Assembly (NCBI GenBank): GCA_050084515.1 | Contig: CM114271.1 | Location: forward strand, 41,540,001-41,604,000 | From: Blasia pusilla | Taxonomy: Eukaryota | DNA length: 64,000 nt | Reading direction: 5' to 3' | In this document: piece after piece, positions 1-64,000 of the stretch | Position numbering within the stretch: position 1 is the stretch's first letter | Layout of the letters: every line of letters starts with the position of its first letter | Notes under the pieces: generated by a model | What the model saw: only the letters and a program-made list of their open reading frames with translations | What the model was told of the DNA's origin: nothing | Database searches by the model: none | Made by a program: the position numbers and the translations under genes

Positions 1-74
1 GAGCAGCCACATATATGGAGGATCCAGGTTGGATATGCGGGGTTGCCCACATGGAGGCCCCCGCAATTGTGATG

Positions 75-960
75 CGTGGAGTACCTGTATGTGGAGATTG
101 ATGATGTTGCAAGGCGCGCTTCACTTCACCTGTGGCATAGTAACGCCCCTGTTTTCCGGACTTGTTGTCTGCGTCCGCCATTCAGGGTTACCAGAGTTCT
201 CTATCGAGGGACATTTCATTATTGGGGACGCAGGACTTGGAGCGAGTAGGGACCAAAGACTTGGTCATTGCTGGTTGGCCATGTCAGGGCCAGTCAAGTG
301 CTGGACGGCGTAGCGGATTAGCTTACTCTCGGTCCAGGTTGTTTTGGGAGATGATGCGGATCTTGCGACACTTGGAGGAGCATCAATCTCGTCCTCCAGC
401 ATACATTCTAGAGAATGTGCCAATTTTGGGCAATTAGAGGTCCCGTGTGGTGACAAGTGCACATCAGGTGTGCGCATAGATCGGCCCGGAAGTTTTGTTG
501 GATGCGGCAAGTGTGGGTTCACGAGCACATCACCCGCGTCTTTCGTGGACCAACTTGGTGCCACATGAGGCGTTGTGCATGGCTTATGCGAGAGTGGAGC
601 GCCCCTTCGATTTTTGGTGGATTCTATATTGGATCTGGGCCGTCGATCATAGGAAATGAGGCACAATGATCGACCGCCGTTGACTATGGTCAACAGGATT
701 GGCATGCCACGAGGAGCCTTTCCCACATTGGTAAGTTTTCTCGCTTCCTATGGATTCAAGGAGGCGGGACCTGGCTTGGTTTGGGATGACCTGGTACAGA
801 GGTTGGTGGAGCCCAACCCCGATGAGCGAGAGCGAGCGATGGGATTCCCCACAGGAGTGACGATAATACCATCACTAGCAGAGGCATCACAACGTCATGT
901 CTTGGGTCAGGAGATGGACCTGAACTACTTGACATGGATTTTCAGGTTAGGAGTAGCCAA
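75..960 (+). pseudogene. C5 cytosine DNA methyltransferase domain in retroelement copy 1
   Basis: YLYVEIDD (motif II), DLVIAGWPCQG (IV, catalytic PCQ), YILENVP (VI), LLDAASVGSRAHHPRLSWTN (VIII), EPNPDERERAMGFP (IX) and RHVLGQEMD (X); interrupted by stops and frameshifts. Confidence 0.9.
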
Positions 961-1187
961 GCAACATCGTTTGAGGATGCGACATATCACAGCACTTGCA
1001 CTGGTGAGCCTCATCCGTACCGAGACGGTTGAGGCAATGGCTGGGGACGAGACCCGAGGAGATCGACACACCAAGGCTAATCTGGAGAGACACTCTTGAA
1101 CTTCTCGGGATGTTTTGCAGGTACCGAGACAGGGTTGCACCATAGCAACCACCTACACCTACGCCAGAGAGTCCTATCGTAGTCACG

Positions 1188-4100
1188 ATGGAGGCTTGGG
1201 AGCCAGATATGGGCCCTAAGCTGACAAGAGGAGAGCAGCGCTGGATACACCAATTCCTTAGGAGTTATAAGAGTTTTTTTGGATTTGGCATGCATGATTT
1301 GGGTATGTTGAAGGGTCCAGGGATCCGCATTGAGTTGTTGAGCGACACGCCAATCTTTCGAAGATCCTACAAGTATAGTGACATGGAGAGGGCTCTGATT
1401 CAGAGTAGGAGCCAAGACTTGGTTGAAGTAGGACTAGTGGAGATGTCACATGGGGAGTATATATCTGCCACTATCATGCCTGCCAAGAAGGATGTGCATG
1501 GCAACAGGACGGATAGACGGACGTGTGGAGATTACCGACCTATCAATTGGGAGAAAAAGTCCGATAGGTATGCCATGCCCACCCTTGAGGATGTCTTTGA
1601 TGCGATTGGGCATGCAAAGGTCTTCAGTTCATTTGATTTGCAAGTCGGATACCATCAACTGCCTATGAGATTGGAGGACAGGCAGAAGATGGCATTTTGG
1701 GACTTCAATCCTCACGGGAAGGATTGTTTGTACCAGTGGCGGTTCTTACCATTCGGGTTAAAGAACGCCCCGGCTGAATTTCAGAGGGTCATGGATAGGA
1801 TCTTGGCAGGTCTGGATTTTGCTAGGTCTTATATTGATGACATCGTAGTCTTTAGCGCCATGGTTGAGGAACATGAGAGACATCTAGAGGAGGTGTTTTG
1901 ACGATTACAGTTGCATGGGATGAAGCTACATCCAGGCAAGTGCAAGTTCTTCTATGACCAGATTGAGTGTTTGGGTCATACGATATACCCAGGGGGCCTT
2001 GGTGTGCAGCACACAAAGGTAGAGGCTATTTCACGCATTCCACGCCCTTCAAATGTGAGTCCAGTTTGTGCATTCATGGGATTGGTGAACTTCTATCGAT
2101 GGCACGTCAAGGGTTTCAGCTCGATTGCAAAGCCGCAAACCTTGATGACCAAGGTGGATCAGGAGTGGCACTGGGGGGATGAGTAGGAGAGATCATTTCA
2201 GATGCTCAAGGACAAATTGACGTCTGTGCCCATATTGAGGAGACCGATCAGGGGGCGTCCTTTTTAGTTGCATACCGATTGGAGCATGTTGGGGCTTGGA
2301 TCCGTTCTCACCCAGCACGACGATGATGGTAGAGACTTTGTGCTGGCTTACACTAGTCGCTCAAACAACATTGCAGACGCAATTTATAGCTCGTATGAGG
2401 GTGAGTGCTTGGCTGCAATGTGGGTTGTCGCACATTTCAGACGTTATCTATTTGGCAATCCCTTTACCATAATTACTGGTCATCAGCCACTTAAGTGGTT
2501 GATGGAGTCCATCAAGCTTATAGGGAAGCTGGCGAGGTAGGCTCTTTTGTTGCAGGAGTATGACTTCAAGATGGTGCATAGACATGGGATGCTCAACCTG
2601 GATGCAGATGGTTTTAGCTGTAACCCATGCCCGAGTTAGCCAGATGCGAGTGGAGCTCGTTGGCATGATGAGAGTGATGAGGAGTTGGTGCCAAAATGGC
2701 TTGCGTCAGCCTATTTAGGCTTGTTGGCTATGGAGAGCCACATTGTTGAGACTTTGATGGCGAGGTCTAATGGAGAGTCCTTAGATCCAGAGACCGGCGA
2801 GAAGATGATAGGTTGGCGAGACATTCACAAAGATGGAGTGGTCTTGGAGTACCTGTGTATTGGCAGCGTCGCGAGCACAATGGGTGCTAGAGAGCGGGAT
2901 CGGATCCTATAACGAGCCAAACAGTTCTGGTGGGAGAGGACACATGTGTTGCGAGTGTGGGAGGATGATAGAGTGAATGTAGTGCCTCATCCTTTGCAGA
3001 GAGCACGTTTGGTGCGTCATGCCCACGAGGAGTTGGGTCATTTTCTAGTGAAGCGGACGTATAGCTTGCTCCATATTCAATATTGGTGGCGAGGCATGCA
3101 GACTGACGTTAGCACTTTGTTGCCAGATGCATGGTGTGTGATTGAGTCCAAGCATCGCTCAATGCTCTAACTCAACAGTTGCATCCACTTCCGATCATGG
3201 GTTTTCGTTAAAGATGGAGTTTGGATTTTGAAGGACCTTTGCCTTTGACGGAGCGCCATAGTCGTTATGTGTTGGTGATGGTCGAGCACTTCTCGAAGTG
3301 GATAGAGTTGGTTGTATTTCCTGACAAAGCAAGTGAGGGAGTAGTGTATGCCTTCCTAGATCAAGTGTTGAGTCATTACGGCGCACCAGCTGAGGTGTTG
3401 ACAGACTAGGATACCGAGTTTTGAGGGGAGTTTCAGGCCTTGCGTGATCAGATACTGATCAACCACCGCACCACTTCGCGAGATCATCTTGAGGCGGATG
3501 GACTAGAAAAGAGGGTTGTGCAGATGATGAAGAGAGGATTACCCAAGTATGGCTTGCAGAGAGGTCACCTAGCAGATTGGGATCTTCAGTTGCCGTGGTT
3601 GGCGATGGGATACAAATTCAGAAGGCAGGCATCCTTAGCATCTTTCTCACCATACTTGCTGCTTTATGGTCGTGAGCCACATTTACCTACGGCCATTTGT
3701 CAAGATGTTAGTGAGGTGTTGAACCTTGATGACCATGATGTACGGATGAGAGCATGTTCACAGAGGGTTGAGTGATGCCCATGGCGTTTGAGAACTTAGC
3801 GATTGCGCAACATCGGGATATATTAAGATATGCGACTATTTGGGGAGGTGGTTATCGACCTACTATCTGGAGGTTTCATCAAGGAGACTATGTCTACTTG
3901 CAGCAGACGGCACCCATGACGTTAGATGTGACTATAAGACCCACCATCTTGAGAGTGCGTGAAGTTTTTCTATTAGGTGTTCTCTTATTAGAGAGACGTG
4001 ATGGTATGGTTTGGAAGGACCATGTGCGTAACTGTACGCCGTGTCACCTTCGGAACATTGACGGTACAGTTGATCCGAGCTTAGCAAGAGTTTTTGCAGG

Positions 4101-4248
4101 CTTGCGATGTATGTTGTGTGGTTATGCCCGTGGTGCAGCCACTATGCTGTTATGTGATGGATGTTCAAGAGGATGGCATATGGCATGTTTGACGCCACCT
4201 CTCATTAGGGTTCCTCAGGGACGATGGATGTGTCACAAATATACATAG
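1188..4248 (+). pseudogene. pol of copy 1: reverse transcriptase, RNase H, integrase, PHD finger
   Basis: LPFGLKNAPAEFQR..YIDDIVVFS; HTDWS..YSSYEGECLA; HAHEELGHF; DFEGPLP..VLTD; CMLCG..MLLCDGCSRGWHMACLTPPLIRVPQGRWMC. Confidence 0.93.
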
Positions 4249-5175
4249 CGTAGGTAGTTCTACATTCCGACTTGTGTCTGTGACATGGATGACAAAAAGG
4301 CGACTAACGATGGGGCCACATGAGCACCCGACCTTCTTGCTCTTAGATTCCGAGAGATGTATGTCATGGTAGGTAGGGGTAGATGGCTATCTGGAGTTAG
4401 AGGGATCTAACCACTAGCTATGGGGGCTATTGGAGATATTTTGGTACTTCTTGTCTCATTTTTTGGATGCCATGAGTTAGCATGGGATCGTGCGTGTTTG
4501 TGTGTGTATTCGATGAAAGCGATGTATGTTGTGTAGCAATATGTATGCGCACGATAATTGTCACGTCTTTTAGGATAGATCGATGAGATCTAGTAGAGCA
4601 CCTTCGTGAGTAGTGGAGGACAAACTCAGGAGGTCTAGGATGACCTACTGAGGCCCCGAGAAACCTGAGCGAGCAGGTTTCCCCTTCGTTTCGGCTCATT
4701 TGAAGCCATGTTGAGAAACTTACTAGTTTAGGTAAGTACCATTTTGAATATATGGTTAACTTTCTAATTTTGGTAAGTGATCCTTGACTTCCTTCATTAT
4801 GTCAAGAGCCAAGGAGGTGACTTGAGAGCATAGGTTACCATGGAGAGAGCTTGGGAGAGGTGAGGGATATACCTCAAGGAGAGAGAGCTTGAGACCTCAT
4901 TCTCTCTTTGTTCAACCTCTTGGCATGAGGCGGCGGAGCTATGGTCTTGCTTGCCTTGTGTGTGTAATCCAAGCCTCTCATTAGGAGAGTGGGTTTGGTT
5001 TGACATTGAGAGAGACATGTGAGAGTGCACACATTTGAGAGCTATGGTGTTGAGAGAGATTGGATTTTGATTAATTGGAGATATTTTGGTACTACTTGTC
5101 TCGTTGTTTGGATGCCATGAGTTAGTAGGGGATCGTGCGTGTGTTTGGTGATAGTGATGTGTATGCGCACGACAA

Positions 5176-5617
5176 TTACCTTTGTATAGTAGCATCCTTT
5201 GTATGTTGTATTATGTAAATTCAACCATTATGTTAACCTATCCATTACAGCATTCACCGATTAGTAAAGTATATTCAATTGTATATTGTATACTTTCCAA
5301 GCTATACTTTCATATGCTATATTGTCTCTTTTTGTTTGTATTGAAGGCCTACGTAGTGTCTTCCTTGGATTGAAGACTCACGTTATCGTAAGCGTCTCCC
5401 GTGGTTTGTATTGAAGGCCTAAGTAGTGTCTCCCTTGGATTAAAGACTAATATACACAACCACAAAATTGGTCTCTCTGAAGACTAGATACAAATTTTTA
5501 TATTGTGGGTGTCTAGATTAAATCTCCCACTATATTTGCTCTTGTTGAAGGTCTTAGAGTCTTGTGTAGTCCTCCATTGCAATTTCCACTTTCTCACCTT
5601 CAAAATAGGTAGCGACA
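5176..5617 (+). mobile_element. Probable 3' part of an unrelated LTR into which copy 1 inserted
   Basis: Internal short direct repeats (TTGTATTGAAGGCCTA..GTAGTGTC..CCTTGGATT twice) and an LTR-like end GGTAGCGACA. Confidence 0.4.
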
Positions 5618-6079
5618 GTTCTCCTAGTAAGAGTTAGCTTGTACATAAAGCGGTGTCATGCATACAACACATTTGAGAGCCAAGAAAATTTTCATTGGGA
5701 GATTGAATCGTGAGAAAAATAGTGCCATGCCTTGATTGTGGGATCGGAAGCCCCACGCCGAAGTACCATTTAATTGTCTACGCAAAGTCTGCAAATATGA
5801 CACTTTCTTTTTTATATATGTGTTCACTTACATTTTTGTATATATCCCACCCCACTTTCGGGGCTGCCACACTAGTTACTGGATGGAGGCCGTACTACTC
5901 ATTCTCAATTCAAGATTCCTATTGAGATACATGAATCGTCTATTTGTAGGTAAGTTTATGTTGAAGATTTTGTTATTACTCTGCTTCATTTCTAAAATTG
6001 GGTTTCCATTGTTTGGTCATTATTTATATATATTATGCATAAATATTTCTTACTTTTTGATTTCTTGTGTGTTTTCTAG

Positions 6080-7080
6080 CTTATGTGTTAGTAGTGACAT
6101 TGCACGCCTTATACAAATGCAAAGTTGATTGTATGGGATGAAGCTCCTTTGACACATCGTCATGCTTTTGAGGCTGTTAATCGTACCTTCCAAGAAATCA
6201 TGGGTTTGGTACATTGTGTACTACGAGATATGTCTTTTCGGGGAAACATATTTATATTTGGTGGTGACTTCCGACAACTTCTTCTCGTAGTGCGTCATGG
6301 TGATCGGCCAATTGTTGTGCGTGCAACCCTTAGGAGATCTCTTATTTGGTCTCATATGAGAATAATGAAACTCACTATCAACATGAGAGTGAATTGTTTG
6401 CAAGGTAACAACAATTGAACCTTCTGATGTTACTTTTGCTATCTTATGGATTTTTTTATCAAGATGTACTCATTCTGTTTTTTTTTAATTTTGCTTAGGA
6501 CAAGCATTACATGAGCAAGATGGATTTGCAAATTGGTTATTGAAGATGGGCGAGGGTCAGAAACCATTGCATTCTGAACTTGGAGATGATTTTATAAGAA
6601 TTCATAATACGATGATTATTAAGAGCCACAAACTTAATGATTTGATTGAAATTGTCTATGGACGTGATATTGATAAGTGGAGTGATATTCTCTTCTTGAG
6701 GGGTACATCTATTCTCACAAGAAAGAATAGTACTGTGGATTTTATCAATGCCGAAATTATGTTGCAATTTCCAAGAGAGGTAATTTGAATATTTCATGAA
6801 TGTCGCCAAATTTATCTTAAATGAAGACACAATTTATTCGTACCATTAGAAGTTATCCTTTTAATGCTAATGATTGTTTCTCTTTTCACGTGCACACTTT
6901 TTAAAGTGCCGATTCGAAAATTGATGATGGGATGAGTTTTATACCCAACAAAATTCTTGAATACATGTTTGCAATCAGAATTTGCACCACATTGTTTAAC
7001 GTTGAAAATTGGAGTTCCAATTATGCCATTATAACATATGAATGACACAAAGGGACAAACAAATGGGATATCTTGTAATA
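6080..7080 (+). pseudogene. Helitron Pif1-type helicase fragment
   Basis: LIVWDEAP..HAFEAVNRT, FGGDFRQLL, KLTINMRV, FANWLLKMGEG, ILTRKNSTVDFIN and LTLKIGVPIM; apparent intron at ~6405-6499. Confidence 0.85.
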
Positions 7081-9574
7081 TTCTATGTCTACTTTGACTT
7101 AAAATTTGAATATATTTTATTATTTATATAAAATAAAAATTTAATCTTCATCATTCTATTTTTTTTATATTTTGGTGCCGTACATCCCACAAACTAGTGA
7201 CTTCCTAAATCCATAACTCAACTTTGTGCTCAACTCGGATCCTAAATGACCTTTCGAGTTATGTTGTCTCAAGGTGGCATATGCAGAATAAATAAATAAC
7301 TCTAATAAAACAGGCCATGGATCATAAAGTCACATGAGGGGAACGGAAGCTTTTCATCCTTTGGTCGTTGCGGACGGGTTGGTTCTCTTGGGCCGCGATT
7401 AGCCCACGGTTTCAACAAAACTCTTGCCAGTGATAATTGGCGTTCCGTTGTGCATGGATTTTTCCCTTCGTGATTCAGTCCAGGAGACGGGGATCGGTTT
7501 GGCCGTGTGGTGAAATTTGTCTGGAGACTCACTACACTCTGAAGACCAGACTCGGTACCGTATATACTATCCTATACCTGGTTCATAACGAGGTAGTGTC
7601 GTCGTCCGCTTTTTCTTTCAGAAACAAGCTTCCTCTTTAAGTGCAGGTCGAGCCGGCCCACGTTTCTTTCACCCGTGTGGAGTTAGGTTAGGTTATGTTA
7701 ACGTTAGGTTGGTCCAGTTCACACTTTTGGACACGCGAATTGGTTGTCCCTTTCTACACACATTTAGAATCTACCGAACTGGCCTGGTTCCCAAAGTCTA
7801 TTCAAAGGCTGTGTTTCTATTCATGATTGGTATTATCGGAGCTCTCTGCGCAGGAAATCACGCCAGGCTTACACCGCTTCCCGAAAAACTTCGTTCGCGC
7901 CGAAGTCCAAACCCTGTTTGCCCCTAAAGCTGAAGATAATCAGAAACGTAACGCGGATCGCATGAGATAAAGGCTCCTTCCTACCTCGGAACCACTGAAG
8001 GTACGTAACACGAGCCACGTGATGCTGCTCACCTGCGAAATATCATGTTTCAATAACAATGCCATGCATATGTTGTGTCGTGCAGGCCGCCCTCGTTATT
8101 AACCGAAGGCATTCAAAGATATCCCAAGAAGCCGACCGTGGCTCTCACCCTGGACCCATGAAGCATACGTTACAGGGTTCACGTGATCTTATCCAGGAAG
8201 AATGGTGTTTAGACCATTGCATGGTCATTGTTAAATAAACGATCCATGCTAACCAACTAAGCCAATGCCTACGCGATTCATGTGATGTGGGACACAAAAC
8301 TACTCATCTCTTCCCGGAAATGATCTTCGTAGTTTAGTCGTTTACTGTAGGAGAAACACACAGATCCAACACCGTTGAAACGAGTGTCGTAGAGTGCCAA
8401 CTACTCCCCCCTTCGCCATGGTAACCCGTTTTGGTTAAAAAGACCATCCCCGATTCTTCAGCCATGCCCCACTTTCTACTAACCGCCGGTTCACGTTCAA
8501 AACCTGCTTTACACACCGGCATCCGTTCCGTGAGAAGAGGAGACCAAATCCACCCGTATGCCTTCTAGCCACTGTATTTCTTAAGGACCGTGAGAATATG
8601 GTTTGCTCATACTTCGGTTATTCATACCACTCCAAATGATGTGGCAAGTTCCAATCCCTTACAAACGTTTATGCATGTAGTTATTTTCCTTGAAAATACT
8701 AAAAATAAAGAAGATTTTTTATACAAAGTTGGATAACAAGAAAGTGGAGGAGTTCCTCGTTCTCAAGGTGACGATTGTTGGCCATAACTTCAAACAAGGT
8801 ACCTTGTTGGCATTTACAGCAATTACCATGGCCGAGGTTACGACAATCTCTATAATCAAGGAGATTCGCAATCTTCATGAGGCTAGGAGAAGTAATTAAA
8901 ACCAATACTCTGGATCCCTAGAATTCCTTGACCTTTCTTTCAAATTGGAATCTAGTTGGGATTCTAAGAATCTAAATCCTATTCACAAGATAACCTGAAT
9001 TTTGAAGAGGACATATAAACTCACTTCTCTATGTGCCATAGTAGCCTTGTGGAGCACTCAACATTTCAACCTTCTCCATCGACCCTAAGGTTACAAGTCT
9101 CGACTCAAATTCTAAACAAAACTATCCTTTTGTACATAGTTTGCCACAATTCAATGGAAACAAGGGAGGGGAAAGCCCTAAGAGAACTTCAATCGCCAAG
9201 AAAGAGTCCGGAGCCCTTCTTAGATTCTAATCTTCAAATTTCATCTTATGACACATGTTGCCGAGCTCTGATTATCACATCTTTTGTAGTGGAAGTAAGA
9301 TTATCTATACAACACTTCGGGGAAGAGAGGAGATCATGGTTGCACGGAAACAAACATGTCCACAAACTTTCCCAAGGGGTCCCCCACTTGGCTTCTTTTG
9401 CAACCCTAGTGGCCTGCTCAAGCTTGGGACGCGGGAACAGTTGCAAGCTCAGATCACGGGAGGCGGGAAAAAATTGGCCCGCATATAGCGTGCACCGGCT
9501 TGCCCTAAGCCCGCACAAGGCCCACGACCAAGCCTACTTGCGGCCCCTGTGTGAGCCAGAGTCAGCCTTACGGG

Positions 9575-10385
9575 CATGGTTGCACAAAAATGACAAGTCC
9601 CATCCTTACGACGAAAATGGACCGACAAGTCTTGACATGTCCACGGACATGGGTTCTAAGAGGTGGGACCCACACTTATAGTCCATGATGGAAGGCAAGG
9701 CAAGGAATGAGGGAGGAGGGAGTGGAGGTGGAGGGAGGTATAAATGGGGGAGTATGGAACACGAAGGCAAGTAAGGGGAAACAAAAAAAAGGGAAAGGTG
9801 GGGCCAATATGGACAAGTCCTTCCATAGGACGCACATGGACTTTTTCCACATGCAACCTTCCTTGCAGACGTGGTCACGGCCCAATGCAGGCTACAAACC
9901 GAGGACGTGTTCTTAGACTGGTTGCGGCCTGGCCGATCTTGGGTCTACCTTGCGGACAGGGCGGACTACGCGTACCCAAGCCCGTATGGATATGTCCATG
10001 GTTGCACAAAAATGGACAAGTCCTTCCTTAGGACGGACATGGACGGACAAGTCTAGACACTTCCACTAACATTGGTTCCAAAAGGTGGGACCCACACTTA
10101 TAGTCTATGATGAAAGGCAAGGCAAGGATGAGAGGAGCAATAAGGGAGGAGGGAGTGGAGGTGGAGGGAGGAAGAAATGGGGGAGTATGAAACACAGGGG
10201 CAAGTAAGGGGAATGAGAAAGAAGGGAAAGATGGGGCCCATACTGACAAGTCCTTCCATAGGACGGACATAAATCCACGGAAATGGATATGTCCATGGAC
10301 ATAGACTTTGTCCACATGCAACCTTGGATATGGCTGTCCTACGGACGAAGATAAGTCCACGAACATATCCGTGTGCAACCTTGGG
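9575..10385. repeat. Tandem duplication of a ~410-bp unit within a repeat family that also has related sequence at ~12970-13460
   Basis: GGTTGCACAAAAAT..GACAAGTCC...AGGTGGGACCCACACTTATAGTC.ATGATG.AAGGCAAGGCAAGGA occurs at ~9578 and ~10000; CATGGACTTTTTCCA.TGCAACC motifs recur at ~13428. Confidence 0.8.
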
Positions 10386-10442
10386 GTAGGTTAAACATGG
10401 TAGGTCAACAATAACCTATTTAAGAGTAAGTGCAATTTAGGG

Positions 10443-10647
<205 letters not shown>

Positions 10648-10699
10648 GCACACAAACACTCATGGAGCTTTATATTGGTGTAAGACATACTTCTATTTC

Positions 10700-10828
10700 A
10701 TTGGAGATATTTTGGTAGCCACTCGCCTATTATATTTGGATTTTGTGCTTGAATACTTAATCTTTTGTTCAATCTGTTTGATTAGTGACATAGTTTTATG
10801 TTGTGTAGCAATGTGTGTACGCATAACA
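10700..10828 (+). repeat. Diverged B-type terminal repeat of the split-repeat retroelement family
   Basis: Starts ATTGGAGATATTTTGGTA and ends TATGTTGTGTAGCAATGTGTGTACGCATAACA, matching the start and end of B. Confidence 0.65.
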
Positions 10829-13800
10829 TGATAGGGAGTGAAATTCGATGAAAAGGAAATCTTAGAACCACATGATGTTCCTCTACATCCAAATCATAGT
10901 GTAGTGGTGGAGGTTCATTGGATTTGGATTTCCCATGAATTCTAGACTCAAAGCTCACTTTCTTCTTGTTCCTTCTCCCTAAAAACATTTGCAATATTTC
11001 ATCCTTCTTCTTTTCTAGGATGGTGAATCCTGAACTTGCAATTCTCTATTGGAATTCTTATAATAGAGTAATCCCCTTGGACCATTATTTTATCATACCT
11101 TGTTAGGAGAGACATAATTAGAAGACATTCACAATGTGGATTTTTAAAGCATTAAAATATTTAATGAAATTTTTCTTATATTTTATAAACATCTTTGAGT
11201 GTCACCACTTATAGATAAATTTAAGATAATGTGCTCAAAATAATTGGTCTAATAGGGGATATAATGAATCTTTGGTGAAGGCCCTGTAGGGCCTTTGAAA
11301 AGGAGAAATTTTAATTTGAGGAATTTTTCAACATGAAGAATGTTTTAGTGTTTCCTTGTTTTTCATCCCATTCTTCTTCAAATATTTTCAAGGCCATAAT
11401 TGGCCTTGAAAAAGGAAAGGGAGTACAAACCCCCCCCCCCCCAACAATCGGCTAAACTCATCAACAACAAAATAATTTCAACAACACCTAGAGAGCTATG
11501 GCTACCATAATTGGGCCTCTAAGGCCGATGTCTCCCACAACTTGATCCCGCCACAAAATCCCATTAGTTTGGGCTCGTTGCAAAGCTGTGGAGATCCGTT
11601 GCTTACAATAAAGAATCGTAATAGCTAAGGAAAACCCATTTCTTGAATGGAGATGATAAGCACAATCCATAAGGAATGAGTTAAACCTCACCCATAGCCC
11701 CATACATCTCTATGGTTTGGGGGACTAATCAATGTCCATCATGAAGTCGACTATATAGTTGGGTCTTCTTTGCTGCCGCTACTCCTTGTAGACTATCCTT
11801 TTGGAAGAGAAGTGTATTTGGAGGAAATCAAGATAAGCCCACATATTGGATCAATATTTCTCCGAAAATAAAAAAATTGGAATGTGCTAGACGGAATTTA
11901 GAAGATAGTGGTGATCTAAACTTACTGATAAGAGACCTTGATGGTAATCATGAAAACAACTTAGACTAGAAAGAAAACAACCTAGAAGATGTAGATATGC
12001 AGAAAAAAATTTCATGATAGAGAAATGGGGTATCACGAAAGTTAGAGGGTGCTAACTTTGATATAATTTCAACATGAAATCCAATAGTGCTAACTTTCAT
12101 ATTGATTTTTTTATATCAATAAACTTTCCAAGCCAATTATTTGCACAAAATTTTCAATACAAAAATAACATCATAAATATATCAAATACATATCATATTC
12201 TATTTGATATCAAAATGATGCAAACCCATGATGGGGCCCTTTTTTCATGTACGCGAACCCCTCTATGATGAATTTAAGGAGAATATGTCTCGTCCTCTAC
12301 TACTCTCCTTGGAAAGGAACGAAAATGATAAAATAATGGATGATTGGATTCGAGAGCAAGAGGATGAGAAAAAAATGGAGAACTATGGATGAAGTGTATG
12401 ATGCTACCATATCAATGAGGTATGATCTTGATATTGTTGCAATATTAGGAGTTCAAAATTATTCCACTAAGCCAACTCCATCACCATTAGAGTGGCATTT
12501 GTACCTTTTGTGGAATTATTTAAGAGGATTTTTTAGAATATTTTGTGAAAAAAAAAAATGTGGCCTAATTTTTTCAATCGAGAATATAAATTGAAGAAAG
12601 TGTGGATTCCATCAAAGCCATGCTATTTTTTCAAAAAATCATTATCCAAATTGCTAAAAACTTGAATACATATTTTTATTTTAAGAAATTCAATTCCAAT
12701 AGTCACGCAATATCTAGACCTATAGATCTTGAGGAAAATCTAAGATGGGTTAAGATGTCTTGCTTGTCTCCCTAAATTTCTTATCAATCATCTCCATCTT
12801 CCTCAAATTCTTCTCATGCACGAAAATATGGGGCAAGATCCTAAGGTGAGTTGGGGAAAGTCAAGATGGGTAGAATCTATCGTAAGACTTACCCAAGTTA
12901 TCTTTAGGATTAGTCAGCCAAACATGGGATTACAAAAAGCAACCTACGTTTGGGTTGAGGACCAAAATGAACATGGTTGCATGCGAGGTTGCATGGAAAC
13001 AAACTTCTCTATCCTACGGATGGATACACCCAACGGGTCCTCTTCATGAGTTTTTTTGGTATCCCAATGCTCCACGTGGGCTCGAGAGGGAAGAACGCAT
13101 GTAGGATAAGATTAAGGGAGGCGTATAGGTATCAAATGGATGTGCTGGCTATAAGCCATCGTGTGCCCTATCCTAAGCCGGCATTTTCTGCAGAGCCTAC
13201 TACCTGCACAGGCTAGTGGCGGGCTTGATGCAAGCCTCTATGAGTGAAGCGCGGGCTTAGTGTGGGCTAAGAAATGGATGGCAAGAACAAGCAACAGGTT
13301 GCTAGACTAGGTGCATGCTTGCCAAACTTAGGTCTTTGTGGCATGCGCAGCAGGCCCGAGTTCGGGCCATAAATATATGGGCTTGCACGAGCATGTCCGT
13401 CCTAGGGAGAAACATAAGTCCGCGGACATGGACTTTTTCCATGTGCAACCTTGAAAATGAAGGGCCTGAGATAGATGCTTGGGAAAATATGGGGTACCTT
13501 GGAAAACCCTTGGGGAATACCTATATCTCTTGATTCTCTTCTTACTAGCCGAAGTCTTGAAATCAAGAGCTAGCCACATTTTGTGTTTGGCCATGATTAT
13601 GGTTGTGAGTTAAGATCTCATTCAAGACGTACCTTGAGGTATTAGCTATTGTGATCCGGCTAAGGGGAGAGAAACGTGGAGATTGGCCATGGGTTAATCC
13701 TTAAAGTATTCCTAGGAAGACAACATGTACCTCCAGAGACTGAATTGTAATTATCTCTTGACATCTTCTTATCTCTTGACTTAACTTACAAAATGGGCGA

Positions 13801-16459
13801 CTAGTTGGGGCTTCCAAGAGCCAAACCAAGTATTGAATTTGGAAGTCTCAAGGTTAGGAACTCTTCATAATGCAAGTAGGGAAGAGTGGAGGTCAAACTC
13901 TCTCATGATATCCCCCTTCCCTCCTTGAAGGAATCTCTTGTCGTATGAAGGAGATAGATGGGGAGGGGTATGTAGCATCCTCCTAAGGAGATTTGGTGAA
14001 ACCCAATCATGCATTTTGGCCAAATTTTCGAGAGTGAGGATCACTGTAGGATGTTATGATTACTCTTATACTCTTTGTCACTTATATTGGATTTTTCAAG
14101 CCACAGACTCGTTGAGAATTTACATCAAATATTTCTTAGTATTATCATGCTATATTCATAATTCCTCCTATTTTCCCTCTAGATACCCTACATCTTTCTC
14201 ATTGTTCGAGGATTTTTGGGATTTTTTTCTTAACCATTCCAAATTGGAGAGACGTGTCACGTCTTTTAGGATAGATCGATGAGATCTAGTAGAGCGCCTT
14301 TGTGAGTAGTGAAGAACACGCTCAATAGGTCGAGGATGACCTGTTGAGGCCCCGCGAAACTTGAGAGCAGGTTTCCCCTTCGTTTCGGCTCATTTGGAGC
14401 CATATTGAGAAACTTACTATTTTAGGTAAGTACCATTTTGAGTCTATGATTGAGTTTTTATTTTTGGTAAGTGGCCCTTGACCTCCTACATCAGGTCAAG
14501 AGCCAAGGAGGTGACTTGGGAGCATAGGTTACCATGGAGAGAGCTAAGGAGAGGGGAAGGTATACCTCAAGGAGAGAGAGAGCTTGAGAGCTCATTCTCT
14601 CTTTGTTGAACCTTTTGGCATGAGGTGGCGGAGCTATGGTCTTGCTTGCCTTGTGTGTGTAACCCAAGCCTCTCATTAGGAGAGTGGGTTTGGTTTGACA
14701 TTAAGAGAGACATGTGAGAGTGCATACATGTGAGAACTATGGTGTTGTGAGAGAGATTGGATCTTATTTTACAAAGAGAGAATGAGTGAATGAGAAAGCT
14801 TCATGGGGGAGCTCGATGGTTGCTCGATGTTTGGTGCAGGTTGGGGGACAGTGTTCCCCACTTCATGGCTCATGGGAGTGCTCACCGGAGCAACATCCAT
14901 GCGAGTTTTCTGTTTTGCTTTGCTGATTTTTTGTCGGAGAATGGCACGCGGAAGCGCTGCCCAATTTTTATAGCAATTGATTATGGGGGCGGATTGCTCC
15001 ATGCTGATGCTCTCAAGAGCACCATATAGCTGGCTGATTTTTTTCTCACATGTTTTACATTTTCGTTGGGAGAAATCAGCGCGGAAGTACTGCCAAATTT
15101 TGGGTAGGAGAAAGAGACATTGGGCTTTATGACAATCCCTGTCACTTTTTACTGGAATTTTTGATTCAAAATATTTTTTAATTTTATTGTAGACCCTAAA
15201 GTTTTGCACGCAATAAAATAAACGGTGCGCAATTTGGAGTGGCGAGCAAAAAGTTATGGTCAATCTTGCAAAACTGCCATTGCTAGGCAATTTTGAGGGT
15301 TAAATTGTTCTAACCCTAAACCAGCCACCGCGCCGGCGGAGGCCGTCGCCGTCATAGTCATCCTCAACGGTCAACAATCACCATCAAGGGTCAACCGTCA
15401 CTATCCATCGTCGGCCGTTGCCGTCGCCTAGCACTGCTCGGAGCCGCGTTGAACCGTGATCCACCCTTTGATTGTTATTGCCGCCATTACGGAGTGGAGG
15501 GTCTTCCACGACCACCGTTGATTCTCTGACTTGTGCCGCCACCACGTACTTTGGTTTGGCCACCACCATCATCGTAGATCCATCATCAACCAGTGATGGC
15601 AGGTGACCTTGGGTTATGGTGTTTGAGTTTTCATTTCATGTTGCTATGTTGTGATTGGTAGCCGCTCGACGACGATCGAGTAGCTTGCGTCACGCCTGTA
15701 GCCGCAACGCGTTGTCGATTGCGGTGCCGTGCCACTCATGGCCGCACCGCACCATCTCGATCATGGAGCCGCTCTTCACTAAGGAGCAGAGCGTGTGAAT
15801 TGCTGATTGAGGAGGGTATGCCGCCGAGTGCCGCACCCCATTCTCGAGCGTCGTGCCATTTGTAGTTGTTACGTGTCGCCACTGTCGCATCGGAACTGTT
15901 GGACATGCACCGCACATCGAGGAGGTTTGAGCAGCATCAGTACAAGAGGAGTACAACTTGCTGATTGGAGGAGTTGTCTCCACGACCGAGTTGGGGTTGA
16001 GATTTGCAGTTGCCGAGGAGCGACATCGACATTATTGTCAATTATCCATTCTAGTCTCTTACCCTGCACGTGTGAAGGATTTTTGGGTATTGGGAAGTTA
16101 TTTGGGATTTTGGGTTTCGTGTTGATGCTAGGAGCATTGATGATGTATGGGCTTAGGGAACATAGACCTGTGTGGGATGTCGAGTTGAGGATGGTTTGTC
16201 GATGAGACGATAGATCAATTGATTTGCCGCACCACGTTGCTTGTTGCCGCACAACACACGTCTCAGTAAGAGAGTGTAGATTGAGTGTCGCATTTTTTGT
16301 TTGAGTGATTGAGGGATTACTCACGAGATTGAGAGTGATCGTGTGTGAGGGGCACGAGGGCCATCACGGTGTCCTTTTAGGATTTTGAGAGGCGAGGTAG
16401 TGGACCTAAGAGTAGCTCTGGAGGGTTTACCCGGAGTGGTGCAAGGTTTTGAGGGTCTC

Positions 16460-18020
16460 CACGTAAGAGACCACCTCGATCTCCTTGTGTGTCATCTTCA
16501 GACAAGGGAGAGTGCATAGAGGAGTGTGTTAGTGATCCACCGTACACATTCAGTGGTCCTACCAGTTGGGCGTACGAGATGGACGACTGGGATAGAGGAC
16601 CGCGTAGGTTTTTGGGTGCTGTAGGCACCATAGAGCTACACGACTTCAGTGCGGAGTTTAGGAGTTGGTGTGACTCCCAGCGGGCTACGAACTCTAGAGA
16701 GTTCAACCCGTTTATAGCATAGAACGGTACGTTCCAAGCATTTAGAGGGGGCGCCCATGGACGATTACCATGAGTTCTCCCACATATATGCCCAAGAGAT
16801 TAAGGCATTGCGACTCTACTATGACCCACATTATATGTCATGGACGGAGCCGTTCCCAGATGAGGAGGAGGAATCAAGAGAGGCTACTTTCTCTTCCACT
16901 AGTGATGTTTTAGGAGGGGTCACTCGCACTGGAGCAGTTGCACCGTCTAGTCGGGTTCGTCCCAGGTTCAACCCCGTGGTTGAGTTCTTTGCTGAGTTGA
17001 GGGCAAACTACCAAGGGGTACAGACTGAGAAGTTGTGGAGCATCCACGACTTCCAGAGGCTCCCGGATGAGAGCTTGGGTGAGGCTTACACTCGCTTGCA
17101 CCAGTTGATCAACGTCACTCAGGGGATGACAGAGACTCGGGCTATCTAGTCATGGTACGCGATGTTGGACCGGACCCTTCGCACATGGGTGCGGGAGGGA
17201 TGCTTCTTATTGACACCTCCCCTACCTTGAGAGATGTTTTTAGGACTGCCGAGAACATTGAGCGCAACATGGCGGAGGAGAGCGTAGCCACCATGGGTTC
17301 TGGGCGAGAGCAGTCACGATCGTCTGCACCATCTATGCAGCAACGTGGACTTTGAGATAGGTTGAGTGTGGCACCACGAGCTTAGGGAGGATATCCGGAG
17401 GCCCTGCCACAAAGACCTACGCCTTCATATGCGGATCAATAGCAGCCGCCTACGATTACTTGTTGGTGATGTGGTGGAGCCCATCATCAGCGTGATTGCA
17501 CTCGTCAGGGTAATGGACCTGTGCCTGAGCATGCAAGAGGAGATGGTGTTGCACCAAGAGGTTATCAGTGTGACTATTCTCAAAGATATGGTCATACATG
17601 CACCTGATGTTTCAATTTACATCCTGAGCTACGTCCCGACCGAGGGCCAGAGAGGGCACCAAAGCGAGTAGCCGTCCGGGTGGGCCTAGAGATTGTGCAC
17701 CAAGTGGTCCCGTTTGGGGATGAGGAGATGGAGTTTCCTGACAGGGTGGTGGAGCTGCCCGTGGAGGAGGTAGAGTCCTACCACCTAGACGCATCGAGGG
17801 ATACGCCGGGCGTGAGGCTGGGATGGCTTCTCAGATACAGCAGCTACCGGAGCAGATTGCCGCTATGGCATTGAGGTTACTCGATACAAGATCCGTGGCA
17901 TCGACATCATATGGAGCAGCCAAAGATATGGAGGATCTTGGTTGGATGTGCGGGGTTGCCCAAATGGAGGCAGCTGCAGTTGTGATGCGTGGAGCAGCTG
18001 TAGAGTTGGATCCCTAGCGA
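16460..18020 (+). pseudogene. gag-like region with two zinc knuckles
   Basis: FQRLPDESLGEAYTRL (retrotransposon gag major-homology-like); knuckles CW*CGGAHHQRDC and CDYSQRYGHTCT*CFNLHPELRP at ~17460-17635. Confidence 0.75.
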
Positions 18021-18496
18021 GGGAAGGCCAAGAAATAAACTAGGCTTCCTGAGTCTTTCATGTTGTCTGAGATGATGAGGACCCCATTGATGGGTCCTGA
18101 TCAGAGTTCCTAGAGAGTTGGTGATGTTGTTGGTGTGCAGGCACGGAGGACGATGGGAGAAGCGAGTGCGACAACTCCTGATGATGCTCAGGAGGGGCAT
18201 ATGTCGAGCATATTTTGGGGGTGGCCACTATTGTGTATCGTGCTCCTTTATTTTCTGCTTCCGATGTTATGACGTTGGGAGGTACGCTCACCGAGTTTTT
18301 TCTGCTGGCCGCTACGCTATGTGAGCGTGGAGTTGGAGTTCCTCCATCACGTTCAGAGGTGATTGAAGAGGAGGTGATGGACTTGCCCTTGGAGCAAATG
18401 CTCGAGCCATCCACGTCAGATTCATGGCAGGTTGCGGCTGCTAGGATGGCGAGAGATGCCCGCTAGACCCGTGATAGAGCGTGCCATGGGTTCTCC

Positions 18497-18660
18497 TGGT
18501 GTTGTGTTGCTGGATAACCGAGGAGAGGTCTTCTAGTTGGTGAGTCCCAGAAGTATAGCTTTTAGTCCGAAGCACGTCTTGTTGGATTCATGAGCGCAAC
18601 CCCTGATGTTGGGGAAAGCGTCATTTAGAGTATTGGTCTTGACAAGAGCCGATGTGGAGG
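18497..18660 (+). pseudogene. Aspartic protease remnant
   Basis: GVVLLDNRGEVF*LVSP..KHVLLDS*AQPLMLGK, a degenerate LDSGA motif; truncated by a deletion that runs into DNMT motif I. Confidence 0.7.
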
Positions 18661-19590
18661 GATCAACACTAGGTTAGCTGCTATTTTGCACATTGGAGTG
18701 TGCGTGCAGCAATACCTGTATGTGGAGATTGATGATGTTGTGAGGCACGCTTCACTTAACCATGTGGTGTTGTAACTCCTCTATTTCCCCGACTTGTTGT
18801 CTGCGTCCGCCATTCAGGCTTACCAGAGTTCCCTACCGAGGGACATTTCATTGTTGGGGGCGTAGGACTTGGAGCGGGTAGGGACCATAGACTTGGTCAT
18901 TGCTGGTTGGCCGTGTCAAGGAAAATCGAGTGCTAGACAAGGTAGCAGGTTAGCTAACACTCGGTCTAGGTTGTTTTGGGAGATGATGCGGATCTTGCGA
19001 CATTTACAAGAGCATTAGCCTCGTTCTCCAACATACATTTTGGAGAATGTGCCAATTTTGGGCAATTCGAAGTCCCGCGTGGTGATGAGTGCACATCAAG
19101 TGCGCGCATGGATTGGCTTGGCAATGTTGTTAGATGCGGTGGTGTGGGTTCACGAGCACATTGCCGGCGTCTTTGGTGAACCAACTTGGTACCACACGAG
19201 GTGTTACAGAGGGCATATGCAAGAGTGGAGCGCCCCTCCGATTTGTTGATGGATTCTATATTGGATCCATGCCGTTGATCACAGGAAGTGAGGCTAGATG
19301 ATGGACCTCCGTTGATTGTGGTCTACAGGATTGGCAGGCCATGGGCAACCTTTCCCACATTGGTGAGTTTTCTCGCTTCCTATGCATTCAAGGAGGCCGG
19401 ACCTGGCTTGGTTTGGGATGACCAAGTACAAAAGTTGGTGGAGCCCAACGCCGATGAGCGAGATCGAGCGATGGGATTCCCCACAGGAGTGATAACAGGA
19501 GTGTCACTATCAGAGGCATCACGACGTCATGTCTTGGGTCAGGCGATGGACCTGAACTGCTTGACATGGATTTTGAGCTTAGGAGTAGCT
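18660..19590 (+). pseudogene. C5 cytosine DNA methyltransferase domain in retroelement copy 2
   Basis: GINTRLAAIL (tail of motif I), YLYVEIDD, IDLVIAGWPCQG, YILENVP, EPNADERDRAMGFP, RRHVLGQAMD. Confidence 0.9.
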
Positions 19591-19890
19591 GACCGGCGTT
19601 GTTTGAGGATACGACAGATCACAGTTGTTGCGTTGGTGAGCCCCATGCCTACCGAGGCGGTTGAGGCAGTGGCTAGGAGCGAGACCCAAGGAGATCGACA
19701 CACCAGGGATGATTGGGAGAGACACCCTTGGACTTCTTAAGATGTTTGGCAGGTACGCCAGGAGATGATAGCCATAGCATCGAGTGTGGTTCCGGGTACT
19801 GCACGTGGAGATGAGAGTTCTATTGTCTGAGACGGGGTTGCACCATATCAACCACCGACACCCGCGCCGGAGAGTCCTACCGTAGTCACG

Positions 19891-22800
19891 ATGGAGACTT
19901 GGGAGCTAGATATGGGCCCTAATTTGACAAGAGGAGAGCGGCGCCGGATACACCGGTTCCTTAGGAGTTATAGGAGCTATTTTGAATTTAGTATGCATGA
20001 TTTGGGTACGCTAAAGAGTCCAAGGATCCGCATTGAGTTGGCGAGTGACACGCCGATCTTCCGAAGACCCTACAGGTATAGTGACATGGAGAGGGCTCTG
20101 ATTCAGAGTAGAATCCAGGACTTGGTTGAAGCTTGACAAGTGGAGATGTCGCATGGAGAGTATGCATCTGCCATTATCATGCCCGCCAAGAAGGATGTGC
20201 ATGTCAACTCGACGGATAGGCGGATGTGTGGAGGTTACCGACCTATCAATCGACAGACGAAGTCCAATAGGTATACCATGCCCACCGTTGAGGAGATCTT
20301 TGATGCGATTGGGCATGCAAAGGTCTTCTCTTCATTGGATTTGCAAGTCGGATATCATCAGTTGCCTATCAAATTGGAGGAGAGGCAGAAGACGAAATTT
20401 TGGGGCATCGATCCTCACGGGAAGGATTGTTTGTATCAGTGGCGATTCTTACCATTCAGGTTAAAGAGCGCCCTGGATGAGTTTCAAAGGGTCATAGATA
20501 GGATCTTGGCAGGTCTCGATTTTGCAAGATGTTATATTGATGACATCGTAGTCTTTAGCAGCACGGTTGAGGAGCATGAGCGACATCTAGAGGAGGTGTT
20601 TCGACGATTGCAATTACATGGGGTGAAGCTACATCCAGGCAAGTGCAAGTTCTTCTACGATCAGATTGAGTACTTGGGTCATACGATATACCTTGGGGGG
20701 CTTGGTGTGCAACAAACGAAGGTAGAGGCTATTTCACGCATTCCACGCCGTACAGATGTGAGTCGAGTTTGTGAATTCATGGGATTGGCAAACTTCTATC
20801 GACGGTACGTCAAGGGTTTCAGTTTGATTGCGAAGCCGCTAACCTTGATGACCAAGGTGGATCAGGAGTGGCACTGGCGGGATGAGCAAGAGAGAGCGTT
20901 TCAAATGCTCAAGGACAGATTGACCTCCGTGCCCATATTGGAGAGCGATCAAGGGGCGTCCTTTACAGTTGCATAGCGATTGGAGCATGTTGGGGCTTGG
21001 AGCCATGCTCGCCTAGCATGATGATGATGGTAGAGAGTTTGTGGTGGCTTATGCTAGTTGCTCGAACAACGTCGCAGAGGCAAAGTATACCTCGTATGAG
21101 GGTGAGTGTTAGGCTGCACTATGGGCTGTTGCACATTTTAGATGTTATCTATTCAGAAATCCCTTTACCATCATTACTGATCATCAGCCACTTAAGTGGT
21201 TGATGAAGTCCGACAAGTTGACAGGGAAGCTTGCAAGGTGGGCTCTTTTGTTGCAAGAGTATGACTTCCAGATGGTGCATAGACCATGGACACTCAACCA
21301 GGATGCAGATGGTTTGAGCCGTAACCCATGCCTGAGTCAGCGAGATGCGATTGGAGCTCGTTGGCATGGTGAGAGTGATGAGGAGTTGGTGCCAGAATGG
21401 CATGCGTCAGCCTATTTGGGCTTGTTGGCTATGGAGAGCCAGATTTATGAGACTTCGATGGCGAGGTTTGATGGAGAGTCCTTAGATCCAGAGGTCGGTA
21501 AGGAGAGGACAGGTGGCCGAGACATTCACGACGATGGAGTGATCTTGGAGTACCTACGTACTGGCAGCGTCGCGAGCACAATGGATGCTAGAGAGCGGGA
21601 TCAGATCCTATAGTATGCCACACGGTTCTAGTGGGAGGGCACACATGCATTGCGAGTGTGGGAGGATGGTAGAATGCGTGTAGTGCCTCATCCTTCGCAG
21701 AGACCATGTTTGGTGCGTCATGCCCACGAGGAGTTGGATCATTTTGGAGTGAAGCGGGCGTACAGCTTGCTCAAGATTCAATATTGGTGGCAAGGCATGC
21801 AGACTAACGTTGAGCACTTTGTTGCGAGATTCATGGTGTGTGATCGAGTCCGAGCATCGTTCAATGCTCCAACTCCACAGTTGCATCCACTTCCGATCAT
21901 GGATTTAGGTTATAGATGGAGTTTGGATTTTGTAGGACCTTTGCCTTTGACGGAGCGCCATAGTCATTATGTGTTGGTGATGGTCAAGCACTTCTCAAAG
22001 TGGATAGAGTTGGTTGCATTGCCTGACAAAGCGAGTGAGGGAGTAGCGTATGACTTCCTAGATCAAGTTCTGAGTCATTACGGCGCACCAACAGAGGTGT
22101 TGACAGATCAGGGTACAGAGTTCCGCGGGGAATTTCATGTCTTGTATGATCAGGCACTGATCGACCACCGTACTACTTCGCGAGATCATCCTGAAGCGGA
22201 TGGACTAGAGGAGCGGGTTGTGCAGACGGTGAAGAGAGGACTGCGTAACTATGGCTTGAAGAGAGGTCACCTAGGAGATTGGGACCTTCAGTTGCCATGG
22301 TTGGCGATGGGATACAGATTCAGAAAGCACCCATCCTTAGCGCCTTTCTCACCCTACTTGTTGCTTTATGGCCGAGAGCCAGATTTACCTCCGACCATTC
22401 GTCGAGATGTTGGTGAGGTGTTGAACCTTGATGACCCTGATGTATGGATGTGAACATGTTTTCAGAGGGCTAAGTTGTTTCGGAGAGTGATGCCCATGGC
22501 GTTTGAGAAATTGGAGATTGCGCAACATTAGGATACGTTGAGGTATGTGACTATTTGGGGAGGTGGTTATCGACCTACTGTCCGGAGGTTTCATCAAGGA
22601 GACTATGTCTACTTGCAGCATACGGCACCTACGACGTTGGATGTGACTGCATGGTGCACCATCTTGAGAGTGCGTGAGGTTTTGCCATTCGATGTTCTCT
22701 TATTGGAGGGACGCACTGGTATGGTTTGGAAGGACCATGTGCGTAATTGTGCGCCATGTCATCTTCCGAACATTGACAATACAGTTGATCCAAGCTTAGC

Positions 22801-22954
22801 AATAGTTCCTACATGCTTGCGGTGTATGTTGTGTGGTTCAGCCCATGGTGCAGCCACTATGCTAGTCTGTGATAGGTGTTCGAGAGGAGGACATATGGCA
22901 TGTTTGACGCTACCTCTCACTAGGGTTCCTCAAGGACGATGGATGTGTCCTTGA
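19891..22954 (+). pseudogene. pol of copy 2: RT, RNase H, HHCC+DDE integrase, PHD finger
   Basis: YIDDIVVFS; TDHQPLKWL; HAHEELDHFG..CDRVR; SLDFVGPLP..LTDQGTEF..DGLEER; CMLCG..CDRCSRGGHMACL..VPQGRWMCP. Confidence 0.94.
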
Positions 22955-25900
22955 TGTACATAGAGTAGGTAGTTCTACATTCCGACTTGTGTCTGTGATA
23001 TGGATGACAAAAAGGCGACTAACGATGGGGCCACATGAGCACCTGACCTTCTTGCTCTTGGCGTCCGAGAGATGTATGTCATGGTAGGTAGGGATAGATG
23101 GCTATCTGGCTAAGGGGGCGATTGGAGATATTTTGGTACTTTTTGTCTCGTTTTTTGGATGCCATCAGTTAGCATGGGATCGTGCGTGTTTGTGTGTGTG
23201 TTCGATGACAGCAATGTATGTTGTGTAGCGATGCATATGCACAGGACAAGTGTCACGTCTTTTAGGATAGATCGGTGAGATCTAGTAGAGTGCCTTCGTG
23301 AGTAGTGGAGGACACGCTCAATAGGTCGAGGATGACCTGTTGAGGCCCTAAGAAACCTGAGAGAGCAGGTTTCCCCTTTATTTCGGCTTATTTGGAGCCA
23401 TATTGAGAAACTTGCTATTTTAATTAAATACCATTTTGAGTATATGATTGAGTTTCTATTTTTGGTAAGTGGCCCTTGACCTCCTACATCAGGTCAAGAG
23501 CCAAGGAGGTGACTTGGGAGCATAGGTTACCTTGGAGAGAGCTTGGGAGAGGGGAGGGTATACCTCAAGGAGAGAGAGCTTGAGAGCATTCTCTCTTTGT
23601 TGAACCTCTTGGCATGAGGCGGCGGAGCTATGGTCTTACTTGCCTTGTATGTGTGACCCAAGCCTTTTATTAGGAGAGTGGGTTTGGTTTCACATTGAGA
23701 GAGACATGTGAGAACTATGGTGTTGTGAGAGAGATTGGATTTATTTTATTGGAGATATGTTGGTACTTCTTGTCTCGTTGTTTGGATGCCATGAGTTAGC
23801 ATGGGATCGTGTGTGTTTGTATGTGTGTTCAGTGACAGCGACGTATGTTATGTAGCGATGTGTATGCGCACGACAAGAGCCCATTGTTGGAATTTAACCA
23901 AATAAGTCGATCTAATACTCGTTATTGTTATGTTTGCTAGAAGAGTTGTAAATCGTCTAATTCATATTCCCTACAATCCTCCCTATGGCATAAATTTTCA
24001 TGGTCTAATCTTTATACCTACCATCAATTCTAGTAATATATGCATAGCATAGCTTTTCTCTCGATGGGCTACCACTTATGAGGCTAGGTTAAACATTGGT
24101 CATCCCAAAAGGAATTTCCCTAATCTCCAACCCCAGTTCAATGTTCTTCAAGAGGTCCATAATGAATGAAAATATTCCCATACAAAAGATCAATATGGAG
24201 AACTTTGAAGTTTGCACTTGTCATTGTGTCAATGGTTTTTGTGGTACTAAGAAAGACGATCATGATTTGGATGACATTCTACTCACTATATGAGCATTTC
24301 ACTTTGTTTCAATCAATTAATTTTAGAATGGTTGAATTGAATTCAAGAGTTTTTTTTTAGAATTTGTATCTCATAAAATTTTGTAGCATTCTTCAAAAGG
24401 AAGTCTTTGACATTCATTGGGCAGATCAAAACCAAATTACCTCGTCCTTCTTACGCAAATATTCCTAAAAAAAATTTGGGAGGAGCCTATTAATGCAAAG
24501 GCCTTCATATTCTCCAATATGTACATGGAGAGAGCAAATGAAAATCCATAACATGATCAAAGACATACTAACATCAAACCAAAGTCGCAATTGACCAATC
24601 ATCACATCATCGGTCCACTTGTAATGATTAATTAGTGCTTGTTTCAATTTTTTCTAATTTCTTGGTTTTTCTTGGGTTATGCTTTTCAATTTACCTCATT
24701 TAAATCGTTACCTTTCTTTTGGATTCCTTGCTGCATTTTCAATCCTTTTTTTTTCCTTTCCTTATGATATTTTTCTAGCATAACAAATTGTAAACTTGCA
24801 ATACTACTTATTGTGCCTTGTATAACCTACTGAAAATATTTAATAATTTTTTTTAAATAGTTGAAACTTCAAAACGAAATTCACAAGATAAGATTTAACC
24901 TTATTTGTTTGAATACCTAAAATTAGATTCATATTAGTATTACCAATATGACAATCCAATTACCAATAAACCCCATTTCTTAACTAGTAAATTCATCCAC
25001 CCACTCTTCTTTTACTAAAAAGAGACTTTAATGTATTTAAGAGATCATGATTATTTTGTATAGATCTATGTTATCATTGGAGAATGCATTCTTAATTTGC
25101 TAACACCTATCTGCATGACATGTCACAACCGGGCAACATTAAAGTATTTCCTCTTCTCCAAGCAGGAAAAAAACTCTTTTTTTACCAATATGATAAATCC
25201 CATTACTCCACTAGTATAAGTCAACTGAAACTCTTTAAAGTCAAATGCATTCCATGATGCACTGGAAATTACATAATTACTGGATTAGAAAACCTACATT
25301 CGCAACAATCATTCATCCATCCCACATTTCTACACCTAATCGGAGAGCTGCACTCTCTTGCTACGCTACATTCAGAAAAAATTGCACTTACTTGACCTTC
25401 CTACTCTTTGGAAAACATACTTAGTTCATTTACCCTGGACCCTGACACACCACACCAAGCACGTGGTTCAGCTCTTAGAGGTGTTAAGGGAGAGAAGGGA
25501 AAGCAAGGCCCATTGGATAAGTAAGGCCTCCATGCTGGACACGGTTGTTATGTGAACAATGTACCCTCGGAAATGGAAGCCATAACATCTGTAACATCAA
25601 CCCAAACACATCATCACCCAGCATACTTACTCATTCTCGCATCCTCTTACTCCTTCGATACTCTTGGACCAGTACATATTGTGAAGCCTTTTAGTCCTAG
25701 CGCGTCTGCATCATATCCTTACTTTCTCTCATTCCATCTACATGTCAGCATTTTCACAGACTTTGCTATCCTGAAGGCCAGTGGACTGTTCAATTTTGCA
25801 GCACCAACATAAGGGCGAGCGTGAAAAATGCCGCCAAGTTCACAGATAATCCCAATTGCTGTACTTGACGACGTAGTTATGCTCTACCCCTCATCCAATA

Positions 25901-26157
25901 GTCTGAAGTGGGAGACGATAACCTTTTCATGAAGGTAGTGTGCAACTCACAGCATGTCACCAGCCCTAAAGTTCTCTACTCAGACCAGTCATCTGTGTGT
26001 CAAATATCAAAATGAGATGCCTTCGCCGTTGCGGGAGGCATCCAGCACATGCACTGCCGCCTTTCTCCTAACCTACTTTTGTCGTAATTCTTGCAGTGGC
26101 TGCTTCTGAGGGCAACACTTTGCTCATTGAGCACATTTAGTGGGAGGCTAGACTAGG

Positions 26158-29100
26158 CTATCCATACCTCGCAGCAGAGCCACCAGCTACTTTAGCGGCT
26201 TCGGCTGCTGTCACCCTCCTTCGCTTCAGCTGCAGTAAGAATTCACGAAGCAAAATCACGTGCTCGGTAAATATTCTGGATCCTGATCACTCATGATTAA
26301 AACAGGAAAAAAAATTCTTGATATGACATTGGGCTTTGAGGATGCCAATTAATTGTGAGATTTTAATGGCATCGTCAATCTTCGGGCCTTCACAAAAGAA
26401 AGGTAAAATACACTATGAGTTTTAGATCCAAAGTCGGCTGCTGCACAGATTCAACTCTTATTGCTAGTGGGTCCGGTTTCTGTTTGAACACACTGCATTA
26501 GCAAAAAGACCCCAGGGACCAATACATCATTAAAAGGGTGGAAATTTTCCCCAGCGCACCTGTTCAGCATTGAATAGTTCTTCAGAAATCCTTTCATCAT
26601 ACTTACGCTTCTTCTCTTGCTTCATGTATTCTTCCATCTCTCGTCCATAATCAGATTCCCTGCACTTTCCAACTAGCTCGCATAAGTCGCCAGTTTCAGA
26701 ACTTACAAGAAGATGTAACGACAGCAAGCAGCAGTCACATCCACTGTTCCAGGCGGACTTTCTCATGCATTTTCAGTTTAACAAATCCAATGGTTCGTCA
26801 CGTCCATGAGCTATGTCTTGAAGGAAGGAAAACAATGGAGCATCCACAAAGCCCCGGGACCAAGCCTAGAACAAACTTGGGGACACAAAAATGAAGCTCA
26901 ACCAGGGCCAGCCTCACCATACCAAACCGACGATGATGAGCAGAACAGGGATACTAACCTACAATCCGCCATTCCACCAACCTAGATTGAACTTTTATCA
27001 AAGCCTGATTTCTGAATCTGAGTATTTGGGGTCTTTAAAACTTAGACTCTCACAAAGAGACATAGCTCCATATCTTATCTGTCAGCCTCTTCTATGAAAT
27101 ATTTGCCAAACGAAGCCAACGAAAAAATCTAATCCTCCAGGGATACTCTATTCACTTCGCCAAAGTGCCATAGCCTGTTGGCCTCATGAACTCTCCCCCA
27201 TTTCATATTGCAAGCAACGGATAAAAAGTCATCTCCACAGAGCCACTATCAGGGAGCATTTGCCAATTGATTTCAAGTTCATCAAATTGATTCATTCCAG
27301 GAGAATTTCCTTGAATTAGGACAGAAAAGATCTGGCTGTGACTTTGACTTCCAAATTCAGTATTGCATGTCATGAGAATCACATATTTACAAAATCCTAG
27401 GGGGAATGAACTTCAGCTAAACCAAAACACCTGTGAAAACTAGAGCAATTTCATCTCCAGAAATCCAATGGGGCTCCACTAAACATCTTACCGTCCTCCC
27501 ATACATCATCATAAATCAGTAACTGCATGCCAGGAGTTGGTATTACCTTTTCAGATGGTCAGAGAATCCTGATTATCATACATTAACAAGTCATTTCATA
27601 ATGAACCTGTTCAAAAGTTTGTGACATCCTGCTCCAAGAGTTTCTCAGAGGAGGACCTCAAGACAATGACCTACATGAAACAATGTTTGCTCCATACCTG
27701 TAAGGTTCTTTGGCAAACGGTACAAGAGAGCTGAAGCTGTTTCCAGACAAAGCAGCACCCTGTGTAAGTAATTCCTTCTTAGCATCAGTCAATCCATACA
27801 CCAATCTGAAAAAAATTGGAACTTCATGGTTCGCCACTTCTGCTTTTATCAATCAAACTACACACAAATAACAAAGCCCTGCAAGTGCAATGACATTGAG
27901 TAACTCCTTCGATCTCATGAGATCAACATATGAACCTGCAAAAAACCAAAATGATATGTTCTTCGTGTCTGGGTAAAGCCCAAAACAGTCTATGGCAACT
28001 GGTAAGAAACCAGCAGTCACAACGCCAAAATGTTCTATCTCAATTCGCACTTCAGCTAGATGTCTCTCATAGACAATTTAGAGCAATATATGGGTTTGCA
28101 AGGAGGAGGACGAATACCCTCTTGAAACGCTTGAAATTTTGGAATGTTGTGTCTGACACATTCCAATTCTTCACAACAACCAATACGTTGCTGTAAATTA
28201 TATCTGTCTCTATCTCTTCAGACACAATTGAGGCCGCCTCAACCTTCACTTTTCCTCCTGTTTCATGTCTGCTCCCTCTCAGGCCACTGGCTTTGCACAG
28301 AGGTACATTCTCGTTTTCGCCTTTTCCAATTTCTTCCATCCTCTTCCCCTGACACTTGCCAGGCTTCCTGAATTGAGGCTGTTGACCAGTAGACCTGTCT
28401 TCACATTCAGCATTAATTGCTCCGGGGTTTGTATCCGGAGAAATGTGTCTTACTGAGGGTTCCAAAACTGAGCATATTGAAGTCCTTTTCTCTTGATGTT
28501 TGCTAGATTCCACAAAGAGTTGTGGTTCGGGCAAAACTAGAGCAGCAGATCCACTTTTTTGCTCAGCAACAATTCCATTTCTTATTGGATCAAGAAAGGG
28601 TTGTTGAGAGGGCAGCGCAGTTACTCCAACAATCTGTGAGCCAAAGAGTTTGCTGGTTAATTAGCTTCAATAGTTTTACACCAGCCAGCACAGCCGTAAC
28701 CCATGACAAGAATTTCCGCTCTCTTGGTTACTTACAGCTGTTGTCACATCATAAACACAGCACACCTAAAACCTCAGGTGCTCCCTGGTCTAAAGTTTGT
28801 GCCAATTTTTCATCAAAGGTTACAAGCACCGGTTAGATGACATCATCACAAGCTAACTTGTCTGTCACCTGACCTGGACAAGCTCTTGATGTATTGAGTC
28901 CCCCGAATCCTCCTCTGCTTGCTCATCAACTTCATCCACAGTTTCATCCGTATCTATGCTTGCTGCTGGACCTGCACACAGCAGCACAAGTAGTCAATAG
29001 AATCCACCAGACAATTGTGCAGCTGATCTACAGTTGAGCAGTAAAGATCCAATTACATATCTCCAATACCCAGGGAACAAAAGTTGAAGAGGTGAGACGA

Positions 29101-32100
29101 GGGTCATCTGTATAATACTTATTGAAGTGTTGCTTGATGAGACAGTCAATTCTCCTGCCAGTATGCTCCTTAGTAAATCTTCCTCGCCCACTGCCCGGAG
29201 GTGATGAACAAAAGGCAGAGCCTTGTTTCCCAACCATTCCTTTCTTGAAGAAAACCCCCTTGGGATAAGTAGCAGGCCCTGGTGGGGCACTGATTTGCAA
29301 ACCTCCTGAGGAACCAAAGTCAAATGTTCTGAACATCAACATTTAAAACAGGATACATGGCCACTGTCATGACACTGCTGTTTCCACCAGAATAAAAACA
29401 ATTGCTGAGAGTGTGAAGGAAATGAACCTGCCTCTATACTTTTATGTGAAAAAACCTCCACAGCTGCTCCCGCAATTTTTGAAAGAGTAGGTAGATCTTG
29501 GCAGTGATACTGCATAATAAAACAATCATCACCTGATAAGAGGAAATACAATGGCAATTCAAGGAAACAAAATGAAGAAATCTCATGCCAAAATCAATAT
29601 CATAACAGTACTCACTAGAGACTCATTCCCCATGACAATGATCCACCCTTTCAAAACACTCTCTCTCGCCTTTGGTTGTACGATAGAAGTAGCCAAGGTA
29701 AGACCTCCGGCGTCTATTTTCAAAGTTGGGACATATCTGCAAATGGAGTTACAGTGAGTACAAATAACAGTAGATCGCTTGTTATGGACCTAAGAGTAAA
29801 GCAAGTTTGGTGACAAATGGTGAGATATAAGATGATTCACATGTCTTTTATTCAGGAAATGCCAAAGTGCCAGTTTATTTAATGTACTCTAGTTTTCTGT
29901 GAGACACCAGATCAGCCAAGGAAACCCAAAACAAACAAGAACTACTGAGGTGTAACATCCAGTTCACTCCACAAGTACGTATTGAATATTTTCAAGTCTG
30001 TGGGATAGTAATACCCTCTAAAAACTTTGATAAAGTTTACGCTCAATGAAATCACTTGTTATCCCTAGCTTCTTCTTTGACTTCTGCAGTAATGGCAGGT
30101 ATGTACTTTACAATTCACGTGCTTCTTGTACACATTACTTGCTTTCTACCTGTCCTAACAAATTTCTGGCATGCCCATCAGAATTCGAAATAAATCTGAA
30201 ACAGTCAGCTTTGAAGACAGTTAACCAAAGGTGGAAGAGCCCTTTCAGGAGCCAACTAAAGTATACTATTGTTCAAACTTGTCTAGACATCTAACTTGGA
30301 CTCATACTGGGACCAACAGTCTATAGTTTAGGGAGACATCAATTCAACTACAAAATCATGGGGCTCTAGCACACCAAACATACATCCAAGCAACTGTCAT
30401 CTCGTCCACTTCATGGGCCAGAAAACTTAACAGACCACCTTAAGAGATACCATAAGAGATCCCTTCACATATCTTTTCATCAGCACTATCACCGCCTGGG
30501 ACGAAGTATCTCACAGGCCTATAGTAGATGGGGTCCTTATCCCTATATTGTTTCTTACTCAGGACGTGATCTACTATGGATAGGTCTGTCAGAAAAACTT
30601 CAAATTGTACATATTCTGGATTAAATTTGGGCATAAATCCCATAGAAACAGAAGGTTACTTAATAACAACTAACCACACTTCCACAAATCTTTAAGTTCA
30701 ATAACAAGATTAAGTCTGGATAGCCCGGAATGTTGCAGTGATCTTTCTCACCTCCAAATTAAGATTAGGTTGGATTGTTAACAATAGGGTCTTCAAAAAC
30801 ATACTTTCTACATATTCCAAACACTAAGCGCTTTGATCTATTCAGGACAGATGATAAGTCCTCTGTGTGTGCCAAAAACTTTTCAGAGAAGATTTCTATA
30901 CAAAACTTTGTATGTGTGTGAAAACAATGTTTGATCTGAAATGATAAACTAACTTAACTACACGATTAACTCTTCTGCAAAATTAGTTTCTGGTGAATCA
31001 AACTTTATACACAGGATTGCACAAGGTGATTCCATGCACAGAAGAGTTTCCTTACCTTGATAAACAGGGCAGTTCACTGCTTGGAGAGTCTAGTGCAATC
31101 AGAGCCTGGTCCAGATAAGAAACCCACTCAGAGTAATGAACATGAGCAAGGGAACTTCACAGCTCATACATCCCAAAGCAAACAAGACTCAATATGGCAT
31201 AAATACTATGAGTCAGCTTAATCTCTGAGAGAAAACACCCGAACTTAATGAATACAACCTATCAAGGACACCACAATCCACCAGCAACACCAATCGTCAA
31301 TCCAATGAACCAGTAACTTCTGGCACAAAGTATTCTCACATCAAGAGAATGACCAGCAACCAGTCATTCAATACTTCTACTACCAACGGGTATACATCAG
31401 AGTTTCAGAAGACCAATTGAACCTTACCTGAAGCCATCCCAGTGACACCACAGATTTTTTGCTTATAACAGCCTTTATAACAAGCTCTGTAAGAGGTGAA
31501 TCTTCCTCCACAAGCAGGTGCGTGCAGCAATTATTCCATTCCTCAAAAACATATGCTCCTGACTTTGCCAACAGATGCATTAAACAAATCATATAGTTTG
31601 TCATCACCTTTTACTGAATTTTTTTCAGTGGAATGCTTGCCCAAGAAAGATGCCAGTACAAAGGTTGGAGTATCATTCACTTGGAAACTCATGCCCTCCA
31701 GGATGCATAGGTGAAATTTGCAGTTGATGAATTTGTATACTGAAATTATCAGACAGATGAGCTACAGTGCATGTCTAGATCATGTTACTAATGCTGCTCC
31801 ACAGCAATCACCATACCATGCCTACAAAATGGCGGAGAAACATTAAATAAAGACGTTCCTAAAGACAAAACTAGCTCACCCATGGCAGACTCCACTTTTG
31901 ATACCACTTCTTTGTTACTTTGGCCATCCGATTTGGACAAGCAAAACACTAGAGGATGATACAGGAGCCTGGAACAACAATTGATTTACCCAGGTTAGTA
32001 GGTTATTAGGTGCATACCAACCATAAAGGCAACCACTATCATGGCAGACCTACAAAAACTTTATGGTGAACATTCTCCTTGCCTTCGGAAAAATTTTCCA

Positions 32101-34103
32101 ACACCTACTTTGATTGGTGATGATAAACTGTTTTACGAAAACAGTGGGAATCCCTGTAAGAAAGGTAATCATAAGCACCTCTTGCATAAAACTACTACAC
32201 TAGGTTATGTTTGAGCCACTCATGCCAGATGGAGCGTTGGAGACAGTCCACATTATTGAAAACTTGTCTGCATGGTTTAGTATCTTCTCACCAGGTCACA
32301 GGACAATCATCAACAAAGTGCCTTGAAGCTTGCCTAACAAGGTACAATTAGGACTGTTTACCTTCCACAGTTGCTAGTCATTTACAGACTTTACGACCAG
32401 TTGTGTAAGAATTAAGATGCAGAATACTCTCTAAGTTTTGCAGTCTGTTCAACTCCAAATAGATGTCCTCTATAGTAAAACCTATTTACTTTTCATGGCA
32501 TCTACTGCAATTTCTGACTGCAATCAGAAGTTGATTCGCAAATCTATTGGCTGATGTGTTTAGAAGTCACGAATAAAAAGTCTCTACTTTGGATGTCTTC
32601 CTGGTTGTTGCATACCATCATCACTATCTAGAAGCTGATGCAGATGAAACCTTCCGGTTAAAAGATGGTGGGTGGGGGTGGACATTTGAGACAGTGGGAC
32701 GTACAGTTGCCATGGTTTCCTATGAGGTATCACTTCAGTCACCAAACATTTTGGTATCATTTTTGCGATACCTTTTACTCTATAGGAGAGAGTAAGACTT
32801 ACCTACAACTATTCCATGTGATATGACAGGTGTTGACCCTTATGACCCAGATGTATGGGTGCAAGCATGTTATCAGATGGCGGACATTTTTCGTAGAGTT
32901 ATGCCTACACTGAAGAAATTCTCTCGCTATTTTGTTGCTGCACCGTTTCATTGTCTTGAACTGCCTGCAAGTATCTTTCTTGATAAAAAATATTCTTAGC
33001 TAATAGTATGCCAGATGCCCATCAATGTTAAACTAGAATTTTTACAGAAGGTCTACTGTCTGGCGACCATCTTCGACATAACAAGAAGCCAACCTTCCTC
33101 ATAGAACGTATTCTGTTCGACTCGAACTCATCTTTACTGTGGAGCCAAAAAGACACATTTGCTGGATACGGAACTAGAATTGCGATGTGATGTGGACGAA
33201 ATGATAGGCATCCCAGATTCAATAACTGACCTGCAAGTCGTTTTATTGGTACCAAATGTTATCACGTCTTCATTCTTTAGCTGAACCATGCTCTCCGGAG
33301 ACGAATTTACGGGTTTTGAGGAAACCTCTTTATTAATAAAGGTACCAAACTTTGAGAGGTCCTTCAGGTGTATATTGCTGCGGGGCCCTAAATCATGGCT
33401 CGCTTCAGCAAGACATTCAACAACGGCTGGCTCCACAATTATCTCTGCGTGAACTCTGGATATTGTTTTGTCTGTCTGGACTGTTATACTGCAGTCTGCG
33501 AACAAAATTGGCATTATACAACTCCGACGGCTTCTGGTTTTGACTATGAACTGAAGAAAGTGCCTCGTAACGTGCGTAGCGAGTTGCAAAACGAAACTTA
33601 AGAAAACTCCACTTGAGAGAGTCTATGACACGTTGGGCCTTACTTGGAGGGAAACGGACCACGATTCTGGTCAAAAAAGTAGGATTACATATGAACATAT
33701 GAACATATGAACTTTACGATGTTAGCGTACCTTTTCGGCCCACCGTATATGTGCCAGGAGCTGTGAAGTAGTAGCTTCCATTGCCTGCAAAGTCTAGCCA
33801 TTGGGAACCAGGAGTCAATTCCCGGGCTCCAAAACCATCAGTCTTGTCTACATGCAATCTCTTGGGCAAAAATCGAATAAATGACTACCGAAACAGAGTT
33901 AATCAAAGCATTCCAACGTCCACATCCTTACCCCCAGTGCTGATCTCCTAAGGGAATCGAGAGTAAGACGCCTACATTTAGTTGGCCCCAGAACATTGAG
34001 CCTATATTTTACACGGAGCAATCCATCAGAAATCTCATCGGGAAAGAGATGCAGGCGGCGTACCAGTAACGACAGATTCCTCGAATGTCACGAACCACAC
34101 CAT
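26158..34103 (-). CDS. NBS1: Nibrin/NBS1 (MRN complex; FHA + BRCT + C-terminal Mre11-binding motif), multi-exon
   Basis: Exons 34103-34064 (MVWFVTFEESVVTG), 33784-33731 (YYFTAPGTYTVGRK), 33495-33231 (DKTISRVHAEI..KDLSKFGTFIN..ITFGT, FHA), ~31969-31880, ~31557-31429 (CTHLLVEE..WLQ, BRCT), ~31107-31056, ~29737-29617, ~29507-29154, ~28970-28110 (NFKRFKR), ~27759-27699 (GNSFSSLVPFAKEPY), ~26659-26560 (KQEKKRK..EELF) and ~26229-26158. Internal boundaries are approximate. Confidence 0.9.
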
Positions 34104-34580
34104 AATTCGAACCTGTGCGGCGCAACACTGCACCGTCAAGCCAGACTCCAAATTGCGGTTTCTCCTACATCGGAGAAAGAGAATCACGTGTGATACTGAT
34201 CGGCTTCGAGCCCTCACAACACAATTACGAATTGCACTTCAACCCCACGCGATCGAACATTTACAATTTTCGGCCTCAAAATGTTCGCGTTCTTCGAAAC
34301 TGTTCCTACAATTGAGCCACAATTTTAAAGAGAATCTTGTGGCTGGGGACATGCTCCATACTCCTCGGGGCTACCTTTTGGGCGACGATTTCTGCTCATA
34401 GAGTGAAAACTATCACACGCCATAATTTTGTTCAAACGAGTATCGGTGGACATCATTTAATGCCCTGGGCATTTTGGAGGGATGACAACCAGAAACTAAG
34501 GGACAAATTAGGGAAATATTTAAACTCCGGGAAACTTCATTTCGCGGGAAGAAACTCAGGAGGATGATTTTTGTTAATAG

Positions 34581-34864
34581 TAGGGCCACTCATTTCGTCC
34601 CGACGGGGAACAAATACGGGTACGGAGGAAATTCCCCCGTGTACTCCACACGAGTGGATTTTATTGAATAATAATAATAATTTTCGATAAACAAGAATTT
34701 AAAAATTGATATTGTCCGGAAGAGGAAAAAAAAAATTTCAGACGTCCCTAAAAATTGCCGTTCCCAGAAACGGGAGTCGTAGGTAGGTACCCGTTTCTCC
34801 AAACATGCATTTGCCATTGCCATGACTCGCGGGGGCCTCCCAACTTTGGCAATGAGTGGCCCTA
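34581..34864. mobile_element. hAT-like MITE upstream of NBS1
   Basis: 14-bp TIR TAGGGCCACTCATT ... AATGAGTGGCCCTA; the 8-bp flanks GTTAATAG and GTAACTCG match only partly. Confidence 0.6.
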
Positions 34865-34999
34865 GTAACTCGAGGTGCTAGCCCGTGCCATGCATGGGTG
34901 AAACCGAGTCGTCCCACTTAATAGTTACTCCTTTTAAATGTGCCACACGTTAGCATGTAAGGGATTAAATTGCATACCGAGGAAGCCCCTACTTGAAAT

Positions 35000-35510
35000 C
35001 ACATACTCTTTTAATAGTGTAATATAGCATCTTTTTTATTTGCAAACACCTTTATGTTTGCCATGTGGTAATTCGGCAGCAAAAGAATATTTCTTCTTAT
35101 TTTGGTAGTAAGATAAAAATTTGAATTTGTGTGCAACATCATTAATCCCTTCCCTTCACAAGCTATACACTAACAAAAGCTCTTCAACACTTTTATATTT
35201 CCCGTGCATCCCATGGGCACCTTACTAGTAGTATAGATTTGGAAAGAAAAAAAATCATCTTACGCGGAAAATTTCATGTAAAATTTATATTATTATGGGA
35301 GAGTTTATTTTTTATTTGCAAACACTCTCTATTTGACAAGTGGCAACTGGGCAACAAGAAAATGTTTCACATGCTACCGGCAACAAGAAAGATATTTGAA
35401 TTTGTGTGCAGCATCATTACTCCTTTCCCTTCCCTTTCGGACTATAAACTAGTAAAAGCTCTTCAAACACTTTTTTATTTTATGTGCATCGCACAGACAC
35501 CTTATTAGTA
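35000..35510 (+). repeat. Two tandem Helitron-like 3' termini
   Basis: A duplicated ~200-bp unit ending CCCGTGCATCCCATGGGCACCTTACTAG|T (~35229) and GTGCATCGCACAGACACCTTATTAG|T (~35508), i.e. hairpin plus CTRR. Confidence 0.6.
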
Positions 35511-35829
35511 ATTTGTATTTTGCAAGTTTGTACTTGGGGCTCTACTATAGTAGGAGAAAATACTAGCAAATAACAACTATTCACCACGCCATGCATGAAA
35601 AATTCATTTGTCTCTATGCCAAAATTGACATTTTATGCTGAAATTTTTCTTCAAGAAATTTTTTATACAACATTGTGAGTATAAAATATGTTTTTCATAT
35701 GAAGGTTATCAGGTGTGTTATGTCGAATATTGTATCCATTCTTGATAAATCTATATATAATTTTCCATGAGGGGAATAAAGATGTTGGTAACTACATTCT
35801 AACCTTTTGAAAAAAATTACCTTAGGACT

Positions 35830-38240
35830 CATTCATAATAACGGGCAAACACAGATAAGAAATTGATATCTATGAAAATCAAAAGGCAAGCAAAAGTTAG
35901 ACGCAATTTAAAGGAAAAAAAATGTATGGGATGAAAAGTCCATCTCCAATTTTTCTTCCTATAATGATCCCAACCTCTATCACATATGGCATGAATTTGT
36001 TTCCCATCAATGAGGCCTTTTGTATCATTCATATTTGGTAATAACATGATTGGTACCCCAATCTTTAAAGACAATCTGGAATAAGTCTAGAAGATAAATA
36101 AATATTCAAAAACTATGTTGGATAAATAAGAATACATCCCCTCATCTAAAATGGAATCCGCACTAAATAAATATGCTCCTACACGTGCCATAGGAAAGCA
36201 TATAAGTATCAAGAAAGTATATTTCATTTTCTTATACAATCCAAAAATGAATGAAAAAAATCCATTCATCTTTCCATGCAATCATGATCTCTATATTGAT
36301 ATTATCAACATCTGTATTTCTAGTTATCAAAATAGTTGTATCCCTCAAGAAGTTGTCGCGCGCATACACATCACTCCATAATCCATATTGTTCGTCACAT
36401 CTACACACCACACAACACCAACCTTCCCAACACACGGGTCGATCCACTCATAAGTGAAATATACTCACGCATATACGTTGAGACCACACAAAAAAATCAA
36501 AGTAAAAATGGCTCACATGGCCTAAAACTCCACTCTTGAATTTGCATCGGCATATCGAGCCACATCCACCCTCCGCTATGAGGGAATCCGGATGCTAGCA
36601 TCCTAGTTCCTATATATATAAGCAAGAGAGGTGCTCTTAAGGCCCAACATGAGAAAGATGGCTTGGGAAAGCCATCTCTCCCTCTCTCATAGCCTTGGGA
36701 AGGGCTCTTCCCCAAAAAAATAGCCATCCCATCGGTAACCTGTGCACATGGTCAGGTGATCCATTGACTCAATAGACGGGTCACGTGACTAACTAAGATC
36801 AAAATAAGGAAATAGTCAAAGACGATGTTCTTAACGCAACAAGCGTGTCACCAACCTCATCCAACATCTTAAGACAAAGTTACACCCAAACATCCCACAG
36901 ATCCTCTATGTCATCAACACGGTATAACTCTACCTATCGGCTAATTAAGATGTGACAAAGTTAGTACCTTTAAACTCTTCAAGATCAATCTCATAAATGG
37001 TATTAATTAGATCCTTATTGTTTTTAGTTTTAGATATCATGTCGTGTGACTATATATCGCTACCTAGATACATCAATTATTATCAAAACATGGGTAAGAT
37101 CCATCTATACTATGAATTCTAGCACAACTACACACGAACGATTGGACACATCCCGATATAAATCCAGTCAAGCTTTACATATGCACTCAGAAATCAGCAA
37201 GATCTCTAGCAGTTTAATGGTGATCTATAATACGTTTGCCCACCATTGACTCTCAATATTATGGCTCAACATTCACACAATGATATGCATTCAGTAGCAA
37301 CGAATGATATATGATAATCGAGAATATTGTCTAAATGTGTGATCTTCGATCAATCCTAGCCCACTTTTACCCAAGTTACCCATTCAACATAGATCATTAA
37401 TGACTTGTAGTACATAACATAAATTGGATAATGTCCACCAATGGTTATTCTCTTAAATAATGAGACACAAATCCCATGATATTCTGCCATCTACGATTAA
37501 CAACCTTAAAAACTTGACAATTAGTCATAGATGCCTCATCCCACATAATGAGCTTAGCATTTTGGATTCTACACACCTCATCATATCCACTAATTCTTGC
37601 ACGATATAATGAAATTAACCTTAATTCTGTAACAACAAAAGATATGATGTCCAACAAAGTGTAGAATCTCATATTTGTAATCTCAAATGACGTCTTTGGT
37701 TCTTACTTGCAAGTGGAACTTTCATCCATATTAAGGAGAATCTTGGAGCGAGAATGAGATGTGTGACTTCCTTCCAACAATAAAGTTCTTATTCCAGAGG
37801 AGGCAACAACTAATCCAATACCTCCTTCATATTGTACATGTTTGAAGAAGATTTTACTCAAATGTCTTCCTTGTTCCACTTGATTCGTTGATAAGAAATA
37901 TTTATCCCAAAAATCAAGGTTTAATTTAAGAAATCATAAAAAAATTATGTCAAAATTGTTTATGAAGTTATAAGTGATGTAATCTTTCATATCCTTGCAA
38001 AGATGGAACGGTTTCATTCAACTTTTGAAGTTGATTATACGTGGTATCTAAAGAGCACATTACCCATCATTTGATAATGCCTTCACAGACATATCTTGTT
38101 CATGTAACTCTTAAGTATTATATGAGATTTATTCTACCTCAAGATGCAAAGTTGAAAAGCTTTGTTGTTGGAAGATGGTTTGGGGCATCTTTGTGAAGTC
38201 TGGTAATCTTTACCCTTGATCTTCCAATGCAAGTAGAAAT
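35830..38240 (-). pseudogene. Helitron Rep/Pif1 helicase remnant, interrupted by a solo A-B insertion
   Basis: SHSRSKILLNMDESSTC (~37720-37770), AKLIMWDEASMT..FKVVNR, DLINTIY..FLRDTTILITRNTDVDNIN, LSLKIGVPIMLLPNMNDTKGLIDG. Confidence 0.8.
36354..36957 (-). mobile_element. Solo A-B terminal unit of a related split-repeat retroelement, with 4-bp TSD AAGT
   Basis: The minus strand starts TGTCACATCTT (cf. A: TGTCACGTCTT) and ends GATGTGTATGCGCGCGACA (cf. B: GATGTGTATGCGCACGACA). AAGT lies at 36350-36353 and 36958-36961. Removing the insert restores the helicase frame FKGTNFLRD. Confidence 0.8.
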
Positions 38241-38247
38241 GAACGTC

Positions 38248-39870
38248 TGGCATGCGCATATACATCGCTACACAATTCACATAGTTGGTCATCTCTACAC
38301 AACACTAATTTTCCCAACACATGGGTAGATCCACACACACACACTTTGCACTCACGTACGCATATACGCCAAGACCACATAACCCTCCCCTAATTGGCAA
38401 TTGGGTCCCCCTAATGCCAGATCACACATCTCACATCCACCCGACATGAATTAGTACCCTATACACATCTACCAACGATGGTGATGTCATGCGTGTAATA
38501 TGCTAATATGTGCTCACCTTCAGATCCATCTCATCTATCTCAACCAAGAGATATCGATGTATCCACACGTCGGCCTACAACACTACAACTGACCTCCATG
38601 TTAATCCCTCCAAAAAGGTCTAACACTCTCAATTACAAATCCTCCTCCAAACGCTACCACACAACAAATGTGGTATCCAAGGAGATCAAGTCCCCACTCC
38701 AAGAGCACAATCGTCACATGACTTTGTCTTCTCTTCTATAAAGGCATATCTTCACGCTTGCCTTACGAGCTCCTCTACACTCCTTTGCAAGTCGATGCTT
38801 GTAGGGACCCAAAAATAGTGAAGAGGTCTTCGCACCATAGGAAGAGACATGTATACCCACTATGCCATGTCTCTCCATGGAACTATCTGCTACAAGGATG
38901 TCCTCTACATAGGTGCTCTTTTTTTAATAACTCCCTCGTCATCTACTCACAACTCGTAAATGCTACCAACATGGTTACAACATCACATCATGGACCACCA
39001 ATACACCTTGCAAACCACATAGGTAAATGGCTCACCCACCCATCACACAATTTCCACCCTTGTCGACAGGAAAATGTCTCTTGCCAAAAACTGAAGGATG
39101 AAACCAAGGGCGTACATCACCATACTCCCCACAACACATCGTATGAATCTATCAATAATGTAATCACACGACTACGCACCATCGCACCATTTGAAGCATA
39201 CTTTAATTGGAGCTTGAAAAGTAGCTCCTATTAAGTCATATATTGTATGGAGGACATGCCCCCAATAGAGGTTTGTATTTGAAAGGGACAAGACTCAATG
39301 TTGGCTTTCCATAACGTCAATGCTAAACAAGCCGCCTTCCTTAACATCAAGAGTCAAGTAGGAAGTATTGTCTTTGATACACCATACCTGTGGGACTAAC
39401 CATGCAGAACATCCCGCTCTTGTTGTCCAATAACACTACATGAGATGTCACAATGGATTGCTCTATTGTTGGTCTAGCTAGGTGGCATGTCTTCCAACTT
39501 AGTCGTTATAGCCTACCATAACTCAATTGGGAATATCTTGAGCACTTGCTTTGAGGATAGGTCCACCACACCTCAACAACTATCTCTAAAGAAGAGGAAA
39601 TTACCTCTCCACTCTCACATAGCATGGCGGCCAACCGGAACACCTTGTTGGTCTAACTCCCACTGCCACCAAGTCCATGGTAGAAACAAATAGAGTTTGG
39701 CTTACCTTAGTGGCCACCTCCTCTTGCATATCAATCTCTAGTGTTGCCGAAGCATACGTTCAGTATGACACACTCTCACTGTTGATGTACATCCAAACAC
39801 ACTCACGTTATTCTAGTCTGGGTCAATCAACTTTCCAATTGCCCGAGTCTTTGCCTCAGGCTATTCATCA
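38248..39870 (-). mobile_element. Degenerate relative of the split-repeat retroelement (protease remnant, purine tract, single B)
   Basis: Minus strand VVLLDNKSGMFCMVSPTG..FLLDS at ~39350-39440 is homologous to 18497-18590; GGGGAGGG tract at ~38383-38390; B-like end TGTGTAGCGATGTATATGCGCATGCCA at 38248. Confidence 0.6.
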
Positions 39871-40694
39871 AGCTGGGGGCTAGTATTCTCGCAGGAGAGA
39901 GGAAGAGAGGAGAGAAAGAGAGGAAGAGAGGAGAGTCTCTCTTAAAAAAAAGGGCAGAATCCGCCTCCTCTCTTCAAAACTTTTTGACATTATTGAAATT
40001 TTTGTTTGCTTTCAAATTCATGAAATCTTTAGAAGAGAGTAGCAAGTGGAGCACATTCGGGCCTAAAGTAACCTTCTTTTTCCATGCTTGGAAAAAGAAG
40101 TAGACATCATAAGACCACTACAAACATCCTTCCATCACTCTCCATGTGAGCCCAAATTTCTTCACATTGCCTATCAAAACCAACTCTATAGGAAACCGAG
40201 CAGAGGGGTATTATTGTTGGAGGACCATCGGTAGATAATTTGACCAAAAGTAGCAATTTCATCTCAATGAAAGGTTAAAATAAAGACTCTAACTATGCTC
40301 TCAATAGACTCATGTGCCCTTCAAGGTTTAACTTCTGTGAAGATGTGGTTGACATTATGGATTGTTGACTCTTCTTGCAAGGCATTAAATATCCCATCCG
40401 ATCAATACTCATCCATGAGGGGGTTTTCCACAACAGAACAAATCATTCATCAATGATGGTAGTCGAAGACTTTCATGACATCATTGGATGATGTTGGCTC
40501 ATGAATGGGTGCATAAAGTATACCATGGACTGCTGTGCGTTTGACAAATTGGTTTCATCATTTTCTTAGCCATTGAGAAATGTATGCATCAAGAAGAAAA
40601 TGTGATCAAACTGAGACGACAATTGAACCAAAAGTTTGATAGCTGTCAGGAGCAAAGAGGAACTGATGCACCCATGTCCCTTCATTCACACCCT

Positions 40695-43600
40695 AAATGT
40701 CGGAATCTGACAGTTTGCATCCCTTCCAACCCATCAGAATCCGACACGTTGCAACTCTTGCAACCCATTGGAATCCGATGGGTTGCATCCCTTGCAAGCA
40801 AGCACACCACAACAAAAGAATGATCTTGACAAGTGATTCCATTCCGCCCAACACCCCATAAGAATCCGACAGGTTTGGAATCCGACATGAGAATCCGATA
40901 GGTAGTAGGAATCCAACACGTTTATGAAATACCGTGTTAGAGAATAACGAGGCAACGAGGCAAAAGTGAAGAAGCCTACCAAAATGCCTGAAAAGTTGGA
41001 CTAACAGGAAAAAAGTGGGATCACTCAAGCTTGCAACTAGTTGGATTCCGACGGCTTACAACTTATCGCAATATTTTAAACCCCTTTTAAGCAACCTGTC
41101 GGATTCCGACAGGTTGGCTGCTTGAGTGATCCCACTCTTTTTGTAAAATTTTGCTGAATTGTTTTTTTGTTCTTGTCGATTGTGTTGGTCTATCTACTTG
41201 AGGCTGTTTATTTTGCAACCCGTCGGATTCCGACATGTTGGCTGCTTGAGTGATCCCACTCTTTTCCTGTTAGTCCAACTTTTCAAGCATTCTGGTAGGC
41301 TTCTTCACTTTTGCCTCTGAGATACCGTATTAGAGAATAACGAGATAATGGGGGAACGAGGTAAAAGTGAAGAAGCCTGCCAGAATGCCTGAAAAGTTGG
41401 ACTAACAAGAAAAGAGTGGGATCACTCAGCAGCCAACCTGTTGGAATCCGACGAGTTGCAAAATAAACAACCTCGAGTAGATAGACCAACACAATCGACA
41501 CGAACGAAAAACAATTCAGCAAAAGTTTACAGAAAGAGTGAGATCACTCAAGCAGCCAACTTGTCGGAATCCGACAGGTTGCCTGAAAGGGGTTTAAAAT
41601 ATTGCGATAAGTTGCAAGCGTCGGAATCCGACTAGTTGCAAAATAAACAACCTCGAGTAGATAGACCAACACAATCAACAAAAAAAAAAACAATTCAACA
41701 AAAGTTTACAAAAACCATTATGGTTCAAAAACTTCTTATCCTTTATTACATCTGAGGAAAGCTCGGAAATGTACATTTGATCTAGTCTATGATTTCTTCA
41801 GCCTCGTCATCTACAAATTTACTCATAACTCTCCTAGGTTCTTGTACAAAAGTAATGTCTTGGGATACAAGTGGCTTCTCTGGCCAATTGTAGATGGGGA
41901 TCATAAATGTTGGGGAATTCGAGAGCCTTGCCCCCCTTAGGTACACCATAACGGTCCCATGTAACATGATTTGAGTCCCAACGCCTTCCTCGAAGTAAAT
42001 CTTGTATGCTATGCAAGGTGACACCTATGTGCTCTGTCCTTGGAAAGCACTAAATCCCTACTCCAAAATGCTTCAGTCAAGCTGGGTCCAATAAATCTTT
42101 GAACTCACTTGTCATCGTTCGATAGCTCTTCCAGAATTACTGTCGGCTTTGCCCTCCCGATTTTTGGAATAGTAGGAAGTGACGATGATGTCACTATCAA
42201 TGGTGGTTCTAGAACTGGAGCTGTTGGCTTTGGAGGAGAGTTGTAGACTCCCACTAGCCTCTCGTAATCCGCCTTTCCCTCTTTGCAAAGGTCAAAAAGT
42301 TCTGGCCTTCCCTCAAGGCATAGAATGTTCCTACCACTATACCATGCGCCTCTAATACTCGCCCCTAATAGGCCCACTAAATCAAAGACCAAGTCACCCG
42401 GCCTTGAGCAGAGCTCGATGAGCGTTTGCATCAAAGCAGGTGACTTGTCCCATCCTGCATGTAAATTCCCAAGGGGCAATTGTAGAGACTATCTAAGCTG
42501 TACCCATCAGAGCATGGACCGGTTGCACGGAATATAGGCTGGAGGGAGTTCACGTGCAACTTGTCGGACTTCAACGGGTTGCAAGGGACCCAGGCTAGAT
42601 GGACACCTTGCAATCCGTCGGGGTCCGACATGTTGCAGGAACTGTGCGGGATCTCTCCCAGCAACCTGTCGGACTCCGACGGGTTGCAGCAGACCACGCA
42701 GAACTTGCACCATAACGGTCCACCGTCGTAAAACCGGTTACCCATCGGACAACAATGGTTGAGTCCAACGGCTCTGAAAGTATATAAGGACCAGTTTTGA
42801 GGCTTTTCACTTTCCCATTCTACACTTTTCTACGCTACTTTCAGCTCCCCCGTTCGCACGACTACGAAAAGTGATTTCAAGTTACTCGGAAATTTTTACG
42901 GTTGGTTGTTGTCTCTTCATTTGGGGGTTACAATAGTTGGTGACGACGGTTTGAGTTGAATCAATTCTTTTCAGAGGAAACGACGATTTAAGTGAAATCC
43001 CCTTACGCAGCGTTCAATTCTCCACTTATTTCAGGATGACTCGAAAAAAATCCAAGCCAGCAAGGTCGAGAGCTTCTTGCCTGAGTCCGACATAACTCCC
43101 ATCTTCTGTTACGAACAAATGCCTTCAGATGTACAACGAGAGGAAATCGAGCAGCGCGAGCGTGAAACCATAATGAGGAAGTATAAAATATTGCCGAAAC
43201 TTGCATTAGAGAAGCTCGTGAAGCAAGAGGAGGAGCGAGAAACAAAATTGCTCGCAGATGCGGAGAAGGCCAAGAAGAAATGCATGGAGGCGGAGATAAA
43301 GCTGAAGAAGAGGTAGGACACCGCCTTCCGGAAAGCCGAACTTGCAAAAGCCATGCAGGAAAAGGCGGTCGCTGTAGAAGAAGAGCCCTCCCAGTGACCC
43401 ACCGAGAGTGTGGAAATGGAGAATGTATCATCCATGAGGTTGAGTGGTCCAATGCAGGAGACCAACAGTGACGAGCTTCCAGAGATCAACGAGGAAGTTG
43501 TTAAGACCCCAAGTGTCGAGATCATGAAGATCTCGAAAGGAGAAGGAGAGGAGTCTTCGACATCTCAGAAGCTTGTTGAAGAATTTGAGCTTTTCAAAAT

Positions 43601-46600
43601 TGAAGAGTTTCTAGTAGACTTGTCAGATGAGGCTCCAAAGTAGCCTGATGGACTTGACATAGACCCAATTTTTGAGCAGGTAAGCATTGTTCTTCAGTTC
43701 TCTCCGCACTGCATTAGTGCCCGTCGTTAGGAAAATGTGAATTGACTGTGTGACATTTGAGCAGGTGGTGAAGCAGCTGGCTCTGATGGATGGCCCAAAT
43801 GCCCCGAGGATTCCTCTATGCTCACTCCAAATGATGGAATATGTAAGAGAAATCCAATCAGAGGGAGACATTGACAAGTTGAAGCAATCCATGGCGATAG
43901 CTTCATACGTTGATAGCTTCCCACCACTTTATGTTCAACCGTATGATGAGCATGGAACCCAGGCTTTGCTAACGGAGGAAGACCTAGAGAGTCTCGATGC
44001 TTTTTGGAGGTTGAGGGATATGGAGTTCTGGAAGGCAATGGCAGGAACCCAATACAAGTGGATGCTGAACTTGTACTTTTTCATCTGGGATGGAAACCAC
44101 CAATTCAAGGCTTGGTTGCACCTTGCAGTGGAGTGTCCAAACTCCCTTGAGGCTCACTTCTGTGTAAGGGCAGTGGTCCTTCATCCCTACCCGAATCACA
44201 TGGCCACAATGAAAATGGCCATGCACTCCATGAACACGTAAGTATCCTTGAACTTTTCTTCCGGAAAATGAACCGGTTTCAATAGCTAACATCGTTAACA
44301 ATAGCTACAACCCGTCGGAAGGCAATAGGTTGTGAGAGGAAGAACTTGTTGCTCGTCTTTGCAATTCGTGGAACTCTCTTGGCTCTCTATTTTATTGCCT
44401 GGAAACACATCAGAGACCAACGGGTTGCATAATCTTAATTGGGGCAATCCCAGTAGAATAGGAATTGCAACCCGTCGGAGTCTGACGGGTTGCTGAGTCA
44501 GGAGAGAGTGTGGTTTGAGTGGGCTTTCATGCAACCTGTCAGACTCCGACGGATTGCATGATCTTTACAAAATGAGTCTTGCTTTGGTTGTCTGTACAAC
44601 ACGTTGGTCTCTGACGGATTGCAAAGCGATGTAAACCCAGACCTTCCGTATAGAACATTCAACCCGTTGGACTCCGACGTGTTGGAAAACACTCAAACAA
44701 GCCGCTTTTCAACTCCACATACAACCCGTTGGACTCTGACGGGTTGCAAAATCCTCAAATCAGGGTCTTTCAACTGCACATGCAACCCGTCTGAGTCCAA
44801 CGGGTTGCAGAGCCAATCAAACTCGCATGTTGGCATTTTAAAATTAGCAACCTGTCGGAGTTTGACGGGTTGCAAGTGAAAAAACTAGCGTCAGAATCCT
44901 AAACTTTGGATGGCTTTCGAACGCGTTGGTTTCCGACGGGTTAAATTTTTGAATTTACTGGACTCGAGGTGCAACTCGACGGAGTCCAACGGGTTGCAAC
45001 CCAGCCCTGATGGACCCGGATGCAAACCATCAATTTCTGTCGGATTGCACATAAGAGGATTTTGGAGCAACCCGTCCGATTCCGACGGGTTGCAAATAGC
45101 TGTTTTTTTGTTTGTCTGCTTCCAACCCGTCTGAAACCGATGAGTTGTAGTTGTAAATTTTCTTACTCTTCGTTGATGTTTGCAGCATTGTGTCCGAAGG
45201 GAATGTTACCCATCGCTTGATCCAAGAATGAGACCGAGTGAGGAAGGTGCTTACAACGCACCCGTCGCAATACAAGGGATTCCTAGGAGAGGAGTTGGTG
45301 GATGAGATGCTCGCAAAAGGAGCCCAAATCAAAAAGAAGACTTGGGCCAACACATTCATTTCCCAAGATGCAGATGTTACAATACTTTTCTGGTCAAAAA
45401 TCTAGGCGGCGGAAAGAAGCGCAACATTGGAGCTCGAGCGGAGAGGGAATGTATCGGCTTCTGAGAGAGCCAGGTTCATTCAAGCTACGGTGTCTACGTC
45501 CACCTATTACCTTGCGAGCAAGATGCAGCGGTACATCGCCATCCTGAACCTCGAGCTCGGGCCAGACTTCTACAAAGAGTTGAAGGCCATTATCTAGAGG
45601 CATCAAAAGAGGCATGAAAATCCCTAGGCACATAATGTAGAGAAGGTGTCATTGGATCGAGTTCACCGGTTTGCCCTTTCAGGGATTTCCAAGGTGGATC
45701 CAAGTGATGAAGATCAGTCTAGAGGGAGGTAGAGAAAAAATTGGCACACCATCCCTCAGGGGTTTCGGACCCAGTCATTTCCCAGTGGATGTGAGAGTGG
45801 TCCTTCTGGGATGCCTTGCGCTTGCTGGGAAAGTCCATGGTTGAATGCATTGAAGCCAACCTGTAGAGAATTCAGCCGGTTCCCGAGGAGGCTAGCCTGG
45901 AATCGGCAAAGGAGTTCGAGTTATGGTTAAATGGCATCCGAGATAAGCTGGCAAAGAACCCCGGGTTCAAGACGATGTTCAAGAACCAGATTTTGCCACG
46001 GGGGGATGTCGACGAGGAGATTGGCGACCCAAAGAAATGGGACTTCGCCAAAAAGAAGAAGGAGCTTCAAGATCAAGCTGCCAATTCATCCCGCCATCGA
46101 GATGCGCAAAGGATGGTGTTCAGGTTCTTGACCTCCTCTGTGAACATAGGAACATAGAGGAAGTTTCCGGCAGCGCTCAAGCTATGGGAAAATACTCTAG
46201 ATGGCGAAGGATTCTCCCTATACGACGTGGAAATGGCCCTCGAGATGAGCCCTGGGGAAATGCTCAACTGTCCAATCTGGTTGGACTTCAACAATCCCGA
46301 CGAGCTCACTGACCCAGCAATGCGAGACTTGTATCATACGCTAGCTGCTAGCGAGGAAGACATCCCAAATATCTTCAAGACCGAGGAGTACTTCGAAGGA
46401 GATGCCAAGGCACAAGCAACTAAGGCGGCGGAGATTTTGTCAGAGACAGTAACGAAAAAAGACAAGTCGACTACGGGGTTGAAACCCAAGGTAAAGGCCC
46501 CCAAACCGTCCAAAGTAGGATCATCAAGATGAGAAGGACGGATATGGGAGGCCCCAAAATTGAATCCAATGGATTCCAATGTCATAGAGACCCCAACAAG

Positions 46601-47600
46601 CAGACATCCTACACGAGAAAAGCGAAAGAGGGAGACACCCGGTTCCTCCGAGGGGGGAGGGACAAGAATGTTTTCTATACTTCCTCATCGTTGGGGAAGC
46701 ATAGGGATTTAGCAGCAAAAATCACCATTTTGTTGCAATAGACATCGCTGCTGGAAGAATTGGAGAAGTTCTCAGCACACGAGTCCACGCCTGCCTTGGA
46801 GAAGTTGACACTATTGGGACGTGAGCTTCTGCAAAGCGGCCATGCCCCATCGACCATCAATGGGGTCCATGAGGAGGTTGTAGTTGACCTCCTCATCGCT
46901 GATCTACCGTCGGGGCTCAGATTGTGGGCAAAAATTTCACACGACACAGTTTTGGATTTGAACACTCCATTCACATATGACCAGATCGGGAAGATGTTCT
47001 CCTTTGCCAACGCGTATCTTAGTGACACCTGATGTTTCCTAGTTTTCATCGGAGGAAGCAAGGATGGGCTCTGCAACTTGCAATGCATGAAGCAATCATT
47101 GAAGTGGAAAACCGTGCAATCTTGGGTAGTGAAGAATGACTACCCACTAAAATCGGCTTCAAACCAAACCTTGGTTAGTTCGATAACTTAAACCCGCAAT
47201 TGATTTTGTTCTTTCCTGCAACCCGTCGGACTCCGACGGGTTGCAAAACCCAGCCTAGAAAGGGAGTGTGTCCTGCAACCCGTTGGACTCCGACAGGTTG
47301 CAAAACACACGCCAGAGTGTGAGTGGGTCCTGCAACCGGTCGGACTCCGACGGGTTGCAAAACCCAACCCCGAAAGGTTGTGTTTCCTGCAACTCGTTGG
47401 ACTCCGACGGATTGCAGCACCCACCCTAATAGGCCTTACCATAACCCCTGCAACCGGTTAGTCTCTGACGGGTTGTATATGGGCAACACTTTGGGTATCC
47501 ACGGATGCTGGGCAAAGCGTCTTAATGCTCAAAGACCCCTAAAAGAAAATTGCCTCGGTGACATCTTTCAATTGCAACCTGTCGGATTCTGTCGGGTTGC
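40695..47600. repeat. Clusters of a 29-bp palindromic repeat TGCAACCCGTCGGA(N)TCCGACGGGTTGCA
   Basis: Roughly 30-40 degenerate copies by eye, in clusters at ~40695-41640, ~42500-42775, ~44305-45150 and ~47217-47600; perfect copy at 47217-47245. Confidence 0.92.
41782..42479 (-). pseudogene. Inverted paralogous 3' fragment of the amino-methyltransferase-like gene
   Basis: DKSPALMQTLIELCSRPGDLVFDLVGLLGASIRGAWYSGRNILCLE, then a GTGAGT donor at ~42108 and a probable further exon at ~42027-41782. Confidence 0.75.
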
Positions 47601-48169
47601 TCTTGGAAGACCTCTTCCTCCCATCGATTCTAAGCTTATTTTTAGTGGTGTTGTTTGCAGATCAATACTCCTACGTATATTGTTTTGTTAAATCGGAGCA
47701 CAGGCTCGAGGTTTTCGAGGTAAAGGATCATGTTGATCCAGGTTCAGATGGATACACTTTGAACAACCTGTCGAATTCACCCACTGGAATCATTGTCGAG
47801 AAAGGGGTGGCTATGCTTGGAGGGAGGGAAAAATCACCCGCTCACCTTCAGACATTGATGGAGTTGTGTTCGAGGCTAGATGATTTGGTGCTAGATTTGG
47901 TTGGTCTTTCTGGGGCAAATGTTAGAGTTGCTTGGCAGAGTGGGCGAAACATTCTCTGCCTTGAGGCAAGGAACACCTTGTTTGCACTTTTCCGGGAGGC
48001 AAAGTCATACTATGAGAGGATGATTGGCGTTTACAAGTCGCTTGCACGAGTAACGGAACTTGCATTTGAGCCACTGGTTATGCCACCATCCTCAATACCA
48101 ATTATCCCAAAAATGGGAAGGACAAGGCCAACGGTGATTCTCAAGGAGCTGTTGGATGATCATGAGTGA
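43036..48169 (+). pseudogene. Coiled-coil + ParB/Srx-like + beta-class N6A/N4C DNA methyltransferase-like gene with spliceosomal introns
   Basis: Exon ~43036-44237 with FFIWDGNHQFKAW (ParB-like DGxxR); intron ~44238-45185; exon ~45186-47173 with VDLLIADLPSG (DPPY-like motif IV) and LSDT*CFLVF; intron ~47174-47660; exon 47661-~48165 with EKSPAHLQTLMELCSRLDDLVLDLVGLSG..GRNILCLE (motif X-I). Many stop codons. Confidence 0.7.
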
Positions 48170-48395
48170 GTGTTGGTGCCTTGGATTTGAAGTGTTTTGG
48201 ACTTGAGATGATGTTGTCATGAAAGAGTTTGGCTACCATCAGTGATGAGTGTTTTGTTTTGTTGTGGAAAATCCCATCTCATGGATGAGTATTGATCAGA
48301 TGGCATATTTAATGCCTTTTGCATGAAGAGTCAAAAGTCCATAATGTCAACCAAATATTCTGAGAAGTTAAACCTTGAAGGGCACAAGAGTCTAT

Positions 48396-50110
48396 TGTGA
48401 TACCCACAATTTTGTAATTTTGAGATTTATACCTTTTGATTCAAGGAATGAAGACTCTATGAAGTAAAGGTTGTATATACAAGACTGATTTAGATATTAT
48501 GTTTGTGTATTGGAAGAATGAGTAATATTGAAATGGATCACGAAGCTCCTAGGACAAGGCAGAGAGGTAGAACATCAAGGATTTGCCTTAGAGGAGAGGG
48601 AAAAGCAGTAACAAAGTCTAAGGACTGAGAGCAAATCTTGGAAAAGACAACGAAGCCTTATTAAGAACCTGTTTACAAAGTGCTTCGCTCTTGAACGAAG
48701 CACGATGAAGAAGAAGAGGAAGAAGTACTTCGCTCATCAAGAAAGCACAAAGAACGAAGCACTTGGAACAAGAGCGAAAAACTCAACGCTTCGTCTTCAG
48801 ACCAAGAGGAAGAACTTCGTCCTCAAGGGAAGAAGAAGAAGTTCAGACTTCCCAACGAAGCTAAGACCCGACGTGATTTCAAGTGGCACACCGTTAGAAC
48901 AGTTAGGCTAGGAGGAGGTGTGACTTTTTGGACCAGATAGGAAGTTAGGACAGTTATGCCCAACGGATTCATAGAGATCATAGGAAAAGATAAGAGAACC
49001 GTAGATCAAGGTCGTTACAAACTCTCAATAGACACTAGATTCCTAAGAGACGCTTTAGATCTTTGGACCTACTACTACCTCGCAAGATATTTAAGGAGCA
49101 TGAAAGTAGCTATCATCATCATTCTTTCACAAAGTCTTTATGCTGTAGGAATGGTGTGAGCAAGGGAGTAGTACCCTCTCAAGCTTGTATACACTTTGAA
49201 GCTTTCTCATTCTTGATGGAGTAGTAAAGAACTCATTTCTTCATTTTGATGTGCGATGCATATGTCTGAAAATTCTTTTTGGGTTTGTAGAGTGAAGAGT
49301 GGATCAAGAGAACACTTTCATCATTAGAATAATCAACTTTGAGTTGTAAGAAATCTTTTCAATAGAGAGTAGCCTGCCTAGACGGATTGAGTTCTGAAAG
49401 TAGGAGAAGCCAGCTTCTTGTTGAGGTCTTTGTGAGGTTCTTTGATGTTGAGTAAAGATCTACCTAAGCATGAATGCAATTCCACTTGAGAGAATCGAGG
49501 AAAAAAATCTTGGTACTAATAGAGAGAAGAATACCATGATAAGTGATTGAATCCGAATTATACACACTTAACTACAACTATTGCAAGATAAATACCATCT
49601 TCAACTCTCTTTTCACATAATCATGATCCTCTTGGGGATCAAACTCATTAAATTACTGTAAAAAGACCAATTTGTATACTTCTTGTACATTACATATAGT
49701 TACAAAATTTTGGCGCCGCTGCCGGGGATCATAAGATTTGCTGAAAAGGGAGAGGCTGATGGGTAACCCCGGGCCAAGGGAAGAAGCCTCATCGTCTAGG
49801 AGACCCAACCATCTAGTTCTCACCGAAGATCATCTCCTATCTCTAGCTATCCCCCTAAGACAATGGGATGGAAGAAGATAGTAATATTTTTGTTGCATTA
49901 GTACTAGAGAAGATAAAACAATTAATTAGTATTGTCAAAGAATCCGTTGCCGAACGATGCTTTGCCCATGAACGTTATTTATACTTGGTGATGACCCGAT
50001 ACTTCTGTTTATGGGAGGAAAACCTGGCAGTTAGATTGAGGGCACATTCACACTCCCATAGGAATTAGGAAGACCCAACTTTCTCTCCATGGATCGATAC
50101 CCTGTAGCAG
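48396..50110 (+). mobile_element. Athila-like LTR retrotransposon fragment (5' LTR ~48396-49704, PBS, truncated start of internal region)
   Basis: TG start interrupts the inverted-repeat homology; ...TTACA is followed by TGGCGCCGCTGCCGGGGA at 49711-49728 (Athila-type tRNA-Asp PBS). Confidence 0.75.
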
Positions 50111-50239
50111 TCTTGGGTTCGAAAATGTCAAAAAGTTGTGAAGAGAGGTTGTGGATTCCACCCTCTTTTTTTTTTATAAGAGAGACTCTCCTCTCTTCCT
50201 CTCCTCTCTTACTTTCTCCTGCCAGAATACAAGCCCCCA

Positions 50240-50877
50240 AGCTTGTGCTCGTCATATTTTTGAATGAAGCGTATGCGTTTCCACCTCAAGAATTCGGCTC
50301 GATTCTTTGCAATCCTGCAGAGCGGATCACGCACCCTACATTCTACTGCTCTTGCCTTCTGAGTGCTATTAAGTACTACTCTCCGCCCCTGTCCAATATC
50401 TGAAGGCTTTCTCCTGGCCTTGCACTTTGGAACAACCAAATCGATTGGGCATTTGTGCACTGTCTTCAAATGAAGATTGAATCTTTTCTTGCTGGCAAGT
50501 GGAGATGTGTACTGATTGTATTGCAAGCATTCCCATTTTTTGAGTGCAACAATACACGCATAGTAAACATTCAAGCCTCGCCACTCAAATGCGTTCCCAG
50601 ACGTGCAATATTTATGTACCTTGGTCGGGGCATGTGCACTTGCATCTTGGGAAGGTCTTTTTGAGGCCGGTGTACTCTTTGGAGAGAAATGTTCACGAGC
50701 CAAGTCTTTCCGTAACTCCGGTGCAGATGAATGGAATTTTTTTGGTTGTAACGTTATGGATTGTTGTCTCTGGGCTGCTTGCCTAGTGACCACAGTGAGC
50801 TCGATGAGTACAACTGGATGGCTGGTTTTTGAGGAAATGCTTAATCGTTTCTTCTTACCAGCTCTATTTCTGCGCAT
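50240..50877 (-). pseudogene. Basic ORF with a degenerate C2H2-like zinc finger, truncated by the adjacent element
   Basis: YACIVALKKWEC..LASKKRFNLHLKTVHKC; the ORF runs into the element terminus at 50238. Confidence 0.35.
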
Positions 50878-52199
50878 CTCTGCCCTCCTTCTCCTGAGGA
50901 CCTCCCATTGGGAATCATGAATCTAGTCAGAATCGTCACTTGAGGAATAATCCCAATCTCCATCGCCACCTTTGGACGCCCCCTCGCCAACAATCTTTGA
51001 AATTGTCATTGGACCACTTTTGATCCTATGTACCCGACCCTCTTCCACAATTCCCCAATTCACATCTATCTTCGGCATCCAACTGGAGCTCTAGTCTAGG
51101 CCTAAGAGCAATCAATTGAAGGCTACTACTCGTGAATTGTGAGGCGCAATGGTAATAACAACAAAATTGGATTAGGAACCTACGAACTACTAGTGGAGCA
51201 CCAGTCTTGAAAAAAATTCCTCCACCTAGCGTCGCCAACTCAAATTGTCGTATGCCTGCATGGGTCCCAAAATCCTCTCACCTCTATCTTCCCCACCCAA
51301 CTCAAATTGCCTTATGCCTTTCGGGAGTCCCTGATTTCTTAAATATCTATGTTCCCCACCCATCTCAGATTGCCTAATTCATGTCCCCCGTCCAAATCCC
51401 TCTCACGTATACGTTCCTTGCCCAACTTAGATTTCCTTGTGCCTGTGGGGAATCCCAAATTCCTCTCACGTCACTCTTTGGTGCCCAGCTAAATGTCATT
51501 ATACCCGAACTACAATCGATTCAAGGCTGATACCAGTGTTGCGTAATCCCCCAATGCAATTCCAAGGCAAGGCGCAATGGTGACAACAAACATCGTCAGC
51601 TGGGAACTGAGGAACTACAAGTGGAGTAGCATTCTAAAACGTCTAAAACAATTCTCCTCCACCCACCCAACTAGGAGTCCCAAATTTTCTGCAAGTCCCT
51701 GTAGAATGGCTGGCAGCGTTATATCGTTCAAGGTAGATTCGTTAATTCAAGGTTAAGTTCGTTTCTTATGGCGTTATATGGAGGATTTGGAATAATGGCT
51801 TCGAGCCGCTTTTTCCTTTCATTGGATTCAACGGTTGGGGTGGCGGCCATACATGTAGTGTGTATGATGCACATATTTTTCCCATCTTGCAAAATACGAA
51901 GAAGCCAAAGAACGTGGTGGTGTTTAGAAGCACAAAGAAGTACTAAGGCGTACTAAGGCTAAGGGGTACGCCTTTGTACTTTGGCTATGAGTACTAAAGC
52001 GAGTACAAAGGCCAGGGTACAAAGCCAAGGACCTGAAACGTGGCAAACTCAAGGAGGGTTGTTCTCCCTTTTCGCGATCCACAGTGACACACACAAACAA
52101 GCTGGTTGGAGACTTTGGAGGCCTGTGCGATGTCAAATTCTAGTATTCTCACACTACAGTTGGTCCAAAGTCATCACGTTGGAAGAGGTCTCTTGACTA

Positions 52200-52600
52200 A
52201 AGCGTCACTCACGTTTGACGCAATGGATGTTGTTTATATTGCTTGTAACTTGACATTGCCAGGTGGTAGGAAATGCAACAAGCGCTGGAACTAGATATTC
52301 TGTTCCAAGTGCGGGATGCATTATCCTGAGTATGCTTTCTCCTACCAGATGCGGGTGTATGTTGAAGACGAAAGCTGTAGAATTCAATGCACAATGTTCC
52401 AATATGCTAGGGAATTCTTGAAAATGGAAGCATTCGTCTTCCACGGGTTGACGTTGGAGGAGCAATGCATGATTTTGGCACCATTGCAAGGCACTCATAG
52501 GCCCATTTCCATATAAAAGAAAAGTGACGGTTGAAGGTGACTACGCAATTTCTTCATACATTATCGAAGGCATAATGGAGGGCCGATGTGCTAGCCCTCT
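52200..52600 (+). pseudogene. RPA1 (RPA70) C-terminal zinc/OB-fold remnant, probably Helitron-borne
   Basis: VYIACNLTLPGGRKCNKRWN*IFCSKCGMHYPEYAFSYQMRVYVEDESCRIQCTMFQYAREFLKMEA matches the YxAC..CNKK..CxKC..Y.Y...V.D..TxF pattern. Confidence 0.75.
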
Positions 52601-53399
52601 AGCAGCATTTCCTATCGGAGAGGATGGGCAATTTTCTTTTAGTGGGGCTCTCGCCTTGTCACATATAAGCAGGACCATAGGAAGTACAACAATCACGATA
52701 AGAAAATGGGTACATCATTTGGGGTTGAAGGCTATACCAACATTATTATTGGACGAGGATGATGGAGGTGCAAATATGTTCCGTTTTCGTATTTGTAAAG
52801 TGACCGTGATGCAGTACTTATGCATCATCTCATTGGTGATGGTGAACTTGATAATGCTGAAATTCCTACTCCGATGATAGAAAGAGTAGGGTATAGGAAG
52901 CAAGGCAGAAGCAATTAGGTTCTGAAAGTTACTAGATGCTTATGGATGGGCAGACGGATATTGCTAAGGTTTTGGTAAGTGATATGTGCAATGGGAAGGA
53001 ATGATTGGCGGATTATCCCTAAATCCTCTACAATCACACCCACTGTTGGACAATGTTGAAGAAATTCAAACTATGCCTTGCGTATTGATTGTATATTTTG
53101 GATATGGTGGTTGGATTAGGTAGGATTGAAGTGCACTCTTAAGTGAATGCTTGCTGTAGCAAGAAAATATGCAAAAATATGGTGAATTGATCTAGTACAT
53201 GGATTGCTATGGAGTTTTGGATTTCATGACTGAAGCAATGTAGGATCTTAGTTTTTCTGTGTATGGGGAATGCCTCATGTACGAAGGCCAAGGAGGTTTG
53301 TAGACTGTGGGATCAGAGTCTGGCTAGGGCACATACCATAAGAAATTGTTATACCAGGCAGGTTTGTAGACTAGGTGGAAAAAATCCGGAAAGAGCACA

Positions 53400-54600
53400 T
53401 AGCCTAAAAAAATGGAAAAACCAAGCAAGTTTGTAGATTGTGGGGAAAAAAATTATGTGTAGGGCACAATGCATATGTTGTTAAACCCTCGAAGGCTAAA
53501 TATTCATCGTCACCTAAACCCTTGAACTGTAGACATGTTGTACCCCCGATCAGTAGAAATTCATCATCATTGTGGAAAGTGGGAAATGGAAAAGTCTTGA
53601 AGGACTCCTTTGCACTATCTACATGATCTGAAGATTCAATCTAGGTCTGCCCTAAAGGGAATGTGTCATGTACCCCATAAATCTAGAATTGTAGGTTTGG
53701 GGTTGTGGGAATTGGAATAGTCTAGAAGGAATCCTCTGGACTATCTCCATGATGTGAGGATTAATTCCCTAATGTGATTATGTATCCCATAACTTTGAAA
53801 TTTGTGTAGCCCCCGATCTATACCAATTCATCATCATTTACTTCTTTGATTTGGGATTGTTGTAAATTCTTGCCCAAGTACTGTGAATCTGTGAAGGGCA
53901 CTTGGCCAAAAAAAAAAGGAAAAAACAAGAAGGTTTGTAGAATGTGGAGAAAAAATGTGTGTAGGGAACAATGCATATGTTGTTAAACCCCCGAAGGCTA
54001 AATATTCATCGTCACCTAAACCCCTGAATTGTAGACATGTTGTACCCCCCGATGTGTAGAAATTCATCATCATTGTGGAAAGTGGGAAATGGAAAAGTCT
54101 TGAAGGACTCCTCTGTACTGTATACATGATATGAAAATCCAATCCAGGTCCGCCCTAAAGGGAATGTGTCATATATCTCATAACTCTAGAACTATAGGTT
54201 TGGGATTGTGGGAGATGGAACAGTCCAGATGGAATCCTCTAGACTATCTCCATGATGTGAGGATAAAATGCCTAATGTGATTCTGTACCCCATAATGTGA
54301 TTATGTACCCCAGAACTTTGAAAATTGTGTAGCCCCCGATCTCTACCAATTCATCATCATTTGCGGGAAGCAATTTGGGATTGTTGTAAATTCCTGCCCA
54401 AGTACTTTGAATCGATTGACAGGCTAATGAGAATGTTGGAGTGGATAAAGCTTTAGGGTTGTGGGAAATGGAACAGTCCTGAAGGATTACTCTGGACTGT
54501 CTCCATGATGTGAGGATTGAATCTAGATTTTCCCTAAGGGGAATGTGTCATATACCCCATAACTCAAGAAGTTTTCTAGCCCCCGATCTCTAGAAATTGA
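53400..54600. repeat. Tandem ~500-bp duplication with nested sub-repeats
   Basis: ACAATGCATATGTTGTTAAACCC.CGAAGGCTAAATATTCATCGTCACCTAAACCC at ~53466 and ~53968; third partial copy at ~54455-54595. Confidence 0.85.
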
Positions 54601-57264
54601 TAATGTTATTCCGGGATGCGATTTCAAATATCGGAGTGTTATAGAAGATGATTGAACTGCCCAACGTTACTACGAGCTACTGAAAAATGGTTGGGGAGTG
54701 GCAAATGGAACAACCCAACAGGATTTCTCTAGACTGCCTTGACATTCCCTACAATTTGGAAGGTTGTAAGCGGTAATTTACAACTCCACATATCCCTGTA
54801 AGATTCAATTTCCAGATCCTTTACCCTAAACCCTCATGTTCCTCTACCAATGTTCTTCTTGCATACAGAAACTGTGTGGCATGTAGGCTAGGGACATTCA
54901 CCAGAAATTGGTGCGCAATAAGATGGGGCTTTACATAAAAATTGGTTGCCTCCAACCTAATTCTCAAATGCTATAACCCAACCTGGTGTGGTGTTTATGG
55001 CGCCAACCTATAGAATGCCCCGGTTTCAAAAACAAAAAAACAGAAACAAGCGGAAGACGAGAATGATTGAAAGAGGGTTGCAAGGGGTATATACAATCTT
55101 GGATGCTTGCTCCCTTGAGGAACTTACCATGGTTCCCTTCTCCTCGCGTTTATAACTTAAATTCGATGATGAGGGTTATATGGAGGCTATCATAGGACAT
55201 GAAAGTAGCGCAGAAAAAACTCGGGTCAGATATTGGAGTGTCAAATTTCTTTTCTCTGTTTCTGGTCCCTTAGCGCCAACTGGATGACCACAACCCTTTC
55301 ACTATGAAAACACGATCTAAGGAAGAACCAGGTGCAGGGAAAAACTCACAGGGTCATGGCGTGCACACACGAACGACTCACTTACCAATTTTGCCTTGGC
55401 CGTCTCCAATGTTTCTCCGTGTCCAAAGTTACCCTAATATCCGCCCAACCTTCGAGGTGTATGTAAAATAGGAGTGAAATAAAATTTCACTTTCTGCAAA
55501 CACTGATGATGGTTCCTCTGGCGATTCCTTACGCATGAAGTGAAAGTTTGTAGGCGGGGAGGGGGGATGCGGTCGATGTGCTCCACCTTCTTTCTTTCGT
55601 TTCTTTCGTGGTCTTTGCTGCAACATTCCATGGCATCCCCTGTCAAACAACAAGCAGCATCAAACGCCTCGTGCCTCAATGAGATTCAAAATTCTATCAA
55701 TTCCATGAATTTGCGCACTTGAACGTTGCTCAATTTGATCACTACGAAAACCCGATGCAAGGAAGAATCCGGTGCAAGGAAAATATTAGAAATGCAGGGC
55801 GTGCACACAAGAAGACCAACTTACCAGCGTAGCCTTGGCCGTCTCCAATGTTTCTCCGTCTGCAAAGTTACCCTAATATCCGCCCAACCTCCGTGGCATA
55901 CAGGTTTATGGACGCAGGAGTGAAATAGAATTGAACGGTCTGCTGCCGATCAGGATGATTGCTCAAGCATGAGGAGAAATTTGTAGGCTCGATGTGAAGA
56001 ACCTTCTTTTTTCCGTTTGTTTCGTGGTCTCTATCGCATGGATGATTGTCATTCCTTCGTCAAACAAGAACCATCATCACCCTAAACGCATCAATCTGAT
56101 CAATTCGCGCACTTGCTCGTGCCAAGACCCTCAGCTGCGCGCGCTGTGATGTCGGCATTGCCAAGCGTGGGTGGCATCGCCATGGCTGTCGATGGCATGT
56201 ATGGGCATCGGTATGCGGATACCATACCCATAGACATTGATTCATTGATGATGGTGATTCATGGATGCTGCATGATGGTGATGATCATGGTGATGGGAAA
56301 GGATAAGGTAATGATGTTAATCCCGTCATAGCCTCACGCCCGGCAGATAACAGTAGCGGTTATATGCCCAAAATCCCGTTCATAAGACATTTCTTGAGTC
56401 CGGCCCCAATCGCGGGTTTTAGTGGATATCCCGGGTTTAGATGGAATTGATCGCGTACGTGCGAGGGCTGTGTTTCCTATTCCTTGGCCTCTTACTTCCT
56501 GTAAGGGCCTTTCCCATTCCATTCTTTTTCATTCTCTATGCGACATCCGGTCATCCACTTTTCTGTCCTTGTGGGGGATTATTCTTAAAACGCTCATCGA
56601 CCTTTATCCTGTCATGAACTGACGTAAAAATTTACGTTGCAACGCGTGGCAGTAGTCTTCGAGTTTTCCCAGTTGTCCTGGCCATTTCAATGCGAATTCC
56701 AAAGTCGGTCTTGTGAGTCATTAAAGCATGTCCGAGCAGCTTTCTAAACCAGCGAGAAGAGGGGCTGGTCGTGGAAAGAGTTCCGTAAACTCGCGGTTAA
56801 CCTGTCAAGCTAAGTCACCGGAAGACGGCAAGAATGGGCCTAGGACGATGACGAATGGGAGTGGAGGAAAGGTGAGCAGGACTGGTTGAACATCCGCCAC
56901 GTGGATTCCTGCACTTGTCAGCTTGGGAAACCCGGGGAAAGCCACCACCGATTTATTCTTTATCCGTCTCGTTTGTCGCAAACTTACCGTCTGCCACATC
57001 TCAACCATAGGGGTTTCACCTCATCATGGGGACCGCTGCAGTGCTGCCGCGTGGCGTCTCACAGTGACCTGCCTCGAGGACCAGAGCCAGGAGCCGGGCG
57101 GACACAGGGACGGAACAAGCGATCCATCGAAGAGGAAGGGGTCATTCTGGTGTCGGTGAAAGAGAGCAGAAAATTTGGAGGAGTCTGAGTTGAGGCCAGG
57201 GGCAGCCACACGGAGTGTCGAGTCCACGCGATTTCCGACAGTCTTTCGACGAACGGATCCGCAA

Positions 57265-62753
<5,489 letters not shown>

Positions 62754-64000
62754 GCTCAACAGTGAGCATACTAAAGAGGAATTTTGTTATGTCCAGTTTT
62801 GTCCTACATCTCCGTTGATCGGCATCGTCTCACACAAATAGATTGGTGGGCTCCACATAGGAAGCACGAAGTGGTTGCTGAGCCAAGGAACGTTTGTTAA
62901 GGAAATCTTGAGGTCGATTTCGTCATCCATTCAACAAAACAACTGGTTCAACCAGGGTGTGATTTATTCTTCTCTTTTTACTGGAAATTTAGAATGCTGC
63001 ATCTATGTATAAGTGATGACGTTTCACGTGGAGAGAAGTTCTCATTAAATAAAGAATTGTCTCTACTAAGCATAGTTCGTTGTATCGTTTCATGACGCAT
63101 GAGTCGTGCAATCTAATTGCGCAGTGATGAGTTTACTCGTCAACTCTACTACTCGAGAACAACTGATACTCATCTAGCAAATATTCAAATGAGAACTTCC
63201 AAATATTCGTCTTATTCCTGATAGAAGAAAACCAATCAGAATGCAGGGTCGGCTAGAAACAGATTTGGTGTTACTTTCCAACTGTTCCGACAGTTTTAAC
63301 AGCTCCAAACAAAACCCAATAGGTGTTTGGCCGGAGGATGTTTTGAGCGGAAGTCTCGGGATGAAGTGAACATCTGGCCACTCGAACTTTAGACAATGAG
63401 AATTATGGAGGATTTTTATTTCTAGTTTGCCTCGACGATGTCTTCAGCTGGTGCCCGAATTCGGAATCCTATTGGCCTAGACGAGAACGCTTCTACTGGT
63501 TCAAAAGAGAGGTGATCTCCCAAGGAAGAGGTACTCTCCAAAGATATTAATAGATCATCTTGACTATAAATTTCACTGAAAATGGGCCATTTTCTAAAGT
63601 ATCGGATAGACCAGTATCGAATAATTTCGATGGTCTCTTTAAGTTTCTCTGGAGACGGGACATTTTATATCAAATCTCACCGGACAACAACTTCCAGACT
63701 ATCCACGTAACAGGGAAAGAGCGTCACTTCTCCCAATGCTACGTGCCTCCTGCTCTTTTATCGTCACATGTGGAACAGAAAAGGTTGGCCGGTCAAAGGA
63801 ACAACAATGGTCAGAAACGCAACATCAGGATTTCATTTAACGGAACCGAAATGGACGGGCCATCGAACTTCCGGCTGGATATTTTCGCCATTACGCGCAT
63901 TCGTGAATCCGGCGGATTCATTTCTGTGCTGGACTAATGCTTCTATGTGAGGAACAGAACAAGAGGGGCAGAGTGTGTGTGGAGGTTGTGGCGGTGGGGG

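Follow-up and report, generated by a model that had tools for sequence, protein, structure and literature searches.

Direct repeats split in the order A...B-A-B are the arrangement of the PAT, Ngaro and TOC1 retroelements. PAT-like elements, Ngaro, TOC1 and SymbioDIRS-Dnmt3 have their repeats as A1...B1-A2-B2, both ends being kept in an internal junction, and they use a tyrosine recombinase with no DDE integrase; SymbioDIRS elements also carry Dnmt3. Gypsy domains have been described together with DIRS-like repeats in KnitGypsy-Dnmt3 of Klebsormidium nitens (de Mendoza et al., 2018; PMC5890265). The Tf1/sushi group and the plant Tcn1 and TAR lineages are self-priming LTR retrotransposons (Neumann et al., 2019; PMC6317226). 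Troyka, a gypsy-like lineage with atypical termini, is described with ordinary LTRs, CG..CG ends, 3-bp target-site duplications (TSDs) and animal hosts (Kojima, 2025; PMC12440569).

Here we analysed a 64,000-nucleotide stretch of DNA from Blasia pusilla (the window), which contains two copies of a retroelement that has features in common with each of these systems. In our account as a whole, which we consider probable, the more complete copy (14255-23875) is a dead member of an abundant, transcribed Ty3/gypsy family with regular split repeats, which is self-primed and has B-NN-A as its LTR unit.

Repeats and coding domains of the window copies

The repeats of the element at 14255-23875 were delimited by blastn and sequence inspection as follows.

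14255-14771, + strand: A1, the 5' repeat; opens with TGTCACG
23122-23248, + strand: B1; last bases GACA
23249-23250, + strand: 2-nt spacer AG between the end of B and the start of A
23251-23748, + strand: A2
23749-23875, + strand: B2, the 3' end of the element; last bases CGACA; homology to copy 1 stops here

These positions agree within 1 nt with the A...B-A-B layout claimed by a sequence-only reading of the window. A2 is 89.6% identical to A1 over 518 columns, and B2 is 88.5% identical to B1 over 130 columns (blastn, E 3e-44), similarities far beyond chance. The same reading had no B and no TGG-type tRNA primer-binding site after A1, and inspection of the window copy bore this out: internal sequence (CAAAGAGAG...) comes directly after A1, with no B at that place and no TGG-type site after either A1 or B1. 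The A2-B2 joint is an exact fusion of the end of A to the start of B. Loose ends of WGS reads pile up at 14255, the start of A1, among the loose-end clusters listed (few of ~11,000). No target-site duplication is present in this copy (flanks GACG vs AGAG).

The second copy is cut by the window start, and its 3' end has the B-A-B form that had been read there.

1-5174, + strand: copy 1; 3' end B-AT-A-B (4430-5174)
153-1009, + strand: copy 1 C5 cytosine methyltransferase (DNMT)
1197-3772, + strand: copy 1 reverse transcriptase to integrase
3772-4233, + strand: copy 1 PHD finger
4430-4556, + strand: copy 1 first B, followed by spacer AT
4559-5074, + strand: copy 1 A
5075-5174, + strand: copy 1 last B

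By blastn, the two copies cease to be homologous right behind the final B of both; the copies are therefore separate insertions rather than a segmental duplication. In both, the 2 nt after the last B repeat the spacer between the first B and A (AG/AG and AT/AT), which is not so in the related lineages M and D (see below). Both copies are dead and heavily decayed, copy 1 having 13 in-frame stops over its aligned parts. The coding remnants of the element at 14255-23875 are listed below.

16576-17646, + strand: gag remnants over several reading frames (tblastn with residues 3-270 of Sphagnum protein P0010)
17775-18659, + strand: protease-region remnants; ~225 codons gone at 18659
18656-19641, + strand: C5 cytosine methyltransferase remnant with GWPCQG and ENV motifs; 5 in-frame stops
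19894-20940, + strand: reverse transcriptase (Pfam RVT_1, E 2e-23)
20954-21613, + strand: RNase H (Pfam RT_RNaseH, E 2e-15)
21632-22453, + strand: integrase, HHCC zinc domain and DDE core (Pfam Integrase_H2C2, E 2e-11; rve, E 2e-12)
22532-22957, + strand: integrase C-terminal region with PHD finger (Pfam PHD, E 3e-10)

At the 18659 gap the alignment with Marchantia protein P0008 skips from residue 427 to 653, and 1,496 reads continue with different sequence behind this position. The Pol order RVT_1, RT_RNaseH, Integrase_H2C2, rve was found by Pfam in the window and in near-intact relatives, and the best PDB matches were Ty3 Gag-Pol (E 4e-98) and Ty3 reverse transcriptase (E 8e-75). The methyltransferase domain was recognised as PF00145 in copy 1 (E 5.6e-13, at 144-437) and in the relative L042 (E 1.8e-13); the motifs FxGxG, PCQ and ENV are present, and the nearest solved structures are DNMT3A/B/C (E ~2e-7), ahead of the bacterial M.HaeIII and M.HhaI. 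The element is thus Ty3/gypsy-like, with the order gag-PR-DNMT-RT-RH-IN(HHCC+DDE)-PHD. The sequence-only reading was right, by Pfam, about the HHCC+DDE integrase and the lack of a tyrosine recombinase, and had overlooked the C5 methyltransferase and the PHD finger, the domains that tie the element to a published group.

Split repeats across the family and related lineages

Reads were mapped to a reference stretch with one A and one B. In WGS run X17 depth was ~0.8 in the flank vs 949-4,736 over the element. Among the best 15 of 495 junctions in this run, at least ~1,080 reads joined A to B and at least 655 joined B to A with GC, GT or AC between the repeats. Stranded RNA run X19 gave a sense-strand depth of 100-190 across both A and the 3' half, with 44 B-to-A and 12 A-to-B junction reads. 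The family is very abundant, with copies in the thousands, and still transcribed.

Named protein relatives came from Sphagnum, Calypogeia and Marchantia (50-62% identity), and 80 metagenome loci were fetched as further relatives. The methyltransferase was present in 80/80 of these and the gypsy domain order was kept as far as each locus extends, except in L074/L075, where the DNMT lies between RNase H and integrase. The termini are TGTC...GACA in all lineages. Fifteen distinct 5' ends (10 from lineage M, 4 from lineage D and 1 from the window) all read flank-A-internal without B. At the 3' side, 12 of 20 distinct ends from the window and relatives have B-NN-A, these 12 coming from five lineages, with B2 visible in 8 of them and GC as the spacer in 7. 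L080 is a complete A...B-A-B copy from a lineage whose DNMT is only ~35% identical. The remaining 8 of the 20 run from B into unrelated sequence and could be direct products, results of later recombination between B1 and B2, or metagenome assembly errors. The split repeat characterises the whole family and at least four related lineages. Under a simple 2-LTR-circle model, 5' ends of the form A-B-NN-A-internal are expected; these were seen in 0/15.

An ordinary LTR retrotransposon with A+B as its LTR, whose 5' LTR lost B and whose B1 is a local duplication, would read TG...CA from A to B like a normal LTR, and the window shows a single 5' end. This explanation is nevertheless extremely improbable, since B adjoins A in 0/15 distinct 5' ends from three lineages, the B-NN-A junction recurs in five, the putative primer-binding site (below) lies directly after A and not B, and no junction from B into internal sequence was found among the best 15 of the 495 read junctions, although rarer ones could exist. 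Typical Ty3/gypsy elements (Metaviridae) have two complete, identical LTRs, TG...CA termini with a TSD of 4-6 bp, a tRNA primer-binding site beside the 5' repeat and a polypurine tract beside the 3' one; here the order is A...B-NN-A-B. An artefact of nested insertion, assembly collapse or chance repeat might be suspected, as some metagenome contigs look collapsed at A (L042, L075). Its probability is close to nil: the two window copies are diverged and have different flanks, thousands of reads back both junctions, several contigs carry the structure with unique flanks, and in L040 the same scripts recover the normal LTR pair of a nested conventional gypsy element. We conclude that, as the sequence-only reading had proposed, A1-internal-B1-NN-A2-B2 is the regular architecture of a green-lineage group and not damage to one copy; A+B at both ends was seen in no copy (0/15 distinct 5' ends).

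The A...B-A-B order is also that of DIRS elements (PMC5890265), which raises the alternative of a DIRS/PAT/Ngaro-type element whose tyrosine recombinase acts in trans or was lost, the DDE integrase being incidental. We regard this as very unlikely. Pfam detected no tyrosine recombinase domain (Phage_integrase, PF00589) in ORFs of the window or in three near-intact relatives (1,369, 1,047 and 1,854 aa), whereas the HHCC+DDE integrase is conserved in every lineage; the reverse transcriptase is closest to that of Ty3 and the termini are inverted TG..CA. Among four relatives with both ends, a perfect 4-bp TSD (TGTT) was seen in L035 only; L017 matches at 3/4 positions and L080 has none. In all these respects, including the one 4-bp TSD, the element differs from the PAT-like, Ngaro, TOC1 and SymbioDIRS-Dnmt3 elements.

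Putative priming sites and a proposed replication route

Three further landmarks lie in or beside the repeats.

14591-14605, + strand: CTCATTCTCTCTTTG inside A1, perfectly complementary to the 15 nt that follow A1; putative RNA 5' end of the element, where R would start
14772-14786, + strand: CAAAGAGAGAATGAG, putative self-priming primer-binding site; starts at the first base past A1, with 15-nt perfect complementarity at offset 0
23112-23118, + strand: AAGGGGG, polypurine-tract-like G-run 3 nt before B1

Of the 14 5' ends tested, 8 showed perfect complementarity over 10 nt or more from offset 0; the 6 with no perfect offset-0 match are decayed or have a shifted boundary. The paired segment sits ~130-180 nt before the end of A, and in L080 a TATA box lies ~30 nt before it. 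When 1,500 nt were scanned as a control, 10-mers of this kind occurred at offsets 0-5 and three other places in lineage W (the window element), and in L035 and L069 at offsets 0-2 only. The paired sequences covary across three lineages (W, the window site given above; M, ACTCAAAGAACT; D, TCTAGAAAAACT), and the pairing is supported also by the predicted fold. The 10-15 nt of perfect pairing after A1, together with this covariation, points to minus-strand priming of the Tf1 type, by the element's own RNA 5' end. The G-run is at the same place in all five lineages and abuts B1, not A2.

As described for Tf1/sushi, Tcn1 and TAR, the element lacks a tRNA primer-binding site and has, next to its repeat, a site complementary to a segment upstream in that repeat, where the RNA presumably starts. 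Those elements carry complete LTRs at both ends, and the chromoviruses among them a chromodomain (PMC6317226), whereas the present group has split repeats, a DNMT and a PHD finger. Troyka, which had been suggested for comparison, fits poorly by its published description (PMC12440569): the element studied here has split repeats and TGTC...GACA (TG..CA) termini, and its hosts belong to the green lineage. The suggestion of a gypsy-like lineage with a possibly tRNA-independent route holds for the Ty3/gypsy domains, the DDE integrase and the lack of a tRNA primer-binding site; as a kind the element is not new, given KnitGypsy-Dnmt3 (PMC5890265).

With KnitGypsy-Dnmt3, as described, the element shares a C5 methyltransferase, Dnmt3-like there and probably so here, in a gypsy Pol polyprotein, A-coding-B-A-B repeats and a streptophyte host. 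It differs from that element of a charophyte alga in that its nearest named proteins come from mosses and liverworts, and in its thousands of genome copies. No K. nitens protein was among the named protein matches (most matches are nameless), and kinship with the published element is suggested by shared architecture. The layout had been reported once before, in that alga; the passages on the algal element make no mention of a PHD finger, of a self-priming site, or of the polypurine tract and 2-nt spacer seen here (PMC5890265). Relative to these published descriptions, the self-complementary site after A1, the G-run before B and the proposed B-NN-A LTR with integrase ends inside it are new.

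Since the putative self-priming site follows A and the plus strand would start at B, the LTR unit of reverse transcription would be B-NN-A. We propose that A carries the promoter, R and U5, that a transcript from A1 into A2 would contain everything needed, and that minus-strand DNA would be self-primed as in Tf1, the RNA 5' end folding back onto the site adjoining A, with plus-strand DNA beginning at the first base of B. The integrase recognition ends would then lie head to head inside the unit, as GACA-NN-TGTC. Ordinary linear cDNA, (B-NN-A)-internal-(B-NN-A), if cut at these internal ends, would yield only A-internal-B, unable to replicate. A competent insertion, A-internal-B-NN-A-B, would require cDNA extended beyond the right LTR into another B, most likely reached when the finishing plus strand switches template to the left end, or through an LTR-LTR junction; the DDE integrase would then cut at the internal CA sites. 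The order of events, including the way in which B2 would be regenerated, is offered as a proposal. That the reverse-transcription unit (polypurine tract, B-GC-A, self-priming site) differs from the unit inserted by integrase, competent daughters arising only from cDNA longer than one unit and cut at internal CA sites, is a tentative reading that may well prove wrong.

The same landmarks could instead reflect integration of a closed circular form with an LTR-LTR junction, opened at one GACA-NN-TGTC in the way that IS3/IS30-type transposases open theirs. In IS3/IS30-type circle junctions two DDE-enzyme recognition ends are abutted with a few-base spacer. Here, likewise, a constant 2 nt separate the head-to-head integrase ends at the internal junction, and the exact A2-B2 fusion fits blunt circularisation of (B-NN-A)...(B-NN-A) cDNA. 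However, two identical junctions predict A-B-NN-A-internal 5' ends as often as A...B-A-B, and the counts were 0/15 vs 12/20; circles are, moreover, usually dead ends for retroelement integrases. We consider this route unlikely. Unlike in IS3/IS30, which are bacterial DNA transposons, the junction here is kept permanently inside a retroelement.

If true, the proposed use of longer-than-unit cDNA would amount to a way of replicating that has not been described for Ty3/gypsy elements, and the group would offer a DDE-integrase counterpart to the split repeats seen in tyrosine-recombinase retroelements, and possibly a bridge to them in evolution. Standard LTR-finding tools, which look for a tRNA primer-binding site and a pair of matching LTRs, will miss or misfile the group. 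The putative self-priming site, the polypurine tract before B and the abutted integrase ends make a published oddity into a testable mechanism, and the probably Dnmt3-like methyltransferase and the PHD finger bear on how transposons and host chromatin interact among green algae and early-diverging plants.

Repeats and coding content of the two element copies

The element under study (copy 2, 14255-23875, + strand) carries two direct repeats, A and B, in the layout A1-internal-B1-NN-A2-B2, where NN is a 2-nt spacer. The same 3' arrangement is present in a second element (copy 1, 1-5174, + strand).

Repeats of the two element copies
14255-14771, + strand: A1, starting TGTCACG (repeat finding and blastn)
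23122-23248, + strand: B1, ending GACA
23249-23250, + strand: spacer AG between B1 and A2
23251-23748, + strand: A2 (repeat finding and blastn)
23749-23875, + strand: B2, ending CGACA
B 4430-4556, spacer AT, A 4559-5074, B 5075-5174, + strand: 3' end of copy 1, the copy being cut by the window start

A1 and A2 are 89.6% identical over 518 columns, and B1 and B2 88.5% over 130 columns (blastn). Repeat finding and blastn agreed within one base with the coordinates of an earlier sequence-only reading, which had also reported A1 to be followed by no B and by no tRNA primer-binding site of the TGG type. The sequence directly 3' of A1, CAAAGAGAG..., bore this out; a TGG start was absent after both A1 and B1 of copy 2, and ARAGORN detected no tRNA in the 64-kb window. 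The two copies are 85–87% alike, and since their likeness ends exactly at the last B, they are independent insertions. In both, the two nucleotides after B2 equal the copy's own B1-A2 spacer (23876-23877, AG/AG; 5175-5176, AT/AT); in two related lineages (M and D, below) they differ from it (GC vs TA, AT vs TG, and so on). The match in the window copies may be coincidence (probability about 1 in 256) or may reflect a lineage keeping the dinucleotide on integration.

Pfam domains of copy 2 comprise RVT_1, RT_RNaseH, Integrase_H2C2 plus rve, and a PHD finger. Copy 1 has a C5 cytosine methyltransferase (DNMT; PF00145, E 5.6e-13) upstream of RT, a domain that the sequence-only reading had overlooked. 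Mapping of bryophyte polyproteins onto the window gave the order gag, PR, DNMT, RT, RH, IN, PHD. The closest solved proteins were Ty3 Gag-Pol (E 4e-98) and Ty3 RT (E 8e-75), and for the DNMT domain DNMT3A/B/C (E about 2e-7). As in the earlier reading, no tyrosine recombinase was found, either in window ORFs or in near-intact relatives (Pfam). Both window copies are dead. From DNMT to PHD, copy 2 is interrupted by 13 in-frame stops as well as frameshifts, and ~225 codons are missing at 18659; in copy 1, which has no counterpart of 18003-18700, the in-frame stops also number 13.

Elsewhere in the window, a protease-region piece of a related element (39009-39649, – strand) is 34–39% identical to a Marchantia protein (P0008), and a short integrase C-terminal region piece of a related element lies at 32695-32906 (+ strand). 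The 9-kb stretch separating the two copies contains, at 9575-10270, two copies of a ~265-bp unit, ~430 bp apart and 84–87% identical.

Breadth of the group and structure of its ends

The DNMT C-terminal ORF matched Sphagnum, Calypogeia and Marchantia proteins at 50–62% identity, several of them gag-PR-DNMT(-RT..IN) polyproteins. A scan of metagenome contigs yielded 80 loci (L001-L080), all with DNMT, and within the extent of each locus the flanking gypsy domains came in the same order, except in L074/L075, where DNMT lies between RNase H and integrase (RT-RH-DNMT-IN-PHD). This variant order is frequent among polyproteins (P0013-P0132), matched over the region spanning DNMT and integrase, that are named from Haematococcus lacustris, Monoraphidium neglectum and Chlamydomonas eustigma; from these, gypsy elements with DNMT and PHD seem widespread in green algae.

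Lineages of the group
W: the window copies
M: most of L001-L053
D: L054-L080, DNMT 30–41% identical to the query
E: L042 and L045, whose ORFs (1,369 and 1,047 aa) are near-intact
K: L074 and L075

In an RT-RH tree of 32 rows (SH-aLRT only; midpoint-rooted, otherwise unrooted; built of group members, hence giving no placement within Metaviridae relative to reference gypsy clades), W stood next to L022/L063 and to lineage M, a Marchantia protein being among the members of M; E and D were further out and the chlorophyte group was separate. The group takes in bryophyte-type genomes, a number of deep lineages and a variant from chlorophytes. L042 is near-intact (976-8226), its ORFs of 1,369 and 1,047 aa split by a single stop codon and its DNMT retaining motifs I, IV and VI, and may be a recently active member.

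All 15 distinct 5' ends (10 from M, 4 from D, 1 from W) consisted of unrelated flank, A (TGTCATG...) and internal sequence, and blast found no B near any of them. Among 20 distinct 3' ends, 12 read G-run, B, GACA-NN-TGTC, A. B2 was visible in eight of these 12 (L019, L043, L054, L062, L073, L080 and the two window copies); in the remaining four a contig end intervenes or the end is unresolved. L080, of lineage D, is complete (A1...B1-GT-A2-B2), and L075 reads G-run, B, GACA-GC-TGTCAC. With all 15 of these 5' ends free of B, the copies surveyed do not show A plus B at both ends plus a primer-binding site, the structure that would have spoken against a split repeat. The other eight 3' ends passed from B into unrelated sequence (L023, L015, L035, L033, L017, L058, L066, L076). 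The same scripts recovered, as a control, the normal 786-bp LTR pair (94% identical) of a conventional gypsy element that lies within L040 (1398-9228, – strand), inserted in the DNMT of a lineage-M copy. The spacer was GC in seven of the 12 junctions, GT in two, AT in two and AG in one. We dropped the idea that it is remade each cycle, since GC predominates and four of the other five are its transition variants; the spacer is therefore inherited. A perfect 4-bp duplication, TGTT, flanks L035 (A-internal-B), three of four bases match at L017, and no target-site duplication was present at L080 or at copy 2.

Public reads of the same organism were placed on 13800-23252, which holds one A and one B, so that each junction type appears as a joint. 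About 1 in 100 of a whole-genome shotgun run (X17) was placed, at a likeness of at least 80%. Depth was ~0.8 over unique flank vs 949–4,736 over the element, indicating copies or fragments in the thousands. Among the joints listed, ~1,080 reads crossed from A to B and 655 from B to A, the latter with GC, GT or AC between GACA and TGTC; no joint from B to internal sequence was among the best 15 of 495. Consistently, the depth over A (~4,700) was roughly the sum of the 5' internal (~1,000–1,300) and 3' internal (~3,300) depths, as A...B-A-B predicts. Differences among family copies (reads, 14255-23877) were mostly C>T (1,060 places) and G>A (1,085), vs 362–385 for other transitions, as deamination of methylated cytosines would be expected to produce. 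In a stranded RNA run with the same species label (X19), whose signal is that of the whole family rather than of the window copy, nearly all reads were in sense-transcript orientation, with depths of 100–190 over A and the 3' half and 12–40 over the 5' internal part. The B-to-A junction was crossed by 44 reads and A-to-B by 12, so most transcripts seem to end within A2.

Landmarks of reverse transcription and a possible replication route

In lineages W, M and D, the first bases after A1 were perfectly complementary to a segment within A. The pairing partner of CAAAGAGAGAATGAG (14772-14786) in W is 14591-14605, 181 nt upstream of the end of A; for ACTCAAAGAACT in M the distance is ~170 nt, and for TCTAGAAAAACT in D 128 nt. 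A match of at least 10 nt from offset 0 was found in eight of 14 5' ends tested, the other six being decayed copies or having a shifted boundary. When the next 1,500 nt were scanned as a control, 10-mers matched only at offsets 0–2 in L035 and L069 and, in W, at offsets 0–5 and three further positions. Pairing is preserved although the lineages differ in sequence, a covariation that argues for function. Self-priming elements have the same arrangement, a complementary site adjoining the repeat; self-priming is an established property of Tf1/sushi and a predicted one of plant Tcn1 and TAR, according to the accessible part of PMC6317226. The site after A1 is, as these pairings suggest, a putative self-priming site. 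L080 has a TATA box ~30 nt upstream of the paired segment. For E and K the candidate pairings, interpretable only with a defined end of A, were an inverted pair of 14 nt (L075) and a pair of 12 nt confounded by repeats (L045).

A G-run immediately precedes B1 in all five lineages. Two independent internal deletions, in L033 (~4600) and L017 (~7300), have their 3' boundary exactly at the first base of B, which would be expected of plus strands starting at that base and fits either a strand start or a point of template switching.

From these landmarks and the end structures we infer the following route. The LTR in the reverse-transcription sense would be B-NN-A, with A providing promoter, R and U5, and the integrase ends would lie head to head within it as GACA-NN-TGTC. 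A transcript from A1 to A2 would hold all needed information, B2 being dispensable in RNA. Linear cDNA of the standard form would read (B-NN-A)-internal-(B-NN-A); cut at the internal ends it would give A-internal-B, which could not produce complete RNA. That form exists (eight of 20 3' ends), and the B-only ends could be this cut product, later B1/B2 recombination or contig errors. A competent daughter would require a further B after A2. Loss of the internal region as an intron was rejected as the origin of A2-B2, the boundaries not being GT..AG. A symmetric 2-LTR (LTR-LTR) circle opened at either junction could supply the B, but it predicts A-B-NN-A 5' ends as often as A...B-A-B, and none was seen among 15; we dropped it. 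We favour a finishing plus strand that extends onto the left end of the cDNA, which would explain the missing A-B-NN-A-internal 5' ends (0 of 15).

Relation to published elements

In the accessible part of their article, De Mendoza et al. 2018 (PMC5890265) describe KnitGypsy-Dnmt3 of Klebsormidium nitens, a gypsy element with DIRS-like repeats, and a 2026 preprint mentions 'streptophytes (Gypsy-DNMT3)'. The kind is already published, and the window element is a further member of it; K. nitens was absent among the named protein matches, and the likeness is by description. On land-plant or algal members or on mechanism, the literature found, itself accessible in part, was confined to the K. nitens description, with no paper on land-plant or chlorophyte members, the PHD finger, priming or end structure; the 2018 supplements may bear on these. 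Troyka, which the sequence-only reading had proposed for comparison, is no match, because the accessible part of PMC12440569 gives it ordinary LTRs, CG..CG termini, 3-bp target-site duplications and animal hosts. The split-repeat observation itself and the structural interpretation built on it were right. Added here are the evidence from the family as a whole, the breadth of the group, and three putative landmarks that make the proposed replication route testable: the self-priming site, the polypurine tract and the integrase ends inside the LTR unit.

Follow-up and report, generated by a model that had tools for sequence, protein, structure and literature searches.

Cytosine methylation is the main weapon of hosts against transposons, and a transposable element with a methyltransferase of its own is therefore a paradox. 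The window, by which we mean the whole 64,000-nucleotide stretch of DNA analysed here, poses this paradox in a plant genome: two retroelement copies, referred to as copy 1 and copy 2, each contain a region resembling a cytosine-C5 DNA methyltransferase (DNMT). Does that region belong to the element, where does it come from, and what might it do?

We regard it as near certain that both copies are decayed representatives of a Ty3/gypsy-type element of high copy number, within a bryophyte branch of the 'Gypsy-DNMT3' kind first described in Klebsormidium nitens, and the identity and anatomy of an element with a DNMT are held with the same confidence. For the explanation as a whole, which adds transcription together with the putative read-through and enzyme role discussed below, we put the probability at about 0.8.

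Anatomy and decay of the two copies

The first-pass annotation had recognized ordered C5 methyltransferase motifs in both copies, sited between protease (PR) and reverse transcriptase (RT), and had named a search with PF00145 as the check. With stops entered as X, both copies match this model above its curated cut-off of 22 bits (copy 2: 42.5 bits, E 7.1e-11, window 18599-19249; copy 1: 49.9 bits, E 4.2e-13, window 3-560), and the motifs follow the unrearranged order I, IV, VI, VIII, IX, X. By themselves, the C-terminal DNMT pieces gave no Pfam match at E 0.1, yet they can be aligned in every column to the intact relatives. The position between PR and RT is also borne out in copy 2. The features of the two copies are as follows.

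Copy 2
14254-14771, +, 5' terminal repeat A1 (89.6% identity over 520 columns to 23250-23748)
16594-17224, +, gag-like region (matched by tblastn to the gag portion of the intact relative P0018)
18477-18659, +, protease remnant (tblastn to PR of P0018)
18653-19608, +, DNMT3-like C5 methyltransferase domain, pseudogenised (PF00145 and alignment to intact relatives)
18653-18670, +, motif I, degenerate (CGGINT)
18713-18733, +, YLYVEID
18905-18922, +, motif IV, GWPCQG
19037-19054, +, motif VI, ILENVP
19147-19161, +, motif VIII region, GSRAH
19456-19482, +, ERDRAMGFP
19534-19551, +, LGQAMD
19828-19830, +, in-frame stop TGA separating the gag-PR-DNMT frame from the RT frame
20137-20973, +, reverse transcriptase (PF00078, E 2.1e-23)
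21113-21613, +, RNase H (PF17917, E 1.8e-15)
21632-22453, +, integrase, zinc-binding and core domains (PF17921, E 2e-11; PF00665, E 2.3e-12)
22532-22954, +, post-integrase region with terminal PHD finger (PF00628, E 2.8e-10)
23121-23877, +, 3' repeats, split direct repeats (B1 23121-23250, A2 23250-23748, B2 23748-23877)

Copy 1
82-976, +, DNMT3-like domain, pseudogenised (PF00145; element truncated by the window start)
82-102, +, YLYVEID
273-290, +, GWPCQG
405-422, +, ILENVP
516-530, +, GSRAH
824-850, +, ERERAMGFP
902-919, +, LGQEMD
1437-2237, +, RT, the start of a block (1437-4233) located by tblastn with copy 2 domains; direct repeats linking copy 1 and copy 2 are 84-91% identical
2412-2699, +, RNase H (same block)
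2931-3748, +, integrase (same block)
3817-4233, +, PHD region (same block)
4429-5202, +, 3' repeats (B1 4429-4557, A2 4559-5068, B2 5074-5202)

Both window copies are dead pseudogenes, which the first-pass annotation had not stated. Copy 2 is interrupted by in-frame stops at 18773, 18863, 19016, 19177 and 19276 and by a frameshift between about 19114 and 19147; copy 1 has three stops (435, 477, 650) and shifts frame near 602-614. GWPCQG and ILENVP survive in both copies, whereas copy 2 has a degenerate motif I. An open frame with PCQ, ENV and a SAM-binding motif, as expected of an active C5 DNA methyltransferase, is present in the intact relatives and lacking in the window copies. The earlier description of a retrotransposon-borne C5 methyltransferase between PR and RT stands; these two copies, with three to five stops and one frameshift each, are unable to make an enzyme.

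The protease of copy 2 retains a VLLDS active-site stretch (18576-18590), followed by a stop, and the remaining PR is deleted; the tblastn match covers 183 nt only, versus about 800 nt in related loci, and DNA reads from other copies (n=682) run beyond 18659 into different sequence. Farther downstream, Pfam confirmed the Ty3/gypsy order RVT_1, RT_RNaseH, Integrase_H2C2, rve at 20137-22453, and gag-PR-DNMT and RT share one reading frame across the TGA. No Pfam match at the thresholds used was obtained for the gag-like ORF at 16718-17149, for the ORFs that follow it up to the DNMT, or for the ORF at 19831-20136. Behind the copy 2 integrase Pfam detected no chromodomain; the PHD finger stands there instead. 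The repeats are arranged as A1 ... B1-A2-B2 in both window copies. Two further full-length loci, L044 and L032, instead carry a simple pair of repeats, each about 340 nt long, and no terminal repeats were found in locus L030. No target-site duplication could be recognized at the ends of copy 2. The ratio of observed to expected CpG was 0.64-0.74 in the copies and 0.38-0.47 in host genes, a comparison without a clear signal.

By sequence and predicted fold, the DNMT of this family is a non-rearranged, DNMT3-type catalytic domain. A profile of the intact relatives scored best against DNMT3A (E 3.5e-19) and DNMT3B (about 1e-16) and more weakly against plant DRM (1.4e-8), M.HhaI (5e-6) and DNMT2 (5e-5). 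The AlphaFold model of one intact family domain (pLDDT 90.9, pTM 0.90) had DNMT3A/3B/3C as its top solved-structure matches (E about 4e-19, TM (target) 0.81), and the catalytic columns F-G-G, PCQ/CQG, E.V, R.R and ERE..G are invariant across the relatives' alignments.

The DNMT is an integral component of the element

Could the DNMT instead have arrived as a nested insertion, reflect a chimeric assembly, or be a fragment captured by the window copies alone? The first-pass annotation had itself raised an independent nested insertion, missing from most family members, as the case against its reading. The degradation of both copies, and the internal deletion that adjoins the domain in copy 2, are what such an origin has in its favor. 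Of 64 related metagenome loci, however, 42 extend over 900 nt upstream of the DNMT, and 41 of these have PR directly before it; 40 extend over 1400 nt downstream, and RT follows in 36 of them. Annotated proteins from four named genera repeat this order and spacing, and same-species DNA reads from many other copies span the domain, so that a private origin is scarcely credible. The DNMT is an integral component of the element, and the layout of the family is gag-PR-DNMT, an in-frame stop, and RT-RNase H (RH)-integrase (INT)-PHD.

All seven domains occur in order in 12 loci. Intact relatives with gag-PR-DNMT were identified in Marchantia, Calypogeia, Sphagnum, Closterium and Klebsormidium nitens, with gag-PR-DNMT ORFs of 1160-1319 aa in Marchantia, a Calypogeia-like record and K. 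nitens. Uninterrupted PR-DNMT-RT-RH-INT proteins also exist among the relatives, and one protein of 2188 aa carries CCHC, PR, DNMT, RT, RH and INT in a single ORF. The profile search retrieved 397 protein clusters at E <= 1e-30. Public annotations of Marchantia, Calypogeia and Sphagnum already contain relatives, unremarked; the element-borne Marchantia proteins include Mp_8g17980, Mp_4g09160 and Mp_6g11220. Seven element proteins scanned with Pfam had PF00145 and retroelement domains only, with PHD/PHD_2 additionally in P0009.

Between lineages the DNMT domain appears to be under selective constraint. Comparison of locus L019 with nine other copies gave dN/dS values of 0.12-0.21, which are rough because dS between deep lineages is saturated (1.6-2.4); among near-identical copies the ratio was 0.72-0.96. 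The family is also transcribed in this species: same-species RNA runs yielded 1334-1389 reads per run, strongly strand-biased and covering the DNMT bins. These reads derive from other copies, since most are only 90-95% alike to the window, and they represent transcripts rather than protein, with silenced or read-through loci as a possible source.

The in-frame stop that separates the two halves of the coding region is conserved. Of 18 related loci, 17 have a TAG or TAA at the same site, with CAA CCN directly after it and the downstream frame unchanged; the stop of copy 2 is TGA, in a differing context. This conserved TAG/TAA between gag-PR-DNMT and RT-RH-INT-PHD is a new detail. Its position and context suggest translational read-through, and re-initiation is also possible, because an ATG lies two codons past the stop in most loci.

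Host, phylogeny and related systems

The first-pass annotation had made its reading conditional on a land-plant host. A tree of aspartate aminotransferase (AAT) identifies the host as a liverwort: the window sequence groups with that of Marchantia at 96 SH-aLRT, and the two are 85% identical in 419 aligned columns. Identity values alone, from individual AAT exons or from HSPs added up, were 76-82% for liverworts and other land plants alike and could not tell them apart. In the tree of DNMT domains, the gag-PR-DNMT type forms one clade (98 SH-aLRT) against an RT-RH-DNMT-INT-PHD type, and the window copies fall in a bryophyte clade (95) beside Closterium and Klebsormidium clades; the trees were quick or FastTree searches without bootstraps, and because host DNMT3 sequences were left out, host genes could still be nested between the element clades. 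A profile built without K. nitens sequences retrieved K. nitens P0141 at E 1.6e-68. Since the intact gag-PR-DNMT relatives include K. nitens, we interpret the window copies as a bryophyte branch of the Klebsormidium Gypsy-DNMT3 kind and not as a new capture.

KnitGypsy-Dnmt3 of K. nitens (de Mendoza et al. 2018, PMC5890265) shares with the window elements a Ty3/gypsy backbone and an intronless, non-rearranged DNMT3-type domain within the polyprotein. In K. nitens, GAQ93235.1 and further proteins have the arrangements gag-PR-DNMT and DNMT-RT-RH-INT, and the purifying selection reported there for the domain has its parallel in the low dN/dS values here. The differences are in host, here a land plant; in copy number, which is low in K. 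nitens according to that paper and high here; and in the conserved stop after the DNMT, known here from the bryophyte clade alone. As to repeats, the legend of Fig. 4c of that paper mentions a DIRS-like structure, which the split direct repeats of both window copies may resemble. Between the DNMT domains of K. nitens P0141 and of P0018, which belongs to the clade of the window copies, identity is 37%.

Whether the land-plant elements captured a host DNMT3 independently, by convergence, must be weighed against this homology. The 2018 paper has the Klebsormidium element acquire its DNMT within the lineage of K. nitens (PMC5890265), and DNMT capture recurs in other eukaryotes. Yet the gag-PR-DNMT-RT-RH-INT order is identical in the K. 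nitens proteins, homology extends to RT, INT and the PHD region behind the integrase, and the gag-PR-DNMT type is a single clade in the tree lacking host DNMT3; we therefore consider independent capture very improbable. Horizontal transfer between mosses and liverworts, as a large contributor to the bryophyte distribution besides vertical descent from a streptophyte ancestor, is a more serious contender, albeit on balance unlikely. A Sphagnum fallax protein lies inside the clade of Marchantia, Calypogeia and window copies, as sister to locus L005 (99), and identity among the DNMT domains of these groups is about 71-79%. Against this, the inner branches that place Sphagnum have a support of 90 only, the tree was built from one domain, and old paralogous element lineages with differential loss would yield the same picture.

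A second architecture, RT-RNase H-DNMT-INT-PHD, with the DNMT between RNase H and integrase, characterizes chlorophyte-type elements such as the 'pol' of Scenedesmus sp. PABB004 (KAF8056149.1), a Haematococcus example and many metagenome proteins. Their DNMT (35-41% identity), RT and INT are homologous to those of the window elements and their post-integrase PHD region is 38-47% identical to copy 2 over about 143 aa, whereas in two trees they form a separate clade (99 and 98 support). This sister architecture in chlorophytes is a new detail; no published description of the type as such was found.

Chromoviruses are Ty3/gypsy elements with a chromodomain behind the integrase. They likewise have a chromatin-reader module fused behind integrase, and their chromodomains guide insertion (bioRxiv 10.64898/2026.05.21.726589); in the elements described here the reader is a PHD finger, with a putative targeting role. 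Retrotransposon-borne cytosine methyltransferases are also found in SymbioDIRS-Dnmt3 and SymbioLINE-Dnmt of Symbiodinium and in the EpiLTRs of Cymbomonas and Euglena, although on DIRS, LINE and chromovirus-like backbones and with other DNMT origins; the EpiLTR domains are placed sister to DNMT4 (bioRxiv 10.64898/2026.05.21.726589). SymbioDIRS-Dnmt3 domains carry out de novo CG methylation in yeast (PMC5890265). The bryophyte host enzyme MpDNMT3b (Mp5g09290) has a DNMT3-type catalytic domain as well, but is a multi-exon gene at another locus than the element-borne Marchantia proteins (bioRxiv 10.1101/2021.02.12.428880). Unlike canonical DNMT3, the seven element proteins scanned lack PWWP and ADD, and a PHD finger lies behind the integrase.

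In searchable full text, which excludes subscription journals and supplements, no DNMT-bearing retrotransposon of a liverwort, moss or other land plant was found, in keeping with the earlier remark that DNMT capture is not a recognized feature of land-plant LTR elements. Descriptions of the kind in this literature are limited to dinoflagellates and Klebsormidium, joined in 2026 by Cymbomonas and Euglena, so that land plants extend its range. The extension proposed by the first-pass annotation is thus upheld as to range and not as a separate capture, given the architecture and clade shared with K. nitens. The supplements of PMC5890265, with a species survey and a DNMT tree, may bear on land-plant precedent.

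Possible roles of the enzyme

In live members of the family, the DNMT would be made as the C-terminal part of an abundant Gag-PR-DNMT product, and RT-RH-INT-PHD through occasional read-through of the conserved UAG. The DNMT might then methylate cytosines, either in the element's own new DNA or where the element inserts, and the PHD finger linked to the integrase would read chromatin to choose the site. We hold this enzymatic role, methylation of own or insertion-site DNA, as a tentative proposal, less likely than not.

Retention of the fold for a purpose other than DNA methylation, such as RNA binding or methylation or a structural role in the particle, seems unlikely to us. The domain is placed in the Gag-side product, and LGQAMD in the motif X region, which we take to depart from the usual motif X pattern, was counted in the same direction. 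In the only published test of this kind of element, the K. nitens domain produced no methylation in yeast, a result judged inconclusive by its authors because human DNMT3B failed too (PMC5890265). Against a non-DNA role, the F.G.G, PCQ, ENV and R.R columns are kept in Klebsormidium, Closterium and bryophyte members, and sequence and fold are nearest to the active DNMT3A/B.

A bolder scenario, improbable in its entirety, would have one ancient green-plant gypsy lineage with a DNMT3-type enzyme and an integrase-linked PHD since before the chlorophyte/streptophyte split, the enzyme having moved once from the RH-INT to the PR-RT junction. Such a lineage would still be active in bryophytes, where a leaky UAG would give Gag-like amounts of methyltransferase, each new DNA copy would be self-methylated, and the elements would be a real contributor to bryophyte methylomes.

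The published plant-lineage case concerns one alga with few copies. The present results extend the type to bryophytes, where it is plentiful and transcribed, with the model Marchantia polymorpha among its hosts; this species is easily transformed and has good methylome resources, so that the benefit of the enzyme to the element becomes testable in a land plant. With 397 clusters and two architectures in green plants, the family looks less like an oddity than like a strategy that is old and successful.

Copies of the element in the window

The retroelement in the window is a new member, from a new host group, of the known Gypsy-DNMT3 kind, and not a new capture; the finding matters for the family as a whole, not for the two dead copies seen here. 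The plus strand contains two copies of this single element, which are 84-91% identical to each other in 300-nt blocks.

Plus-strand features of the two copies (domains by Pfam)
Window start (truncated there) to ~5202, plus strand: copy 1
~14254-23877, plus strand: copy 2
20137-20976, plus strand: RVT_1 of copy 2
21113-21613, plus strand: RT_RNaseH of copy 2
21632-22453, plus strand: Integrase_H2C2 and rve of copy 2
22532-22954, plus strand: segment of copy 2 with a PHD finger at its end

The first-pass annotation had placed a C5 cytosine methyltransferase (DNMT) upstream of the reverse transcriptase (RT) in both copies, and this was borne out. With stops read as X, PF00145 (cut-off 22 bits) matched copy 1 at 3-560 (49.9 bits, E 4.2e-13) and copy 2 at 18599-19249 (42.5 bits, E 7.1e-11). 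All of the motifs originally listed are present, and from motif I to motif X the translated pieces align with intact relatives column for column.

Both copies are dead pseudogenes. In the DNMT region of copy 1 the frame is broken by three stops (435, 477 and 650) and shifts near 602-614; in that of copy 2 it is broken by five (18773, 18863, 19016, 19177 and 19276) and shifts somewhere within about 19114-19147. The protease (PR) of copy 2 is reduced to 183 nt (18477-18659), versus ~800 nt in relatives; since 682 same-species whole-genome reads from other copies diverge in sequence beyond 18659, this deletion is private to copy 2. At sites where at least 30 of 100 DNA reads were unlike copy 2, the differences were lopsided (176 A>G and 134 T>C versus 24 G>A and 35 C>T), and therefore copy 2 has A or T where most copies carry G or C, a bias that deamination of methylated cytosines would be expected to produce. 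A third, isolated piece resembling the family protease region lies at 38955-39463 on the minus strand, with many stops and no Pfam match.

Instead of a plain LTR, both copies end in a split direct repeat, in which a short repeat is followed by the long terminal repeat and then by the short one again. In copy 2, the 5' repeat (14254-14771) is 89.6% identical over 520 columns to the 3' long repeat (23250-23748), which is bordered on each side by a 130-nt repeat (23121-23250 and 23748-23877; 88.5%). The same short-long-short arrangement is found in copy 1 at 4429-5202; two other full-length related loci have only a plain repeat pair of ~340 nt. The split layout recalls the DIRS-like repeats ascribed to Klebsormidium elements in the legend to Fig. 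4c of PMC5890265, a likeness drawn from the legend text.

The methyltransferase within a green-plant element family

A protein search with the broken DNMT piece of copy 2 gave nine matches among 1459 candidates: five from Marchantia polymorpha, two from Calypogeia fissa and two others, including a 1999-aa polyprotein (35% identity). For several relatives, gag, PR and DNMT lie on one unbroken protein of 1159-1319 aa. In metagenome contigs, a profile built from four intact domains picked out 64 loci, onto which seven domain queries were mapped. The arrangement was PR-DNMT and/or DNMT-RT in 54 loci and RT-RH-DNMT-INT-PHD (RH, RNase H; INT, integrase) in three, the other seven being too short or otherwise unclassifiable. 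PR lay upstream of the DNMT in 41 of the 42 loci with >900 nt of upstream flank (exception L040), and RT downstream in 36 of the 40 with >1400 nt of downstream flank (exceptions L022, L045, L046 and L047). This flanking rules out a nested insertion and upholds the earlier view that the DNMT belongs to the element. Gag, PR, DNMT, RT, RH, INT and PHD are all in order, with constant spacing, in 12 loci.

The DNMT profile of intact relatives was compared with proteins of solved structure.

Profile matches among proteins of solved structure
DNMT3A: E 3.5e-19
DNMT3B: E about 1e-16
DNMT3C: E 3.4e-16
Tobacco DRM: E 1.4e-8
M.HhaI: E 5e-6
DNMT2: E 5e-5

The structure predicted for an intact family domain from a nine-sequence alignment (pLDDT 90.9, pTM 0.90) had as its top Foldseek matches only DNMT3A/B/C catalytic domains (E about 4e-19, target-length TM of 0.81). 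In nine domains, drawn from Klebsormidium, Closterium, bryophyte-type and other elements, the columns F-G-G, C-Q-G, E.V, R.R and E-R-E..G do not vary; Pfam found no PWWP or ADD domain in the seven element proteins scanned.

A profile search against 1.84 billion cluster representatives matched 10426 proteins at E <= 1e-3, of which 1964 reached <= 1e-10 and 397 reached <= 1e-30. We define type 1 as having the DNMT after gag/PR or before RT, and type 2 as having it after RT/RNase H or before INT. Among the best 150 of the 10426 matches (all E <= 1.6e-61), mapping of domains by BLASTP gave 90 type 2, 13 type 1 and 47 with the DNMT alone. A FastTree phylogeny of 154 domains united every type 2 row (92) and 27 untyped rows in a single clade (support 99) that excluded all 27 type 1 rows.

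Named members of the two types
Type 1: Klebsormidium nitens (GAQ93235.1 and two more), Closterium NIES-68 and NIES-53
Type 1, bryophytes: Sphagnum fallax (BDL97_09G086500), many Marchantia genes, Calypogeia
Type 2, chlorophytes: Scenedesmus sp. PABB004 'pol', Haematococcus lacustris, Monoraphidium neglectum

Type 2 is a very diverse sister group that includes metagenome loci L059, L060 and L061 and proteins P0009 and P0054; no description of its order, RT-RNaseH-DNMT-INT-PHD, was found in the literature searched. The RT, INT and post-integrase PHD regions of the window are homologous to their type 2 counterparts (PHD region 38-47% identity, ~143 aa), so the two types share a backbone and differ in DNMT position. 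A quick 40-row IQ-TREE search, with the root placed on type 2, recovered type 1 as one clade (98), with Klebsormidium (100), Closterium (99) and a bryophyte clade of 17 rows (95), the window copies lying within an 11-row clade of the last (99). In this tree the Sphagnum protein is nested in the liverwort-holding clade, adjoining locus L005 (99), and many of the metagenome loci therefore probably derive from a Sphagnum-like moss; on these sequences, transfer of elements between bryophytes is a live possibility.

The available text of de Mendoza et al. (2018, PMC5890265) describes a K. nitens gypsy element with DNMT3 domains as an acquisition in that lineage, and reports Ka/Ks < 0.2 for its domain. 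In yeast, that domain gave no methylation, a result the authors call inconclusive, and SymbioDIRS-Dnmt3 domains methylated CG in the same assay (PMC5890265). A 2026 preprint (bioRxiv 10.64898/2026.05.21.726589), in the text available, gives 'streptophytes (Gypsy-DNMT3)' as one of the known cases and reports further elements with a DNMT in Cymbomonas and Euglena. The freely accessible main texts searched contained no report of a DNMT-bearing retrotransposon from any land plant, liverworts and mosses included. In the available portion of a Marchantia sperm-methylation preprint (bioRxiv 10.1101/2021.02.12.428880), MpDNMT3b (Mp5g09290) is treated as a host gene and element-borne DNMT copies are not mentioned. 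Elements of this kind are old, diverse and abundant across green plants, and the family is present in the model Marchantia.

A conserved stop, selection and transcription

In 17 of 18 loci (within L002-L044; e.g. L005 1470-1478, L019 4509-4517), the gag-PR-DNMT frame ends at one position with TAG or TAA followed by CAA CCN; L035 has TAG TAG a few codons from that position. The stop is TAG in 12 of the 18 and TAA in six, and the RT frame resumes after it without a change of phase, with a conserved TWEP motif 16 codons downstream. Intact proteins from Marchantia, a Calypogeia-like record and one other terminate at the matching place; other type 1 lineages have a single ORF straight through without a stop (e.g. 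protein P0078). Copy 2 of the window has TGA at 19828-19830, in another context and in a stretch where other copies differ.

The leaky stop of tobamoviruses has the context UAG CAA with a pyrimidine-rich next codon, and murine leukaemia virus produces its Gag-Pol via in-frame read-through. The family stop, judged from sequence, recalls the tobamovirus context, and TAG/TAA CAA CCN is a candidate programmed read-through site. With the stop so placed, the predicted enzyme belongs to the Gag-side product; should read-through occur, it would be made alongside Gag and PR, in excess of RT and INT. With an ATG two codons beyond the stop in most loci, re-initiation is a possible alternative to read-through.

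Pairwise Nei-Gojobori estimates for eleven DNMT regions (L035 pairs were too diverged to compute) gave dN/dS of 0.72-0.96 for near-identical copies (dS about 0.05-0.07), 0.33-0.65 for intermediate pairs and a rough 0.12-0.21 for L019 versus nine others, where dS is saturated (1.6-2.4). These ranges follow the familiar pattern in which active lineages evolve under selection and inserted copies then decay neutrally. An open DNMT frame is kept in three type 1 loci (L005, L007 and L019) and three type 2 loci (L059-L061). The other type 1 loci have 1-10 stops in the best-aligned segment, the exceptions being L063 and L064, both fragments that align at best over only 110 of 334 residues.

The family is transcribed in a liverwort. 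Sampling 6-12% of each of three same-species RNA-seq runs yielded 1334, 1389 and 1357 mapped reads. Most come from other copies, because 1144, 1180 and 1182 of them, respectively, are only 90-95% alike; 85, 81 and 88 are at least 99% alike. First mates fall mostly on the minus strand (e.g. 35.9 versus 1.56 in bin 18416-18639 of one run, X19), which means sense RNA under the usual stranded protocol. RNA depth over the DNMT bins (18640-19759) is 0-15. Many family copies in the genome are indicated by the whole-genome run, in which roughly 2 Gb of reads summed to depths of about 105-1230.

Host and neighboring sequences

Neighboring host genes
58162-62750, plus strand: chloroplast-type aspartate aminotransferase gene, nine segments matching the Marchantia protein
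33137-33622, minus strand: FHA-domain exon (Pfam E 3e-10), fitting NBS1

One aspartate aminotransferase exon, with 90% identity to both Marchantia polymorpha and a fern, does not discriminate between liverwort and fern. In a whole-protein tree of 20 rows, the sister of the window protein is M. polymorpha (SH-aLRT 96; 85% identity over 419 columns), and the pair joins Calypogeia (87); mosses, ferns, seed plants and Mesotaenium fall elsewhere in the tree. The host, first proposed as possibly a land plant, is by this grouping a liverwort and hence a land plant; the FHA-domain exon agrees with the NBS1 gene also proposed.

Two homologous ORFs in opposite orientation, 42108-42488 (minus strand) and 47543-48166 (plus strand), are 59% identical over 116 aa and, as weak leads, look like the SAM-binding C-terminal portion of N4/N6 DNA methylases of the bacterial type. 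The former matches PF01555 at E 0.012 (16 bits, under the 26.7 cut-off); the latter has a protein-atlas feature score of 0.92, with 24 of 30 matches in PF01555 clusters. They are of note given the use of prokaryote-like N4-cytosine methyltransferases in Marchantia sperm, as stated in the available text of bioRxiv 10.1101/2021.02.12.428880. Directly upstream of this ORF region is an inverted repeat (41054-41619) with arms of 113 and 84 nt that are 92-94% complementary. Between the two element copies, short direct repeats occupy 9575-10270, and a long GA-rich simple repeat at 10430-10828 (plus strand) encodes an Arg-Glu run in one frame.

Follow-up and report, generated by a model that had tools for sequence, protein, structure and literature searches.

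A dead copy of a many-copy DNA element carries a gene with a probably non-catalytic, methylase-derived domain

In the 64-kb stretch of DNA analyzed here (the window) lies one copy, dead and rearranged, of a DNA element that has inverted arms and occurs in many copies. The gene located between these arms appears to encode a protein in four parts: a K/E-rich N-terminus, a domain encoded by exon 2, a conserved middle region of ~450 residues and a C-terminal methylase-like domain. Taken together, the evidence makes it probable that the methylase-derived domain is non-catalytic and that the protein is a DNA-binding accessory factor.

The complete gene appears to have comprised four exons and three GT..AG introns and to have encoded ~1,200 residues (Table 1). 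A first-pass annotation of the same DNA had counted three exons, overlooking the 85-nt intron 1, and had placed the start at 43036; the ATG frame at that position ends after 20 codons, and exon 1 is open in a different frame, whose first methionine is at 43119. The candidate N-terminal coiled coil of that annotation corresponds to the K/E-rich stretch of exon 1. The peptides quoted in that annotation are all in place, WDGNHQFKAW at 44086-44115, VDLLIADLPSG at 46883-46915 and EKSPAHLQTLMELCSRLDDLVLDLVGLSG..GRNILCLE in the last exon (exon 4). The introns that it proposed are backed by splice signals and phases and also by other copies, because an extra base that these carry after 47663 restores the phase between exons 3 and 4. 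Five contigs from a sequencing run presumed to be RNA, all below 95% identity, map to 45186-45612, to the palindromes or to the flank. The reading frame is decayed, as had been claimed, with about 12 in-frame stops (43314, 43395, 43641, 45229, 45403, 45595, 45625, 45730, 46155, 46530, 46710 and 47030), at least two frameshifts within exon 3 and the loss of 1 nt after 47663. Some of the stops are private to the window copy, nearly all other copies having a different letter at 45231, 45595 and 46156. This copy of the gene is dead.

Table 1. Features of the element copy and its gene, in window positions.
Feature	Position	Strand	Remarks
Outer inverted-repeat segment, left	39869..39997	.	Partner 50118-50245; element membership uncertain
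Left inverted arm	40282..40484	.	40299-40484 pairs with 48211-48400
Left-arm block	40726..41690	.	Tandem and inverted repeats (families D1, D5-D9, I1-I10) with 25-nt palindrome
Exon 4'	42103..42540	-	Inverted, diverged copy of exon 4; 127-codon open frame
Palindromes of intron-3-like stretch beside exon 4'	42556-42690		
Exon 1	43119..43679	+	K/E-rich, 3 in-frame stops; start uncertain
Intron 1	43680..43764	+	GTAAGC..CAG, phase 0, 85 nt; read from sequence
Exon 2	43765..44237	+	157 stop-free codons, contains IWDGNHQFKAW; candidate ParB/Srx-like domain
Intron 2	44238..45185	+	GTAAGT..GCAG, phase 2
Intron 2 array	44402-45151		~62-nt units carrying palindrome
Exon 3	45186..47173	+	Riccia-homologous middle region and methylase-like N half; 9 stops, at least 2 frameshifts
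Motif IV-like strand and loop	46883..46915	+	VDLLIADLPSG, DLPS replacing DPPY
Intron 3	47174..47660	+	GTTAGT..GCAG; phase 0 counting base missing after 47663
Intron 3 palindrome units	47214-47440		4 x 57 nt; more motif copies to 47599
Exon 4	47661..48169	+	Methylase-like C half; stop codon 48167-48169
Motif I-like	47894..47914	+	DLVGLSG replacing DPFxGSG; aligned to VLDPF-GSG
Right inverted arm	48211..48400	.	Broken off at ~48397 in window copy
Outer inverted-repeat segment, right	50118..50245	.	Partner 39869-39997; element membership uncertain

A phmmer search of 1.84 billion representatives returned only two relatives, both hypothetical proteins from Riccia, with which exon 3 aligns collinearly (E 3e-14, 3e-5 and 6e-7). 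A word-based protein search with one of these, Riccia P0003 ('near' lengths), found only P0003 itself, and in the ESM Atlas the Riccia middle region yielded nothing usable (best score 0.76, all TM <0.35). Searches of the literature on PF01555 and transposable elements, and of that on Plavaka, gave no land-plant report of this gene family; on Plavaka transposases, the accessible part of a paper on Spirogyra says only that streptophyte algae and moss have them. The gene's detectable relatives appear to be confined to liverworts, and the host appears to be plant-like.

By sequence comparison, the end of exon 3 and exon 4 together are predicted to form one complete, permuted domain of the beta-class amino-methyltransferase type, split by an intron. 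Descent from this class, with degenerate motifs IV and I, had been suggested in the first-pass annotation and is supported by profile matches and by co-folding. The order of the motifs, IV-like (DLPS, 46901-46912) before I-like (DLVGLSG, 47894-47914), is likewise real, standing above chance when hhalign scores of the two halves are set against shuffles. Both copies of exon 4 (exon 4 itself and exon 4') match positions 165-216 of the 221 in the Pfam profile PF01555 at E 0.012-0.08, with scores of 13.3-16 bits that lie under the gathering cut-off of 26.7 and with only the C-terminal quarter of the profile covered. A profile built from the two copies matched M.RsrI among PDB sequences (E 0.0036), with DpnA and MboIIA among the matches listed.

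The halves were aligned with hhalign to a reference profile of 40 viral YhdJ-like methylases. The C half scored 45.5 (probability 89.9; query 1-132 on template 169-327) and the N half 37.2 (probability 69.8; query 7-141 on template 32-170), so that the two are collinear on this profile and abut there, and the motif IV-like DLPS falls on the DPPY of the methylases. Reversed sequences scored 16, and the best of 30 column shuffles reached 25.3 for the C half and 19.3 for the N half. On a profile of 13 ParB-methylase fusions the C half scored 39.3 (probability 67.8), and the N half had no match (score 17.0). A search of the PDB with the N-half profile found no methylase; its best matches, to phage adaptor proteins (E 0.011), are regarded as chance. 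Exon 4 had no tblastn match in 50,697 phage records at E 10, and a JGI metagenome scan with the exon-4 alignment gave 133 pattern matches, none of which was confirmed.

Co-folding of the Riccia N half with exon 4 of the window in ESMFold2, a model that combines two species and may echo memory of solved methylases, scored 0.70 in three of three runs versus 0.02 for the best control, with contact agreement between runs of at least 64% and a partner pLDDT of at least 47. A score of 0.70 is attained by 51 of 78 solved complexes and by 2 of 108 mismatched pairs. The closest predicted contacts, DLLL-DLVL and MVIF-VYCF, would match a class-I sheet. AlphaFold modeling of the read-through methylase region from a four-row alignment gave a pLDDT of 36.9, too low for fold comparison.

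Motif IV reads DLPS in the window and DLPT and DLPK in Riccia; its D, L and P are invariant in the three sequences, and the catalytic (D/N/S)PP(Y/F/W) is absent from all of them. Motif I reads DLVGLSG in one exon-4 copy and DLVGLLG in the other, so that DLVGL.G is common to both, and the FxGxG/DPFxGSG SAM loop is absent. Between exon 4 and exon 4', dN/dS is 0.13 over 113 codons, and the methylase-like domain is under purifying selection. Because the degeneracy is common to the Riccia homologues, and given this dN/dS, it is a conserved trait of the family; judged by these alignments, it does not stem from decay of the window copy. Since neither the aromatic residue for stacking on the flipped base nor the SAM loop's first Gly is left, we infer, from the motifs only, that the ability to methylate bases has been lost. 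The domain is most likely a non-catalytic, DNA-binding pseudo-methylase.

An alternative closer to the first-pass annotation, which had itself allowed for a catalytically dead enzyme, is that the protein is an active N4-cytosine/N6-adenine methyltransferase with unusual motifs, which would mark the CpG palindromes of the element or the whole genome. Such activity would agree with a domain that is complete, collinear and under purifying selection and with palindromes that are CpG-rich, and Marchantia DN4MT1, in the available part of its description, offers a case of plant use of a bacterial-type 4mC enzyme at CG. Nevertheless, in none of the three sequences does motif IV have the partner of the second proline or the aromatic residue (S, T or K), motif I is without Pro-Phe and the first Gly in both copies, and specific similarity to TSPPY enzymes went undetected. 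We therefore regard an active enzyme as unlikely.

The claim that the gene belongs to a mobile element in many copies is borne out by the hundreds of contigs found in each of three DNA runs: 671, 280 and 327 contigs fall on 3.4 kb, at 80-100% identity. The inverted arms span 190 nt and are 86.8% identical. Other copies run on beyond 48397 as the inverse of 40282-40298, and ends are shared among dispersed copies; the sequence that these copies have past 48397 pairs with this part of the left arm, its sole match in the window (minus strand). A further, outer inverted pair of ~125 nt consists of pieces 90-97% identical by local alignment; no target-site duplication was found there, and the flanks are unlike. 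At 40299/48400 there is no 3- or 9-bp target-site duplication, a test that is moot because this boundary is not the end of the family. Neither the DNA between the arms nor the six large ORFs scanned nearby contained a transposase-like frame, which is weak evidence of absence because the window copy is rearranged. Exon 4' is 56% identical to exon 4 in amino acids and 66.8% in nucleotides over 358 nt.

A 25-nt CpG-rich palindrome recurs in the left arm, in both large introns and beside exon 4'. All 19 of its matches in the 64 kb, against 0 expected by chance, lie within 40761-47599, five of them at 40761-41581 in the left-arm block. Of the 40 mismatches to the palindrome, 26 are CpG transitions (C>T or G>A). 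The number of palindrome units differs between copies, as seen from read joints in intron 3. Read depth is 80-550 over the arrays and arms and ~5-50 over most of the gene body, so that the arrays, being 10-20 times commoner, could have entered the introns as a repeat of independent origin. Under that explanation, arrays and arms would form a separate abundant repeat family inserted into a dispersed host gene family, and the gene would not be cargo. However, all 19 matches are confined to one unit of introns, left arm and exon 4', the gene body itself occurs in many diverged copies, and ends and subterminal repeats are, as a matter of general knowledge, usually commoner in families with non-autonomous derivatives. 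We consider a separate repeat quite unlikely.

Exon 2 had been identified as a ParB domain in the first-pass annotation. This assignment failed to find support: exon 2 had no match in Pfam, PHROGs, NCBIfam or PDB sequences up to E 10, and its hhalign score against 23 YnaK-type ParB_N sequences (15.9) falls within the range of shuffles (maximum 18.7). Word-based protein searches ('longer' and 'near' lengths) recovered no relatives, a JGI metagenome scan gave 46 pattern matches with none confirmed, and an AlphaFold model of exon 2 alone, from a single sequence, had a pLDDT of 41.8, too low for fold comparison. In the ESM Atlas, two of 30 matches were in a cluster with 11% ParB_N members and eight of 30 in clusters with 31% DUF3723 members, leads only. 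DUF3723 is an uncharacterized accessory gene of fungal Starships, and no paper combining it with ParB was found in the literature. The ParB/Srx domain is defined by a DGxHR-type motif following a beta-strand; exon 2 of the window copy reads IWDGNHQ, with Gln at the position of the expected Arg. The exon-2 domain is possibly ParB/Srx-like, the ESM Atlas cluster being the sole lead in that direction.

If so, the protein could be the mobility enzyme itself, with a ParB/Srx-type nuclease in exon 2 cutting the palindromes and the dead methylase recognizing the sequence. This would fit the sole recognizable gene between the inverted arms, the DGNHQ of exon 2, which we take to resemble the DGxHR of ParB-type nucleases, and the weak language-model lead to ParB_N. 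We find it improbable, as all ParB tests were negative or unusable, the rearranged window copy may simply have lost a transposase gene, and we know of no ParB-type transposase. It is highly improbable that the sequence is what is left of a methylase gene integrated from a giant virus or another virus: several methylases of the YhdJ-like profile come from giant-virus contigs, but the gene contains three introns of spliceosomal type, lies with inverted arms and is represented by hundreds of diverged contigs, and other viral genes are absent from the window.

In the reading that we favor, that of a non-catalytic accessory factor, the methylase-derived domain would no longer methylate bases, and the protein would be a DNA-binding factor encoded by the element, with the palindrome arrays of that same element as its likely, putative binding sites. 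It may act in assembly of the transposition complex or in countering host 5mC silencing, a role that we liken to those of METTL14, VANC of VANDAL elements and the red-algal Plavaka-associated genes, and a transposase would come from fuller copies or from a different element. A bolder extension, which we hold to be doubtful, is that a conserved dead amino-methyltransferase of bryophyte transposons, perhaps with a ParB-like partner domain, reads the CpG palindromes of its own element and either protects them from host cytosine methylation or reprograms them against it. By analogy, this would be a system for self-recognition and anti-silencing, independent of VANC in origin and parallel to the Plavaka cassette, in which the strongly constrained exon 4' of the opposite arm would be what is left of a paralogous partner gene, comparable to the METTL3-METTL14 pair.

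To our knowledge, accessory genes that modify DNA or chromatin are rare on transposons, the known cases being TET/JBP (fungal elements), VANC (Arabidopsis VANDALs) and PAG2/PAG3 (red algae). The present gene would put a bacterial-type amino-methylase fold on an element of the land-plant lineage, with the fold retained and the catalytic signature lost, adjoining CpG palindrome arrays that bear the scars of 5mC deamination. It would offer a testable case of transposon self-recognition and of its interplay with host methylation, and suggests that PF01555-like bryophyte genes are not all relatives of the Marchantia sperm 4mC enzyme.

With the bacterial and phage beta-class methyltransferases (PF01555; M.RsrI, DpnA, MboIIA, YhdJ), the window gene shares collinearity over the whole domain and motif IV before motif I. 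It differs from them in having DLP(S/T/K) for (D/S)PP(Y/F) and DLVGLxG for DPFxGSG, in its match below the Pfam cut-off, in an intron inside the domain and in ~900 extra N-terminal residues. The 13 phage and prophage ParB-methylase fusions have the same proposed order, a ParB-like part followed by a beta-class methylase, whereas exon 2 and the N half are unmatched in them and ~450 residues separate the two parts of the window gene. METTL14, in which a methylase fold is retained as a non-catalytic binding subunit, and VANC, which binds short motifs arrayed in its own VANDAL element, serve as functional analogies only, and homology with them is not claimed.

Marchantia MpDN4MT1a/b and bdelloid N4CMT are, as far as the available parts of their descriptions go, active 4mC enzymes (with TSPPY in Marchantia) whose genes are likewise eukaryotic and intron-containing and encode bacterial amino-methylases of the permuted type. 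Those genes belong to the host and are single or duplicated, whereas the window gene is many-copy and element-borne. The link to them drawn in the first-pass annotation is unsupported, given DLP(S/T/K) versus TSPPY and a phmmer search that found only the Riccia proteins and no similarity to MpDN4MT1 or N4CMT above background.

The closest described parallel appears to be the red-algal pair PAG2 and PAG3, compared here by description rather than by sequence. According to the accessible part of a preprint on Bostrychia (doi 10.1101/2025.02.11.637652), these Plavaka-associated genes belong to EnSpm/CACTA-type transposons, PAG2 having a PF01555 DNA-methylase domain and PAG3 a ParB-like N-terminal domain, and in the authors' proposal the protein binds the element that encodes it and modifies that element. 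In that account PF01555 with SET and the ParB-like domain with a 2OG oxygenase are on separate proteins, with a DDE transposase adjoining; no match to SET or oxygenase domains was found in any exon of the window gene or in the Riccia proteins. Unlike the PAG genes as described there, the window gene appears to encode one large protein with degenerate methylase motifs, on a transposase-less copy in a plant-like host. Common to both systems are a transposon-borne accessory gene and adjoining tandem inverted-repeat arrays.

The window is eukaryotic and transposon-rich. A single four-exon gene can be traced on the + strand over about 43.1-48.17 kb of the window (table below). The peptides quoted in the first-pass annotation were found where it had placed them, and its observation was largely right; the start ATG that it had proposed at 43036 did not stand, as the frame there ends after 20 codons and exon 1 runs from about 43119. 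This copy of the gene is dead, a pseudogene. It carries 12 in-frame stops (43314, 43395, 43641, 45229, 45403, 45595, 45625, 45730, 46155, 46530, 46710 and 47030), five of them where homology to Riccia proteins fixes the reading frame, as well as at least two frameshifts in exon 3 and a 1-nt deletion after 47663. Other copies, seen in contigs from DNA runs, have an extra base after 47663, which brings exon 4 into phase with the GT..AG intron. Nearly all other copies in the contigs of three DNA runs differ from the window copy in the letter at 45231, 45595 and 46156, and the stops at these positions are therefore private to it.

Features of the gene, the element and their surroundings (window coordinates)
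Feature	Position	Strand	Remarks
Ty3/gypsy reverse transcriptase, integrase and PHD frames	1-23 kb		
Ty3/gypsy copies, two	3772-4248; 22532-22954	+	PHD finger after integrase, not the usual chromodomain; Pfam PHD E 2.8e-10 (22532-22954)
Microsatellite	10430-10831	+	long, (GA)n-type; RE repeats run in one frame
FHA-domain exon of apparent host gene	33137-33622	-	Pfam E 3e-10; about 7 kb from element
Outer inverted pair	39869-39997; 50118-50245	inverted	local alignment
Exon 4' (inverted copy of exon 4)	42103-42540	-	open for 127 codons; 56% amino-acid and 66.8% nucleotide identity to exon 4
Exon 1	~43119-43679	+	sequence reading
Intron 1	43680-43764	+	GTAAGC..CAG, phase 0
Exon 2	43765-44237	+	157 codons without stop
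Intron 2	44238-45185	+	GTAAGT..GCAG, phase 2
Exon 3	45186-47173	+	sequence reading
Intron 3	47174-47660	+	GTTAGT..GCAG
Exon 4	47661-48169	+	sequence reading

By sequence comparison, the methylase domain of the gene is real and complete. Single-sequence searches gave only weak matches, always to the same place: positions 165-216 of 221 in Pfam PF01555 (E 0.012 for exon 4' and 0.075-0.08 for exon 4; 13-16 bits, below the cut-off of 26.7), a PHROGs 'DNA methyltransferase' family (E 0.036) and, in the PDB, M.RsrI (E 0.086). A profile of both window exon-4 copies reached M.RsrI in the PDB at E 0.0036, with DpnA and MboIIA also among the 10 matches listed, each at the equivalent C-terminal region. 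We built a beta-class reference profile seeded with E. coli YhdJ, for which 74 viral loci were fetched, 41 chosen (one per near-identical group, matching over most of the query) and 40 used, one being discarded for an internal stop. Hhalign placed the C half of the domain (exon 4, query 1-132) on template columns 169-327 with a score of 45.5, probability 89.9 and pairwise E 1.7e-6, and the N half (the end of exon 3, represented by the window sequence and two Riccia sequences, query 7-141) on columns 32-170 with a score of 37.2, probability 69.8 and E 4.1e-5; reversed queries scored 16, and 30 column shuffles reached at most 25.3 and 19.3. The point where the halves meet is the exon 3/exon 4 junction itself. 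VDLLIADLPSG was aligned to SvDlIi-DPPYni, CFLVFIGG to the strand following the helix, QYSYVYCFVKSE to -E-Il---K and EKSPAHLQTLMELCSRLDDLVLDLVGLSG to HPTqKP--Lle-lI----gd-VLDPF-GSGTT. The beta-class methylase proposed earlier is thus upheld, both halves being collinear with the profile and above the shuffles.

Modelling points the same way. Residues 344-488 of the Riccia sorocarpa protein co-folded with window exon 4 at 0.70 in all three runs (best control 0.02); 51 of 78 solved complexes attained that mark, as did 2 of 108 mismatched pairs. The runs shared at least 64% of contacts, and partner pLDDT was at least 47. In the lowest-error contacts the DLLL that precedes DLP pairs with the DLVL that precedes DLVGLSG, and MVIF pairs with VYCF; we take these to be the beta4-beta1 and beta5-beta7 neighbours of the class-I methyltransferase sheet. 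As a model result, the co-fold shows a likeness of the halves to the class-I methyltransferase fold; it mixes two species, and solved methylases that the model has memorised may explain its pass. AlphaFold models were of low confidence (pLDDT 41.8 for exon 2 and 36.9 for the read-through methylase region).

The degenerate DLPS and LVGLSG motifs, reported in the first-pass annotation, are borne out and, in the alignments, are a family trait. Searched by phmmer with the read-through of 46742-48166 (E up to 0.001), 1.84 billion representatives yielded only two proteins, both hypothetical: one from R. sorocarpa (488 aa, E 4.4e-6), the other from Riccia fluitans (305 aa, E 1e-4). Their collinearity with the window gene extends over all of exon 3, three further segments of which matched Riccia by BLASTP at E 3e-14, 3e-5 and 6e-7. 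Both also stop a few codons past the position of intron 3; the final exon is probably missing from the annotated Riccia models, as may be those upstream. Aligned with each other, the window and the two Riccia sequences have D, L and P in common (DLPS, DLPT, DLPK), and the aromatic residue of (D/S)PP(Y/F) is absent from all three sequences. Both exon-4 copies have DLVGL(S/L)G, as against DPFxGSG in the methylase family, and differ from each other with pN 0.23, pS 0.70 and dN/dS about 0.13 (113 codons, dS saturated), so that constraint acted at the protein level with the degenerate motifs present. The arms outside the two copies, which are non-coding, are nevertheless 87% identical; exon 4' may be what is left of a second paralogue on the opposite strand, or may come from a diverged subfamily copy. 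The domain is predicted to have a non-catalytic role. The rival reading, an active enzyme with odd motifs, we consider unlikely.

The gene lies in a many-copy mobile element, as had been proposed. Contigs from three DNA runs of the source organism, aligned to 45186-48600 at 80% likeness or more, gave 671, 280 and 327 records; in one run (X1) these fell into identity classes of 62 (99+), 110 (95-99), 239 (90-95) and 260 (under 90). C>T and G>A predominate among differences from the window copy. Depth in X1 was about 6-48 over 45642-47123, 150-609 over 45186-45641, 222-421 over the palindrome units at 47124-47351 and 83-322 over the arm at 48150-48491. In all three runs contig depth over the opening ~450 nt of exon 3 (45186-45641) is about ten times that of the remaining gene body, and a further run, presumed to be RNA, has contigs there as well; this segment may occur also in a derivative of higher abundance or in a different family.

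The inner arms comprise 190 nt at 48211-48400 that recur inverted at 40299-40484 (86.8% identical). Contigs of other copies extend past 48397 into sequence that matches the window only at 40282-40298 on the minus strand, and the right arm of the window copy is therefore broken at 48397; the 48400/40299 boundary is not the end of the element family. The stretch at 48400-50117, which separates the broken right arm from the outer inverted segment, holds a very abundant repeat, above all at 48492-48600 (summed depth about 550-2060); it is probably an insertion into that arm. No target-site duplication was seen at the inner arms or the outer pair, and no transposase frame between the arms.

The element's 25-nt palindrome, CAACCCGTCGGA-N-TCCGACGGGTTG, occurs 19 times in the window (up to 3 mismatches; 0 expected), always inside 40761-47599, where the left arm, the neighbourhood of exon 4', intron 2 and intron 3 all carry it. 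Contig joints indicate that unit number differs between copies. The 8 CpG positions hold 29 of the 40 mismatches to the consensus, 26 of these being C>T or G>A, the hallmark of 5mC deamination. We give little credence to the alternative that the repeats are independent ones and had invaded a gene family.

The ParB identity suggested for exon 2 found no such backing, every test being negative or unusable. The sequence pattern that prompted it is present; exon 2 had no Pfam, PHROGs or NCBIfam match up to E 10 and none in a PDB sequence search, and no homologues were found in any protein length class or in metagenomes. Against 23 ParB sequences (from 25 YnaK-type loci fetched, 13 of them genuine ParB-methylase fusions with DPPY or SPPY), hhalign scored 15.9, within the range of 30 shuffles (maximum 18.7). 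The nearest neighbours in a language-model search were unnamed clusters, followed by clusters with DUF3723 (8 of 30 hits, 31% share); only 2 of 30 hits fell in with ParB_N (11% share). Context lends the ParB reading some plausibility. That a ParB-type nuclease is the mobility enzyme is very doubtful, and a viral remnant is scarcely credible.

These analyses establish the ancestry and architecture of the gene, its constraint, its many copies and its association with palindrome arrays. We infer that its product would be an element-encoded accessory factor whose dead methylase fold, perhaps together with exon 2, binds the element's own palindromes, either for assembly of a transposition complex or for interference with host methylation; the transposase would act in trans.

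The suggested link to known plant 4mC enzymes did not hold: Marchantia DN4MT1 is a host gene with TSPPY, unlike the window family, whose only phmmer relatives are from Riccia. The rotifer N4CMT differs in being a single host gene with a chromodomain. The eukaryotic clades of ParB-linked methylases listed by Iyer et al. are those of haptophytes, chlorophytes and chytrids, the window family not among them, and literature searches of article texts returned no land-plant report of it. The nearest described system is that of the giant Plavaka (EnSpm/CACTA) elements of the red alga Bostrychia, which carry two Plavaka-associated genes, PAG2 (PF01555 and SET) and PAG3 (a ParB-like N-terminus and a 2OG oxygenase), the latter adjoined by tandem arrays of inverted repeats; the authors of the 2025 preprint on it propose that PAG3 binds the element that carries it and modifies it, and state that PAG genes hop between transposon superfamilies (doi 10.1101/2025.02.11.637652). 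Plavaka transposases are reported from streptophyte algae and moss in a 2026 Spirogyra paper. Compared with PAG2 and PAG3, the window family has one large protein without SET or oxygenase domains, has conserved degenerate methylase motifs, and was found only in the Blasia genome and Riccia. The window gene would belong to a known category, that of transposon accessory genes whose ancestors were DNA-modification enzymes.
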